From Escherichia phage BEU50: DNA of 64,000 nucleotides. Position 1 is the first letter of the stretch; the number at the start of each line of letters is the position of its first letter. The notes beneath the pieces were generated by a model. It worked only from the letters and a program-made list of their open reading frames with translations. It was not told the origin of the DNA and ran no database searches. This document shows, one piece after another, positions 1 to 64,000 of this stretch. The position numbers and the translations under genes were made by a program. The stretch is from sequence record OM632671.1; one strand, given 5' to 3'.

Positions 1-54
1 CCCTTTTTGCTTTAGATTTTGGATGATAGAATACCTTCATAACGAGGAGACAAC

Positions 55-1875
55 ATGATTAAAAATGAAATTAAGGTATTGTCAGATGTAGAACATATTA
101 AGAAACGTAGTGGTATGTATATTGGTTCTTCTGCTAAAGAAGCACATGAGCGTTTTTTGTTTGGTAAATATCAACAAGTTGAATATGTTCCTGGTCTGGT
201 TAAATTAATCGATGAGATTATTGACAACTCGGTTGATGAAGCTATTCGTACATCATTTAAGTTTGCAAATAAAATTGATGTGCAAATTAAAAATAATCAA
301 GTTTCGGTGGAAGATAACGGACGTGGTATTCCTCAAGGTTTAGTTACCGACCAAACGGGTGAACAAATTCCTGGGCCTGTAGCAGCCTGGACTATTCCAA
401 AGGCTGGTGGTAACTTTGGTGATGACTCTGAACGCAAGACTGGTGGTATGAACGGTGTAGGGAGTAGTTTAACTAATATCTTCTCTACGTTGTTTACAGG
501 CATCACGTCAGATGGCGAAAATGAAATCACTGTTAACTGTTCAAACGGAATGGAAAACAAATCATGGTCTTCTAAGAAATCTAAAGGTAAAGGCACTAAA
601 GTAATCTTCACTCCTGATTTCTCTTCATTTGAAGAGCATAATTTATCTCAAATTTATTTAGATATTACTTTAGACAGACTTCAAACATTGGCAGTCGTTT
701 ATCCTGATATCAAGTTCACATTTAATGGTAAAAAGGTTGATGGTAATTTTAAACGATTTGCTAAACAATTTGGTGAAGATAACATCATTCAAGAAAATGA
801 TAAAGTCTCTATAGCATTCACAACATCACCAGATGGCTTCCGTCATTTAACTTATGTGAATAACATCCATACTAAAAATGGTGGCCATCATGTTGAATGT
901 GTAATGGATGATATCTGTGAACATCTTTTGCCGGGTATTAAAAAGAAATATAAGGGTATTGAAGTCACTAAAGCTCGTGTTAAAGAATGCCTCACAATGT
1001 TGATGTTTATTAGAGACATGAGCAACATGCGTTTTGATTCTCAGACTAAAGAACGTTTAACGTCAACGTATGGTGATATTCGTAATCATATCCAATTAGA
1101 TGCTAAGAAAATTGCTCAGGCACTTCTTAAAAACGAAGCCTTGATTATGCCTATTGTTGAAGCAGCATTAGCTCGTAAATTGGCAGCAGAAAAGGCTGCA
1201 GAAACTAAAGCAGCTAAAAAGGCGACTAAAGCTAAGGTTCATAAGCATATTAAAGCTAACCAATGTGGTAAAGATGCAGATACGACATTGTTTTTAACAG
1301 AAGGTGATTCGGCAATTGGTTATCTCATTGATGTTCGTGACCGTGAACTACACGGCGGATTCCCATTACGTGGTAAGGTGATGAATAGCTGGGGTATGTC
1401 ATATGCTGATATGATGAAGAACAAAGAGCTCTTTGATATCTGTGCTATCACAGGTCTTATTCTTGGTGAAAAGGCAGAGAATACGAACTATCGTAATATT
1501 GCAATTATGACCGATGCCGATCATGACGGTCTTGGAAGTATCTATCCAGCTTTGCTTGCTTTCTTTAGTAATTGGCCTGAATTGTTTGAACAAGGACGTA
1601 TTCGCTTTGTTAAAACGCCTGTAATTATTGCACAAATTGGCAAAACTCAAAAATGGTTTTATACTGTAGCTGAGTATGAAGAAGCTAAAGATACACTGCC
1701 TAAGCATAGTATTCGATACATCAAGGGATTGGGCTCACTTCAGCGAGATGAATATAAAGAAATGATTCAAAACCCTGTGTACGACGTAGTTAAACTTCCT
1801 GAAAATTGGAAAGAACTATTTGAAATGCTCATGGGTAACGACCCTGAACTCCGTAAAGATTGGATGCTAGGATAA
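55..1875 (+). CDS. 39: DNA topoisomerase II large subunit, unsplit 39/60 form
   Basis: 606 aa ORF with RBS GAGGAG; GyrB-like ATPase N-terminus, Toprim motifs EGDSA and DADHDG. Confidence 0.9.
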   Translation: MIKNEIKVLSDVEHIKKRSGMYIGSSAKEAHERFLFGKYQQVEYVPGLVKLIDEIIDNSVDEAIRTSFKFANKIDVQIKNNQVSVEDNGRGIPQGLVTDQTGEQIPGPVAAWTIPKAGGNFGDDSERKTGGMNGVGSSLTNIFSTLFTGITSDGENEITVNCSNGMENKSWSSKKSKGKGTKVIFTPDFSSFEEHNLSQIYLDITLDRLQTLAVVYPDIKFTFNGKKVDGNFKRFAKQFGEDNIIQENDKVSIAFTTSPDGFRHLTYVNNIHTKNGGHHVECVMDDICEHLLPGIKKKYKGIEVTKARVKECLTMLMFIRDMSNMRFDSQTKERLTSTYGDIRNHIQLDAKKIAQALLKNEALIMPIVEAALARKLAAEKAAETKAAKKATKAKVHKHIKANQCGKDADTTLFLTEGDSAIGYLIDVRDRELHGGFPLRGKVMNSWGMSYADMMKNKELFDICAITGLILGEKAENTNYRNIAIMTDADHDGLGSIYPALLAFFSNWPELFEQGRIRFVKTPVIIAQIGKTQKWFYTVAEYEEAKDTLPKHSIRYIKGLGSLQRDEYKEMIQNPVYDVVKLPENWKELFEMLMGNDPELRKDWMLG

Positions 1876-2672
1876 TGAATTATCGTAAAATTTATGATAA
1901 ACTTATCGCTGCGGCTAAAAACCGCAGCATTATTCCTAATTATACTGAGACACATCATATATTGCCAAAATCTATGGGTGGGAGTAATGATAAATCAAAT
2001 CTAGTTAAAATGACCCCTAGAGAGCATTTTATCGCCCATTTATTGCTTTATAAAATTCATAAGAACCGTTCTATGCTTATGGCTATTAGAGCTTTTTACA
2101 TGGGAGCTAGAAATTCTAGAGATTATGATTGGCTTAAACAAGAATTCTCTAAAGAGCACTCTAGATTTATGAAAGAATGGATTGCTAAAAACGGCAACCC
2201 ATTTAAAGGTAAAAAACATACTAAAGCAACAAGAGAATTAATGTCACATATTGCTTCACAACGTATAGGCGAATTAAATCCATTTTATGGTAAAACTCAT
2301 ACGCAAGAAGCAATAGATAAAATAATACAGGCCAACAAGTTATCTTGGGAGAATGGGCGAAAAGCACCTGTAAAAACAAAAGAACACCAGGATAAAATAA
2401 CTAAATCAAGAATGGAAACATTTAAAACAAAAGGATTTAAACCATACACTCCTAGGTCGGAAGAAACTAAAGCTAAGACTAGAGAGTTGTATAAATCTAA
2501 ATATGAAAGAAGGCCTATAAGAATCACAAGTGTAAAAACAGGTGAAACTATTGATTTTAACTATCTTTATGAATTAAGAGAGTATTTAGATATAGGGTCT
2601 TCTAATATATTGAAAGCATTAAATAATCCTAACAGAACCTGCAAAGGTTATAAAATGTGTTGGATGTCCTAA
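1875..2672 (+). CDS. HNH homing endonuclease (I-TevIII/MobA-like)
   Basis: ATG overlaps gene 39 stop (TAATG); N-terminus MNYRKI shared with intron ORF at 28074; HHILPKSMGG HNH motif. Confidence 0.75.
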   Translation: MNYRKIYDKLIAAAKNRSIIPNYTETHHILPKSMGGSNDKSNLVKMTPREHFIAHLLLYKIHKNRSMLMAIRAFYMGARNSRDYDWLKQEFSKEHSRFMKEWIAKNGNPFKGKKHTKATRELMSHIASQRIGELNPFYGKTHTQEAIDKIIQANKLSWENGRKAPVKTKEHQDKITKSRMETFKTKGFKPYTPRSEETKAKTRELYKSKYERRPIRITSVKTGETIDFNYLYELREYLDIGSSNILKALNNPNRTCKGYKMCWMS

Positions 2673-2696
2673 GCTCCTTCGGGAGCTTCATTTTAA
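2672..2696 (+). terminator. rho-independent terminator hairpin AGCTCC-TTCG-GGAGCT plus T-run
   Basis: perfect 6 bp stem, UUCG loop, followed by TCATTTT. Confidence 0.6.
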
Positions 2697-2714
2697 TTTT
2701 AATAAGGCTTAATT

Positions 2715-3815
2715 ATGAAAGTTATGTTTATCCCATCTCGTGCAGTCCCATTTAATCCTGACCGTGTACAAGGTGGTCTTGAAGCGGTTCATTTGAACGT
2801 GTTGAAATATTTAGTTTCTATCGGTGCCGATATTGATTATATCGGCTTTGATAATGACACGTTTGGTGACTGGAAAGTTACACACCATCCTGTTGGTCAT
2901 CTGACTAAATTCAGTCTAGGTATGAGTTATACTATGGCTCGTAAGATTGTTGAACTAGCCGGCATCCATGAATACGATTTTGTTGTTACTATGGAACCGA
3001 CTAAACTAACCGTTCAGGCAATTAAAGACGCAGGTCTCTCTAAAGTTCATAAGAATTTTATGGCAACACCATTTGAACCAGTATCTCGTGGCATTGTTCA
3101 AATTTGGGACCAGACTATTCAAATTCATAAGAATGGCGGTAAGAGTTATGCTCCTACTAAAGCCTTCCGTGAATTTGAACGCAAATATTGTTATATGACT
3201 TCAGGTCTGACTGACAAAATCGATTATGATTATTGGCGAGCAAATCCGTTGTTTGAAGCCGAAGATTATCCGGTTATTTGTTTGACTGAAAAGCCAGAAG
3301 TTCTCCCGGCAACTGATTTGATTATTAGTGCTCAACGTTATGACACTAAGATGCGTCGCACTGATGTTGCTCTTGAAGCAATTAAAGCACTAGGCGAAAA
3401 TGGTGTAGGATACTGTCCTAGTAAATGGGCACCACCAGCTAAATATCCTGTTATTATTGATGCTCCACACAGTGAAATCATGGAACGTCTTAAAACAGCT
3501 AAAGCACTTATTAATACGTGTCCTGACACAGGTACGGTAGAGAATAGTTCTATTGAAGCCATCTCTAAAGGTGTCCCTGTAATCCAGTTAGTTTTTAAGG
3601 ATTATCCTCATGCGACATTTGAATACGACCCAGATACTGTGCGTGTAGAAATTGATTCCTCTACTCCTAAGAAAGAAGTAGTTGCGCTTTACACAAAAGC
3701 TGTATTAGAATTCACTGACACATACGAAGCTCGAGTTAAACGTGCTGAAGCAGTATGGAAGAAGTATAATCGAGATGCAGTTGTTGCGATGTGGGATAAA
3801 ATCTTCACAGCGTAA
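2715..3815 (+). CDS. hypothetical protein, possible GT-B type glycosyltransferase
   Basis: 366 aa ORF; C-terminal E-x7-EA-x3-G-x-PVI pattern (ENSSIEAISKGVPVI); not at a position of any T4 gene I recognise. Confidence 0.5.
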   Translation: MKVMFIPSRAVPFNPDRVQGGLEAVHLNVLKYLVSIGADIDYIGFDNDTFGDWKVTHHPVGHLTKFSLGMSYTMARKIVELAGIHEYDFVVTMEPTKLTVQAIKDAGLSKVHKNFMATPFEPVSRGIVQIWDQTIQIHKNGGKSYAPTKAFREFERKYCYMTSGLTDKIDYDYWRANPLFEAEDYPVICLTEKPEVLPATDLIISAQRYDTKMRRTDVALEAIKALGENGVGYCPSKWAPPAKYPVIIDAPHSEIMERLKTAKALINTCPDTGTVENSSIEAISKGVPVIQLVFKDYPHATFEYDPDTVRVEIDSSTPKKEVVALYTKAVLEFTDTYEARVKRAEAVWKKYNRDAVVAMWDKIFTA

Positions 3816-3831
3816 ATCCTGAATAGCCTGA

Positions 3832-3882
3832 GGCACTATTACACATAAGATGATAGATTATATGGTCTTTAGTAATAGTGCC
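3832..3882 (+). other. long stem-loop (11 bp perfect stem, about 29 nt loop)
   Basis: GGCACTATTAC ... GTAATAGTGCC inverted repeat in the intergenic gap; no T-run. Confidence 0.4.
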
Positions 3883-3907
3883 CTAGGAATCTACTGAAGA
3901 GAATATT

Positions 3908-4108
3908 ATGAGAACATATAACGTGGACTTGGAACTTTTTGATAAAGCAGTGCTCCGGGAATTCCGGCTTATCCAAAGATTTTTTGATATCGAATCAGCA
4001 GAGTCCTTTAAAGAACGCTTTAAAGAAATTCGATATAAAATACAAACCGATACAGCTACTAAAGAAGAACTTCTTGAAGTAGCAGAAATTTTTAAACGTA
4101 ACTTGTGA
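3908..4108 (+). CDS. small hypothetical protein (rIIA.1 position)
   Basis: 66 aa ORF with ATG and upstream purine-rich RBS. Confidence 0.5.
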   Translation: MRTYNVDLELFDKAVLREFRLIQRFFDIESAESFKERFKEIRYKIQTDTATKEELLEVAEIFKRNL

Positions 4109-4120
4109 TGAGAGAAAAAC

Positions 4121-6178
4121 ATGATTATCGAAACGGCTAAAGAAACGATTATTGGTTCTGGTGGTAAGAGCACAGCATTCACTATTCAAGGCAATAGCAA
4201 AGTTTATAAGATTTTGTCTAATGACCTTTATACAAACAAAGAATTGGCTTGTGTACGTGAATTAATCACAAACTGTATCGATGGACAAATTCTTAATGGT
4301 TGCACTGATAAGTTTATTGTTCAGGCTCCAGGTCGTTTAGACCCACGTTTTGTAGTTCGAGACTTTGGTCCTGGTATGAGTGATTTCACCATTCGAGGTA
4401 ATGACGAAGAGCCAGGAATCTATAACTCATATTTTGCTTCAACTAAAACATCGAGTAATGATTTCATTGGTGGATTCGGACTCGGCTCTAAAGCTCCATT
4501 AGCATATACTGATACGTTTAACATTACTTCTTATCATAATGGTGAAGTTCGTGGTTATGTAATTTATCAAGATGACAGTGGTCCACAAATTAAGCCAACC
4601 TTTGTAGATAAGATGGGCCCTGATGACCGTACGGGTGTAGAAGTAGTTGTGCCTGTTAACCCGGAAGATTTTGAAAAGTTCGCATCTGAAATTGCGTATG
4701 TTATGCGTCCTCTCGGCGATATTGCAGAAGTTCGTGGTGTTAAAGATATCAAATACTTCCCGGAATTCGATGATGTTTATTTAGCCAAGGAAGCTCCATG
4801 GGGTGAACGTGGTAATATCATGGCTGTTTATGGTGGTATTGTATATCCAATCGGAAGTGTTATTAAAGAACAAACATGGATGATGACGCGATGCACTACA
4901 GCTTATATCAAATTCCCTATGGGTGAACTAGATGTAGCCCCGTCTCGTGAAGCATTGTCATTTGATAAACGTACAGTAGCAAATATTCATAAACGTGTTG
5001 CAGAAATTGATGCAAAATTATTTGCTGAAGATTCTAAGAAATGGATTGATTGTGAATATCCACGTCATGTATTCCGTGAAATCGATTCTCTTGGTTACTC
5101 TGCTCGTAAATACATGGAAAAAGCCGGTTCTAATATTGAATCACTGAAATATTCTAAAGAACAACTAACTTATTCTGAGTTGTACAAACGTTTTAAAATG
5201 GGACCTGAATGGTGCAACCTTGGCGTTGTATATGATATCGTTTCAGATCCACGACTTCGTCGTATTCGTGAAAGCGGAAGCTCGTCTGCAACTATTTCAA
5301 TTAATAGCCTGCTAGGTATTAGTCGTAAGCATATTGATATTGTTATTGACGATGTGAAAGGCCGCGTACCAATGATGCGTGCTCTGAACGATGCTTTGAC
5401 TTCCACCGATGCATCAACACTCGTTGATAAGGTTCCTTCCGGACGGGGTAGTAGCGTATTATTCATTAACCCGGAAGATGAAGTTGCAATGAAACTTCTG
5501 GAACGATTAAAGGTTATTTTCGCTGGTGATAGCCTTAAATTTTATAAGACCTCTGAAATTCTTGCATTAGTTAAACCATGGATTGAAGTTAAAGAACGTT
5601 CATCGCAGCCTCGTCCTAAATCCCCAAGTGCTCATCGGTTCTTTAAGAATGAAAACGATGTTTGGGTATCAGAAGATCTCTTTATTCCGGCCGGTAAAGC
5701 TGATGAGATTCAAGGTTATGTTGTAATTCGTAATCGTTCTAACGCTGAATGTCTTGACGCAGATAAAGGTTGGTTGAACTATGATTCTAATTTCTTGACT
5801 CGTATTGCTGATTTGTCAGGTATTAAAGAGTTCACTGTAGTCCGTCCACAGATTGCTAAGAAAGTTCGTAAACTTGGTGAAGTAGAATGCTTGTTCGAAA
5901 AATCAATTAATGACTATATTACGCTAATTGATAAAGTGGATTATGATGAGTATGTATCACCAAGTCGTAGAGCACAGCCTTATTTGAATCATATTACTCG
6001 TAACGAAGAGCTTAACTTCCTTAGTAAGTATTTTAGCTCTAAGAACAAAGAAATCAGTAAAGACTTTGCAAAACTCTCAACAGTAAATAATCGCTGGGGA
6101 TGGAATCGATTCGCAGGTGCTGATAACAGAGACCTGAACAGGAAGTTAGAATTGTGCTTAAAGAGGACTCTTTTGTAG
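4121..6178 (+). CDS. rIIA: rIIA membrane-associated protein, 3-prime end ends at a junction
   Basis: 685 aa; GHKL-like boxes ([19 protein letters not shown]); about 40 aa shorter than T4 rIIA as I recall it. Confidence 0.85.
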
Positions 6179-6429
6179 ACCCAGAAATTTTCTACGGTTT
6201 GCGTGCCCGTGAAATTGAAATTGAGCCACAACCTACAGTTAAAATTGAAGGTGGTCAACACCTGAACGTTAACGTTCTGCGTCGTGAAACTCTGGAAGAT
6301 GCAGTTAAGCATCCGGAAAAATATCCGCAATTGACTATCCGTGTATCCGGTTATGCAGTTCGCTTTAACTCTCTGACTCCGGAACAGCAGCGCGACGTTA
6401 TCGCTCGTACCTTTACCGAGAGTTTGTAA
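6154..6429 (+). CDS. GrcA/YfiD-like autonomous glycyl radical cofactor, 5-prime end probably truncated
   Basis: C-terminal RVSGYAVRF glycyl-radical motif, near-identical to E. coli GrcA C-terminal half; only a GTG start available. Confidence 0.75.
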
Positions 6430-6650
6430 TGGCAAAGATAATTATTGAAGGTTCTGAAGATGTGCTAAATGCTTTCGCCGAGTGGTTTAGTAATTCAGGT
6501 GAACAACAATTTAATGAAGCGTGGAATATGGGTGATATTGATGGAATTTATCCTACGACAGAAATTTCTGTTCAGGGATATGGCATTCATGAACCTATTC
6601 GTTTAGTTGAATACGATTTATGTACTGGCGAGGAAGTCAAATATGATTGA
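6429..6650 (+). CDS. hypothetical small protein (vs.5 position)
   Basis: 73 aa ORF, ATG overlaps upstream stop. Confidence 0.5.
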   Translation: MAKIIIEGSEDVLNAFAEWFSNSGEQQFNEAWNMGDIDGIYPTTEISVQGYGIHEPIRLVEYDLCTGEEVKYD

Positions 6651-6909
6651 AGATATTAAGGGTTATAAACCACATACCGACGAAAAAATCGGTAAAGTAA
6701 ATGCTATTAAAGACGCTGAAGTTCGTTTAGGACTTATCTTTGATGCTTTATACGATGAATTTTGGGAAGCATTTGATAGCTGTGAAGATGATGAACTCGC
6801 GAAGAATTACGCCGAAAGCCTCGATCAGTTAACTATTGCTAAAACGAAACTCAAAGAAGCAAGTATGTGGGCTTGCCGTGCTGTGTTCCAACCAGAGGAA
6901 AAATACTAA
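6643..6909 (+). CDS. hypothetical small protein, candidate Vs.4/Acb2-like
   Basis: 88 aa from ATG 6643 with RBS GAGGAAG; assigned by synteny (second ORF before regB) only. Confidence 0.4.
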
Positions 6910-7187
6910 TGGCTCAATTAAGCGCAGGGTTTGGTTATGAGTATTATACTGCCCCTCGTCGTGTATCTGTTGCTCCTAAGAAAATTCAAAGTCTTGATGA
7001 TTTCCAGGAAGTAGTCCGTAACGCTTTCCAGGACTATGCACGCTATCTTAAAGAAGATTCACAGGACTGTCTCGAAGAAGATGAAATTGCTTACTATACG
7101 CAGCGTCTTGAACAGCTCAAAAATCTACATGAGGTTCGTGCCGAAGTTTCAAAGTCTATGAATAAATTGATTAGATTTAAAGAATAA
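6909..7187 (+). CDS. hypothetical small protein (vs.3 position)
   Basis: 92 aa from ATG 6909 with RBS AGAGGAA. Confidence 0.5.
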
Positions 7188-7189
7188 CT

Positions 7190-7219
7190 GTTTACTTTTC
7201 CTCTTGACTGTGGTATAAT
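7190..7219 (+). promoter_or_regulatory. T4-type early promoter
   Basis: GTTTAC, 18 nt spacer, TATAAT; upstream of regB. Confidence 0.65.
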
Positions 7220-7246
7220 TTTTCTATCAGTTAAGAGGAGAATAAC

Positions 7247-7708
7247 ATGACTATCAACACAGAAGTTTTTATCCGTCGAAATAAGCTTCGTCGTCACTTT
7301 GAGTCGGAGTTTCGTCAAATTAACAATGAGATTCGTGAGGCATCAAAAGCAGCAGGGGTCTCATCGTTTCATCTAAAATATTCTCAGCATCTTCTTGATC
7401 GTGCAATTCAACGGGAGATTGATGAGACATATGTTTTTGAATTATTCCACAAAATAAAAGACCATGTTTTAGAAGTTAATGAATTCCTGAGTATGCCTCC
7501 GCGTCCTGACATTGATGAGGATTTTATTGATGGGGTTGAATACCGTCCTGGACGTTTAGAAATCACAGATGGAAATCTTTGGCTTGGATTTACAGTTTGT
7601 AAACCTAATGCGAAGTTCAAAGACCCGTCGCTTCAATGCAGGATGGCAATTATCAATAGTCGTCGTTTACCAGGAAAGGCTTCTAAAGCAGTAATTAAAA
7701 CTCAATGA
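7247..7708 (+). CDS. regB: RegB site-specific endoribonuclease
   Basis: 153 aa, RBS AAGAGGAG; sequence matches RegB as I recall it. Confidence 0.8.
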   Translation: MTINTEVFIRRNKLRRHFESEFRQINNEIREASKAAGVSSFHLKYSQHLLDRAIQREIDETYVFELFHKIKDHVLEVNEFLSMPPRPDIDEDFIDGVEYRPGRLEITDGNLWLGFTVCKPNAKFKDPSLQCRMAIINSRRLPGKASKAVIKTQ

Positions 7709-7715
7709 GGTAAGC

Positions 7716-8261
7716 ATGAGAAAAGCACTACTCGCTGGTCTATTGGCCATTTCAATGATGGCACATAGCTCCGAGCATACTTTCAGTAATGTCCAACTCG
7801 ATAACATGCGTTACGCGTATCAATTCGGGGAACAATTTTCTAAGGATGGAAAATATAAAACACACAAAAACATCCACAAGAGCGGATTGGGTCATATAAT
7901 GGCTGCTATTTTGTGGCAAGAAAGCTCTGCCGGAGTTAATTTAAAATCTAAACCAAAGCATCACGCCTACGGAATGTTCCAAAATTATTTGCCTACTATG
8001 CGAGCGAGAGTTAAGGAACTTGGTTATAATATGACCGATGCTGAAATAAAAAGAATGTTGAATAAACGATCCAATTCAGCTTCCTGGGCGTACATTGAAC
8101 TTTCTTATTGGTTAAATATACATAAGGGCGATATAAGAAAAGCAATATCCTCTTATAATTCGGGATGGAATGTTAAAGCAGGTTCTAAATATGCTTCTGA
8201 AGTCCTAGAAAAGGCTAATTACCTTAAAAATAATAAACTTTTGGAAATAGTAAATGACTAA
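7716..8261 (+). CDS. secreted lytic transglycosylase-like protein (SLT domain)
   Basis: signal peptide; ESSAG, YGMFQ and SYNSGW motifs resembling SLT catalytic motifs. Confidence 0.6.
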   Translation: MRKALLAGLLAISMMAHSSEHTFSNVQLDNMRYAYQFGEQFSKDGKYKTHKNIHKSGLGHIMAAILWQESSAGVNLKSKPKHHAYGMFQNYLPTMRARVKELGYNMTDAEIKRMLNKRSNSASWAYIELSYWLNIHKGDIRKAISSYNSGWNVKAGSKYASEVLEKANYLKNNKLLEIVND

Positions 8262-8595
8262 AATTTTGGTTTTATGTATAGGATTAATTTCATTTTCTGC
8301 GTTAGCAGATACATCATATACTGAAATTAGAGAGTATGTAAACCGTACTGCAGCGGATTATTGCGGGAAAAATAAAGCATGCCAAGCTGAATTTGCGCAG
8401 AAATTAATATATGCATATAAAGACGGAGAAAGAGATAAATCAAGCAGATACAAAAATGATACATTGTTAAAACGATATGCTAAAAAGTGGAATACCTTAG
8501 AATGTTCAGTTGCGGAGGAGAAAGATAAAGCCGCTTGTCATTCAATGGTTGACCGTTTAGTAGATTCTTATAATCGAGGATTGAGTACTAGATGA
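8254..8595 (+). CDS. small secreted protein (vs position)
   Basis: 113 aa with N-terminal signal peptide (…FSALA). Confidence 0.5.
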   Translation: MTKILVLCIGLISFSALADTSYTEIREYVNRTAADYCGKNKACQAEFAQKLIYAYKDGERDKSSRYKNDTLLKRYAKKWNTLECSVAEEKDKAACHSMVDRLVDSYNRGLSTR

Positions 8596-9071
8596 TTGTA
8601 AAATATATCAAGGGCGATATTGTCGCCCTATTTCTTCAAGGTAATATTATTGCGCACGGGTGCAATTGCTTCCACACAATGGGCTCTGGCGTAGCAGGTC
8701 AATTAGCAAGAGCCTATCCCAAAATTTTAGAAATAGATAAAACCACTACCGAGTACGGTTCTCGTGATAAATTAGGCGATATGTCTATTGTTTTTAAACA
8801 TAGTCCTACGGGATTTGGTATATGCTATAACCTGTATACACAATACGAACCGGGTCCTAATCTTGATTATGGTGCTTTAGTAAACTGCATGATAGAATTA
8901 AATCTACAGGCAGAAACCCTTTTGTTTAAACCAGTAATTTACATTCCACGCATAGGTTGCGGTATTGCTGGTGGTGATTGGGATAAGGTTTCTAAATTAA
9001 TCGACATGTTTACTCCTGATATTGATTTAATAGTGGTGGATTATGAAAGTACATTACCCGCATCCGTTTGA
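8592..9071 (+). CDS. macro domain protein (ADP-ribose binding/hydrolase family)
   Basis: 159 aa; IAHGCNCFHTMGSGVAGQ motif typical of macro domains. Confidence 0.7.
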   Translation: MIVKYIKGDIVALFLQGNIIAHGCNCFHTMGSGVAGQLARAYPKILEIDKTTTEYGSRDKLGDMSIVFKHSPTGFGICYNLYTQYEPGPNLDYGALVNCMIELNLQAETLLFKPVIYIPRIGCGIAGGDWDKVSKLIDMFTPDIDLIVVDYESTLPASV

Positions 9072-9255
9072 TCCTAAAAACAAAGTGGAAATTATTCGTC
9101 AATGGGAACGCATTTGCCGTACTAAATGCCCAATTAATAGTCCACATGATGTAGATAAAGACTATATTGGAACATTCGTTGAATATACCTTTATTGATAG
9201 GAAAGGTCGTAAACAACATGTAGAAGAATATTGTTTAAAGGTTACATGGTTATGA
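9043..9255 (+). CDS. hypothetical small protein
   Basis: 70 aa ORF, ATG start, overlaps macro gene end. Confidence 0.35.
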   Translation: MKVHYPHPFDPKNKVEIIRQWERICRTKCPINSPHDVDKDYIGTFVEYTFIDRKGRKQHVEEYCLKVTWL

Positions 9256-9458
9256 GCCAAACTAGTATTCTTAAAAATGCCCATTGTGAAAAGTGTAAGT
9301 GGCCGATTGTTTTTGCTTTATGTAATGATGAAATGGCTTGTGATTTCGATTATTGGTGCTATTGTTCTAATAAAGGATGCATCAATCATAAAGGTGAAGG
9401 ATTTTATTCAGGATTTTATCCTTATCCTGATTTCGTTAAAGAAGGTAAACCGAAATGA
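9246..9458 (+). CDS. hypothetical Cys-rich small protein
   Basis: 70 aa from ATG 9246; CEKC…C…C…C pattern. Confidence 0.4.
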   Translation: MVMSQTSILKNAHCEKCKWPIVFALCNDEMACDFDYWCYCSNKGCINHKGEGFYSGFYPYPDFVKEGKPK

Positions 9459-9628
9459 ATAGTTTTGAGTTACAATATGAAGTGTTACGTGAGCTTGATA
9501 ATTTAATTGAACTCGCTGTCAATAAAGGTTTTGCCATTGGAATCGGTCAAAAAGATACTGGTCATTTAACTATGGAAATATTTAAGCAAAAGCGAATTAT
9601 TTTAAAACTCCTGGAAATTAATATATGA
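9455..9628 (+). CDS. hypothetical small protein
   Basis: 57 aa, ATGA overlap with upstream stop. Confidence 0.3.
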   Translation: MNSFELQYEVLRELDNLIELAVNKGFAIGIGQKDTGHLTMEIFKQKRIILKLLEINI

Positions 9629-9819
9629 GTCTGAGTAAAGAATAAAAAGATAAATTGTTTGAGCTTATCCATGAACTTCTAGATGAGCATGCAGAAGCAA
9701 ACACCTTTTATGATGAATACGGCCCGCTATCTCCCGAACAGCAAGAAGAATTTGCTGATCGGTTTGATAAGAAAGAAAACGAATTAATAGCTTATGTGAA
9801 TATGCTTTAAGAAGGTGAT

Positions 9820-10401
9820 ATGGCGAGTTTAATTTTTACTTACGCAGCAATGAATGCTGGAAAATCTGCTTCTCTTTTGACTGCTGCACATAATTATAAA
9901 GAACGCGGAATGAGTGTATTAGTTCTTAAGCCTGCTATTGATACTCGCGATTCTGTCTGTGAAGTCGTTTCTCGCATTGGAATTAAGCAGGAAGCGAATA
10001 TTATTACAGATGATATGGATATTTTCGAGTTCTATAAATGGGCTGAAGCACAAAAAGATATTCATTGCGTATTTGTAGATGAAGCTCAGTTTTTAAAAAC
10101 TGAACAGGTGCATCAATTAAGTCGAATTGTTGATACATATAATGTTCCTGTTATGGCTTATGGATTAAGGACTGATTTCGCTGGAAAATTGTTTGAAGGT
10201 TCTAAAGAACTTTTAGCGATTGCAGATAAACTTATTGAACTAAAGGCAGTTTGTCATTGCGGCAAAAAAGCGATTATGACAGCTCGATTAATGGAAGATG
10301 GAACACCAGTTAAAGAAGGTAATCAAATCTGTATTGGTGATGAAATTTATGTTTCTTTGTGTAGAAAACATTGGAACGAATTAACTAAAAAGCTCGGTTA
10401 G
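9820..10401 (+). CDS. tk: thymidine kinase
   Basis: 193 aa; P-loop AAMNAGKS; C-terminal Cys cluster. Confidence 0.9.
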   Translation: MASLIFTYAAMNAGKSASLLTAAHNYKERGMSVLVLKPAIDTRDSVCEVVSRIGIKQEANIITDDMDIFEFYKWAEAQKDIHCVFVDEAQFLKTEQVHQLSRIVDTYNVPVMAYGLRTDFAGKLFEGSKELLAIADKLIELKAVCHCGKKAIMTARLMEDGTPVKEGNQICIGDEIYVSLCRKHWNELTKKLG

Positions 10402-10443
10402 TGCAAAAGTTATAAATAGGTTTATCTAACTAAAGGGGTATAT

Positions 10444-10656
10444 ATGCTACAATTAACTGAAAAGCAACTTCGCAATCTTACTGTTCTTCAATTAGATGAA
10501 ATTCGTAGGGAAGTTGGAAATATCATTTCAGCTTTGCGTCGAGAAGTATCACTCAACCAATCTCCGGCAGACTATACTAGATTGCGAAATTTTGAAAAAT
10601 ACCTTGATAAAGTTAAGGCCGTGCATCGGCATAAAGTAAATACAGGACAAAAATGA
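10444..10656 (+). CDS. hypothetical small protein
   Basis: 70 aa ORF in tk-nrdC region. Confidence 0.45.
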
Positions 10657-10668
10657 TAGGAGGCCTTT

Positions 10669-10962
10669 ATGGCCTTAAAAGCAACGGCACTATTTGCCAT
10701 GCTAGGATTAGCGTTTGCTTTATCTCCATCGATTGAAGCGAATGTCGATCCTCATTTTGATAAATTTATGGAATCTGGTATTAGACACGTTTATATGCTT
10801 TTTGAAAATAAAAGCGTAGAATCATCTGAACAGTTCTATAGTTTTATGCGAACGACTTATAAAAATGACCCGTGCTCTTCTGATTTTGAATGTATAGAGC
10901 GAGGCGCGGAGATGGCACAATCATACGCTAGAATTATGAACATTAAATTGGAGACTGAATGA
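10669..10962 (+). CDS. hypothetical secreted small protein
   Basis: 97 aa, RBS AGGAGG, N-terminal signal peptide. Confidence 0.5.
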   Translation: MALKATALFAMLGLAFALSPSIEANVDPHFDKFMESGIRHVYMLFENKSVESSEQFYSFMRTTYKNDPCSSDFECIERGAEMAQSYARIMNIKLETE

Positions 10963-11345
10963 AATTCAGCGACTTTTCACAAAGTGGAAAACCTTCAAAG
11001 GCAGATGAATACTTAGGTTTATTAATGGCTGCACAAGCTTATTTTCATTCTGCGCATTTTGAAACTAAAAGTTATGCTAGACACAAAGCATACGATTTTA
11101 TTTTCTCCGAGTTGCCAGATTTGATTGATAAATTTGGTGAGCAATATTTGGGGTATTCTGGTAGAAAATACACACCTTCAATTCCAGATGCTAGTAAACT
11201 TCCTACCGACACAATTAAAATGATTGATCGCATACTAGACCAATCTAACAGCATTTATAAAGAAATGCCTCCAGCCATTCAAAGCACGATAGATGATATC
11301 ACTGGGATGTTTTATCAGAGTAAATATCTTCTTTCCCTCGAATAA
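10959..11345 (+). CDS. hypothetical protein
   Basis: 128 aa ORF, overlapping start with upstream stop. Confidence 0.5.
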
Positions 11346-11350
11346 CGTTA

Positions 11351-11372
11351 GTCTCCTTCGGGAGACTTTTTT
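11351..11372 (+). terminator. rho-independent terminator GTCTCC-TTCG-GGAGAC plus T6
   Basis: perfect hairpin followed by TTTTTT. Confidence 0.7.
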
Positions 11373-11382
11373 CATTTTACCG

Positions 11383-11412
11383 GTTTACTTTCCATTTGAG
11401 CTGTGATACTAT
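11383..11412 (+). promoter_or_regulatory. T4-type early promoter
   Basis: GTTTAC, about 18 nt, TACTAT. Confidence 0.55.
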
Positions 11413-11440
11413 ACAACCATCGGATAAAGAGGAGAACATC

Positions 11441-11629
11441 ATGAAAATTGAAGCACTTAATCAAGAAGGAAATATCTACGTCATCATTAATGGTGATTTT
11501 TTCGTCGACATGGATGAAGTTACCAGTGAAGAACTTGTAGAACTTCTTAAGAAACGTTATAATATGTGTGATGAAGTTGCAACTCACATGGCGTGTGCAA
11601 TATTCTCTCTTTCATATGTGGTGGAATAA
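11441..11629 (+). CDS. hypothetical small protein
   Basis: 62 aa from ATG 11441 with RBS AAGAGGAG. Confidence 0.45.
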
Positions 11630-11645
11630 TGAAAACTGAAAAGCA
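11620..11645 (+). repeat. 26 nt direct repeat copy 1 (GGTGGAATAATGAAAACTGAAAAGCA)
   Basis: identical 26-mer spanning stop/RBS/start; second copy at 12010. Confidence 0.8.
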
Positions 11646-11832
11646 AGCGGATAAAATTAAGGAATTAGTGGCTTCAATTCGTAAAGCAGATGAAGAGCTG
11701 ATTGACTTTGCTTGGTATTCATCGGGTATTTCGAATAAAGGCATTAAAGACTTTGAAACTAAAGTTGATAATGCTTTAGAAGCGTTAGATATGTTTCTTG
11801 ATGAAATTATCGATCATAATACGAGAGTTTAA
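11629..11832 (+). CDS. hypothetical small protein (MKTEKQ start)
   Basis: 67 aa from ATG inside the 26 nt repeat. Confidence 0.45.
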   Translation: MKTEKQADKIKELVASIRKADEELIDFAWYSSGISNKGIKDFETKVDNALEALDMFLDEIIDHNTRV

Positions 11833-11834
11833 GT

Positions 11835-12029
11835 ATGCTAACACGTGAACAGTTTGAAAAAATCATTAAATTAGCACGTGATGTTGAAATAGATTCATAT
11901 CAATTAGCAGTTGAGCATTGTGAAGGATATTCATACGATGGTATAGAATCAGCTAAAAGGGATTTGGATAAATCTAAAGCTAAGTTAGTCCAATATCTTG
12001 AAATGATTAGGTGGAATAATGAAAACTGA
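11835..12029 (+). CDS. hypothetical small protein
   Basis: 64 aa ORF. Confidence 0.45.
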   Translation: MLTREQFEKIIKLARDVEIDSYQLAVEHCEGYSYDGIESAKRDLDKSKAKLVQYLEMIRWNNEN

Positions 12030-12035
12030 AAAGCA
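12010..12035 (+). repeat. 26 nt direct repeat copy 2
   Basis: identical to 11620-11645. Confidence 0.8.
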
Positions 12036-12192
12036 GATGTTTTTAATGAAACTAATTGAAGAATATGCTAATGCAGTTTCTGACTATGAGCGTTCTTCTC
12101 GGGAAAGAGGTACAGCTTTCGCCAAAGAAGAAATGAAAATCATGGTTGATGCTCACACAAAGCTTCAGAATTTTATTGAAAACAACATTTAA
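12019..12192 (+). CDS. hypothetical small protein (MKTEKQ start)
   Basis: 57 aa from ATG inside repeat copy 2. Confidence 0.35.
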   Translation: MKTEKQMFLMKLIEEYANAVSDYERSSRERGTAFAKEEMKIMVDAHTKLQNFIENNI

Positions 12193-12194
12193 CG

Positions 12195-12224
12195 GTTTAC
12201 AAGTTGGCAAGGTTATGGTATAGT
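12195..12224 (+). promoter_or_regulatory. T4-type early promoter
   Basis: GTTTAC, 18 nt, TATAGT. Confidence 0.55.
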
Positions 12225-12359
12225 AATCTTGTCAACTGTCAAGGAGAAGAGAATGAAAGTTTTGTTTGTTGTGTATGTAATGATTCAATATAATTACCCA
12301 ATGTTTACTTATAATCTGGTGAACAACATTATTGATATTATTCAAAGGAGTATGTAATT

Positions 12360-12590
12360 GTGAGTGAGTCGAAGAGAATCAATATGAAACGATTAGTATT
12401 AGAAGTTAGTCCGCTTTTTGGTGAATTGGCTATAGAAAAAGTAAATAACATGTATCGTTTGACGCAAGAAGACGATATGCTATATTTTACGCCTAGTGAA
12501 ATCATTCATTTAACCCAAATTGAATATCCTTATACTGATAAAATAGTAAGTATCAATGATGAGCACAAAATTCATTGCTCGTTTGATTGA
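12360..12590 (+). CDS. hypothetical small protein
   Basis: 76 aa; GTG start 8 nt after AAGGAG (alternative ATG at 12384). Confidence 0.4.
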   Translation: MSESKRINMKRLVLEVSPLFGELAIEKVNNMYRLTQEDDMLYFTPSEIIHLTQIEYPYTDKIVSINDEHKIHCSFD

Positions 12591-12680
12591 AGTTGAAGCC
12601 CAAATTGCAGAACACACCAAATTGTTAAAAGCTCTTAATGCAAAAGCAAATGGTTTACGTAATGCTATTGAGGTATTGAA

Positions 12681-12995
12681 ATGAAAAAGCGTCTATTAGA
12701 AGACATTGCAGCTTCAAGTAATTCCAGTTTAATTAAAATTATTATGGCCGGTGAAGAAGACGATCTGGAAATGCGTGGAAAGATTTATGGTTGTGATGAT
12801 TATAGCAGCCCTATTAATTGGGATTCTGTAATGGTCATGGTTGAACGTCGCGAAAGGGCTTCTAAAAACGTTCCTAATTGCCCTGAATGTGGAACTGAAC
12901 AGGTGCAATTAGTCCATTGGCAGACTAATAATCTTCGTTATAAATGTCGCCATTGTAAACACCGATTTGACCGAGAAGAAAATGACAAAGCGTAA
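12681..12995 (+). CDS. hypothetical zinc-ribbon protein
   Basis: 104 aa; CPECG…CRHCKH. Confidence 0.5.
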
Positions 12996-13224
12996 AGAAT
13001 ATATGGAGACCGCCGAAAAGGCAGTCCGTGAATTAGCAATAGCTTATTATAATGAACACGGTAAATTTCCTGATAGATACAGCGTGCTTAAATCTGCTTT
13101 AACTCGTTCATATAAAAATATGCTATCAGAAGTAAGTGATATTATATACAAACATAAAGAACAAACGGGCCAAAGTCTTGATTACGACGAGACTTTTAAA
13201 CAAGTACTAGGAATTAAGGAATAA
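12982..13224 (+). CDS. hypothetical small protein
   Basis: 80 aa from ATG 12982. Confidence 0.45.
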
Positions 13225-13225
13225 T

Positions 13226-13489
13226 ATGTTTAAAGTATATGGTTATGATAGCAACATCCATAAATGTGTGTATTGCGATAATGCAAAACGTCTTTTGACC
13301 GTGAAGAAACAGCCGTTTGAATTTATCAACATTATGCCGGAAAAAGGTGTTTTTGATGATGAGAAAATCGCTGAGCTTCTGACTAAACTAGGTCGTGATA
13401 CTCAAATCGGCTTAACAATGCCTCAGGTATTTGCTCCTGATGGAAGTCATATTGGTGGATTTGACCAATTGCGGGAATACTTTAAATGA
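13226..13489 (+). CDS. nrdC: glutaredoxin/thioredoxin NrdC
   Basis: 87 aa; CVYC active site. Confidence 0.85.
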   Translation: MFKVYGYDSNIHKCVYCDNAKRLLTVKKQPFEFINIMPEKGVFDDEKIAELLTKLGRDTQIGLTMPQVFAPDGSHIGGFDQLREYFK

Positions 13490-13701
13490 TTCTCGAAGGA
13501 ACTGATTATATCCATGATTACCGCGGAAGCGCGGTATATGTAGGTGATGAAGTTGCAGTTTACTACGGGTATGGAACTTTGATGACAGCCAAGGTTATTC
13601 AAATTAAAAATAATCGTGCTAAACTCGAAGTTTATTATTCTAACGGCGAAAAGTCTATTTCTAAGTGGAAATACGGCGATTGTATGGTCAAACTGGGGTA
13701 A
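13486..13701 (+). CDS. hypothetical small protein
   Basis: 71 aa, ATGA overlap with nrdC stop. Confidence 0.45.
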   Translation: MILEGTDYIHDYRGSAVYVGDEVAVYYGYGTLMTAKVIQIKNNRAKLEVYYSNGEKSISKWKYGDCMVKLG

Positions 13702-13703
13702 AT

Positions 13704-13874
13704 ATGATTTACGATATTAGTGCAGCAAGAGCTCCATCAATGGTTGCTATTCCAGCTGAAGAATTAGATCGTCTTCATAAAATTGAAGAACTTCTGTGGG
13801 AAATTGAATCTGATTTGCCATCAGGATTAGAATCCTGGATTGATTATGAAGAACTTAATAAGCTTCGGGGTTAA
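13704..13874 (+). CDS. hypothetical small protein
   Basis: 56 aa from first ATG of the 13665 ORF. Confidence 0.3.
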   Translation: MIYDISAARAPSMVAIPAEELDRLHKIEELLWEIESDLPSGLESWIDYEELNKLRG

Positions 13875-13996
13875 ACCCTGGTGGGCGGCTAGATGGGAAA
13901 CTGTAGAGCCAGAGCCGGAAGAACCGGTTTACACTGATGAAGAAACAGTATATAATGAACCAACGATAAATGACTTAATTGATATGGAGATGGGAC

Positions 13997-14482
13997 ATGA
14001 TTACAGTAGATAAGTGGTTTAGAATTAATCGTGTTGATACAGGGCTATGTAATTACTGGCCGGAACTTAGTGCAGGTACTGTCTTTAAAGTTCGTGAACT
14101 TGCAAAAGAATGTGAAGATGATATAGAACCTGATACTGGAATTATTGAAATTGAACTTTCTGATGGAAAGATTATTAACATCTATGATAAGCCAATTACG
14201 TATTGGTGCTTGTGGAATACTGAATCCGTTGAAAATGGCGAAATTGAAGAAGTTGTAGAGAGAACTAGCCAAGATGCTCAGAAGCCTAAAGCCGCTTTTC
14301 AAGGTGAACGTATTTCATACGCATTAGCTAAATTAGCTGCACAAGAAAATAACGATGGTTATGAAGGAAATTTAATGCAAGCTGCCGCAGAGTACATTGA
14401 ATGGCTTGAAACTCAAATTTCTTTTTCTGACCAAATGATTCGGCAATATAAGCGATTGCATCAAATGTTTTACAATACTTGA
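13997..14482 (+). CDS. pin: Pin-like protein (protease inhibitor position)
   Basis: 161 aa from ATG 13997 with RBS GGAGA; length and position match T4 pin. Confidence 0.55.
   Translation: MITVDKWFRINRVDTGLCNYWPELSAGTVFKVRELAKECEDDIEPDTGIIEIELSDGKIINIYDKPITYWCLWNTESVENGEIEEVVERTSQDAQKPKAAFQGERISYALAKLAAQENNDGYEGNLMQAAAEYIEWLETQISFSDQMIRQYKRLHQMFYNT
14408..14482 (+). repeat. direct repeat copy A (3-prime end of pin)
   Basis: two sub-blocks (26 nt and 48 nt) recur at 14483-14510 and 14648-14695. Confidence 0.75.
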
Positions 14483-14695
14483 AAAAACTCAAAATTCTTT
14501 TTCTGACAAGGCATTTTAATGAAAACCGAATTGGTTTATACTGAAAAGTTAAATGGCGGTAAGGTTTGGAAACTTTTTATTAAAGGACATTCTACGGACC
14601 CTCATATGACCACTTGCGTAGGAACCTATTCTCGTCCTACTAAAAAGATGATTCGACAGTATAAACGATTGCATCGAATGTTTTACAATACTTAA
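14483..14695 (+). repeat. direct repeat copy B flanking a 58-codon ORF
   Basis: AAAAACTCAAAATTCTTTTTCTGACA at 14483 and ATGATTCG…TACAATACTTAA at 14648. Confidence 0.75.
14519..14695 (+). CDS. hypothetical small protein sharing Pin C-terminal 15 aa
   Basis: 58 aa ending MIRQYKRLHRMFYNT, the same tail as the pin ORF. Confidence 0.4.
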   Translation: MKTELVYTEKLNGGKVWKLFIKGHSTDPHMTTCVGTYSRPTKKMIRQYKRLHRMFYNT

Positions 14696-14704
14696 ATAAT
14701 AAAT

Positions 14705-14735
14705 ACCCTTATCTATTTAAGGTAAGGGTTTTATT
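14705..14735 (+). terminator. hairpin plus T-run before gene 49
   Basis: ACCCTTA … TAAGGGT stem followed by TTTTATT. Confidence 0.5.
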
Positions 14736-15209
14736 ATGTTATTGACTGGCAAATTATACAAAGAAGAAAAACAAAAATTTTATAATGTACAAAACGGTAA
14801 ATGCTTAATTTGCCAACGAGAACTAAATCCTGATGTTCAAGCTAATCACCTTGACCATGACCATGAATTAAATGGACCAAAAGCAGGAAAGGTACGTGGA
14901 TTGCTTTGTAATCTCTGCAATGCTGCAGAAGGTCAAATGAAGCACAAATTTAATCGTTCTGGCTTAAAGGGTCAAGGTGTTGATTATCTTGAATGGTTAG
15001 AAAATTTACTTACTTATTTAAAATCCGATTACACCCAAAATAATATTCACCCTAACTTTGTTGGAGATAAATCAAAGGAATTTTCTCGTTTAGGAAAAGA
15101 GGAAATGATGGCCGAGATGCTTCAAAGTGGATTTGAATATAATGAATCTGACACCAAAACACAATTAATAGCTTCATTTAAGAAGCAGCTTAGAAAGAGT
15201 TTAAAATGA
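14736..15209 (+). CDS. 49: endonuclease VII (Holliday junction resolvase)
   Basis: 157 aa; CLICQ…CNLC zinc site plus HLDHDHE. Confidence 0.85.
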   Translation: MLLTGKLYKEEKQKFYNVQNGKCLICQRELNPDVQANHLDHDHELNGPKAGKVRGLLCNLCNAAEGQMKHKFNRSGLKGQGVDYLEWLENLLTYLKSDYTQNNIHPNFVGDKSKEFSRLGKEEMMAEMLQSGFEYNESDTKTQLIASFKKQLRKSLK

Positions 15210-16027
15210 ATGTAGTATATAAACTATCATTTATTAATAGAATTAATGCTAAAACCCCACCATATTATTACATTGGAAGTAAAACCAATTGCACTTTTGA
15301 TGGAACGAATATTATTGATAAAAATGGTAAATTTTATTATTCGTCTTCGTCATCTTCTGAATTTCAAAAAGCCTTATTGAAAGAAACGCCGAAAGTTGAA
15401 ATATTATATTTTCAATTAGTCGGAGATGAACAAATAACTAGCATTGAAGCTGAATTTCAAAAGAATATAGAAAAAGATGTATGGAATAAAGAGTATTTTA
15501 ATTTAGCATATGCTGATGGCAAATTTACGACATATGGTATTTCTCCTTCTAAAGAAACTAGAGAAAAGCAATCAATAACCATGATTAAAAGAAATCGTAA
15601 TAAAGGCAAAAATCATGGATTTTATGGAAAGCATCATACTAATTTAGCTAGAAAGAAAATATCAGAAGCTTCTAAAAAATACTGGAAAGAAAATCCACAT
15701 CGTGGATTTTCGCATACAAAGGAAGCTAAAATTAAAATTGGAATTTCATCTTCTATCAGGCATAAAGGAAGTGGAAATCCGATGTATGGTGTAAAACCTT
15801 GGAAAACTCCGAGCGCAATTAAATCTGGTACTTGTATATTATGGTTAAAATACGCAGAAATTTTATATGATTATTTAAGTCCAGATTTTAAAAGTAAATC
15901 ATCTATTTTTGCGGATTTAAACTTACCGAAATTTAGAATTGATAATTTCATCAAAAGGTTTAAAATGGGTTGGAACCCATATTTAGACGAAGAATTTCAA
16001 AAGGATAAATTAGAATTATGTCTTTAG
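15206..16027 (+). CDS. GIY-YIG/NUMOD-type homing endonuclease-like protein (seg-like)
   Basis: 273 aa; VVYKLS…YYYIGSK and repeated GxxHT/NPMYG NUMOD-like motifs; inserted between 49 and nrdD. Confidence 0.6.
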   Translation: MNVVYKLSFINRINAKTPPYYYIGSKTNCTFDGTNIIDKNGKFYYSSSSSSEFQKALLKETPKVEILYFQLVGDEQITSIEAEFQKNIEKDVWNKEYFNLAYADGKFTTYGISPSKETREKQSITMIKRNRNKGKNHGFYGKHHTNLARKKISEASKKYWKENPHRGFSHTKEAKIKIGISSSIRHKGSGNPMYGVKPWKTPSAIKSGTCILWLKYAEILYDYLSPDFKSKSSIFADLNLPKFRIDNFIKRFKMGWNPYLDEEFQKDKLELCL

Positions 16028-17016
16028 AAAAAGATGTTTTAAATTTTATTTCAAATAAAGATAAAGAATTAAATACAGAAAACGCCAACAAAGATTCTCG
16101 CGTCTTTCCAACAAAAAGAGATTTAATGGCCGGTATTGTTTCTAAACATATCGCTTGTCGTATTCTTCCAAGTCATATTGTAAATGCCCATAATGTTGGA
16201 TTAATTCATTTTCATGATTTAGATTACAGTATATCATTGCCTTTTACTAATTGCTGTTTAGTAGATTTAAAAGGAATGCTTGAGAACGGGTTTAAGCTCG
16301 GTAATGCACAGATTGAAACTCCTAAATCAATCGGTGTTGCTACTGCAATTATGGCACAAATTACTGCACAGGTTGCTTCTCACCAATATGGCGGAACTAC
16401 ATTTGCTAATGTCGATAAAGTACTTTCTCCTTATGTTAAACGCACCTATGCAAAACATATCGAAGACGCAGAAAAATGGCAAATCGCCGATGCGTTAAAT
16501 TATGCTCAATCTAAAACAGAAAAAGACGTATACGATGCATTCCAAGCTTATGAATATGAAGTAAATACTCTCTTTAGTTCAAACGGACAGACTCCTTTTG
16601 TAACAATTACATTTGGTACAGGAACTGACTGGACTGAACGAATGATTCAGAAAGCAATTCTGAAAAATCGTATTAAAGGTCTTGGTCGTGATGGGATAAC
16701 TCCTATTTTCCCTAAGCTTGTTATGTTTGTTGAAGAAGGTGTTAATCTTTATAAAGACGATCCGAACTATGATATTAAGCAGCTTGCTCTAGAGTGTGCA
16801 AGCAAAAGAATGTATCCTGATATTATTTCAGCTAAGAACAATAAAGCTATCACTGGTTCATCTGTTCCTGTTTCTCCAATGGGTTGCCGTAGTTTCTTGG
16901 GCGTATGGAAAGATTCGACTGGTAATGAAATTCTTGATGGACGTAATAATCTTGGCGTTGTAACACTGAATCTTCCTCGCATCGCGTTAGATTCTTATAT
17001 TGGAACACAGTTCAAT
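16018..17016 (+). pseudogene. nrdD: anaerobic ribonucleotide reductase NrdD, 3-prime truncated (N-terminal ~333 codons only)
   Basis: NrdD-like sequence to …[17 protein letters not shown]; remainder of the ORF to 17103 is reverse complement of gene 37 start; no glycyl-radical C-terminus. Confidence 0.8.
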
Positions 17017-17150
17017 CCTGAGTCATCTTTTGTGAAAATTGTTTTATCTTTTAAGTTTATAGCCAATTCACCTTCGGCTAATACTGAAGCAGCAGGACGT
17101 TGACCTGCAGTTTTGCTTCTTTTAAATTGTATTTGTTTTAAAGTAGCCAT
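16995..17150 (-). pseudogene. 37: long tail fibre distal subunit gene 37, 51-codon N-terminal stub
   Basis: [13 protein letters not shown]…TKDDSG then LNCVPI-stop; gp37-like only to codon 45. Confidence 0.75.
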
Positions 17151-17158
17151 AAGTCCTC

Positions 17159-17809
17159 TTAATAATAGCCGAAATCTTGAACAGAATCCTTAATTACGAT
17201 TTGGTCAAATCGTGGAACGTGTGAAGGTTGAGATGCAGGATTCTGTGAAAAAAGGTTTGGCGCAGTTAAATTTCCTGTCATAGTGTCTCCAGAGCGTAAT
17301 ACCCTAGAGTTTGCATTTGCTGTAACAGTATTTATTGCTCCATCAACATAATCTTTACGAGTAGCATCTGATGCTGCGGAAGGAGTAGATGTAACAGTTA
17401 CAGATGGAGCCGTTACAGCTTTGGTAAATGTTGTCAAACCTTCTGGCGTAATAGTAATTTGTCCAGTAGTGATTTCACTACCTGCTGGTCTAAAACTAAT
17501 ACCGCCAGAAGAGCCACCAACTACAAGAGTATTACCAGTGCCGCCACCAGAACGAATTCGGATGGGGGTTTCATTATTACTTAATTGAAGATAACTATTT
17601 ACACCATAATTAATAGTAACTGGGCCTGTGTAAGTACCACCAGTAGATTTAGAAACGAAATCATTATCAGCTGCCTGTGGTTTATTATATTCTGAATATA
17701 TTTTAAATGATTTGTAGAGTACATCGTCACCGGCTGAATTCAACGGAAAATTTCCTTGATGCCAAATGACAGATCCACCTACAGTTGAACCTCCTTTTAA
17801 ATCAGCCAT
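17159..17809 (-). CDS. 36: long tail fibre subunit gp36
   Basis: 216 aa; N- and C-termini match gp36 as recalled. Confidence 0.9.
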
Positions 17810-17832
17810 AGTATGCCCATTTATTTTAATAT

Positions 17833-17840
17833 TATTTATA
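17833..17840 (-). promoter_or_regulatory. late promoter TATAAATA
   Basis: TATAAATA on minus strand 24 nt upstream of gene 36 ATG. Confidence 0.6.
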
Positions 17841-17842
17841 AA

Positions 17843-17866
17843 GAAAAAAGGAGCCCGGCGGCTCCC
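17843..17866 (-). terminator. hairpin GGAGCC-GCCG-GGCTCC plus T6 (minus strand)
   Basis: between gene 35 stop and gene 36 late promoter. Confidence 0.6.
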
Positions 17867-17871
17867 TCAGT

Positions 17872-18987
17872 TTAAACTTCTCTAAATTCCTGTCCAAACA
17901 CTTTACCAGTTTTAGACGATGCCTGTGTAGGAAGTACCATTATATCTGGAGGTGAAGCCGATTCACAGACATAATTAACGCGAATACCATTGACGCCAAA
18001 TTCGGCAGGTTTTGAAATGCCGCCATTTCTTGATACTTCAGAAAAGCTTAAATTTCTCATACCGCCTTGACCCGCTTGGGCGGTTCTCTGTGTGTATATC
18101 GTAAATCCTACTGCATTTTCAGGAACAACTACATAATCTTCTTTTAATTCCCAAGACCCAGCTTGCCCAGTAAACTCAGCTTGGGTCGAGGAAATATATC
18201 CATTTGATGCATCATAAAAACGAATAGATATATTTGCAGTTCCAAGATCAAGTAAATCAGCATCAGCATATAGTTGTGCTTTAAGATAAAGAACATCACC
18301 AGGAATTAAATTGTAGTCAGAAAGTTTACTTATAGCAGCTGAAGTTGGTAAACGCGCAATTTCATTATTAGTTCCACCAACCGCAGACATAAATTGCTCA
18401 ACGCTTTCGTATGTTCTTTTAGGAAATCCTGTAGCTCCGACGTCTTCTAAACTATCAAATACAACATCTAAAATAGTTTGATAATCATCTGTGCTTTTTC
18501 TATTACTTAGTTTAACATGCTCTAATGCAATAGCTCTTTTAGAAGAAGTATAAAAAGCAGCATATGACACGTCAAATCTTGACAATACTGAATCTGATGG
18601 AAAAACTGAAGTTCCTGCTCCCCTTAACCAAGATACCACTTCAGGAGGAAAATTAACCTTTCCGCTAGTTAATATAGCAACAAGTCTATTGTTTGACAAA
18701 GAATTCATGAAACTGACAAAAGTGGTAGATGTTGTATTGTTTGAAGCAGAAAAAGCATATGACTTACTATCAACTAATGCTCCCGTAGAAGGGTCAAAAA
18801 CTCTTAAATGAAGACCTGCACTAAATGTTTGATTTCCAACGGGATTATCCTGAAATTTAACATATGGTCCCGCAGTAGAAAGCGGGCAAGAACCCGCTAT
18901 GCTTATTTTATATCTTACTGAATTGCTTTCCGATAAAAATGGCGTTTGGACATATCCTTGTCCAAACTCTGCCATAAATTTTTCCAT
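17872..18987 (-). CDS. 35: long tail fibre hinge protein gp35
   Basis: 371 aa; position and length. Confidence 0.85.
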   Translation of the reverse strand: MEKFMAEFGQGYVQTPFLSESNSVRYKISIAGSCPLSTAGPYVKFQDNPVGNQTFSAGLHLRVFDPSTGALVDSKSYAFSASNNTTSTTFVSFMNSLSNNRLVAILTSGKVNFPPEVVSWLRGAGTSVFPSDSVLSRFDVSYAAFYTSSKRAIALEHVKLSNRKSTDDYQTILDVVFDSLEDVGATGFPKRTYESVEQFMSAVGGTNNEIARLPTSAAISKLSDYNLIPGDVLYLKAQLYADADLLDLGTANISIRFYDASNGYISSTQAEFTGQAGSWELKEDYVVVPENAVGFTIYTQRTAQAGQGGMRNLSFSEVSRNGGISKPAEFGVNGIRVNYVCESASPPDIMVLPTQASSKTGKVFGQEFREV

Positions 18988-18995
18988 AATACCTC

Positions 18996-21900
18996 TTATT
19001 CAACCCATTCAAATTTAACAGTTTTATTCACTGGGTCAGGAATAATGCGAACATTACCAATTCGTAAGAAATCACGAATAGTAAGATTACCTATTATTCC
19101 ATTATCAGATGGGATTGCTCCTATATCCGAAGGTTGAGGAGGATTACCTCCATCGAATACCTGAACAAAACTTGACCAAGAGTTTTTGGTTTTCTGCCAT
19201 GTACGTGTCCAGCGAGTGGTACGTGCTTCTGGGGTCGTTGGATAAGTAATCCAATCTTGGTAAAGTGAATCAAGTGTGTTACCAAACTGAGTCAATGTAC
19301 CAGGAGATTTAACTTCTTCACCGCGTTCTAAATATGGAAGTCCAGTCACTTCATTAGTTTTTTCAACCATTTTAAAATAACCCGGGAACTGGTTATAAGT
19401 GGCTGAATCATTAATATCGATTGACCAGAATCCTACAGTATCAGATGTTGGCGCACGGGTATATAAATCAGATGTTTTAACACCTTGAGAACGAATTCTC
19501 GAGTTAACAGTTAAACCGCCTGAACTTATAGTAGCACCTTTTGCAATGATTAAGCTTTCACCAATCGTTACTTGGCCAGATGCATTATTAATAGATAAAG
19601 GACGTAATCCATTAAATCCGCCAGTTTGATCACCCGATGCAGTAAGCATAAAATTCGTTACTGACCCATCATTGCGAACAATGAAACCATAATTTCCGTT
19701 AATAGCACGGAAAGCATTTGCGCTTCGAGAAATAATTTCACCAGTTGCAGTGACTGAATTACCAAATGTTGCTACACCATTTGCATTCAATGTTCCTGAA
19801 GCATTAACATTTATCGGTGTTACTGTACCGTTGATATTAAATGTTATATTTCCAGCTTTATTACGCTGAGAATAAAAATGACTAGACGTTTCATCACTAA
19901 CTTCAAATACGGTAGAACGTGTTGTGTCTGATTCCCCACTAAATTGATTTCCCCACACTCTGACTGTCATCGTTTGAGCCGGGTTTGTTCCAGTTTGAGG
20001 TCCTTTCTCAAAAATCAATCGAGTTGCCGTTCCAGTATTAGAAATAGTTAATGTACTATTTGCTGAAACTGATCCACCGAATGTAGCAGTACTAGATGAT
20101 ACAAGAGGGGCACTCAGATTCGTTTGTTGGGTTAAGGTTAGTGAACCATTAACTGTTTGTGCAATGTCCCTACGAATGAACTGGAGCGAATCTAGACCAT
20201 CTAATAAATTACTATCTACAGCTTTTGCTTTTAATGGCAAATAATTTGCTAATACGCGATTTAATTCATATGGTGATACTGCATAACCATTTTTCTCATA
20301 TGATTCTAATGGTTGTGTTGAACCTACCGTATCATTACCAACGAATGTAATTGAACCAGATGAAGTTTTAACAAACCCTCTTATCAGAGTAGTTGCTGCC
20401 CAAGTTGGTTCACTCTGCACAATCCATTTTAAATTTTTTGGAGATACAGCAGTATTTGCTGATGTTCCAGTCACAGTTTCAGACTGAGTTGCAACTTTAA
20501 TAACACCTTCCTGTGCTTCAGTAGATTTAGTACCTAAAAGCTTTTTAGGAGTTATTAAAACATTATCTAATGTTCCTGCAGCAGCTTCAACTTGTGTAGC
20601 TACACGAAGTGTACCACGCTGTGTCTCATTTGCTTCAAGAATATTAAGTGTATAATGGTCCCAGAGAGTTCCTGATTCAACTAATCCAGATAGAGCAACA
20701 ACAGAAGTACGATCAGTACTATTAAATCTAGTTTTAATTTTTAATGGTGTAGAGATGCGAGTATCGTCGACGCCTGCGTCGAATTCAACTTGCGTAGCAA
20801 TTTCAGCTATACCACTTAAACTTTCAGTTGCTCTACGGTCATTTAAAGTTTTAGGAGTGACTGCACGAGTATAGTCAGTTCCTGTGTTAACTTCACTTTG
20901 CGTAGCAATTTCAATTAAACCAATTCTTCCATCAGTTGATGTCTTTTTATGTAACGTTTCTGGCGTTACAACCGCATTTGCCCATCCTTCTTGGCTTTGT
21001 CCAGCAATTACTTCACTTTCAACTGCTAAAATTACTGCGCCTTGTTGCGTTGGAGTAGCTTTATACTGATCCAAAGCTTTAGGTGAAACAACTAAATTAT
21101 TAGTGTTTTTATTATAAACATTCGTACCATTTAATTCACGGCTAGAAGCTGGAGTAGCTCCTGCAGTAGATACATAAGTTACAATACCAGATAATGATTC
21201 AGAACCTTGGCGAGCTTGAAGCTTTTTAGGAGTGATGATTGTAGTATCATCAGTACCTGTATTAGTTTCCTGCTGCGTAGCAATTTCAGCGACACCTCTA
21301 CGAGTTTCTGTAGCAGTTCTTTCATTCAGCTTTTTAGGAGTGATGATAAGGTCATCTGCAAAAGAGAATGTGGTGTTCTGATTCACTTGAGCAGTAGTTG
21401 CTATTCTTGCAATACCTCTGCGAGTTTCTGTAGCAGTACGATTAGCTAACGTTTCTGGAGTAATTGCTAATTCTTTTTGTGGAGAATTTTCTAAATCAGC
21501 ATTTGCTTGAGCTTGCGTAGCTAAAGCAATTACGCCTAATCTTGCTCTAGTAGAAGCATTTAAAGAGTCTACTCTTTCTACAGTTGGAACGTTTTGCTGT
21601 ACAACCCAGCATTTTCCATCAGAATCTTCTATATAAGCAAGTTGTAAAACTGGAACATAATTAGTTTCACCGTTAAAAACTAATTCTTGAACTGTTACCC
21701 ATTCAGCTTCAGGCGGATATTCTGAACGTTTTGGGAATTGCAGCAATTGAACTGAGGAAGCAATTTTATCTTCACCTGCAGCTTTGATTTTAACTGTTTG
21801 TCCTTTTCTCATGTAATTCATGGAAATTTTAACAGTATCACCAACAGAAATATCAGTCGGAAGCTGAAGTTCAATTGTTTGGGTTGTTCCATTATTCGCG

Positions 21901-22865
21901 CCAAATACCATGACTTCTTCATTTGGACGAATATTAGAATTAGTTGTTATAATGCGTAAACGTGCTTTACTATCCCCGTCAAACAATCTCCACAATTTCT
22001 CATTATCATCAAACATCAAGAAACCGTCAATCGATGTACGGCCTTCAATGGAATGAGTTCCAACTTCTTGCACTGACGTTGTTTCATCATATGTCGTAAC
22101 AATTGTATGATAAAGTGGATTTAATTTATCTAAATCAACGAAATTAATGATATCTCCATGATTGGCAAATCTTGGAAGCTTAACATTAATCGGCGCGGCA
22201 GAAGTAAATCTACGTACGATAAAATCATTAGATTGTGCTTGATATGCAGTCGATGGAGTAACAATCGCAGCTTCTCTGCTATAATCAGCAATATACATTT
22301 GCCACAAACGATTATTAAAAATGAATACCATCTGTGACTTTGGATGAGTCATTAAAACTGAACGTACCTGTTCACCTCTAAAATTGACAATACTCTGATT
22401 TGAAGAATTTATTTTAACCTGATTTATGCCAGGTTTTCCACCGATATCTTGAATTATTACGGTTTCTCCATCAAGCGGAGAAGGTGGTAAAGTAAACTCA
22501 ATGTCATTGCCAACTGATGTATCTACTGAAATTGCTTCTCCGGATTTTAATTGATATGGTCCAGATGATACGGTTGTATATACAGCATCAGTACGTAATG
22601 CTTTCCAACGAATTCTATTAAAATTTCCAGCAGGTTTTGGAATATTATCCGTTGCTGCCCAAAAACGATTATTATAAATGATTACAAAATCTTTTAAATA
22701 TCCACGAGTTGGATCATATTGCTGAACTGTGTTTTCTTGAATTAAGTAATCAACGTTAACACCGTCAGTTCCTACGGTACGATCAGCTAAAGCTACGTTG
22801 ATTATTTTATCGCCACCTGCGTCCAGACCATCTTCTGCTCTGAACTTTCTTTTAATCTCGGCCAT
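18996..22865 (-). CDS. 34: long tail fibre proximal subunit gp34
   Basis: 1289 aa with internal repeats; divergent from rnh. Confidence 0.9.
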   Translation of the reverse strand: MAEIKRKFRAEDGLDAGGDKIINVALADRTVGTDGVNVDYLIQENTVQQYDPTRGYLKDFVIIYNNRFWAATDNIPKPAGNFNRIRWKALRTDAVYTTVSSGPYQLKSGEAISVDTSVGNDIEFTLPPSPLDGETVIIQDIGGKPGINQVKINSSNQSIVNFRGEQVRSVLMTHPKSQMVFIFNNRLWQMYIADYSREAAIVTPSTAYQAQSNDFIVRRFTSAAPINVKLPRFANHGDIINFVDLDKLNPLYHTIVTTYDETTSVQEVGTHSIEGRTSIDGFLMFDDNEKLWRLFDGDSKARLRIITTNSNIRPNEEVMVFGANNGTTQTIELQLPTDISVGDTVKISMNYMRKGQTVKIKAAGEDKIASSVQLLQFPKRSEYPPEAEWVTVQELVFNGETNYVPVLQLAYIEDSDGKCWVVQQNVPTVERVDSLNASTRARLGVIALATQAQANADLENSPQKELAITPETLANRTATETRRGIARIATTAQVNQNTTFSFADDLIITPKKLNERTATETRRGVAEIATQQETNTGTDDTTIITPKKLQARQGSESLSGIVTYVSTAGATPASSRELNGTNVYNKNTNNLVVSPKALDQYKATPTQQGAVILAVESEVIAGQSQEGWANAVVTPETLHKKTSTDGRIGLIEIATQSEVNTGTDYTRAVTPKTLNDRRATESLSGIAEIATQVEFDAGVDDTRISTPLKIKTRFNSTDRTSVVALSGLVESGTLWDHYTLNILEANETQRGTLRVATQVEAAAGTLDNVLITPKKLLGTKSTEAQEGVIKVATQSETVTGTSANTAVSPKNLKWIVQSEPTWAATTLIRGFVKTSSGSITFVGNDTVGSTQPLESYEKNGYAVSPYELNRVLANYLPLKAKAVDSNLLDGLDSLQFIRRDIAQTVNGSLTLTQQTNLSAPLVSSSTATFGGSVSANSTLTISNTGTATRLIFEKGPQTGTNPAQTMTVRVWGNQFSGESDTTRSTVFEVSDETSSHFYSQRNKAGNITFNINGTVTPINVNASGTLNANGVATFGNSVTATGEIISRSANAFRAINGNYGFIVRNDGSVTNFMLTASGDQTGGFNGLRPLSINNASGQVTIGESLIIAKGATISSGGLTVNSRIRSQGVKTSDLYTRAPTSDTVGFWSIDINDSATYNQFPGYFKMVEKTNEVTGLPYLERGEEVKSPGTLTQFGNTLDSLYQDWITYPTTPEARTTRWTRTWQKTKNSWSSFVQVFDGGNPPQPSDIGAIPSDNGIIGNLTIRDFLRIGNVRIIPDPVNKTVKFEWVE

Positions 22866-22899
22866 TCTCCCGGGCTCCTATTGTGTTTTCAATAATAAG

Positions 22900-22907
22900 T
22901 ATTTATA
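22900..22907 (-). promoter_or_regulatory. late promoter TATAAATA
   Basis: 35 nt upstream of gene 34 ATG on minus strand. Confidence 0.65.
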
Positions 22908-22910
22908 CTT

Positions 22911-22940
22911 GTTTACTTTAAGATTTAGATAGTATATAAT
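22911..22940 (+). promoter_or_regulatory. T4-type early promoter
   Basis: GTTTAC, 18 nt, TATAAT upstream of rnh; -10 flanked by AGATTT/AAATCT dyad. Confidence 0.65.
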
Positions 22941-22969
22941 AGAAATCTCACTAATTGAACGAGGTTCAT

Positions 22970-23887
22970 ATGGATTTAGAAATGATGTTGGATGAAGATT
23001 ACAAAGAAGGAATTTGCTTAATTGACTTTAGTCAGATTGCGCTTTCAACTGCTCTGGTAAACTTCCCAGATAAAGAAAAAATTAATTTATCAATGGTTCG
23101 TCATTTGATATTGAACTCAATTAAGTTTAATGTCAAAAAAGCAAAAACGCTTGGATACACTAAAATTGTGCTGTGTATTGATAACGCGAAATCTGGATAC
23201 TGGCGTCGTGATTTTGCTTATTATTATAAGAAAAACCGTGGAAAAGCACGAGAAGAATCTACTTGGGACTGGGAAGGTTATTTTGAATCCAGCCATAAAG
23301 TTATAGATGAATTGAAAGCTTATATGCCATACATTGTTATGGATATTGATAAGTATGAAGCAGATGACCACATTGCTGTTCTTGTTAAAAAGTTCTCTTT
23401 AGAAGGACATAAGATTTTAATCATTTCATCGGATGGTGACTTTACACAGCTTCACAAATATCCAAATGTTAAGCAATGGTCACCGATGCATAAGAAATGG
23501 GTTAAAATTAAAAGCGGTTCTGCTGAAATTGACTGTATGACTAAAATCCTTAAAGGCGACAAAAAGGATAACGTTGCTTCAGTTAAAGTACGATCTGACT
23601 TTTGGTTTACCAAAGTTGAAGGTGAACGGACTCCTTCAATGAAAACTTCAATCGTTGAAGCTATTGCTAATGATCGTGAGCAAGCTAAGGTGCTTCTCAC
23701 AGAATCTGAATATAATCGTTATAAAGAAAATTTAGTTCTAATTGATTTTGATTATATTCCTGATAATATTGCTTCAAACATTGTGAATTACTATAATTCA
23801 TATAAATTACCACCGCGTGGCAAAATTTATTCATATTTTGTAAAAGCGGGTCTTTCTAAATTAACTAATAGCATTAATGAATTTTGA
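22970..23887 (+). CDS. rnh: RNase H / 5-prime-3-prime exonuclease (FEN family)
   Basis: 305 aa from ATG 22970 (MDLEMML…) with RBS GAGG. Confidence 0.9.
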   Translation: MDLEMMLDEDYKEGICLIDFSQIALSTALVNFPDKEKINLSMVRHLILNSIKFNVKKAKTLGYTKIVLCIDNAKSGYWRRDFAYYYKKNRGKAREESTWDWEGYFESSHKVIDELKAYMPYIVMDIDKYEADDHIAVLVKKFSLEGHKILIISSDGDFTQLHKYPNVKQWSPMHKKWVKIKSGSAEIDCMTKILKGDKKDNVASVKVRSDFWFTKVEGERTPSMKTSIVEAIANDREQAKVLLTESEYNRYKENLVLIDFDYIPDNIASNIVNYYNSYKLPPRGKIYSYFVKAGLSKLTNSINEF

Positions 23888-23895
23888 GGTGAATA

Positions 23896-24165
23896 ATGGC
23901 TAAAAAAGAAATGGTTGAATTTGATGAAGCTATCCATGGCGAAGACTTGGCTAAATTTATTAAAGAAGCATCTGATCATAAACTGAAAATTTCCGGTTAT
24001 AATGAACTGATTAAAGATATTCGAATTCGTGCTAAAGATGAACTTGGCGTTGATGGTAAGATGTTTAATCGTCTATTAGCTTTGTATCATAAAGATAACC
24101 GTGATGTGTTTGAAGCTGAAACTGAAGAGGTAGTTGAACTTTATGACACAGTTTTCTCTAAATGA
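23896..24165 (+). CDS. dsbA: dsDNA-binding protein DsbA
   Basis: 89 aa, position between rnh and 33. Confidence 0.8.
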   Translation: MAKKEMVEFDEAIHGEDLAKFIKEASDHKLKISGYNELIKDIRIRAKDELGVDGKMFNRLLALYHKDNRDVFEAETEEVVELYDTVFSK

Positions 24166-24481
24166 CATTCGTCCGGTCGATGAGACCGGTCTTTCAGAAA
24201 AAGAACTTTCAATTAAGAAAGAAAAGGATGAAATAGCAAAGCTTCTTGATCGTCAAGAAAATGGATTTATTATTGAAAAAATGGTAGAAGAGTTTGGAAT
24301 GAGTTATCTTGAAGCTACAACAGCATTCTTAGAAGAAAATTCTATTCCTGAAACTCAATTTGCTAAATTTATTCCTTCGGGTATAATTGAAAAAATTCAG
24401 TCAGAAGCTATTGACGAAAATCTTTTACGTCCTTCTGTTGTTCGTTGTGAAAAAACTAATACATTAGATTTTCTACTATGA
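24143..24481 (+). CDS. 33: late transcription accessory protein gp33
   Basis: 112 aa from ATG 24143 (MTQFSLNDI…). Confidence 0.85.
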   Translation: MTQFSLNDIRPVDETGLSEKELSIKKEKDEIAKLLDRQENGFIIEKMVEEFGMSYLEATTAFLEENSIPETQFAKFIPSGIIEKIQSEAIDENLLRPSVVRCEKTNTLDFLL

Positions 24482-24537
24482 TTAAACTCCGCATGCCTGC
24501 TGGTGGTGAAAGATACATTGATGGTAAATCAGTTTAG
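24478..24537 (+). pseudogene. 59: helicase loader gene 59, 19-codon N-terminal stub
   Basis: [19 protein letters not shown] then TAG; downstream sequence is not gene 59. Confidence 0.6.
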
Positions 24538-24620
24538 TGAGTATTTTGATAATAAAATTTCTACAGTTAAAACTTCTTCTGATTGTTACTATGATATTAC
24601 TGTTTTGACGGAAAAACAAT

Positions 24621-24947
24621 ATGTTGAATTATCACCGCGCGGGCCGTCTATGCCGGGTAGTGAATAAATATAAATCCGACTTTGATGTTAATATTCACCG
24701 TGGTACATTTTGGGGAAATTACGTCGGTAAAGATGCTGGCAGCCGGGAGGCTGCCATTGAATTATTCAAAAAAGATTTTATACGTCGAATTAAATCCGGA
24801 GAAATAACTAAAGCACATTTAGAGCCTTTACGTGGAATGAGGCTAGGATGCACATGTAAACCAAAGCCGTGTCATGGTGATATAATAGCTCATATAGTTA
24901 ACCGACTGTTTAAAGACGATTTTCAAGTTGAGGACTTATGCAATTAA
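24621..24947 (+). CDS. hypothetical protein with C-terminal C-x-C…CHGD motif
   Basis: 108 aa ORF upstream of nrdA; GC-rich 5-prime patch; true start uncertain. Confidence 0.45.
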
Positions 24948-27202
24948 TTAATGTTATCAAAAGTAGTGGTGTTTCTCAGAGCTTTGACCCGCAAAAAATT
25001 ATTAAAGTTTTATCTTGGGCAGCTGAAGGAACATCAGTAGATCCTTATGAATTATATGAAAATATTAAATCTTATCTCCGTGATGGAATGACAACTGATG
25101 ATATTCAGACTATTGTCATTAAGGCCGCTGCGAATTCTATTTCGGTTGAAGAGCCTGATTATCAATATGTAGCTGCACGCTGTTTAATGTTCGCTCTTCG
25201 TAAGCATGTTTATGGGCAGTATGAACCACGTTCATTTATTGACCATATTTCTTACTGCGTAAATGAAGGTAAATATGACCCTGAATTATTGTCAAAATAT
25301 TCAGCAGAAGAAATTACATTTTTAGAATCAAAAATTAAGCACGAGCGGGATATGGAATTTACTTATTCCGGGGCGATGCAATTAAAAGAAAAATATCTAG
25401 TCAAAGATAAAACCACCGGTCAAATTTATGAAACTCCGCAGTTTGCATTTATGACTATTGGAATGGCATTGCATCAAGATGAACCTGTTGATAGACTAAA
25501 ACACGTTATCCGTTTTTATGAAGCAGTATCCACTCGACAGATTTCATTGCCAACTCCTATTATGGCTGGTTGCCGTACTCCGACTCGACAGTTTAGTTCA
25601 TGTGTTGTTATTGAGGCAGGAGATTCATTGAAGTCTATCAATAAGGCTTCTGCTTCAATTGTTGAATATATCTCTAAACGCGCTGGAATTGGTATTAACG
25701 TTGGTATGATTCGTGCCGAAGGTTCTAAGATTGGCATGGGTGAAGTACGCCATACTGGTGTTATTCCTTTTTGGAAACATTTTCAGACTGCAGTTAAATC
25801 ATGTTCACAGGGTGGAATTCGTGGCGGCGCTGCTACTGCTTATTATCCTATTTGGCATTTGGAAGTTGAAAATCTTCTCGTTTTGAAAAATAACAAAGGC
25901 GTAGAAGAAAACCGCATTCGTCATATGGATTATGGTGTTCAACTGAATGATTTGATGATGGAACGTTTTGGAAAGAACGATTACATTACTTTGTTCAGTC
26001 CCCATGAAATGGGTGGAGAGCTTTATTATTCTTATTTTAAAGACCAAGACCGTTTCCGTGAATTATACGAAGCAGCAGAAAAAGACCCTAATATTCGTAA
26101 AAAGCGTATTAAAGCCCGTGAACTATTTGAATTGCTCATGACTGAACGTTCAGGAACAGCAAGGATTTATGTACAGTTCATTGATAATACGAATAACTAT
26201 ACTCCGTTTATTCGTGAAAAGGCACCTATTCGTCAGAGTAACTTGTGCTGTGAAATTGCTATTCCAACAAATGATGTGAATAGTCCTGATGCTGAAATTG
26301 GATTGTGTACTCTCTCTGCATTCGTACTAGATAATTTTGACTGGCAAGACCAAGATAAAATTAATGAATTGGCAGAAGTTCAAGTTCGTGCTCTTGATAA
26401 TCTTTTGGATTACCAAGGATATCCAGTTCCTGAAGCAGAAAAAGCTAAAAAGCGTCGTAACCTTGGCGTAGGTGTTACCAACTATGCAGCTTGGCTGGCA
26501 AGTAACTTTGCTTCTTATGAAGATGCTAACGATTTAACACATGAACTATTTGAGAGATTACAGTATGGACTCATTAAAGCATCCATTAAGCTCGCCAAAG
26601 AAAAAGGACCTTGCGAATATTATTCAGACACTCGTTGGTCTCGAGGCGAATTACCTATCGACTGGTACAATAAAAAGATTGACCAAATCGCAGCTCCAAA
26701 ATACGTTTGTGACTGGTCGTCGCTGCGGGAAGACCTCAAGCTCTTTGGCATCCGTAATAGCACATTATCAGCACTTATGCCATGTGAGTCATCTTCCCAA
26801 GTTTCTAACAGTACAAACGGTATCGAGCCTCCACGTGGACCGGTAAGTGTTAAAGAATCAAAAGAGGGTTCCTTTAATCAAGTCGTGCCCAATATTGAGC
26901 ATAACATAGACCTCTATGATTATACGTGGAAATTAGCTAAGAAAGGTAATAAACCTTATCTTACGCAGGTAGCTATTATGCTGAAATGGGTATGTCAATC
27001 AGCTTCAGCGAATACATACTATGACCCGCAAATTTTTCCAAAAGGAAAGGTTCCAATGTCAATAATGATTGATGACATGCTATATGGATGGTATTATGGC
27101 ATTAAAAATTTCTATTATCATAATACCCGTGATGGTTCTGGTACTGATGATTATGAAATAGAAACTCCAAAAGCTGAAGATTGTTCATCCTGTAAATTAT
27201 GA
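24938..27202 (+). CDS. nrdA: ribonucleotide reductase large subunit
   Basis: 754 aa; N-terminal ATP-cone; class I RNR alpha. Confidence 0.9.
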   Translation: MQLINVIKSSGVSQSFDPQKIIKVLSWAAEGTSVDPYELYENIKSYLRDGMTTDDIQTIVIKAAANSISVEEPDYQYVAARCLMFALRKHVYGQYEPRSFIDHISYCVNEGKYDPELLSKYSAEEITFLESKIKHERDMEFTYSGAMQLKEKYLVKDKTTGQIYETPQFAFMTIGMALHQDEPVDRLKHVIRFYEAVSTRQISLPTPIMAGCRTPTRQFSSCVVIEAGDSLKSINKASASIVEYISKRAGIGINVGMIRAEGSKIGMGEVRHTGVIPFWKHFQTAVKSCSQGGIRGGAATAYYPIWHLEVENLLVLKNNKGVEENRIRHMDYGVQLNDLMMERFGKNDYITLFSPHEMGGELYYSYFKDQDRFRELYEAAEKDPNIRKKRIKARELFELLMTERSGTARIYVQFIDNTNNYTPFIREKAPIRQSNLCCEIAIPTNDVNSPDAEIGLCTLSAFVLDNFDWQDQDKINELAEVQVRALDNLLDYQGYPVPEAEKAKKRRNLGVGVTNYAAWLASNFASYEDANDLTHELFERLQYGLIKASIKLAKEKGPCEYYSDTRWSRGELPIDWYNKKIDQIAAPKYVCDWSSLREDLKLFGIRNSTLSALMPCESSSQVSNSTNGIEPPRGPVSVKESKEGSFNQVVPNIEHNIDLYDYTWKLAKKGNKPYLTQVAIMLKWVCQSASANTYYDPQIFPKGKVPMSIMIDDMLYGWYYGIKNFYYHNTRDGSGTDDYEIETPKAEDCSSCKL

Positions 27203-27253
27203 TATAATTTGACTCATGGACGAGTCACTATCTATTAACTAAGTGGAAAATTT

Positions 27254-27915
27254 ATGAGCACAGTTTTTAATACAAACCCAGTTGATGTTTTAAAAGAACC
27301 TATGTTTTTTGGTTCAGGTCTTGGTATTGCGCGTTATGATATTCAACGCCATAAAGTTTTTGAAGATTTGACCGAAAAGCAATTGTCATTTTTCTGGCGT
27401 CCTGAAGAAGTAAACTTAATGATGGATGCTGCACAGTTTAATAAGCTTCCTCAGTATCAGCAAAATATTTTTACTAATAACCTGAAGTATCAATCACTTT
27501 TGGATAGCATTCAGGGTCGTGCGCCATCTGCTGTACTTATGTCATTAATTTCAGACCCGAGTCTTGATACATGGGTTGCTACATGGACTTTTAGTGAAAC
27601 TATTCACAGCCGTTCATATACACATATCATGCGAAATCTTTATACTGATCCATCGAAGGTATTTGATGAGATTGTATTAGATGAAGCTATTATGAAACGT
27701 GCTGAATCTATCGGTCGCTATTATGATGATGTTCTGATTAAAACCCGTGAATGGGAAAATGCTAAAGAATTTGTAGAACTAGCTAAAGAATCTCCTGATG
27801 CTGTCTTTCGTTTAAACCGAGCTATTAAACAAGAAGCCGAAGCTAAACGTGCTTTAATGAAATCTCTTTACCTCTGTTTGCACGTTATTAATGCCTTAGA
27901 AGCATTCGTTTTTAT
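27254..27915 (+). CDS. nrdB: ribonucleotide reductase small subunit, exon 1 (3-prime boundary approximate)
   Basis: NrdB-like sequence to …LYLCLHVINALEA; frame then runs into intron. Confidence 0.75.
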
Positions 27916-28038
27916 GTATCTTTTGCGTAAAATGCGCCTTTAAACGGTAACGTTTATCGAAAACTCCTTTAATTGCTGGAAAGTCCTTTATAGGAAAACT
28001 AGCAGCCAAGGTTTTGCTTGCACCTTTAATTAGTATAA

Positions 28039-28046
28039 TATAAATA
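28039..28046 (+). promoter_or_regulatory. late promoter TATAAATA inside intron
   Basis: 28 nt upstream of the intron ORF start. Confidence 0.5.
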
Positions 28047-28073
28047 TGGTTATACTTTTAAGAGGATGCACAA

Positions 28074-38730: not shown

Positions 38731-38771
38731 AGACCTGTACCAACAAACAACTTAAACATCTGGAGAATAAA

Positions 38772-39137
38772 ATGAACTACATCAACTTCGAACGTAAATA
38801 TGTTTCTAACGGTATCGCTGGTTCTTCTGAAGTTATTTGCTTATGGAAACACGAAAACGGTACAGTTTGTGAAATCGAACAGTGCATGACTCCTAATTAC
38901 GTTTATATGCGATTTGAAAACGGTATCACGGTTTCAATCACGATGGAAGGTTCAAATTTTAAAATTGCATTAGATGATGATTTCCGTCAGCGTGATTTAG
39001 GTACTCATCCTTGCTGGAATGGTGTTAATCGTAAACTTCTGGTTAAAACTTGGATTCGTCATATCCTGAGTAACCGAGCTAAACCTGAACATCTCGAAGC
39101 AATCTTTGATGTAGTTCTTAACGAATTTGATATCTAA
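38772..39137 (+). CDS. hypothetical protein (30.x cluster)
   Basis: 121 aa, RBS CTGGAGAA. Confidence 0.5.
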   Translation: MNYINFERKYVSNGIAGSSEVICLWKHENGTVCEIEQCMTPNYVYMRFENGITVSITMEGSNFKIALDDDFRQRDLGTHPCWNGVNRKLLVKTWIRHILSNRAKPEHLEAIFDVVLNEFDI

Positions 39138-39145
39138 ATTAATTG

Positions 39146-39161
39146 GGAGCTTCGGCTCCCA
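39146..39161 (+). other. intercistronic stem-loop GGGAGC-TTCG-GCTCCC without T-run
   Basis: perfect 6 bp stem with UUCG loop just upstream of RBS. Confidence 0.4.
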
Positions 39162-39172
39162 CTGAGGAAATT

Positions 39173-39787
39173 ATGTTTAAAGTTAATACTTTTTATAAAA
39201 TGAATTTTAAAAATGGGGATATTACTCCACGCCTTAAAAACATGTTCTCATATGACCTTATCGAGCCTTTTGAAGTTTTAGAAGTTACTGATGCCGGCTC
39301 GGTTTGTGAAATTAGAACTTCTGAAGGTAAAATTTATCAGGCAGGTGTTGGTAAATTCAGTAATTGTTTTTCTTTAATATTCTCGACCGATTTAGATGAG
39401 CATTTTATTGAATGTCCTAACCCTAAGGTCTATGAAGTTCCACATCAAGAAACTAAGAAAAATGGACCGCACGAATATACGAAGGTTGAAACTCCTCACG
39501 GCGTGATGTGGCGACATAACTCTCCTTTTGGAAGTAAAGGAACATTTGCTCAACTGGCTAAGCCCTACGACGATGAAAAATATGTAGTAGTCCTTTTATC
39601 TGAACAGGGTACTCAAGACCGTGGATGCCAGCGTTCCGGTTTATTGAGTGAACTCGAAGCTCATAACCTAGCACGTGAATTCGTTGAGAAAAATCCTGGT
39701 TCTGAAGCTCTAGTCATGAAAGCAATTACTCAATATATCACTGCTCAACCTGTTGTTCATCCGGTAGAAATTAATTTCATTAAGTAG
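39173..39787 (+). CDS. hypothetical protein (30.x cluster)
   Basis: 204 aa from ATG 39173 with RBS GAGGAA. Confidence 0.5.
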   Translation: MFKVNTFYKMNFKNGDITPRLKNMFSYDLIEPFEVLEVTDAGSVCEIRTSEGKIYQAGVGKFSNCFSLIFSTDLDEHFIECPNPKVYEVPHQETKKNGPHEYTKVETPHGVMWRHNSPFGSKGTFAQLAKPYDDEKYVVVLLSEQGTQDRGCQRSGLLSELEAHNLAREFVEKNPGSEALVMKAITQYITAQPVVHPVEINFIK

Positions 39788-39841
39788 TGTACATCCAAGG
39801 ACGGATTAGAGTATAATGATTTCTTTAGTAAGTGGAAAAAT

Positions 39842-40039
39842 ATGAAATTTTTAATAGCACAAACAGTCCAATTAAAAGGTGTTGGAATCCCTGGGATGAT
39901 TTTTAAAGTTCTCAACGAATTTAAAACTGCCGCTGGAATTATCAATGAAGCGTATGCTGTTCAATGGGTTGATGGGACTTCTGACATACGTATGGGTAAA
40001 GAGTTATCTCCTATTAAAGGGTTGAAACATGTTGAATAA
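39842..40039 (+). CDS. hypothetical small protein
   Basis: 65 aa ORF. Confidence 0.4.
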   Translation: MKFLIAQTVQLKGVGIPGMIFKVLNEFKTAAGIINEAYAVQWVDGTSDIRMGKELSPIKGLKHVE

Positions 40040-40247
40040 ATTAATCCAGAAATTGTTTGGTACGGAAATGATTGAAGTTACTTATCGTGTAACCGACGTT
40101 TTTCCATATTACGCGGAAAACCGTTTAGAACCATACGTTACGTCAATTAAAATGCCTAAAAATGACAGAAATTTATCTATCGAAGACCGTATACCTGGAT
40201 ACGGACATTGGGCTGATGTTGAAATTATAAGTGTTAAAGATGTCTGA
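40029..40247 (+). CDS. hypothetical small protein
   Basis: 72 aa ORF. Confidence 0.4.
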   Translation: MLNKLIQKLFGTEMIEVTYRVTDVFPYYAENRLEPYVTSIKMPKNDRNLSIEDRIPGYGHWADVEIISVKDV

Positions 40248-40698
40248 ATTAGAAATAAGAAGTAATTTCAAATGGCCGTCATGTGCATTAAGTAACTTTG
40301 CTCAATGGCCTTTTGTTATGGATGGTATTCAATTCGGAGGTCTTGAAGGATTTCTCCAAGGATGTAAGGTGAAAAATGTTGAACAACAAAGACGTATATT
40401 TGGGTTGTCTGGATTGGCTGCACAGCAAGCTGGAAGGTCTTACGCAAGAGCTCAGGACCGTGGGACTCTCTTCTGGTTCGGAGTTCCATTTTCAAGATAC
40501 TCCGAAGCGTGGAAAGAATTATACACAAATGCATATTTTGAAGCCGCGATCCAAAACAAGGGGTTTCGTGATGCCTTACAAGCCTCTAAAGGAAAAATTT
40601 TGAAGCACAGCATGGCCAGCCACCTAACAAAAGATGATACAATACTAACTGAAGATGAATTTATTGACGTGTTAAACCTATTAAGAGACTCTTTATGA
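40240..40698 (+). CDS. NADAR-domain (YbiA-like) protein
   Basis: 152 aa from ATG 40240; LSNFAQWPFVMDG…LEGFLQGCKV resembles YbiA FSNFAAWPIKVDG…SEHYFQAQKF. Confidence 0.65.
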   Translation: MSELEIRSNFKWPSCALSNFAQWPFVMDGIQFGGLEGFLQGCKVKNVEQQRRIFGLSGLAAQQAGRSYARAQDRGTLFWFGVPFSRYSEAWKELYTNAYFEAAIQNKGFRDALQASKGKILKHSMASHLTKDDTILTEDEFIDVLNLLRDSL

Positions 40699-41510
40699 AG
40701 CCTACTATTTTGACTGATATTGATGGTGTATGTTTAAGCTGGCAATCTGGACTTCCTTATTTTGCCCAAAAATATAACCTTCCATTAGAACATATTTTAA
40801 AAATGATTCAGGACGAAAAATTTATTTCTCCTGGTAAACTGTTCAATACCGACGATAACCTTGGTAAACAATTAATAGAAAAATATAATAGCTCTGATTT
40901 TATTCGTTACTTAGCGCCTTATTCTGATGCTCTTCGAGTTATCAATAAACTAAAAGAAGACTATAATTTTGTAGCCGTGACGGCGCTAGGTGATTCAATT
41001 GATGCTCGATTGAATAGACAATTTAATTTGAATGCTTTGTTCCCAGGCGCTTTCTCTGAAGTAATGATGTGTGGTCATGATTCTTCAAAGGAACAATTAT
41101 TCGAACTAGCTAAAACAAAATATAACGTAATTTGTTACGTTGACGATTTAGCTCATCATTGTGACCATGCGGCAGAAATTCTTAATGTACCGATTTATTG
41201 GTTGGCTCGTGGTGAACGTGATGCCATTCCTCGTACTGCACAACGTGTACACACGTGGGATGATATTGAATCTCGTTTGGTTCTGCCTAAGAATAATTCA
41301 GATTCAGATCGTGAAGACCTTTTAAAACGATTGGCGGATTTGCTTAAAGAATCTGGTGCAACAAGTCCAGGTGCATGGCCTAATCAAATTGGCGCTCCGT
41401 CGAATCCGTATACCTGGCGAACCCTAGGACCAACCGATATGCAGCCATGGTGGACGATTCAAAACTTTCCTTTAGATTCGTCTAAATGGACTTGGTCTAT
41501 AAATTGTTAA
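40695..41510 (+). CDS. HAD-superfamily hydrolase-like protein
   Basis: 271 aa; N-terminal LTDIDGV motif. Confidence 0.55.
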   Translation: MKPTILTDIDGVCLSWQSGLPYFAQKYNLPLEHILKMIQDEKFISPGKLFNTDDNLGKQLIEKYNSSDFIRYLAPYSDALRVINKLKEDYNFVAVTALGDSIDARLNRQFNLNALFPGAFSEVMMCGHDSSKEQLFELAKTKYNVICYVDDLAHHCDHAAEILNVPIYWLARGERDAIPRTAQRVHTWDDIESRLVLPKNNSDSDREDLLKRLADLLKESGATSPGAWPNQIGAPSNPYTWRTLGPTDMQPWWTIQNFPLDSSKWTWSINC

Positions 41511-41519
41511 GGGATAATT

Positions 41520-41789
41520 ATGTTTGTAGTTCATGATATTACAGATGGCAAAAACACCACACGTGACTACGGTCATGTTAACATGTTCTTTCGAGACTGG
41601 CCATTGTTTCGTTCAGTAAAAGACGCAGAAATATTTAAAGAGTGTGTTGAACAAGGGTTCATCTACATTTCAGAATATTATGTTGAAGGTCTCGGTAAAT
41701 GGATTACAACTTATCAGAAAACGCTGAAATCGCTTCTAGATGAAGTGGCTTATAATAGAACCGTAACCAAAATCGAGGACATCAAATGA
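41520..41789 (+). CDS. hypothetical small protein
   Basis: 89 aa ORF upstream of ligase. Confidence 0.45.
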   Translation: MFVVHDITDGKNTTRDYGHVNMFFRDWPLFRSVKDAEIFKECVEQGFIYISEYYVEGLGKWITTYQKTLKSLLDEVAYNRTVTKIEDIK

Positions 41790-43279
41790 TTTTAGATATT
41801 TTAAACCAAATAGCTGCGATCGGTTCTACTAAAACAAAACAAGAAATCCTTAAGAAAAATAAGGACAACAAATTACTTGAACGTGTGTATCGTTTAACAT
41901 ATGCACGTGGTATCCAGTATTATATTAAGAAATGGCCAGGACCAGGTGAAAGGTCCCAAGCATATGGTCTTCTTGAATTAGATGACATGTTGGATTTTAT
42001 TGAGTTCACATTAGCCACTCGTAAACTCACCGGTAATGCCGCAATTAAAGAGCTCATGGGTTATATCGCTGACGGTAAACCTGATGATGTAGAAGTCCTT
42101 CGTCGTGTAATGATGCGCGACCTTGAAGTAGGTGCTTCAGTGTCTATCGCGAATAAGGTGTGGCCTGGACTTATTCAATTGCAACCACAGATGTTAGCAT
42201 CTGCATATGATGAGAAATTGATTACTAAAAATATTAAATGGCCTGCATTTGCTCAATTAAAAGCCGATGGTGCTCGTTGTTTCGCTGAAGTTCGCGATGA
42301 TGGTGTTCAATTCTTTTCTCGTGCTGGTAATGAATACCATGGTCTTACCCTATTAGCAGATGAATTAATGGAAATGACTAAAGAAGCTCGTGAAAGACAT
42401 CCTAATGGGGTTTTAATCGACGGTGAATTAGTTTACCATTCATTTGATATTAAAAAGGCTGTGAGCTCAGGAAATGACCTGTCGTTCTTATTTGGTGATA
42501 ATGAAGAATCCGAAGAAGTACAAGTTGCGGACCGTAGCACTTCAAACGGTTTAGCAAATAAATCTCTTCAAGGGACTATTTCTCCTAAAGAAGCTGAAGG
42601 TATGGTTCTTCAAGCCTGGGACTATGTTCCTTTAGATGAAGTCTATTCTGATGGCAAAATTAAAGGTCAGAAATACGATGTTCGTTTTGCTGCTCTTGAA
42701 AATATGGCTGAAGGCTTTAAACGAATTGAGCCAATTGAAAATCAGTTAGTTCGTAATCTTGACGAAGCTAAAGTGGTTTATAAAAAATATGTTGACCAAG
42801 GTCTTGAAGGTATTATCCTTAAAAACCGTGATTCATATTGGGAAAACAAACGTTCTAAGAACCTAATTAAATTTAAAGAAGTTATTGATATCGCTTTAGA
42901 AGTTGTAGGATACTATGAACACTCTAAAGACCCTAACAAATTAGGTGGTGTCGAACTCGTATCACGTTGTCGTCGTATTACAACCGATTGTGGTTCAGGG
43001 TTTAAAGATACAACTCATAAAACAGTTGATGGTGTAAAGGTTCTTATTCCTTTAGATGAGCGACATGATTTGGACCGTGAACGATTAATGACCGAAGCTC
43101 GTGAAGGTAAATTGATTGGACGTATTGCTGATTGTGAATGCAATGGTTGGGTTCATTCTAAAGGACGTGAAGGCACTGTAGGTATTTTCCTCCCAATTAT
43201 TAAAGGGTTCCGTTTTGATAAAACAGAAGCGGATTCGTTTGAAGACGTATTTGGACCACGGTCCCAGACAGGTTTATAA
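41786..43279 (+). CDS. 30: ATP-dependent DNA ligase
   Basis: 497 aa; motif I KADGAR. Confidence 0.9.
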   Translation: MILDILNQIAAIGSTKTKQEILKKNKDNKLLERVYRLTYARGIQYYIKKWPGPGERSQAYGLLELDDMLDFIEFTLATRKLTGNAAIKELMGYIADGKPDDVEVLRRVMMRDLEVGASVSIANKVWPGLIQLQPQMLASAYDEKLITKNIKWPAFAQLKADGARCFAEVRDDGVQFFSRAGNEYHGLTLLADELMEMTKEARERHPNGVLIDGELVYHSFDIKKAVSSGNDLSFLFGDNEESEEVQVADRSTSNGLANKSLQGTISPKEAEGMVLQAWDYVPLDEVYSDGKIKGQKYDVRFAALENMAEGFKRIEPIENQLVRNLDEAKVVYKKYVDQGLEGIILKNRDSYWENKRSKNLIKFKEVIDIALEVVGYYEHSKDPNKLGGVELVSRCRRITTDCGSGFKDTTHKTVDGVKVLIPLDERHDLDRERLMTEAREGKLIGRIADCECNGWVHSKGREGTVGIFLPIIKGFRFDKTEADSFEDVFGPRSQTGL

Positions 43280-43467
43280 TGAAAGCTTATTTAGAAACAG
43301 TTATTGTAGCTAAGAAGGATGGTGGAGATGTTTCCACCTCTTGCTCTCAGATTATATTAGATTTTCCTAATAACGATTCCTATCATATTTTTATGGACAA
43401 TTTCGATAAGTACGAAAAAGGCTCTAATTTTGAAGTTTATCGTACTTTGCTTCCGATTGTGGATTAA
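43279..43467 (+). CDS. hypothetical small protein
   Basis: 62 aa, ATG overlaps ligase stop. Confidence 0.4.
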   Translation: MKAYLETVIVAKKDGGDVSTSCSQIILDFPNNDSYHIFMDNFDKYEKGSNFEVYRTLLPIVD

Positions 43468-43487
43468 GAGCCTTCGGGCTCTTTTTG
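43467..43487 (+). terminator. hairpin AGAGCC-TTCG-GGCTCT plus T-run
   Basis: perfect stem, UUCG loop, TTTTTGG. Confidence 0.65.
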
Positions 43488-43522
43488 GCATAAATATAAA
43501 TTATTACTAAAAGGAAAACACT

Positions 43523-45610
43523 ATGTCTGAACAATTAAATGAAGTGTTTGAATCTGAAGGCAGTCTTCCTGTCGTCAATTTGAACCCTAAAGCTAAAGTT
43601 CCACAAGTCTGGAAAATTGGTGATATCGATACAAATATTGTAGTTCGTTTATTCTCTTACCTTTCCGAAGGCGACGCTGTAAAACAAGTTAAACTTGGCG
43701 ACAAATACGCTCATGTTGTTATTATGAGTCTGTCTGAAAAGGGTAATCTCGCTGAATTGAAAAATGGCCTTGGTCCTGCTCCTATTGATGCAATCAACAC
43801 CATTTTCAATACAGTATATGAACAAGTTAAAGCTCTTCGTATGGATGCAGTTCTGTTCCGATTCCCTACCAAGAAATTGAAAGGACGTGGACAACAGCTT
43901 CAAACTCTTCTTGCTCGTTTAGTTTCTACTAAAACCGGTGGTCGTTTTAAAGTATTGTCGGCAATGTATCAATTCACAGGTAAACACACCTATGTGATGA
44001 TGGTTCGTAAAAATGCCAACATTGAAGATATTAAAGGCATCCCTAACATTAACACAGAGTTGTACACGAAAGTAGATTCTGATGTTGGCGAAGTTTATGT
44101 GAGTAAAAAGACCGGCGAAAAAGTCACCAAAGAAACGGCTATCGCTGGTTCTATTGCTGCTGTAGAAGAAAAACGTAAAGATAAGCCTGTTATTGCTCGT
44201 ACTAAAATTTCTCGTCGTGCTATTGCCGCAAGCCAATCTTTAGAAGCTGACCGCCAAGAAGGTGAGTTATTCCAGAAATACGAAAATTCTGCTAAAGAAG
44301 TTAGTGGCCCGGCTACAGCCGAATTACTTCCTGAAGCATATGAAATCGTACTAGCCCAAGCATCATCCACAGCAAAAGGCACTTTAGTTGCTGATATCGA
44401 AAATAAGATTTATAATCGTATTGATGAATCCTTTAGATTTGCTGATGAAGTTTCTTATGGTAGTGTTATTAAGCCAACTTTAGAAAAGTTTGCTAAGAAA
44501 ATTAAAACTGAAAAAACAACATCTGTTAAAGCATTAGCTGCTTTTGTTGAAGCTGCAAACGAAATTGCGGACTCTATTAAAGACGAATGGTTTGAAGATT
44601 TTAGACGTGATAATTTCCAACTGGCCGACGATGTTTTAGCTGAAGTATCTGAAAAAACTTGGAAACAACGTAAATCAGCGTTCTTGTCTAATGTGATGTA
44701 TACTTATGCACGAGAATCGGCTAGAGGCACCTTTAATATAACAATGAATCGGGACCCTAAACAATACTCTGTTGCTGAAAAACGAGCTATTCGCGAATAT
44801 GCCTCTTCTGCGTATACCGATATCAATAATATGTTGTTAGGTCGTTATAAACCAGATTTTTACGATGTTGCAGATGAAGATGAAGTTAAACGCGCTATTG
44901 ATGGTCTTGATTCGGCGTTTTTAAATGGAGACCGTTTACCTGAAGGACTAACGTTATATAGAGCTCAGTCTATCAGAATGCCTATTTACGAAGCAATGGT
45001 TAAAAATAAGGTATTCTACTTCAGAAACTATGTTTCCACTTCACTAGCTCCTATTATTTTCGGTGGGTTTAAAGAGAACGTTGCCCTTGGACTTGCTCCT
45101 GAAGAAGTTCGCAAAGAGCTTAACATTGACAATAATGACGAAGGTGTTACCATTTCTCCTAGTCAAGTAAGAACAGCTATGCATGCGCCAGAACAAATCC
45201 GTGTTAACGTTGGATGGGCTATTGATGGCGCCCATAAAGTTAACGTGATTTATCCAGGACAGTTGAGTAATCACCCTAATGAGCAAGAAATTATTTTGCC
45301 TAGAGGCATTCTCTTGCAGATAAATAAAATTACAGATGCGTCATCTGACACCGGTGCAGGTTTAGAATCCAACCTTAAATTTATTCAAGCTGAAGTCATG
45401 TCCTCGGACCAGTTGGACGAAGCTGTCATTTACGATGGTGATGTTCTCATGGAAACAGGCGAGGTAGTTGCTATGACGGGTGAAATCGAATCAGATGAGC
45501 CGGTATCTTTTGCCTCATTTGTAGAAAAAACTAGTGCACCTAAAGGTTTGAAATTGTTAGCATCTTTAATGGATTTAGAATCAGTTCCGTTTAAATTTAT
45601 CCAAGGATAG
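43523..45610 (+). CDS. alt: Alt ADP-ribosyltransferase (packaged)
   Basis: 695 aa; ART-like R/STS/E arrangement (LYRAQS, STS, QEIILP); position next to gene 54. Confidence 0.8.
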   Translation: MSEQLNEVFESEGSLPVVNLNPKAKVPQVWKIGDIDTNIVVRLFSYLSEGDAVKQVKLGDKYAHVVIMSLSEKGNLAELKNGLGPAPIDAINTIFNTVYEQVKALRMDAVLFRFPTKKLKGRGQQLQTLLARLVSTKTGGRFKVLSAMYQFTGKHTYVMMVRKNANIEDIKGIPNINTELYTKVDSDVGEVYVSKKTGEKVTKETAIAGSIAAVEEKRKDKPVIARTKISRRAIAASQSLEADRQEGELFQKYENSAKEVSGPATAELLPEAYEIVLAQASSTAKGTLVADIENKIYNRIDESFRFADEVSYGSVIKPTLEKFAKKIKTEKTTSVKALAAFVEAANEIADSIKDEWFEDFRRDNFQLADDVLAEVSEKTWKQRKSAFLSNVMYTYARESARGTFNITMNRDPKQYSVAEKRAIREYASSAYTDINNMLLGRYKPDFYDVADEDEVKRAIDGLDSAFLNGDRLPEGLTLYRAQSIRMPIYEAMVKNKVFYFRNYVSTSLAPIIFGGFKENVALGLAPEEVRKELNIDNNDEGVTISPSQVRTAMHAPEQIRVNVGWAIDGAHKVNVIYPGQLSNHPNEQEIILPRGILLQINKITDASSDTGAGLESNLKFIQAEVMSSDQLDEAVIYDGDVLMETGEVVAMTGEIESDEPVSFASFVEKTSAPKGLKLLASLMDLESVPFKFIQG

Positions 45611-45639
45611 TTTACAAACACATGGATGTGTGATACTAT
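45610..45639 (+). promoter_or_regulatory. T4-type early promoter
   Basis: GTTTAC, 18 nt, TACTAT. Confidence 0.55.
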
Positions 45640-45668
45640 CATCCCATAAACAACATGAGGAAAACGTT

Positions 45669-45962
45669 ATGAAATCTATGCTTCGCTTTAATGGTCAAGA
45701 ACTAGTAGTTGAAGATGCTATCCCAGCGGATGATGTTTTTAACGAAGCTGTGATTGACGAATTGAATCGAGTATTCCCAGGTGCATTCCATATTGCTATG
45801 GAACCTCTTAAAAACTTTCGTGACCCTGAGCACACTGATCAAATTTTTATCGGTGTAGTGACAGGTCATTTAGAAACAGAGGTACCAATGGTCGTATTAG
45901 TTAAATACTCTAAAGATGATACTCCATTCCGAGCACCAGCATTCCTTTCATTCCGTAAATAA
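45669..45962 (+). CDS. hypothetical small protein
   Basis: 97 aa from ATG 45669 with RBS GAGGAAAA. Confidence 0.45.
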   Translation: MKSMLRFNGQELVVEDAIPADDVFNEAVIDELNRVFPGAFHIAMEPLKNFRDPEHTDQIFIGVVTGHLETEVPMVVLVKYSKDDTPFRAPAFLSFRK

Positions 45963-45969
45963 ACCCCTA

Positions 45970-45995
45970 AAGGGAGACGTTGTCTCCCTTTTTCT
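45970..45995. terminator. bidirectional terminator GGGAGAC-GTTG-TCTCCC with flanking A/T runs
   Basis: between convergent ORF 45669-45962 and gene 54. Confidence 0.65.
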
Positions 45996-46957
45996 TATAG
46001 TCCTAAAACTCTTGACGCAGAATTCACCACACCTGTCAATGTGTTTATATTAGACACGCCACCAGCAGTCCCACCTAATCTAGAAAGTCTTGATACTGCA
46101 CTTCCTAGACCAGAATCATTCTGATTATTTCCAAACATTCCTGAAACACTACTAATAAGTCCTGATTCCAACCATTCTAAAGCAGCCTGTCTATTTACAG
46201 CACCTGATTGCATAACGCGATAAGCAAATGTTACATCAAAAACTGTTATCTGATTATCACCATCATATGTTAACTCAGGAGAAGAGACACTAACAGGAAT
46301 ACATCCGGTGAACATGACAGCGGTATGTGGTAAACCATTTCGTGCATGTAAATTAACCTGAATATCTGCTTCGACGTCTTGTGGTAAAGCACGAAGACCT
46401 GTTACAGGGTCTTGGACTGAGTTTACCCAGTCTTGCATTGCTCTAAAGTTAGATGCTTCGGAATCCATTCTAAAGCTTATTACTAACGGGTCCATTTCAC
46501 GACCGGTAATTCGGATGTTCGGGGAGTTATAGTTGAAATCTGTTTCATACGATAATCGGTTCTCAGGCATTTTTACAGAATAAATCATTAAACCTGTATT
46601 ATTATATGCCATATTGAAGAAGTCTATCAGATAAGCTCCTACCGTGAACTCACCTAACAAGCTTTGTACCGTACGTTGGCTCATTGCTCCAATCAGATAT
46701 TTACTTATACCCGATTTTCGAATTAATTTCTGTGTTCCTGCTGTAATCAGGGTTGTTACGCCCTGATTGATATCACCTTGAGACAATCCTAGCCAATCGG
46801 AATCCAACCCTAAGTTATTATAAGCAAAACTACCAATTGACGAAATTAGTGAAGACGATTTGGTTGATGGTGTAGTAGCAAATACACAACTAAACATATT
46901 GTTTCGTTGGAAATCTGCATTTATAGCTTGGTTATTAAATTCTTCTAAAGAGTACAT
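45995..46957 (-). CDS. 54: baseplate tail tube initiator gp54
   Basis: 320 aa; order 54-48-29-28-27-51 as in T4. Confidence 0.85.
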   Translation of the reverse strand: MYSLEEFNNQAINADFQRNNMFSCVFATTPSTKSSSLISSIGSFAYNNLGLDSDWLGLSQGDINQGVTTLITAGTQKLIRKSGISKYLIGAMSQRTVQSLLGEFTVGAYLIDFFNMAYNNTGLMIYSVKMPENRLSYETDFNYNSPNIRITGREMDPLVISFRMDSEASNFRAMQDWVNSVQDPVTGLRALPQDVEADIQVNLHARNGLPHTAVMFTGCIPVSVSSPELTYDGDNQITVFDVTFAYRVMQSGAVNRQAALEWLESGLISSVSGMFGNNQNDSGLGSAVSRLSRLGGTAGGVSNINTLTGVVNSASRVLGL

Positions 46958-48066
46958 TAGAAAGTCCCCGCATAAAGTGAAGAACGGTTTAATGTAATAA
47001 TTTCTCGCATTGTTATCTCTAACGTAAATGTCGATGGTAAGTTAGGAGCAACAGCGAGACCATTAAATTGTCCATTTGGAGTTTTATCAAAACGTACGCT
47101 TTGAATTTGACATGGGCCAAATACATCAGTTAACCCGTCAAATTTAGACGTGTGTCCAAAGTTTTTAACCATCCAAATTGTAGGGTTGCTTACAACTAAT
47201 ACATTTGTTAATGACGCAGTAATCTTTTCAAACAATGTCTTATTTTTTACTGCATCGTCTGGTGTCATAGGCTCAATAAACGTTGAACGGTACCATTCGT
47301 CTAAATAACTTTTAATCTCTTGGGCGTATTGTGATTTACCTGTCTCACCATATGAGAAATAGTTAAAATATTGGTAAATGTTTATAATAGCCATAAGGTC
47401 TTCAGTTGAACGTGGAGTTAAATCCCATGTAAAGACTTTAGTACGGTTCTCAGCACCGCCATACATACTACGAGAAGTCGTATAAATCTGTTCGTTATTA
47501 TCAGCCATAAGCCCTTGAGTAATAGAATCTAATGCACCAAAAACTGCAGTAGAAGCAATGTTACTTAAAACACCTGTAGCAGTACCTCCACCTTTAGTAA
47601 TAAGGCTATCACCTATATCATTAAAACGATGTGAAGTTGTATCAACGTCAGATTTGGAACGTGGCAAAAGTATATTAGCAACAGGAGTTTTATTTATAGT
47701 AGACTTATTAGCTCCGGCAGGAAGCAATCCATTTGAGAATTTAGTCACCGCATCTTTCACATTATCAGTTAAATCTGATATGATACCGTTAGATGAAGTC
47801 CCGGCGTATGCCGGACGTAAATTCCTGAGGGATCCTGAATCGCGTGCAGACATATTGTACGCGGTAAATAATAATCCATTCTTATAAAGGTCTGTTACCT
47901 GGAAGTCTCCTGTGGAGTCATTTCCGGCTGCTCTTCCTGTAGGAAATTGAGCAACATAAGTTTTAGTAGTTGTTTCGGTTTTAGTGCTTTGCCCAGCACT
48001 TTCTGATACTGGGATTGCTTTATTTAAATCCTTTGCATCTACTACTATTTCTTTTACACTAATCAT
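46957..48066 (-). CDS. 48: baseplate tail tube cap gp48
   Basis: 369 aa; synteny. Confidence 0.85.
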   Translation of the reverse strand: MISVKEIVVDAKDLNKAIPVSESAGQSTKTETTTKTYVAQFPTGRAAGNDSTGDFQVTDLYKNGLLFTAYNMSARDSGSLRNLRPAYAGTSSNGIISDLTDNVKDAVTKFSNGLLPAGANKSTINKTPVANILLPRSKSDVDTTSHRFNDIGDSLITKGGGTATGVLSNIASTAVFGALDSITQGLMADNNEQIYTTSRSMYGGAENRTKVFTWDLTPRSTEDLMAIINIYQYFNYFSYGETGKSQYAQEIKSYLDEWYRSTFIEPMTPDDAVKNKTLFEKITASLTNVLVVSNPTIWMVKNFGHTSKFDGLTDVFGPCQIQSVRFDKTPNGQFNGLAVAPNLPSTFTLEITMREIITLNRSSLYAGTF

Positions 48067-48074
48067 AATAATCC

Positions 48075-49847
48075 TTAATTAACACCGGTGGCATGGAAAA
48101 TTCCAGGAGCCGTTGTACTTGTTACAGGGGTCATATTCTGGACTACGGTATTCTTTTTGACGACATTATTTGTGTTACTAATCGCCGCTACCGGTTGCTG
48201 TTGTTTAGATTCAGAAGCACGTCCTTTCTCTATTGACTGAACTTGTTTTGCTTCTGGAGATTTAGATGAAGATTCAGGCTTAACTGTTGTCTGAGCCTTT
48301 TTGGCTTCAGCCATTTTATTATTTAGCTTTTCAAATCTAGCATCTAATTCCTTTTTAACAACAGGAGTTTTATTAAGTTCAGGGTCTTTAATAAGTTTAC
48401 TTAAATCGGCATAAGACTTCTCGACGTTTTTAGCATTTTCCGGATTAGTCATATCGATTTTATCGATATAATCCTCAAATCTAACCAGTGCCGCACGAGT
48501 TTCATTAGCTTTTATATACGCCTCTTTACGCTCCTCTTCAGGTAAATCTTTTAATTTTGCTGATTCCGCAGCACGCTCATCACTTGTACTAAACTCTTCT
48601 TTATTGTCATTACCACGAACCCAGTTAGTAACGAATGTTTTACCGCGTTGTAACATATCAAGACCTTTAGAAACGGTTCCTAATTCCCCATCGTCACGCT
48701 TCATTTGATATTTAGCGACTTTCTCTTGGTCTTCTTTCTTTAATTTGTTCCCAGTAGTTTCTTGGAATCCTTCCAAAGCACGTCCTTCTATTTCGTCCGC
48801 GGTATCACCAAAACCTATAGCACGCAATATAGACGCGGAGAGTTTAGCCATTCCTAATTGAATTAGTTCACCTAAGTTCATTAATGCTGTTCCTACACCT
48901 TTGACAATAGCAACGGTTAAACCACCCCAGTCTCCAGCTTCCCACAATTGTTTTATCGAGTCAATAGAAGTGAATATATCACTTAAGAATTTACCCCACT
49001 CTTTAGCTTCATCGGAGAATTTAGTAAAGTTTTCATCAAATAAATCCCAGGCAGAAGTGAACTTGTCTGTCCAATATTTGAAATGGACTATCAATAAATC
49101 AATACCGATAACAATACCAAGAATAAGTGCGGCCATTTTTGCTGCTTCAATAGCAGCCGTTATAGTGTATTTGAAAAGCATTCCAGCAATTCTGTCTGAA
49201 ATTGATATTGATTTATTAAACCCGGTTTGAACTGTTTTGGTGAGCATTGCAATTTTATCGCTCAATTTAAAGCTAATTCCGCCTTTAGAATCGGAAGTAG
49301 AATTAGCACTTTCTTGAACCGGGGCCGGGAAGAAATCTTCGTCTGGCTTATTATCAATCTTTTCAGGTGTAGGGAATGCTTTAAACAACTCATCAGAAGT
49401 TTCATTCTCAACCACTTTAACAGGTATTGCGTTCTCAATTACTTCAAGAGAGGTGCCTCCTGTATTTTGAATAGCGGTAGATGTTTGTAATTTTTGCTCT
49501 AATAATGTAGCTAATCGGTCTAACTTAGAGCTTATTGCACTAGAAACTTCGTTTATACTTTTAGTGACTTCAGTTTGTTTTTCAATAACTTCTGCGATAA
49601 GCTCTGTGCCTTCAGCAGTATTATCTGTCGAATTCTTTAAGTCTCCAATTGATTCAATAATTCCATTGCCTTTATCTTCTACACTTTGTGATGTGAGTTC
49701 AGACGCGGCTTGGACATCGTCTAGTTTTGATGAAATGTCATTCAATGCTTCTAATGAATCGGTAGCTGCTGTTGCAGCTACTTTTTGTGGTTTATTATCG
49801 GCAATGACCTTATTTCTACGCATGGATTTCATTTCTTCAGGTTTCAT
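48075..49847 (-). CDS. 29: tail length tape measure / baseplate hub gp29
   Basis: 590 aa; synteny and length. Confidence 0.85.
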   Translation of the reverse strand: MKPEEMKSMRRNKVIADNKPQKVAATAATDSLEALNDISSKLDDVQAASELTSQSVEDKGNGIIESIGDLKNSTDNTAEGTELIAEVIEKQTEVTKSINEVSSAISSKLDRLATLLEQKLQTSTAIQNTGGTSLEVIENAIPVKVVENETSDELFKAFPTPEKIDNKPDEDFFPAPVQESANSTSDSKGGISFKLSDKIAMLTKTVQTGFNKSISISDRIAGMLFKYTITAAIEAAKMAALILGIVIGIDLLIVHFKYWTDKFTSAWDLFDENFTKFSDEAKEWGKFLSDIFTSIDSIKQLWEAGDWGGLTVAIVKGVGTALMNLGELIQLGMAKLSASILRAIGFGDTADEIEGRALEGFQETTGNKLKKEDQEKVAKYQMKRDDGELGTVSKGLDMLQRGKTFVTNWVRGNDNKEEFSTSDERAAESAKLKDLPEEERKEAYIKANETRAALVRFEDYIDKIDMTNPENAKNVEKSYADLSKLIKDPELNKTPVVKKELDARFEKLNNKMAEAKKAQTTVKPESSSKSPEAKQVQSIEKGRASESKQQQPVAAISNTNNVVKKNTVVQNMTPVTSTTAPGIFHATGVN

Positions 49848-50377
49848 TCAAGCAATCCAATAATTTCTGCTATACCCTTAATAGGGCCATTAGGGCCTGG
49901 AATAGCAATAGTTGTCGAAAGGTCTTCTGCCCATTTGATTACAAAAGCAGGCATCTCAAGGAAAGAAATTTCTTTCTCTTCGTCATTAACTTTTATTAAG
50001 CAATTTGATAGCATTTCACTGATTGTAGCGAATTGTTCAAATTTGCCTGGGGGTCTAAAATAAAAAGTATTACCTTGAAATTGGAATTCTGTTCGTTGGC
50101 ATACATAGACGTCATCTAGTTTATAAGTGAATCCATCTTTTTCAACTTCAGACTTAAGTTTGTTATTAAATTCCAATATGTGTAGACATGCAAAATCAAA
50201 ATCGGCGGGACTCATATTTTTACAAATAGAATCAGCTAAGATTTTCATGTTTTCGTCAGGACCTTTAACGTCCTTTAAAAGATTATAATGTTTGAGCCCT
50301 AATTTGGGAATCATTACCTTTTTATTAGACTGTGGTAGAATTATTTTCTTTAGAGGTAGAATCAGATTTAAGTTCAT
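49844..50377 (-). CDS. 28: baseplate hub distal subunit gp28
   Basis: 177 aa; synteny and length. Confidence 0.8.
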
Positions 50378-51497
50378 TTTTAACCTTAACTGGGTTAACA
50401 GGTTCTAACACCATTGAGTTGGTAAACATGTACAGATGAGTTTGTGAGTTGTTATTTGATAACTCATGAATAACTTCATCGACGTAAAATTCGGATTTGA
50501 ATTGGTTCTTTTGGTCAACAAATATAATTTTAGTAGCAGGCGTTATGTTAAAATTACCTGTAGTAGTGCATTTAGCATATCCGTCATATTGAGCCATTGT
50601 CTGAAGACGACTTGCTTCTTCAAATCCATTACGATAGGTCATTTCGGAATATCCACCGGATCTTGACACAAGAATAGCATTATCACCATCGCCTGTAACA
50701 ATAACCGGAATAGATGTATCTAAAAATGAATGGGCGAATATTGTGGCGTTTTTAATAGGGTCTCTTGTAAATTGGTTGGCTTTAGTCATCCAGGTAAAAT
50801 CCCATACTAATGGATACTCAAGCTCTTGAATATACTGACCTACGGTATTTGGCTCGCCTACAACCATCTTAATGCCTTCCTGACCAATAAGAGTATCGTA
50901 GTCAATCATGTTTACGCCTAAAATATCTTGCCATACGAATACGAACTTATCACTCGCTGTAGCAAGTCCTAATTCTCTGACATATGCCAAATAATCATCA
51001 AATGTGCTTGTCCAAGGGATATCAGGAACATAAGCATTAATAGTGTTTATTGGCGGAGTAATTAACGCACGATCTTTGTATATGACACCTAACATTTCAC
51101 GTATAGATTCGCCTGCGTCCGGGAAGAATGGTCGCCCAAATTTAAGGTTCTCTATAGAATGTATTGTTCCAAGCTCAATTGCAATAATATTGTCACCTTT
51201 TGAGTCCACAGACACAGAATAATGTCTACATCCATAAATTCGAGTTCTAACTTGGAGAGGTGTGTTTGAATTTGAAACAGAGATTTGAACTATCTGTCTA
51301 CCATCCATTTTAGTGTGGATGTTTTTAGTGTCATAAAATTGAAGAATCCCTTCATTTCTTCCATATAGCGAATCTCGCATGGTTAAAGTTGTTATTGTTG
51401 CTGCGAGTTCAACGTATCTATTTTCTTGCCAAGCCGAATAATCTTGGTATAATTTAACGCTTAAGTTAGGATATCCTGGACGTTGGAATACTGTCAT
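50325..51497 (-). CDS. 27: baseplate hub subunit gp27
   Basis: 390 aa; synteny and length. Confidence 0.85.
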
Positions 51498-52246
51498 TTT
51501 TTATGGTCCTTTTCTACTAATGTTAAAGCAATACCACGTTCAACAGGAATCATTTGCATAATAGAATCCAATGTGTATTGACTCTTTACTAGTGAATGGT
51601 TTATCTGATAGAATGTAAAAATCTCATCAGGGTTAACTAACAATTTAAAAACCTCTAAGATATCAGTATATGTTTTAACATGACGTTCACAACAACCTAA
51701 TCTAAGGGTCAAATTAATAGGGTTCATAGAAGCAATAACCTTCTCGAGCGAGTCAATGTCTATTGCTTCTATTACTTGGATTTGGTTCTCTTCAGTCAAA
51801 TCATTCCATGGGTACCATTCATCATTATAATATATTTCTTTTATGTTTTCACTTATCATTAATGCCTTGTTGTCATAAAACTTTTCAGGGAAAGAAAAAC
51901 GTATTTTTATACCAGCAACATCAAGTTCAGGTTCGACTAGTTCTTTTTGATATATCTCAAATGGTGCAGTTTTTTCTTTAGAGCATTTAGGGCAAGTGAA
52001 AATAACGGGAACTTTTGTTTTGCCTATAGAGCCTGCAAAAACTTGCAGGAATATAAATGGTTGCCATGTTTTAGGGTATTCGTTAAAATAATCATCAATC
52101 AGATCGGCAATTATTTCTTTTTGTTCTTGCGGCGAACGATGTTCGATATCATTTCTAACTAGTAAAAAGTCTCTATAATCCGCTACGGTGAACGGCTTAA
52201 AACGATGAACACCATCCGGTAATTTACAACGAATTATATTAGCCAT
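51494..52246 (-). CDS. 51: baseplate hub assembly catalyst gp51
   Basis: 250 aa; Cys pairs; synteny. Confidence 0.8.
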
Positions 52247-52263
52247 AATTACTCCTTTTCTAT

Positions 52264-52275
52264 TATTTATAAATA
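52264..52275. promoter_or_regulatory. bidirectional late promoter, palindromic TATTTATAAATA
   Basis: TATAAATA readable on both strands, 18-19 nt from the ATGs of divergent genes 51 and 26. Confidence 0.6.
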
Positions 52276-52293
52276 CACAATAAAGGAGTTAAC

Positions 52294-52920
52294 ATGTACA
52301 AATATACGTTTACCGTACGTTTAGGCGATAAAGAAGTGAATTGTAGAGCCTTTACTTTAAAAGAATATTTAGGACTCATAGGTGCGCGGGCTACCGGTAC
52401 TATTGAATCAGCAGTGAACAATATTATCACTAATTGCTCTAACGCTAAAAACTTGACTAAACAAGAAGCCGAGCTATTGTTGGTAAATCTGTGGGCACAT
52501 TCGTTAGGTGAAGTGAATCAAGAACACACCTGGAATTGTTCCTGTGGGCATTCATTTCAAGTCTATATGAATTTATTGCACACTCAATTGGATGAACAGG
52601 CCGATCCCTGGTATTCGTTCAGTGGCATTAAAATTAAGTTCCGTCAACCTAAATTATTTGATGATAAAAATATCGCATTAATGATTGCTTCATGTATTGA
52701 GGCCGTTTTTGTCAATGGAGAGTCCATCCCTGTTGAAGATTTAACTGAAGCAGAAATAAACGACCTTTACGGCCTTATAACAGAAGATGACATGATCAAT
52801 ATTAAAAATCTTTTGGTATCGCCATCAATTTATCTGGCAACCCCTATTAAATGTCCCAAATGCGGGGCGTCACACGTTCACACAATACGAGGCCTCAAAG
52901 AATTCTTTGAGTTACTATAA
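52294..52920 (+). CDS. 26: baseplate hub subunit gp26
   Basis: 208 aa; RBS AAGGAG. Confidence 0.8.
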   Translation: MYKYTFTVRLGDKEVNCRAFTLKEYLGLIGARATGTIESAVNNIITNCSNAKNLTKQEAELLLVNLWAHSLGEVNQEHTWNCSCGHSFQVYMNLLHTQLDEQADPWYSFSGIKIKFRQPKLFDDKNIALMIASCIEAVFVNGESIPVEDLTEAEINDLYGLITEDDMINIKNLLVSPSIYLATPIKCPKCGASHVHTIRGLKEFFELL

Positions 52921-53318
52921 TGTCTAATATCAATAAACTTTATTCAGATATCGACCCAGAAATGCGCATGGATTGGAACAAGGACGTTGCTCGTTCTGTA
53001 GGACTTCGTTCTATTAAAAATAGTCTTCTTGGTATAGTGACAACTAGAAAAGGCTCACGCCCCTTCGACCCTGAATTTGGATGCGATTTGGTCGACGAAC
53101 TTTTCGAGAACATGACACCGCTTACAGCCGATACGATTGAGCGTAATATCCAGGCAGCCGTCCGCAACTATGAGCCGCGCATCGACAAACTTTCTGTAAG
53201 TGTAACGCCAGTATATGATGACTATACGGTTATAGTAGAGATTAGATTTTCGGTCGTAGATAACCCTGATGATATCGAACAAATCAAACTTCAGTTAGCA
53301 TCAAGCAATAGAGTGTAA
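52920..53318 (+). CDS. 25: baseplate wedge subunit gp25
   Basis: 132 aa; synteny. Confidence 0.85.
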   Translation: MSNINKLYSDIDPEMRMDWNKDVARSVGLRSIKNSLLGIVTTRKGSRPFDPEFGCDLVDELFENMTPLTADTIERNIQAAVRNYEPRIDKLSVSVTPVYDDYTVIVEIRFSVVDNPDDIEQIKLQLASSNRV

Positions 53319-53398
53319 TGCTTCAAGGCAACCTATGTATAATGGTTTTAGGTCCTTCCGATACAGCCGGGAGATTATTAGTTAAAAGAGAGAATATT

Positions 53399-53812
53399 AT
53401 GAAGCTGGAAGATTTACAGGAAGAGTTAGACGCAGACTTAGCTATTGATACGACAAAGTTGCAATATGAGACAGCGAATAATGTTAAGTTATACAGCAAA
53501 TGGCTACGTAAGCACTCATTTATTCGTAAAGAAATGTTGCGTATAGAGACTCAGAAGAAAACTGCTCTAAAAGCGAGATTAGACTACTACTCGGGACGAG
53601 GTGACGGTGATGAATTCAGTATGGACCGATACGAGAAATCTGAAATGAAAACTGTCCTGGCTGCAGATAAAGATGTGCTTAAAATAGAGACTACTTTACA
53701 ATACTGGGGAATTTTACTTGAGTTCTGTAGTGGTGCACTTGACGCAGTTAAGTCTCGTAGTTTTGCACTTAAACATATCCAGGATATGCGAGAATTTGAA
53801 GCGGGGCAATAA
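53399..53812 (+). CDS. uvsY: UvsY recombination mediator
   Basis: 137 aa from ATG 53399 (MKLEDLQEEL…). Confidence 0.9.
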   Translation: MKLEDLQEELDADLAIDTTKLQYETANNVKLYSKWLRKHSFIRKEMLRIETQKKTALKARLDYYSGRGDGDEFSMDRYEKSEMKTVLAADKDVLKIETTLQYWGILLEFCSGALDAVKSRSFALKHIQDMREFEAGQ

Positions 53813-54036
53813 TGCGTTATTCAATTGAAGATGCCTTTAATAACGATGAAGAATTTGAAACTGAAATTAAATTCTTAATGGAAAAGTATCGTCTACGTCG
53901 TCAGGATATTCGTATCCTGGCAGACCACCCTTGTGGCGAAGACGTCCTTTATATTAAAGGGAAGTTTGCTGGGTACATCGACGAGTATTTTTATACAAAA
54001 GATATGGGTATCGATATGTGCATGCGAATGGTATAA
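53812..54036 (+). CDS. hypothetical small protein (uvsY-adjacent)
   Basis: 74 aa ORF. Confidence 0.45.
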   Translation: MRYSIEDAFNNDEEFETEIKFLMEKYRLRRQDIRILADHPCGEDVLYIKGKFAGYIDEYFYTKDMGIDMCMRMV

Positions 54037-54068
54037 ATAGATATGTAATTTCAACTTAGGAGGCAATC

Positions 54069-54236
54069 ATGTCAGATAAGATTTGTGTTGTCTGTAAAAC
54101 TCCAATCGATTCTGCATTGGTTGTTGAAACAGACAAAGGTCCAGCACATCCTGGTCCTTGTTATAATTATGTCCAACAATTGCCGGTTTCAGAAAGTTCA
54201 GAAGAGCAATTGAACGAAACCCAACTTTTACTATAG
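54069..54236 (+). CDS. hypothetical small Cys-containing protein
   Basis: 55 aa; RBS AGGAGG; CVVCK…C; not in ORF track (under 60 aa). Confidence 0.35.
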   Translation: MSDKICVVCKTPIDSALVVETDKGPAHPGPCYNYVQQLPVSESSEEQLNETQLLL

Positions 54237-54294
54237 TGTTACCTTTTTTGCCTATGGTTTTTGGCCCTTCCAAAAAGGTCGGGCCTTTTTTTAA

Positions 54295-54525
54295 TTAGAA
54301 GTCTTCTTCCGCATCCTCATCGTCGCCTTCAAGTTCGGCACGCTTACCTGCTAAGGCATCCCTGACAGAAATATCATCTGTATCTTTTAATTCCGTTTCT
54401 TTTATACGTTTCTTATAATAAGCTTCCAATTCTTCAAGCCCTTCTAAGGTATGACAACTAGCAATTTTACCCATGAATTCGTCAATAGATGCTTCGTATA
54501 AAAATTGTTTAAATTCAAGTACCAT
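54295..54525 (-). CDS. UvsW.1-like small protein
   Basis: 76 aa immediately downstream of uvsW. Confidence 0.6.
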   Translation of the reverse strand: MVLEFKQFLYEASIDEFMGKIASCHTLEGLEELEAYYKKRIKETELKDTDDISVRDALAGKRAELEGDDEDAEEDF

Positions 54526-54535
54526 TTTTATCTCC

Positions 54536-54552
54536 TAAGGGCCGAAGCCCTT
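54536..54552 (-). other. intercistronic stem-loop between uvsW and uvsW.1
   Basis: TAAGGGC-CGAA-GCCCTTA on + strand, just before uvsW.1 RBS. Confidence 0.4.
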
Positions 54553-56065
54553 ATAAATTAATTGTTTTCATTACATAGTTAAATTTCTCATCAGCGTAAC
54601 GTTGGATACGATCAATACCGTGTTTTAACAAGTAATTAAGATGAGTATACTTCTTTTTAGTATTTAATGATTTAGGTTTTACACCTGCGTCATCTATGAG
54701 ATCCCAAACTGTAGCAACAGCTTTAGAACCGTGCTTACGAAGCACACGACCTACGGTTTGAAGTACGATAATTTTTGATTTAACACCATGGGCAAAAATA
54801 ACATGATGAAGATTCTTGACTGAAATACCAGTAGAGAATACTCCATATGATGCAACAATAATAATGCCTTTACCATTTTCTGCCATGACTTTAAGCGCGT
54901 TACGTGTTTCAGTATCAACTTCACCTGATACGTAATAAACTTTTTCGTATCCAAGCTCTTTAATAGCTTCAAATATTTCTTTACCGTGTGTAACGTGTTT
55001 AAACATTACAAAGGCGTTCTCGTCTTTCTTAGCCAATTTGACTGAAAGTTGAGCAATCCACTTTGTACGTCGTTTTAGTCCGGTAATAATTTTAACTTCT
55101 TCTTGGTATGTTTTACCTTTTAATTTAACAGTGAATTCGTCCGGATAACGAAGGAAAATACTATTAATCTTAAGCTCAGTTACCTGTCCATCTTCCATTA
55201 ATTTAGACGTGCTAACAGGACGGAAGATTTCGCCGAACATGCCTACATACTGCATTACATTGGCTTTTCCGTCTCTTAATGAGCCGGATAAACCGAATTT
55301 AAACATGCAATTATTTAATCCTGAGATGATTGAAGAAATACTTTTGCCTGTTGCTAAGTGGCATTCATCGTTCATCATCATACCGAACTGAGAGAACCAT
55401 TCTTTAGGCTGCTTAACTACCGTTTGCCATGTGCCAACAATAATTGGAGCGTCGTTTTTAGATTTGTCCGCTTTATCAGCACCACCGCCAATTTTCTTAA
55501 TCATCGAATGACTAAACAAGCGATAATCAACAAAATCATTAGCCATCTGGGTTGTCAATGCTGTTGTAGGGACGATAATGAGAATTTTACCTTCATAGTT
55601 CTCTAGATAATACCGAGCTAAAAGTGCTTGGATTAGTGATTTACCTGCTGATGTCGGAAGGTTTAAAATTCGACGACGATTAACTAGTCCTTCATATACT
55701 GCATCTTTTTGATACCAATGTGGTTCGATTTTGGCATTGCCGGAATAAATTTCTTGTTTAGAAAGCCATGCGTCAAAATCTTCCCTGGTAAGGTCTTCGG
55801 TCTCAAAGATTTTAGGGTCAATCCATACAGAATAACTCATATTGTTACAGAACTTTTTTATTTGTCCTACAAGTCCATATGGTAACAAACGATTGTAATC
55901 TAAAAGTCGAATTCTACCATCCCAGTTCCCATATTTGTAACGCGGGTTGAATTTGTACCCATCGGCTTCAAAGCTAAAAAAGTCACGAAGTTCGTAAAAC
56001 GTACTTTCGTCGCATTCAATGCGCACGTGACTAAAATCATAAAAATGTACTTTAATATCTGTCAT
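54551..56065 (-). CDS. uvsW: UvsW RNA-DNA / DNA helicase
   Basis: 504 aa; Walker A PTSAGKS, DECH box. Confidence 0.9.
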   Translation of the reverse strand: MTDIKVHFYDFSHVRIECDESTFYELRDFFSFEADGYKFNPRYKYGNWDGRIRLLDYNRLLPYGLVGQIKKFCNNMSYSVWIDPKIFETEDLTREDFDAWLSKQEIYSGNAKIEPHWYQKDAVYEGLVNRRRILNLPTSAGKSLIQALLARYYLENYEGKILIIVPTTALTTQMANDFVDYRLFSHSMIKKIGGGADKADKSKNDAPIIVGTWQTVVKQPKEWFSQFGMMMNDECHLATGKSISSIISGLNNCMFKFGLSGSLRDGKANVMQYVGMFGEIFRPVSTSKLMEDGQVTELKINSIFLRYPDEFTVKLKGKTYQEEVKIITGLKRRTKWIAQLSVKLAKKDENAFVMFKHVTHGKEIFEAIKELGYEKVYYVSGEVDTETRNALKVMAENGKGIIIVASYGVFSTGISVKNLHHVIFAHGVKSKIIVLQTVGRVLRKHGSKAVATVWDLIDDAGVKPKSLNTKKKYTHLNYLLKHGIDRIQRYADEKFNYVMKTINL

Positions 56066-56070
56066 AATAA

Positions 56071-56814
56071 TTACCTTAAACGGCCTTTAACATATCCATC
56101 TGGGATGGATAACGGATTTACTAATTTATTTATAGCCCCGTTATTTACCCATATTCTGCCGGTGGTCGTAGGTTTTACTTCACAGCCCTTTCTAGATTTT
56201 CTATTAAGTTGGACCATTCCTTTTACAAATCCTTCAGGCATCGGGTCCTCGGCTGATATAAATCTGTTTTCTTTACCGTTGTTAACACAAATTTTATTTA
56301 GAGTTGTAGGATTTTTAGGACCTTTAATTTTATCAATCTTTGGCTTTCCTGTACCATACCGCCCGTGGCATGTTGGGTCTTCAGAGTATCGACGTTTATT
56401 TGTTTCAGATAGTTTTCTTTTTGTTTCTTCCGATCTGTGTTTTCCTAAAAGATTATGACCAAGCCTCTTTATTCGTTCTTTAGCACTATTAGACATTTTA
56501 GTCTTATCAGCTTCGGTGTACTTATACCTTCCACCTTCACCGCCTTGGCGCATATTATAATACTCGTTAGATTTGACCAAATCCTCTGTTACTAACTGAG
56601 CTTCGTATTCTAAAGCTTCAGCGGAAGTTTCAAATTGTTTAATTATTGAACGTTTAAATGATTCTTCTCCGTATTTTTTGATAGCGCGATTTAAGGCAAC
56701 ACCTGACCCTAGATACGAATCATTTAAATTTTCTGTAGAATGTTTGCCAATGTACTTTTTACCATTGATTAAATTTACGGTCTCATAAACAAAGTGATAC
56801 ATACTCTTTTCCAT
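56071..56814 (-). CDS. GIY-YIG homing endonuclease (seg-like)
   Basis: start taken at MEKSMYHFVYE; GIY-YIG motif region; late promoter upstream. Confidence 0.7.
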   Translation of the reverse strand: MEKSMYHFVYETVNLINGKKYIGKHSTENLNDSYLGSGVALNRAIKKYGEESFKRSIIKQFETSAEALEYEAQLVTEDLVKSNEYYNMRQGGEGGRYKYTEADKTKMSNSAKERIKRLGHNLLGKHRSEETKRKLSETNKRRYSEDPTCHGRYGTGKPKIDKIKGPKNPTTLNKICVNNGKENRFISAEDPMPEGFVKGMVQLNRKSRKGCEVKPTTTGRIWVNNGAINKLVNPLSIPDGYVKGRLR

Positions 56815-56830
56815 GTAATAAATATAGTTA

Positions 56831-56838
56831 TATTTATA
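56831..56838 (-). promoter_or_regulatory. late promoter TATAAATA
   Basis: minus-strand TATAAATA upstream of the seg-like gene. Confidence 0.5.
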
Positions 56839-56851
56839 ATGAGGAAATATC

Positions 56852-57520
56852 ATGATCGATAAAGACTATATTGAAGAGTTACGTGCTCTTTCTGATAAAA
56901 AGGAAGCCAAAGCTAAACTGTTTGAATATGCGGAACAATTTGGCATTAGTGTTAAGAAAACAAAATCATTCGATAATATTGTTATTGATATCGAAGAAGC
57001 TCTTAACGCACTGGCTGATGAACCATTACCTGAAACTGATGGATTATCTATCACTGATTTAATTACTGCCGCAGATGATGTGGACGGTGTTAATTTCACC
57101 AACGAAGAAGTTAAAGAAGAAGCTATTCTGTTGTTTGATTCTCCAACAGAACAAGTTGAAGTATTAGAAGTTGTCGAACAAGAAAAAGAATTCGACCATG
57201 ATAAATTCAAAGAAGCAATTACTCAGGTTGTTGAATCTGAAAAAGAGCCTGAGACAGAGGTAAATAAAGAAGTAAAATTTGTTCTGCCTGAAAATTTTAG
57301 TCCTACACTCATTAAATTAGGCAAAGGCCTAGGATATGTTACTGTTCCTTGGTGGATTTATCAATGGATCGCTGAAACCCCAGATTGGAAATCTCGCCCA
57401 ACTAGTTTTGTGCATGCTTCTGCTCACCAAACATTATTTAGCTTAATTTATTATATTAATCGCGATGGATCAGTTCTAATTCGTGAAACTCGTAATTCTT
57501 CTTTCGTAACATTAAAATAA
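56852..57520 (+). CDS. inh: Inh-like protein (prohead protease inhibitor position)
   Basis: 222 aa, acidic; RBS GAGGAAA; between seg-like gene and hoc. Confidence 0.6.
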   Translation: MIDKDYIEELRALSDKKEAKAKLFEYAEQFGISVKKTKSFDNIVIDIEEALNALADEPLPETDGLSITDLITAADDVDGVNFTNEEVKEEAILLFDSPTEQVEVLEVVEQEKEFDHDKFKEAITQVVESEKEPETEVNKEVKFVLPENFSPTLIKLGKGLGYVTVPWWIYQWIAETPDWKSRPTSFVHASAHQTLFSLIYYINRDGSVLIRETRNSSFVTLK

Positions 57521-57529
57521 GGATAACTT

Positions 57530-58660
57530 ATGGCTTTTACAGTTAATATAACTCCTAAAACACCTACTGGAGTTATAGGACAGACTCAGCAGTTTACTGT
57601 CACACCCAGTGGTCAGGCTGAAGGTGGAACTATTACATATGCTTGGACTGTGGATGATGCTCCTCAAGTAGGATCGGCAGAAACTTTTGATTACGTGTTA
57701 AAAGGACCTGCTGGAACAAAAACAATTAAAGTTGTTGCAACAAATACTATTCCTGATACTGACGCTGAAACAGCAGAAATTACTACGACTATCACGGTTA
57801 AAAATAAAACTCAGACAACTACGTTGGCAGTAACTCCCAATAGTCCTCCAGCAGGAGTAATTGGAACAGCTGTTAAATTTACCGCTGCTTTGGCTTCGAA
57901 GCCATCAGGTGCATCTGCTACGTACCAATGGTATGTTGACGGTTCTCAAGTTAGTGGAGAAACTAACTCTACATTTAGCTATACTCCAACTACAAGTGGA
58001 GTTAAAAAAATTAAATGCGTAGCCCAAGTAACCGCGGCAGATTATGATGCAAAGGAAGTTACTTCTAATGAAGTATCATTAACGGTTAATAAGAAGACAA
58101 TGAATCCACAGGTTACATTGACTCCTCCTTCTATTAACGTTCAGCAAGATGCTTCGGCTACATTTACCGCTAATGTCACTGATGCACCACCAGAAGCACA
58201 AATTACTTATTCATGGAAGAAAGATTCTTCTCCTGTAGAAGGGTCAACTAATGTATATACCGTTGATACCTCGTCTATTGGAAGTCAAACTATTGAAGTT
58301 ACTGCAACTATTACTGCAACTGATTACGATAGCAAAACTATTACAGCAGAAGGTCAAGTTCAGGTAACTGATAAAGTTGCTCCAGAACCAGAAGGTGAAC
58401 TACCTTATGTTCATCCTCTTCCACATCGTACTTCAGCTTACATCTGGTGCGGATGGTGGGTTATGGATGAAATCCAAAAAATGACTGAAGAAGGTAAAGA
58501 TTGGAAAACTGAAGATCCAGATAGTAAATACTACCTGCATCGTTACACTCTTCAGAAGATGATGAAAGACTATCCGGAAGTTGATGTTCAAGAATCACGT
58601 AATGGATACATCATCCATAAAACTGCTTTGGAAACTGGTATCATCTATACATATCCATAA
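57530..58660 (+). CDS. hoc: Hoc outer capsid protein
   Basis: 376 aa; repeated Ig-like segments. Confidence 0.8.
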   Translation: MAFTVNITPKTPTGVIGQTQQFTVTPSGQAEGGTITYAWTVDDAPQVGSAETFDYVLKGPAGTKTIKVVATNTIPDTDAETAEITTTITVKNKTQTTTLAVTPNSPPAGVIGTAVKFTAALASKPSGASATYQWYVDGSQVSGETNSTFSYTPTTSGVKKIKCVAQVTAADYDAKEVTSNEVSLTVNKKTMNPQVTLTPPSINVQQDASATFTANVTDAPPEAQITYSWKKDSSPVEGSTNVYTVDTSSIGSQTIEVTATITATDYDSKTITAEGQVQVTDKVAPEPEGELPYVHPLPHRTSAYIWCGWWVMDEIQKMTEEGKDWKTEDPDSKYYLHRYTLQKMMKDYPEVDVQESRNGYIIHKTALETGIIYTYP

Positions 58661-58665
58661 TCGTA

Positions 58666-58693
58666 AGGGGCTTCGGCCCCTTTCTTCGTTTTT
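58666..58693 (+). terminator. rho-independent terminator GGGGC-TTCG-GCCCC plus T-rich tail
   Basis: after hoc. Confidence 0.7.
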
Positions 58694-58761
58694 AAAGCAT
58701 ACAAAACACAACTTGAGATTGATGTATATAATGGCACAAACCAAATAATACGGGATTGATT

Positions 58762-58956
58762 ATGAGAGCTGAAGTTGAAGTTTATACATTACATGAGGCG
58801 GGATTTTCATTCGTAGAAATTGCTCAAAAAATTGGTTTACAACCTAAAGAAGTTGGATTACTATGGACTAAAGCCGAGACAGCTCGGTCAAAGTTTAAAG
58901 CAAAAGAAAAAGTTGTATACCGTAAACGTTTGATTAACAAAAAGGTGAAGAAATGA
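58762..58956 (+). CDS. hypothetical small protein
   Basis: 64 aa from ATG 58762. Confidence 0.45.
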   Translation: MRAEVEVYTLHEAGFSFVEIAQKIGLQPKEVGLLWTKAETARSKFKAKEKVVYRKRLINKKVKK

Positions 58957-59204
58957 GTTTTGCACAGGAATTAAGAGAAAGGGCACTGGCCACTAAAGCT
59001 AATTTGTTGAGTGATTTTATTACTAACTTCTCTGTGATGGCAGAGAAAGCCGCTGATAAAGGCCAGACACAATTCACGTACTACCCGTCAAAGAACGATT
59101 TAACTATAACTGAACAAGTCGGTCAATGGCTTCGTGATAACGGCTTTCAGTACAAAATTAATCACGACCAGCGTGATGGGCACTGGATAGAAATCAAGTT
59201 CTAG
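58953..59204 (+). CDS. hypothetical small protein
   Basis: 83 aa ORF. Confidence 0.45.
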   Translation: MSFAQELRERALATKANLLSDFITNFSVMAEKAADKGQTQFTYYPSKNDLTITEQVGQWLRDNGFQYKINHDQRDGHWIEIKF

Positions 59205-59205
59205 T

Positions 59206-59233
59206 ATGCTTTACATTTTTTGATGGTATAATG
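59206..59233 (+). promoter_or_regulatory. middle promoter (MotA box TGCTTTA plus TATAAT)
   Basis: box 13 nt upstream of TATAAT, before rnlB. Confidence 0.55.

Positions 59234-64000: not shown

Follow-up and report, generated by a model that had tools for sequence, protein, structure and literature searches.

In phage T4, the gene nrdA.1 (coordinates 142671-142997, protein NP_049846.1, T4p235) lies between nrdA.2, which starts at 142951, and nrdA, which ends at 142680. It overlaps nrdA by 10 nt and nrdA.2 by 47 nt. The same layout is found in phage AR1, where the same 327-nt ORF is annotated as nrdA.1, with nrdA.2 and td before it and nrdA after it. In the literature, we found no experiment on NrdA.1 or on any other protein of its family, DUF4326, and mentions of nrdA.1 were incidental only. 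A published prediction sees the family as cysteine-dependent enzymes of the rhodanese/phosphatase type, with ADP-ribose or nucleotide sugar-phosphates as substrates (PMC9503650, PMC7824862).

The window analyzed here (the whole stretch of DNA, 64,000 nt in length) contains a 108-aa ORF that shares start, stop and the length of 108 codons with T4 nrdA.1 and, as in T4, overlaps nrdA by 10 nt and the nrdA.2 reading frame by 47 nt. The encoded protein is identical to T4 NrdA.1 at 104 of 108 positions (96%) over the full length and without gaps. All four substitutions fall within residues 2-8, the proteins starting with MLNYHRAG in the window and with MTNYSSVG in T4. We found 22 public contigs, complete phages among them, that encode an identical 108-aa protein. 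Six of these contexts were inspected, five of which reach far enough upstream and show the order 59-32-frd.3...frd-td-nrdA.2 (87 aa)-nrdA.1 (108 aa)-nrdA (754 aa); the sixth ends inside this run. We conclude that the 108-aa ORF is the already known nrdA.1, which is conserved as an early gene in the nucleotide-metabolism cluster of T-even phages, and that it occupies its usual position. The preliminary description of the locus, which was made from the sequence alone, had implied that the ORF is new and had named a clear orthologue with identical gene boundaries in intact phages as the observation that would speak against it. This is what we found, since the orthologue has identical boundaries in T4 and in many intact phages. 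Orthologues upstream of nrdA, for which it had advised a search in T-even genomes, are present in T4, in AR1 and in 27 T4-like loci of IMG/VR.

In all 27 of these loci, nrdA.1 stands immediately 5' of nrdA, even where frd and td are missing, and the usual gene order is td-(nrdA.2)-nrdA.1-nrdA. One departure is a distant T4-like contig (L028, IMGVR_UViG_3300007790_000242), in which rnh-33-59-32 lead directly to nrdA.1-nrdA; neither frd nor td was detected in between. This contig represents natural variation 5' of nrdA.1, yet it has kept gene 59 and gene 32. The neighborhood in the window is T-even as well and comprises gene 34 (minus strand), rnh, dsbA, 33, the gene 59 stub, nrdA.1 and nrdA. 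Downstream, nrdA and nrdB follow as in T4, and upstream the synteny is only partial. A GAGGA at 24930-24934, inside nrdA.1, precedes the nrdA start codon (Table 1). The overlap of the two genes together with this GAGGA is an arrangement compatible with translational coupling. A scan for promoters and terminators gave consensus-level matches only, which carry no evidential weight.

Table 1. Features of the nrdA.1 locus and mid-gene joins of the window (positions in the 64,000-nt window)
Feature	Position	Strand	Basis
rIIA/vs.6 join	6157/6158		Mapping onto T4
mobD.1/nrdC.3 join	~12574		Mapping onto T4
nrdD/gene 37 (codon ~44) join, opposite strands	17016/17017		Mapping onto T4
Gene 59 stub, 18 sense codons, then TAG stop formed across the junction	24480..24536	+	Alignment with the gene 59 start of AR1 and T4
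54-aa chimeric ORF, GTG start	24503..24667	+	ORF list; crosses the junction into the nrdA.2 tail
Blunt junction between codon 19 of gene 59 and codon 45 of nrdA.2	24536..24537	.	Intact genomes break here
nrdA.2 3' remnant, residues 46-87 and stop, no start of its own	24537..24667	+	Pfam DUF5496, T4 NrdA.2 match
nrdA.1, intact 108-aa DUF4326 protein	24621..24947	+	ORF list, T4 match, Pfam
Dual-coding overlap of nrdA.2 3' end and nrdA.1 5' end, 47 nt	24621..24667	+	T4 equivalent 142951-142997
GC-rich patch CACCGCGCGGGCCGTCTATGCCGGG	24633-24657	+	Top G+C 25-mer of the 64-kb window
DUF4326 signature loop (C77, C79, P81, C84, H85, G86, D87), residues 75-89	24843..24887	+	61-member alignment, AF2
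nrdA, 754 aa	24938..27202	+	ORF list; ATG 10 nt inside nrdA.1, also in T4 and AR1

The upstream synteny is partial because td and the 5' half of nrdA.2 were lost at the junction, 24536/24537. This is the exact position at which T4 and each of the six intact contexts break. In comparison to T4, about 6,058 bp are missing, namely codons 20-217 of gene 59, segG, gene 32, frd.3 to frd, td with its intron and I-TevI, and codons 1-44 of nrdA.2. The genes lost here (the rest of gene 59, gene 32, td and the others) are absent elsewhere in the window. The join, at which no microhomology was found, terminates the gene 59 frame with the TAG stop. For both flanks the closest phage is Shigella phage SHFML-26 (98.8% and 98.4%), in which about 6.4 kb separate the two. 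Collinearity with T4 (97.8% identity over 2662 nt) and with intact phages extends from 24537 onward. A 34-mer spanning the junction was absent from IMG/VR, the JGI metagenomes and the GTDB genomes, no INPHARED record spans this point, and a 501-bp query across it had no match in E. coli genomes. The stub and the junction noted earlier thus exist, with 24537 as the first base after the discontinuity relative to all intact T-even genomes. The word "repaired", by which the junction had been characterized, found no backing, as a blunt join without microhomology gives no sign of repair.

The first coding sequence after the junction is what is left of nrdA.2. This remnant matches positions 45-87 of the 87-position Pfam profile DUF5496 (PF17600) with an E-value of 5.5e-24, and 39 of its 42 residues (93%) are identical to residues 46-87 of T4 NrdA.2. 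The copy in the window differs from the T4 gene in lacking the N-terminal 44 codons and the start, and is therefore truncated. The 54-aa ORF that runs through the junction begins with 12 codons that read the gene 59 stub in another frame, and homologues were found for residues 13-54 only. It is probably a mechanical chimera and not a gene. The earlier observation that the 108-aa ORF overlaps this "orphan tail ORF" in another frame is correct and applies to the first 47 nt of nrdA.1.

The preliminary description had further pointed to an unusually GC-rich run inside the start of the 108-aa ORF, which we can confirm. The patch, CACCGCGCGGGCCGTCTATGCCGGG, covers codons 5-13 of nrdA.1 and contains 20 G or C among its 25 nt (80%, against 37% for the window overall). 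It is the sole 25-mer in the 64 kb to reach this value, and the longest pure-G/C run of the window (12 nt, 24635-24646) lies inside it. The enrichment exceeds what chance would give. In the nrdA.1 frame the patch reads HRAGRLCR(V) and in the nrdA.2 frame SPRGPSMPG. The 16 codons of the overlap have a GC content of 50% and a GC3 of 56%, compared to 37.6% and 27% in the remaining part of nrdA.1. The patch is nearly identical in the intact relatives AR1, L002, L003 and L004, and the substitutions found in AR1 and L002 leave the residues of NrdA.2 unchanged (synonymous) and alter those of NrdA.1 (non-synonymous). The overlap of T4 is slightly less GC-rich than that of the window, through the window's four substitutions in residues 2-8. 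Residues 1-10 of NrdA.1 are variable in the alignment, and many homologues are devoid of them and begin just before C11. We conclude that the patch is a native overlap, in which a conserved Pro/Arg/Gly-rich C-terminus of NrdA.2 and a variable N-terminal extension of NrdA.1 are written in two frames. Its G+C content stays high because the same bases encode both proteins.

Other origins of the patch were considered and discarded. A scar of the junction is out, as the patch is kept in intact relatives and lies 96 nt downstream of the junction, and not immediately after the gene 59 stub as had been stated. A foreign or horizontally acquired patch is out as well, since the composition outside the 16-codon overlap is typical of T-even phages and relatives share the patch. 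An RNA element is out, the predicted fold being no better than that of shuffled sequences (z = 0.21); Rfam gave no match at E ≤ 0.1 over 23500-29800. The broader proposal that a repair event at the junction gave rise to the ORF, the patch or the Cys/His motif, as a chimeric or foreign insert, can appeal to the real discontinuity close by. Against it stand the collinearity with T4 and intact phages from 24537 on and the presence of both patch and ORF in intact genomes, which reduce its probability to almost nothing. The patch that had been tied to the junction is native sequence. The splice left nrdA.1 intact and created neither the ORF, the patch nor the motif. Altogether, we read the locus as an ordinary nrdA.1 with a native GC patch, preceded by a tail that is the nrdA.2 remnant of a splice of about 6 kb, and we assign this reading a probability of roughly 0.9.

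The junction upstream of nrdA.1 is not isolated. When mapped onto T4, the first 25 kb of the window contain at least four blunt mid-gene joins (Table 1), and a 33-mer across the nrdD/gene 37 join was absent from IMG/VR. In T4 coordinates, the blocks run 5342 to 1272, 63828 to 57624, 49045 to 44354, 156676 to 149140 and 143081 to 105242, an order that the circular T4 map could not yield through deletions alone. The window lacks gene 32, the whole of gene 38 and most of gene 37. In T4, gene 32 is indispensable for replication and gene 37 for adsorption. Because the block order does not derive from deletions alone and these indispensable genes are missing, the window is most likely a composite that arose from assembly, scaffolding, or in-silico or engineered splicing. 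That the multi-block splices represent a real, helper-dependent defective T-even genome is much less likely, and we regard it as very improbable. Features near 6157, 12574, 17016 and 24536 should be read with this patchwork in mind; nrdA.1 itself is unaffected.

The similarity of the window to T4 is 68-80% in the outer parts (1-5032 and ~28600-64000) and 91-98% in the middle blocks (6158-28146). JM17, KAW3E185 and a record named 'Mosigvirus mar005p1' match the outer parts at 97-98% identity. Since the similarity to T4 shifts sharply between outer and middle parts, the window mixes two T-even lineages.

nrdB (27254-29521) appears split, with ORFs of 229 aa and 177 aa flanking a full-length 269-aa HNH endonuclease ORF (28074..28883). 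The arrangement is similar to that of the T4 nrdB intron, whose I-TevIII is annotated as defective, whereas the endonuclease ORF of the window is full-length. The same nrdB layout (225, 269 and 159 aa) was seen in two further contigs, L084 and L086, and Rfam returned no group I intron match at nrdB at E ≤ 0.1. nrdD (15206-17016) is intron-less, T4 45849-44815 (the I-TevII intron) having no counterpart, and a 273-aa homing-endonuclease ORF stands free between gene 49 and nrdD. The topoisomerase gene 39 (55-1875) forms a single 606-aa ORF. Its match leaps from T4 3911 (gene 39) to T4 2794 (gene 60), a position immediately beyond the 50-nt bypass element; it therefore appears to have neither the 39/60 split of T4, nor the mobA insertion, nor the gap for translational bypass.

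NrdA.1 is a single-domain protein that matches the Pfam family DUF4326 (PF14216) with 78.7 bits (cutoff 25, E-value 5.5e-22) over profile positions 1-81 of 82, and phrog_464 with an E-value of 7.6e-49. NCBIfam and PADLOC contained no model matching the protein. The family is very large; a profile search yielded more than 10,000 representative clusters at 50% identity. In an alignment of 61 diverse members, N33, L70, C77, C79, C84 and H85 are invariant, and V14, N15, D22, I25, R27, G32, P34, L75, G76, P81, G86 and D87 are conserved in at least 90%. Judged from this alignment, C-x-C-x4-C-H-G-D is the invariant core and signature of DUF4326, and NrdA.1 of the window carries all signature residues (C77, C79, P81, C84, H85, G86 and D87). 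The T-even subgroup differs from DUF4326/PHROG 464 at large in a variable N-terminal extension of about 10 residues and in an additional invariant cysteine, C11, which is not conserved outside T4-like phages. T-even proteins also have Y34, in contrast to the near-invariant P34 of the family. The compact Cys/His domain of the preliminary description is therefore sound as the signature of DUF4326, with a likely link to nucleotides, and it loses its novelty as part of a known Pfam family. The motif does not end the ORF, as had been written; it is formed by residues 75-89 and followed by 19 more.

The AF2 model of NrdA.1, a protein of about 100 aa with few strands, has a pLDDT of 89.2 and a pTM of 0.82. 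At the level of secondary structure, it shows a strand (74-77), a loop with the Cys motif (78-84) and a helix (85-96). In the model, residues 75-89 are predicted to form an active-site or metal-binding loop. The succession of strand, Cys loop and helix N-terminus, which serves as anion-binding cradle in rhodaneses and phosphatases, thus appears to be present at the secondary-structure level of the prediction. Foldseek against BFVD matched DUF4326 proteins throughout, from phages, haloviruses, pandoraviruses, pithoviruses and marseilleviruses. Against the PDB, the best Foldseek match had an E-value of 0.84, TM-scores did not exceed 0.27, and no rhodanese, PTP/DSP or RapZ was among the 34 matches. 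Sequence and profile searches of the PDB returned no usable relatives. A thioredoxin-glutathione reductase from the PDB (E-value 0.14) was dismissed as a chance match, only the variable N-terminus being aligned. The profile PF22751 (DUF488-N3a) was matched weakly by 13 of the 61 DUF4326 members, always over the Cys loop and the following helix; the best match (E-value 0.0029, 18.3 bits) lies below the Pfam cutoff of 27 bits.

Further indications come from domain fusions. In a set of 41 multi-domain relatives, the partners fused to DUF4326 include mSLOG (7), YAcAr-SLOG (6), NADAR (4), DarT1-NADAR (1), DprA-like SLOG (4), Macro (1), TIR (1) and RNase H (1) domains. These partners are the same NAD+/ADPr-related set that the Aravind group reported, and our searches reproduce it independently. 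The fusions to SLOG, NADAR, Macro and TIR domains, together with the weak links to DUF488, would fit the published enzyme prediction. Burroughs and Aravind are said to have described, in 2023, a RapZ-C-DUF488-DUF4326 clade within the rhodanese/phosphatase superfamily. The placement of the weak DUF488-N3a matches over the Cys loop and helix would fit this clade.

We tentatively propose, somewhat short of considering it probable, that NrdA.1 is a small Cys-dependent enzyme that processes sugar-phosphates and belongs to the rhodanese/phosphatase-like RapZ-C-DUF488-DUF4326 assemblage. The strand-Cys loop-helix element would bind a phosphate carried by a ribose and process it, the substrate could be an ADP-ribose/NAD+-derived metabolite or a nucleotide, and the protein would be co-expressed with ribonucleotide reductase. 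The tyrosine at position 34 of T-even proteins, the sub-threshold DUF488 matches and the empty PDB searches count against this proposal. Three cysteines and one histidine could equally form a structural zinc site, and NrdA.1 would then be a small Cys3His protein with a structural or regulatory role, such as a module that binds nucleic acid or protein. The invariance of C77, C79, C84 and H85 in the 61 members, the additional invariant C11 of the T4-like subgroup and the small size with few strands agree with such a module. However, C11 is not conserved beyond T4-like phages, the conserved N15, D22, R27, G32-N33-P34 and D87 resemble a substrate pocket and not a zinc knuckle, and the repeated fusion to enzymatic NAD+/ADPr-processing domains suggests the role of a catalytic partner. 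We consider the zinc module unlikely.

The genomic position could also suggest a dedicated accessory of the phage's aerobic ribonucleotide reductase, for example a reductant working through thiols, or a factor for the assembly or regulation of NrdA in the dNTP-synthetase complex. The conserved cysteines, the 10-nt overlap with nrdA, the internal GAGGA and the place directly 5' of nrdA in 27 T4-like loci, even in L028 without frd and td, would be in line with this role. Elsewhere the association is rare: a nrdA-like gene was found within 4 kb in only 1 of 53 viral DUF4326 loci that are not T4-like. The linkage of nrdA.1 with ribonucleotide reductase therefore looks like inherited synteny, as it is limited to T4-like phages. 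Moreover, DUF4326 is fused to NAD+/ADPr and SLOG domains and not to components of ribonucleotide reductase, and the match to phrog_24867, labeled "NrdA-like" (E-value 1.4e-6), most likely reflects an annotation carried over from the adjacent gene. An accessory of this kind is thus improbable. Returning to the Cys-dependent enzyme, a more specific version, which we regard as doubtful, would have NrdA.1 remove or transfer a ribose-linked phosphate on an NAD+- or ADP-ribose-derived molecule, co-translated with ribonucleotide reductase by T-even phages as a countermeasure against host immunity based on NAD+ or as a safeguard of the dNTP supply. If true, this would give a function to a DUF family of more than 10,000 clusters, which occurs in phages, haloviruses and giant viruses and has links to conflict systems involving NAD+/ADP-ribose. 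Among the members of DUF4326, T4 nrdA.1 is the most tractable and a convenient entry for biochemistry.

Compared to the T4 locus, the window lacks td and the 5' half of nrdA.2 upstream of nrdA.1. Compared to the rhodanese/phosphatase superfamily, DUF4326 is much smaller, has few strands and shows no match to a solved rhodanese, PTP or RapZ structure. What NrdA.1 and DUF4326 have in common with this superfamily is the predicted succession of strand, Cys loop and helix, and the recurrent similarity to the DUF488-N3a profile, weak and below threshold, may point in the same direction. The loops themselves differ, C-x5-R being that of the phosphatases and C-x-C-x4-C-H-G-D that of DUF4326.

What the first reader, a model, noticed from the sequence alone, without database searches (positions are those of the whole stretch)
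40240..40698. NADAR (YbiA-like) domain protein in the gene 30.x cluster
The motif block LSNFAQWPFVMDGIQF…LEGFLQGCKV parallels E. coli YbiA FSNFAAWPIKVDGKTW…SEHYFQAQKF. NADAR proteins act on ADP-ribose derivatives and some reverse ADP-ribosylation of nucleic acid bases. Together with the macro domain ORF and Alt, the window encodes one writer and two putative erasers of ADP-ribosylation, which could form a counter-defence toolkit.
Basis: partly seen in the sequence, partly recalled or inferred. Interest (0 to 1): 0.55.

Follow-up and report, generated by a model that had tools for sequence, protein, structure and literature searches.

The report
Known anti-DarT NADAR enzyme AdfN

Summary
The ORF at 40240..40698 (+) is real. 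It encodes 152 aa and matches Pfam PF08010 (Phage_30_3) at E=4.7e-69. It is 95% identical, over the same length, to T4 gp30.3.

The NADAR assignment holds:
- The family profile aligns to E. coli YbiA at hhalign E=3.9e-7.
- 21 of 59 family members also match Pfam NADAR.
- E36, K43 and the phage-specific H123 are invariant across the family.

T4 gp30.3 has already been characterised as AdfN. It is a DNA ADP-ribosylglycohydrolase that removes DarT1-made guanine ADP-ribosylation and is necessary and sufficient for T-even resistance to DarTG1 (Nat Commun 2025; Toxins 2024).

The window allele lacks the RB69 frameshift (extra T at nt 411) that inactivates the gene, so it is predicted to be functional.

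Tk.4 was named AdfM in a 2025 preprint and acts against DarTG2. Alt is present, but nothing found here links it to either eraser.

Verdict: observation confirmed, interpretation supported, already known, low interest.

The parts
40240..40698 (+). adfN (gene 30.3 orthologue): 152-aa phage-type NADAR DNA ADP-ribosylglycohydrolase. It is full length.
40288..40371 (+). N-terminal conserved NADAR motif block (residues 17-44, LSNF...EGFLQ..K).
   Evidence: Columns L17 S18 N19 F20 F25 E36 G37 F38 Q40 K43 are invariant in 59 homologues. The block aligns to YbiA residues 29-56.
40345..40347 (+). Codon GAA = Glu36, a catalytic residue.
   Evidence: Read from the sequence. Invariant in the family. Aligns to YbiA E48. 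E36A impairs T4 AdfN in vivo and abolishes activity in vitro (PMC11825919).
40366..40368 (+). Codon AAG = Lys43, a catalytic residue.
   Evidence: Read from the sequence. Invariant in the family. Aligns to YbiA K55. K43A impairs T4 AdfN.
40606..40608 (+). Codon CAC = His123. This is the histidine at the last beta-strand that replaces the Glu of YbiA-type or the Asp of DarG1-type NADARs, and it is the signature of the gp30.3 subfamily.
   Evidence: Invariant in 59 homologues. It sits directly after strand 120-122 of the model. The hhalign alignment ends at K122/YbiA V124, so H123 lines up with YbiA E125. The subfamily definition comes from PMC11125620 and PMC11543638.
40651..40692 (+). C-terminal alpha-helix (residues 138-151) that is lost in the inactive RB69 allele. 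The RB69 extra T would fall just upstream, at gene nt 411 (window 40650).
   Evidence: Helix H138-151 in the model. The DNA alignment shows the extra T only in RB69 and not in the window, T4 or phage a20. Loss of this helix reduces activity.
40029..40247 (+). Context: 30.4-like ORF (72 aa) whose stop overlaps the adfN start.
   Evidence: phrog_2042 E=2.4e-35. T4 has 30.4 in the same position.
40695..41510 (+). Context: 30.2-like ORF (271 aa, weak HAD-like hydrolase signal) whose ATG overlaps the adfN stop.
   Evidence: HAD_2 E=0.013, below the cut-off. phrog_420 E=3.1e-77. It is linked to 30.3 only in T4-like contigs, not in distant family members.
8592..9071 (+).
   Evidence: PF01661 E=1.3e-7. 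58% identical to T4 Tk.4. Its only NCBIfam match is antitoxin DarG. Function of T4 Tk.4: bioRxiv 10.1101/2025.11.20.689424.
43523..45610 (+).
   Evidence: PF03496 E=6e-28. 41% identical to T4 Alt over the full length.

Best explanation
The gene is adfN (T4 gene 30.3), an orphan, antitoxin-like NADAR enzyme of T-even phages. When the phage infects a cell carrying the DarTG1 toxin-antitoxin defence, the DarT1 toxin ADP-ribosylates guanine bases in phage single-stranded DNA and blocks replication. AdfN hydrolyses the ribosyl-guanine bond, releases ADP-ribose and restores the DNA, so the phage replicates. Catalysis uses Glu36 and Lys43, which contact the ADP-ribose, plus His123, the subfamily-specific replacement for the third acidic residue. 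The C-terminal helix is needed for full activity. The enzyme acts on guanine-ADPr only. It does not act on the thymine-ADPr made by DarT2, and it does not bind DarT1. What is shown here: the ORF, its fold, its catalytic residues, its intact reading frame and its 95% identity to T4 AdfN. What is shown in the literature for the T4 protein: enzymatic activity, necessity and sufficiency against DarTG1, and guanine specificity. What is inferred: that this particular allele, with 7 substitutions that all lie away from the catalytic residues, behaves the same way.
Against: No experiment was done on this allele. It carries seven substitutions relative to T4 AdfN (K11R, F80L, E89P, I120V, M125I, H128G, D139A, written window-to-T4). 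F80 is specific to the window even compared with its closest relative, phage a20. The protein does not hit the Pfam NADAR model directly. T4 AdfN does not rescue uninfected E. coli from DarT1 and only weakly rescues non-T-even phages, so the simple 'free-standing eraser' picture is incomplete: an unidentified T-even factor seems to be required. The promoter scan gave no signal above background (23 sites against 18.1 +/- 3.6 expected), so early expression is taken from the literature and not shown here.
Confidence: 0.93

Rival explanations
1. The allele is a non-functional remnant, as in phage RB69, so the phage would be DarTG1-sensitive despite carrying the gene.
For: The block carrying the gene is most similar to Mosigvirus (RB69-like) genomes. 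RB69 itself has an inactive allele. Truncated database homologues exist, for example clusters of 83-126 aa among the hits.
Against: The reading frame is intact and exactly as long as T4 AdfN. The RB69 extra T is absent. All catalytic residues and the C-terminal helix are present. The 36:7 ratio of synonymous to non-synonymous differences indicates purifying selection. The RB69 relatives Bas46 and Bas47 have full-length alleles and are DarTG1-resistant.
Confidence: 0.03
2. The main substrates are soluble ADP-ribose-derived immune signals or RNA-repair by-products rather than ADP-ribosylated DNA. This was proposed for phage NADARs on contextual grounds.
For: Iyer et al. [quoted passage not shown] Distant gp30.3-family members sit near NUDIX and Thg1 genes.
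Against: For the T4 orthologue, the DNA de-ADP-ribosylation activity and the DarTG1-specific phenotype have been shown directly. No phenotype linked to a signalling defence has been reported in the papers read.
Confidence: 0.02
3. It reverses the phage's own ADP-ribosylation marks (Alt, ModA, ModB). This is the writer-eraser pair the first reader implied.
For: alt lies 2.8 kb downstream on the same strand. T4-like NADARs are said to be expressed early together with the ARTs.
Against: Every activity reported for NADARs in the papers read here is on base-linked ADP-ribose, and guanine specificity was shown for T4 gp30.3. The adfN-alt adjacency is limited to T4-like synteny and is absent around distant family members. 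Alt is 41-44% identical to its T4 counterpart while AdfN is 95%, so the two do not co-evolve.
Confidence: 0.01
4. It is a housekeeping YbiA-type N-glycosidase acting on riboflavin-pathway intermediates.
Against: The YbiA-defining glutamate is replaced by histidine. Published phylogeny places the gp30.3 group nearest the DarT1-associated NADARs, not the YbiA group. YbiA itself also hydrolyses guanine-ADPr in vitro.
Confidence: 0.01

Closest known systems
AdfN of phage T4 (gp30.3, anti-DarT factor NADAR; Johannesman et al., Nat Commun 2025, PMC11825919)
   Same: Orthologue. 95% identical, 152 aa in both, same E36/K43/H123, same C-terminal helix, same position between 30.4 and 30.2 upstream of the ligase and alt.
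   Different: Seven conservative or surface-type substitutions. It is carried on a Mosigvirus-like (RB69-like) block rather than in T4 itself. It has not been tested experimentally.
RB69 gp30.3 (naturally inactive adfN allele)
   Same: Same genus-level genomic background and near-identical DNA.
   Different: RB69 has an extra T at nt 411 that frameshifts and removes the last helix. The window allele does not have it.
DarG1, the DarT1-associated NADAR antitoxins (e.g. Geobacter lovleyi NADAR, PDB 8bat; E. coli C7 NADAR)
   Different: AdfN has no N-terminal extension (152 aa against 219). It has His instead of the catalytic Asp. It is not encoded next to a DarT. It cannot act as an antitoxin in uninfected cells.
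E. coli YbiA (PDB 2b3w) and the YbiA subfamily of NADARs
   Different: About 20% identity. YbiA has Glu125 where AdfN has His123. It is a chromosomal gene in a LexA-controlled operon with dinG and is linked to riboflavin metabolism.
AdfN of Bas32 and Bas60 (independently acquired phage NADARs)
   Same: Same counter-defence logic and the same guanine specificity.
   Different: They belong to other NADAR clades, work without a T-even background, and can neutralise DarT1 in uninfected cells.
AdfM (T4 Tk.4), the macrodomain anti-DarTG2 factor
   Same: Same strategy, an orphan antitoxin-like eraser of DNA ADP-ribosylation. An orthologue is present in this window at 8592..9071.
   Different: Unrelated fold (Macro). 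It acts against thymine-ADPr made by DarT2, not guanine-ADPr.

Membership tests
Phage gp30.3 / AdfN(T4)-type NADAR subfamily (Pfam PF08010) | Significant match to the PF08010 profile over its full length | tested here: met
   E=4.7e-69, 231 bits against a cut-off of 36, profile positions 1-138 of 138. All 59 aligned homologues also match.
Phage gp30.3 / AdfN(T4)-type NADAR subfamily (Pfam PF08010) | Histidine in place of the third catalytic acidic residue at the last beta-strand | tested here: met
   H123 is invariant in 59 sequences, follows strand 120-122 in the model, and lines up with YbiA E125 by extension of the hhalign alignment. The criterion comes from PMC11125620 and PMC11543638.
Phage gp30.3 / AdfN(T4)-type NADAR subfamily (Pfam PF08010) | Intact C-terminal helix (absence of the RB69-type frameshift) | tested here: met
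   Helix 138-151 is in the model. There is no extra T at nt 411. Length equals T4 AdfN.
Phage gp30.3 / AdfN(T4)-type NADAR subfamily (Pfam PF08010) | Conserved T-even synteny (30.4 - 30.3 - 30.2 - 30.1 - ligase - alt) | tested here: met
NADAR superfamily | [quoted passage not shown] | tested here: met
NADAR superfamily | Conserved catalytic Glu and Lys in the E-x2-F/L-Q-x2-K motif | tested here: met
   E36 and K43 are invariant and align to YbiA E48 and K55. They were shown to matter in T4 AdfN and in E. coli C7 NADAR.
NADAR superfamily | Direct match to Pfam PF08719 (NADAR) | tested here: not met
   There is no PF08719 hit for this protein at E<=1. The link is transitive: 21 of 59 family members hit PF08719 (best 1.5e-7), and hhalign to YbiA gives E=3.9e-7. 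This reflects how Pfam splits the superfamily. It is not evidence against homology.
NADAR superfamily | ADP-ribosylglycohydrolase activity on guanine-ADPr DNA | not testable with these tools
   Shown for the 95%-identical T4 protein. Inferred for this allele.
Anti-DarT counter-defence factors (Adf) | Necessary and sufficient for phage growth on a DarTG1 host | not testable with these tools
   Shown for T4 and T2 adfN by deletion, complementation and transposon screen. Inferred here.
DarG1-type (DarT1-associated) NADAR antitoxins | Encoded in an operon with a DarT1 toxin gene | tested here: not met
   The neighbours are 30.4, 30.2 (HAD-like), 30.1 (DUF3045) and the ligase. No neighbouring ORF has a DarT domain. 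The protein is an orphan.
DarG1-type (DarT1-associated) NADAR antitoxins | N-terminal extension and catalytic Asp (D171 in E. coli C7 NADAR) | tested here: not met
   The NADAR core starts at residue ~3 of 152. His occupies the position of the acidic residue.
YbiA subfamily | Conserved Glu in the last strand (E125 of YbiA) | tested here: not met
   H123 is at that position.

The most novel reading that the evidence does not exclude
T4-type AdfN is reported to need an unidentified T-even-specific factor for full activity. The most novel reading my data do not exclude is that this factor is one of the two genes translationally coupled to adfN in this window: the 30.4-like ORF (stop overlapping the adfN start) or the HAD-like 30.2 ORF (start overlapping the adfN stop). 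This 30.4-30.3-30.2 arrangement is seen in the T4-like contigs examined (L002, L011), although one has an extra ORF between 30.3 and 30.2 (L012). A second open possibility is that AdfN also removes other base-linked ADP-ribose, on RNA or cytidine, made by other defence systems.
Probability: 0.08. Interest if true: 0.45.

Novelty: already known. Interest (0 to 1): 0.12.

Why it matters
It matters mainly for annotation. Public records still label this gene 'hypothetical protein': every hit, phage a20, and T4 RefSeq. It can be named adfN, a DNA ADP-ribosylglycohydrolase that counters DarTG1. Together with the Tk.4/AdfM orthologue, it predicts that a phage carrying these genes resists both DarTG1 and DarTG2. 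That is useful for predicting host range and for choosing therapeutic phages. The allele is an intact copy in an RB69-like background, whereas RB69 itself is the natural loss-of-function case. The very high conservation (95% aa against 44-73% for its immediate neighbours 30.4, 30.2, 30.1, ligase and alt) supports strong, continuing selection by guanine-ADP-ribosylating defences. No new biology is revealed.

Tried and rejected
1. Direct phmmer search against PDB sequences found nothing at E<=10. Only the family profile found YbiA.

2. A direct Pfam NADAR hit was sought and not found. The link had to be made through other family members, hhalign and structure.

3. A conserved functional partner was sought by looking at neighbourhoods of distant family members.
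- In T4-like contigs (L002, L011, L012) 30.2 follows 30.3.
- In the 308-kb contig L005 and in L008 the downstream genes are unrelated to gp30.2 (BLASTP E=1.6; no Pfam hits), and no ART gene is nearby.
- So there is no family-wide linkage to 30.2 or to alt.

4. I tested whether the T4-annotated internal ORF 30.3' (window 40376..40603, +1 frame, 75 aa) shows signs of selection.
- The open +1 frame is no longer than in synonymous-codon shuffles in 8 homologues (p = 0.05-0.72).
- The +1 products are not visibly similar between divergent homologues.
- I rejected it as evidence of an overlapping gene.

5. The promoter and terminator scan of 37.3-43.4 kb was at background level. I drew no conclusion on transcription.

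6. NCBIfam has no model for the protein.

7. The idea that the window's non-colinearity affects the finding was rejected. The window from 26075 to 64000 is colinear with natural Mosigvirus genomes.

Full report
**Observation**

The mechanical ORF list gives 40231..40698 from a GTG. The ATG at 40240 is the evident start, because it overlaps the stop of the upstream 72-aa ORF (ATGTCTGA). The adfN stop in turn overlaps the ATG of the next ORF (ATGA at 40695-40698). The product is 152 aa. The quoted motif is residues 17-44 of this product. The quoted YbiA string is residues 29-56 of E. coli K-12 YbiA.

**Identity**

- Pfam assigns the protein to PF08010 (Phage_30_3) at E=4.7e-69 over the whole profile. 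It gives no direct hit to the NADAR model PF08719. PHROGs gives only a family of unknown function.
- The surrounding genes are the T4 30.x cluster in T4 order: 30.8, 30.7, an unassigned 204-aa ORF, 30.5, 30.4, 30.3, 30.2, 30.1, DNA ligase, alt.
- The protein is 145/152 identical to T4 gp30.3, with no gaps and the same length.
- The DNA from 26075 to 64000 is colinear with Mosigvirus (RB69-like) genomes such as phage a20, at 97-98% identity.

**Is it a NADAR?**

- A search of about 5.8 billion proteins gave 82 homologues. All carry PF08010, one also has a recorded PF08719 hit, and three are named 'YbiA (DUF1768 family)' by JGI.
- In an alignment of 59 homologues, going down to 34% identity, the following positions are invariant: P13, A16, L17, S18, N19, F20, F25, E36, G37, F38, Q40, K43, Q50, A61, A112, H123, L136, T137.
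- When each member is scanned separately, 21 of 59 also match Pfam NADAR, best E=1.5e-7.
- hhalign of the profile against YbiA gives 92.8% probability and E=3.9e-7 over residues 15-122.
- An AlphaFold2 model built on the alignment is confident: pLDDT 92.9, pTM 0.88.
- Foldseek against the PDB returns YbiA, the Geobacter lovleyi NADAR and the Phytophthora NADAR as its top three hits.
- E36 and K43 align to YbiA E48 and K55. H123 falls opposite YbiA E125.

The fold assignment is therefore secure. The protein belongs to the histidine-bearing phage subfamily of NADARs described in the literature.

**What it does**

This has already been worked out for the T4 orthologue.

- Schuller et al. 2023 showed that NADARs hydrolyse guanine-linked ADP-ribose and serve as the antitoxins of DarT1. 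They noted that phage NADARs carry His at the third catalytic position (PMC11543638).
- Toxins 2024 showed that purified T4 gp30.3 removes guanine-ADPr but not thymine-ADPr from DNA, and that it does not protect uninfected cells from DarT1 (PMC11125620).
- Johannesman et al. 2025 mapped DarTG1 resistance of T-even phages to gene 30.3 and renamed it adfN (PMC11825919). They showed the following:
  - Deletion sensitises T4 and T2 to DarTG1.
  - Expression in trans rescues RB69.
  - E36A and K43A impair the protein.
  - It does not bind DarT1.
  - It does not counter DarTG2.
  - RB69 is sensitive because an extra T at nt 411 truncates the last helix.
- A 2025 transposon screen confirmed that adfN is conditionally essential on DarTG1 hosts (bioRxiv 10.1101/2025.11.20.689424).

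**Is this allele functional?**

- Aligning the window gene with RB69, T4 and a20 shows that the RB69 insertion is absent here.
- The frame is open to the same stop as in T4. The C-terminal helix (residues 138-151) is present in the model.
- The seven differences from T4 avoid E36, K43 and H123.
- Between the window and T4 the gene has 36 synonymous and 7 non-synonymous codon differences.
- At 95% aa identity it is much more conserved than ligase (68%), 30.2 (73%), 30.1 (58%), 30.4 (54%) or alt (44%). This argues for strong purifying selection.

I therefore predict an active AdfN. This is an inference from sequence, not a measurement.

**The 'toolkit' claim**

The macro-domain ORF exists at 8592..9071 (PF01661).
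- It is the orthologue of T4 Tk.4, at 58% identity.
- Its only NCBIfam match is the DarG antitoxin.
- T4 Tk.4 was recently named AdfM and shown to be required on DarTG2 hosts.

So the two 'erasers' do form a counter-defence pair, one against DarT1 (guanine) and one against DarT2 (thymine).

Alt is present (41% identical to T4 Alt), but nothing connects it to either eraser.
- The NADAR activities reported in the papers read are all on base-linked ADP-ribose.
- The adfN-alt adjacency is T4-type synteny that disappears around distant family members.
- Alt and AdfN evolve at very different rates.

**Surroundings and open points**

I looked for a conserved partner that might be the unidentified T-even factor AdfN needs for full activity.
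- 30.2 follows 30.3 in T4-like contigs.
- It does not in a 308-kb contig or in another distant lineage.
- The translational coupling with 30.4 and 30.2 leaves these as candidates only.

The T4-annotated internal ORF 30.3' is retained at 40376..40603. Its openness is what synonymous shuffling predicts, so I do not regard it as a gene.

**The window itself**

The first ~24.5 kb of the window is not colinear with any of 50,697 phage records. Mapped on T4, the blocks are as follows:

| Window block | Corresponding T4 region |
|---|---|
| ~41-5032 | 5.3 to 1.3 kb (topoisomerase to rIIA) |
| 6158-17016 | 63.8 to 44.4 kb (vs.6 to mid-nrdD) |
| 17016-24536 | 156.7 to 149.1 kb (start of gene 37 to gene 33) |
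| 24537 onward | 143.1 kb downward |

- The junctions cut nrdD and gene 37.
- Genes 32, 59, frd and td are missing between blocks.
- The middle blocks are about 98% identical to a Tequatrovirus (SHFML-26), while the rest is Mosigvirus-like.

This looks like a chimeric assembly or a defective recombinant. It does not touch the adfN locus. It does mean that the macro ORF and adfN may not come from one genome.

**Verdict**

The feature is an orthologue of a characterised protein. Novelty: already known. Interest is low. The practical value is correct annotation and the prediction of DarTG1 (and DarTG2) resistance.

Noticed in passing
window 1-26000 (junctions near 6158, 17016, 24537): The left part of the window is a patchwork not found in any of 50,697 phage records. 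Mapped on T4, the blocks jump 1.3 kb -> 63.8 kb, 44.4 kb (inside nrdD) -> 156.7 kb (inside gene 37), and 149.1 kb -> 143.1 kb (genes 59, 32, frd and td are missing). The middle blocks are ~98% identical to Tequatrovirus SHFML-26, while 26075-64000 is colinear with Mosigvirus genomes. This suggests a chimeric assembly or a defective recombinant.
   Followed up: partly
window 8592-9071 (+): Macro-domain ORF (159 aa). It is the orthologue of T4 Tk.4 (58% identity), recently named AdfM and shown to be needed on DarTG2 hosts. Its only NCBIfam match is antitoxin DarG.
   Followed up: yes
window 35090-36082 (+): 330-aa DAHP synthase I family protein (PF00793, E=6e-75) directly upstream of dCMP deaminase, where T4 has the small cd.1-cd.3 ORFs. 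Phage a20 annotates the same gene as phospho-2-dehydro-3-deoxyheptonate aldolase. This would be an auxiliary aromatic-amino-acid pathway gene in a T-even phage.
   Followed up: partly
window 40376-40603 (+), inside adfN in the +1 frame: The 75-aa internal ORF that T4 annotates as 30.3' is retained. However, the open +1 frame is no longer than expected from synonymous-codon shuffles in 8 homologues (p 0.05-0.72), so there is no sign that it is a selected overlapping gene.
   Followed up: yes
window 39143-39787 (+): A 204-214-aa ORF sits where T4 has the 95-aa gene 30.6. It has no Pfam or NCBIfam match, and phage a20 annotates it as hypothetical. RB69 has a short 30.6 there. This is a variable slot in the 30.x cluster.
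   Followed up: partly
window 27254-29521 (+): nrdB is split into two ORFs (27254..27943 and 28988..29521, both PF00268) by an insert carrying a 269-aa ORF (28074..28883). Phage a20 annotates that ORF as an intron-like DNA endonuclease, which resembles the T4 nrdB group I intron arrangement.
   Followed up: no
window 36082-45610, adfN compared with its neighbours: Divergence from T4 is very uneven within one colinear block. AdfN is 95% aa identical, gp31 96% and gp30.7 93%. In contrast ligase is 68%, cd 72%, 30.2 73%, 30.4 54% and Alt 44%. AdfN is among the most constrained genes of the cluster.
   Followed up: partly
L005 5001-5468 (308-kb metagenomic contig) and L008 5001-5468: gp30.3-type NADARs with the same invariant E/K/H occur at about 38% identity in large non-T4-like contigs. 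Their neighbours differ (AAA ATPase, NUDIX and Thg1 in L005; GGDEF in L008). The His-type subfamily therefore extends beyond Tevenvirinae synteny.
   Followed up: partly
window 15206-17103 (+): A 273-aa ORF with no T4 counterpart sits between endonuclease VII (gene 49) and nrdD. nrdD here lacks the T4 I-TevII intron (T4 45850 joins directly to 44814) before being cut off at the 17016 junction.
   Followed up: no
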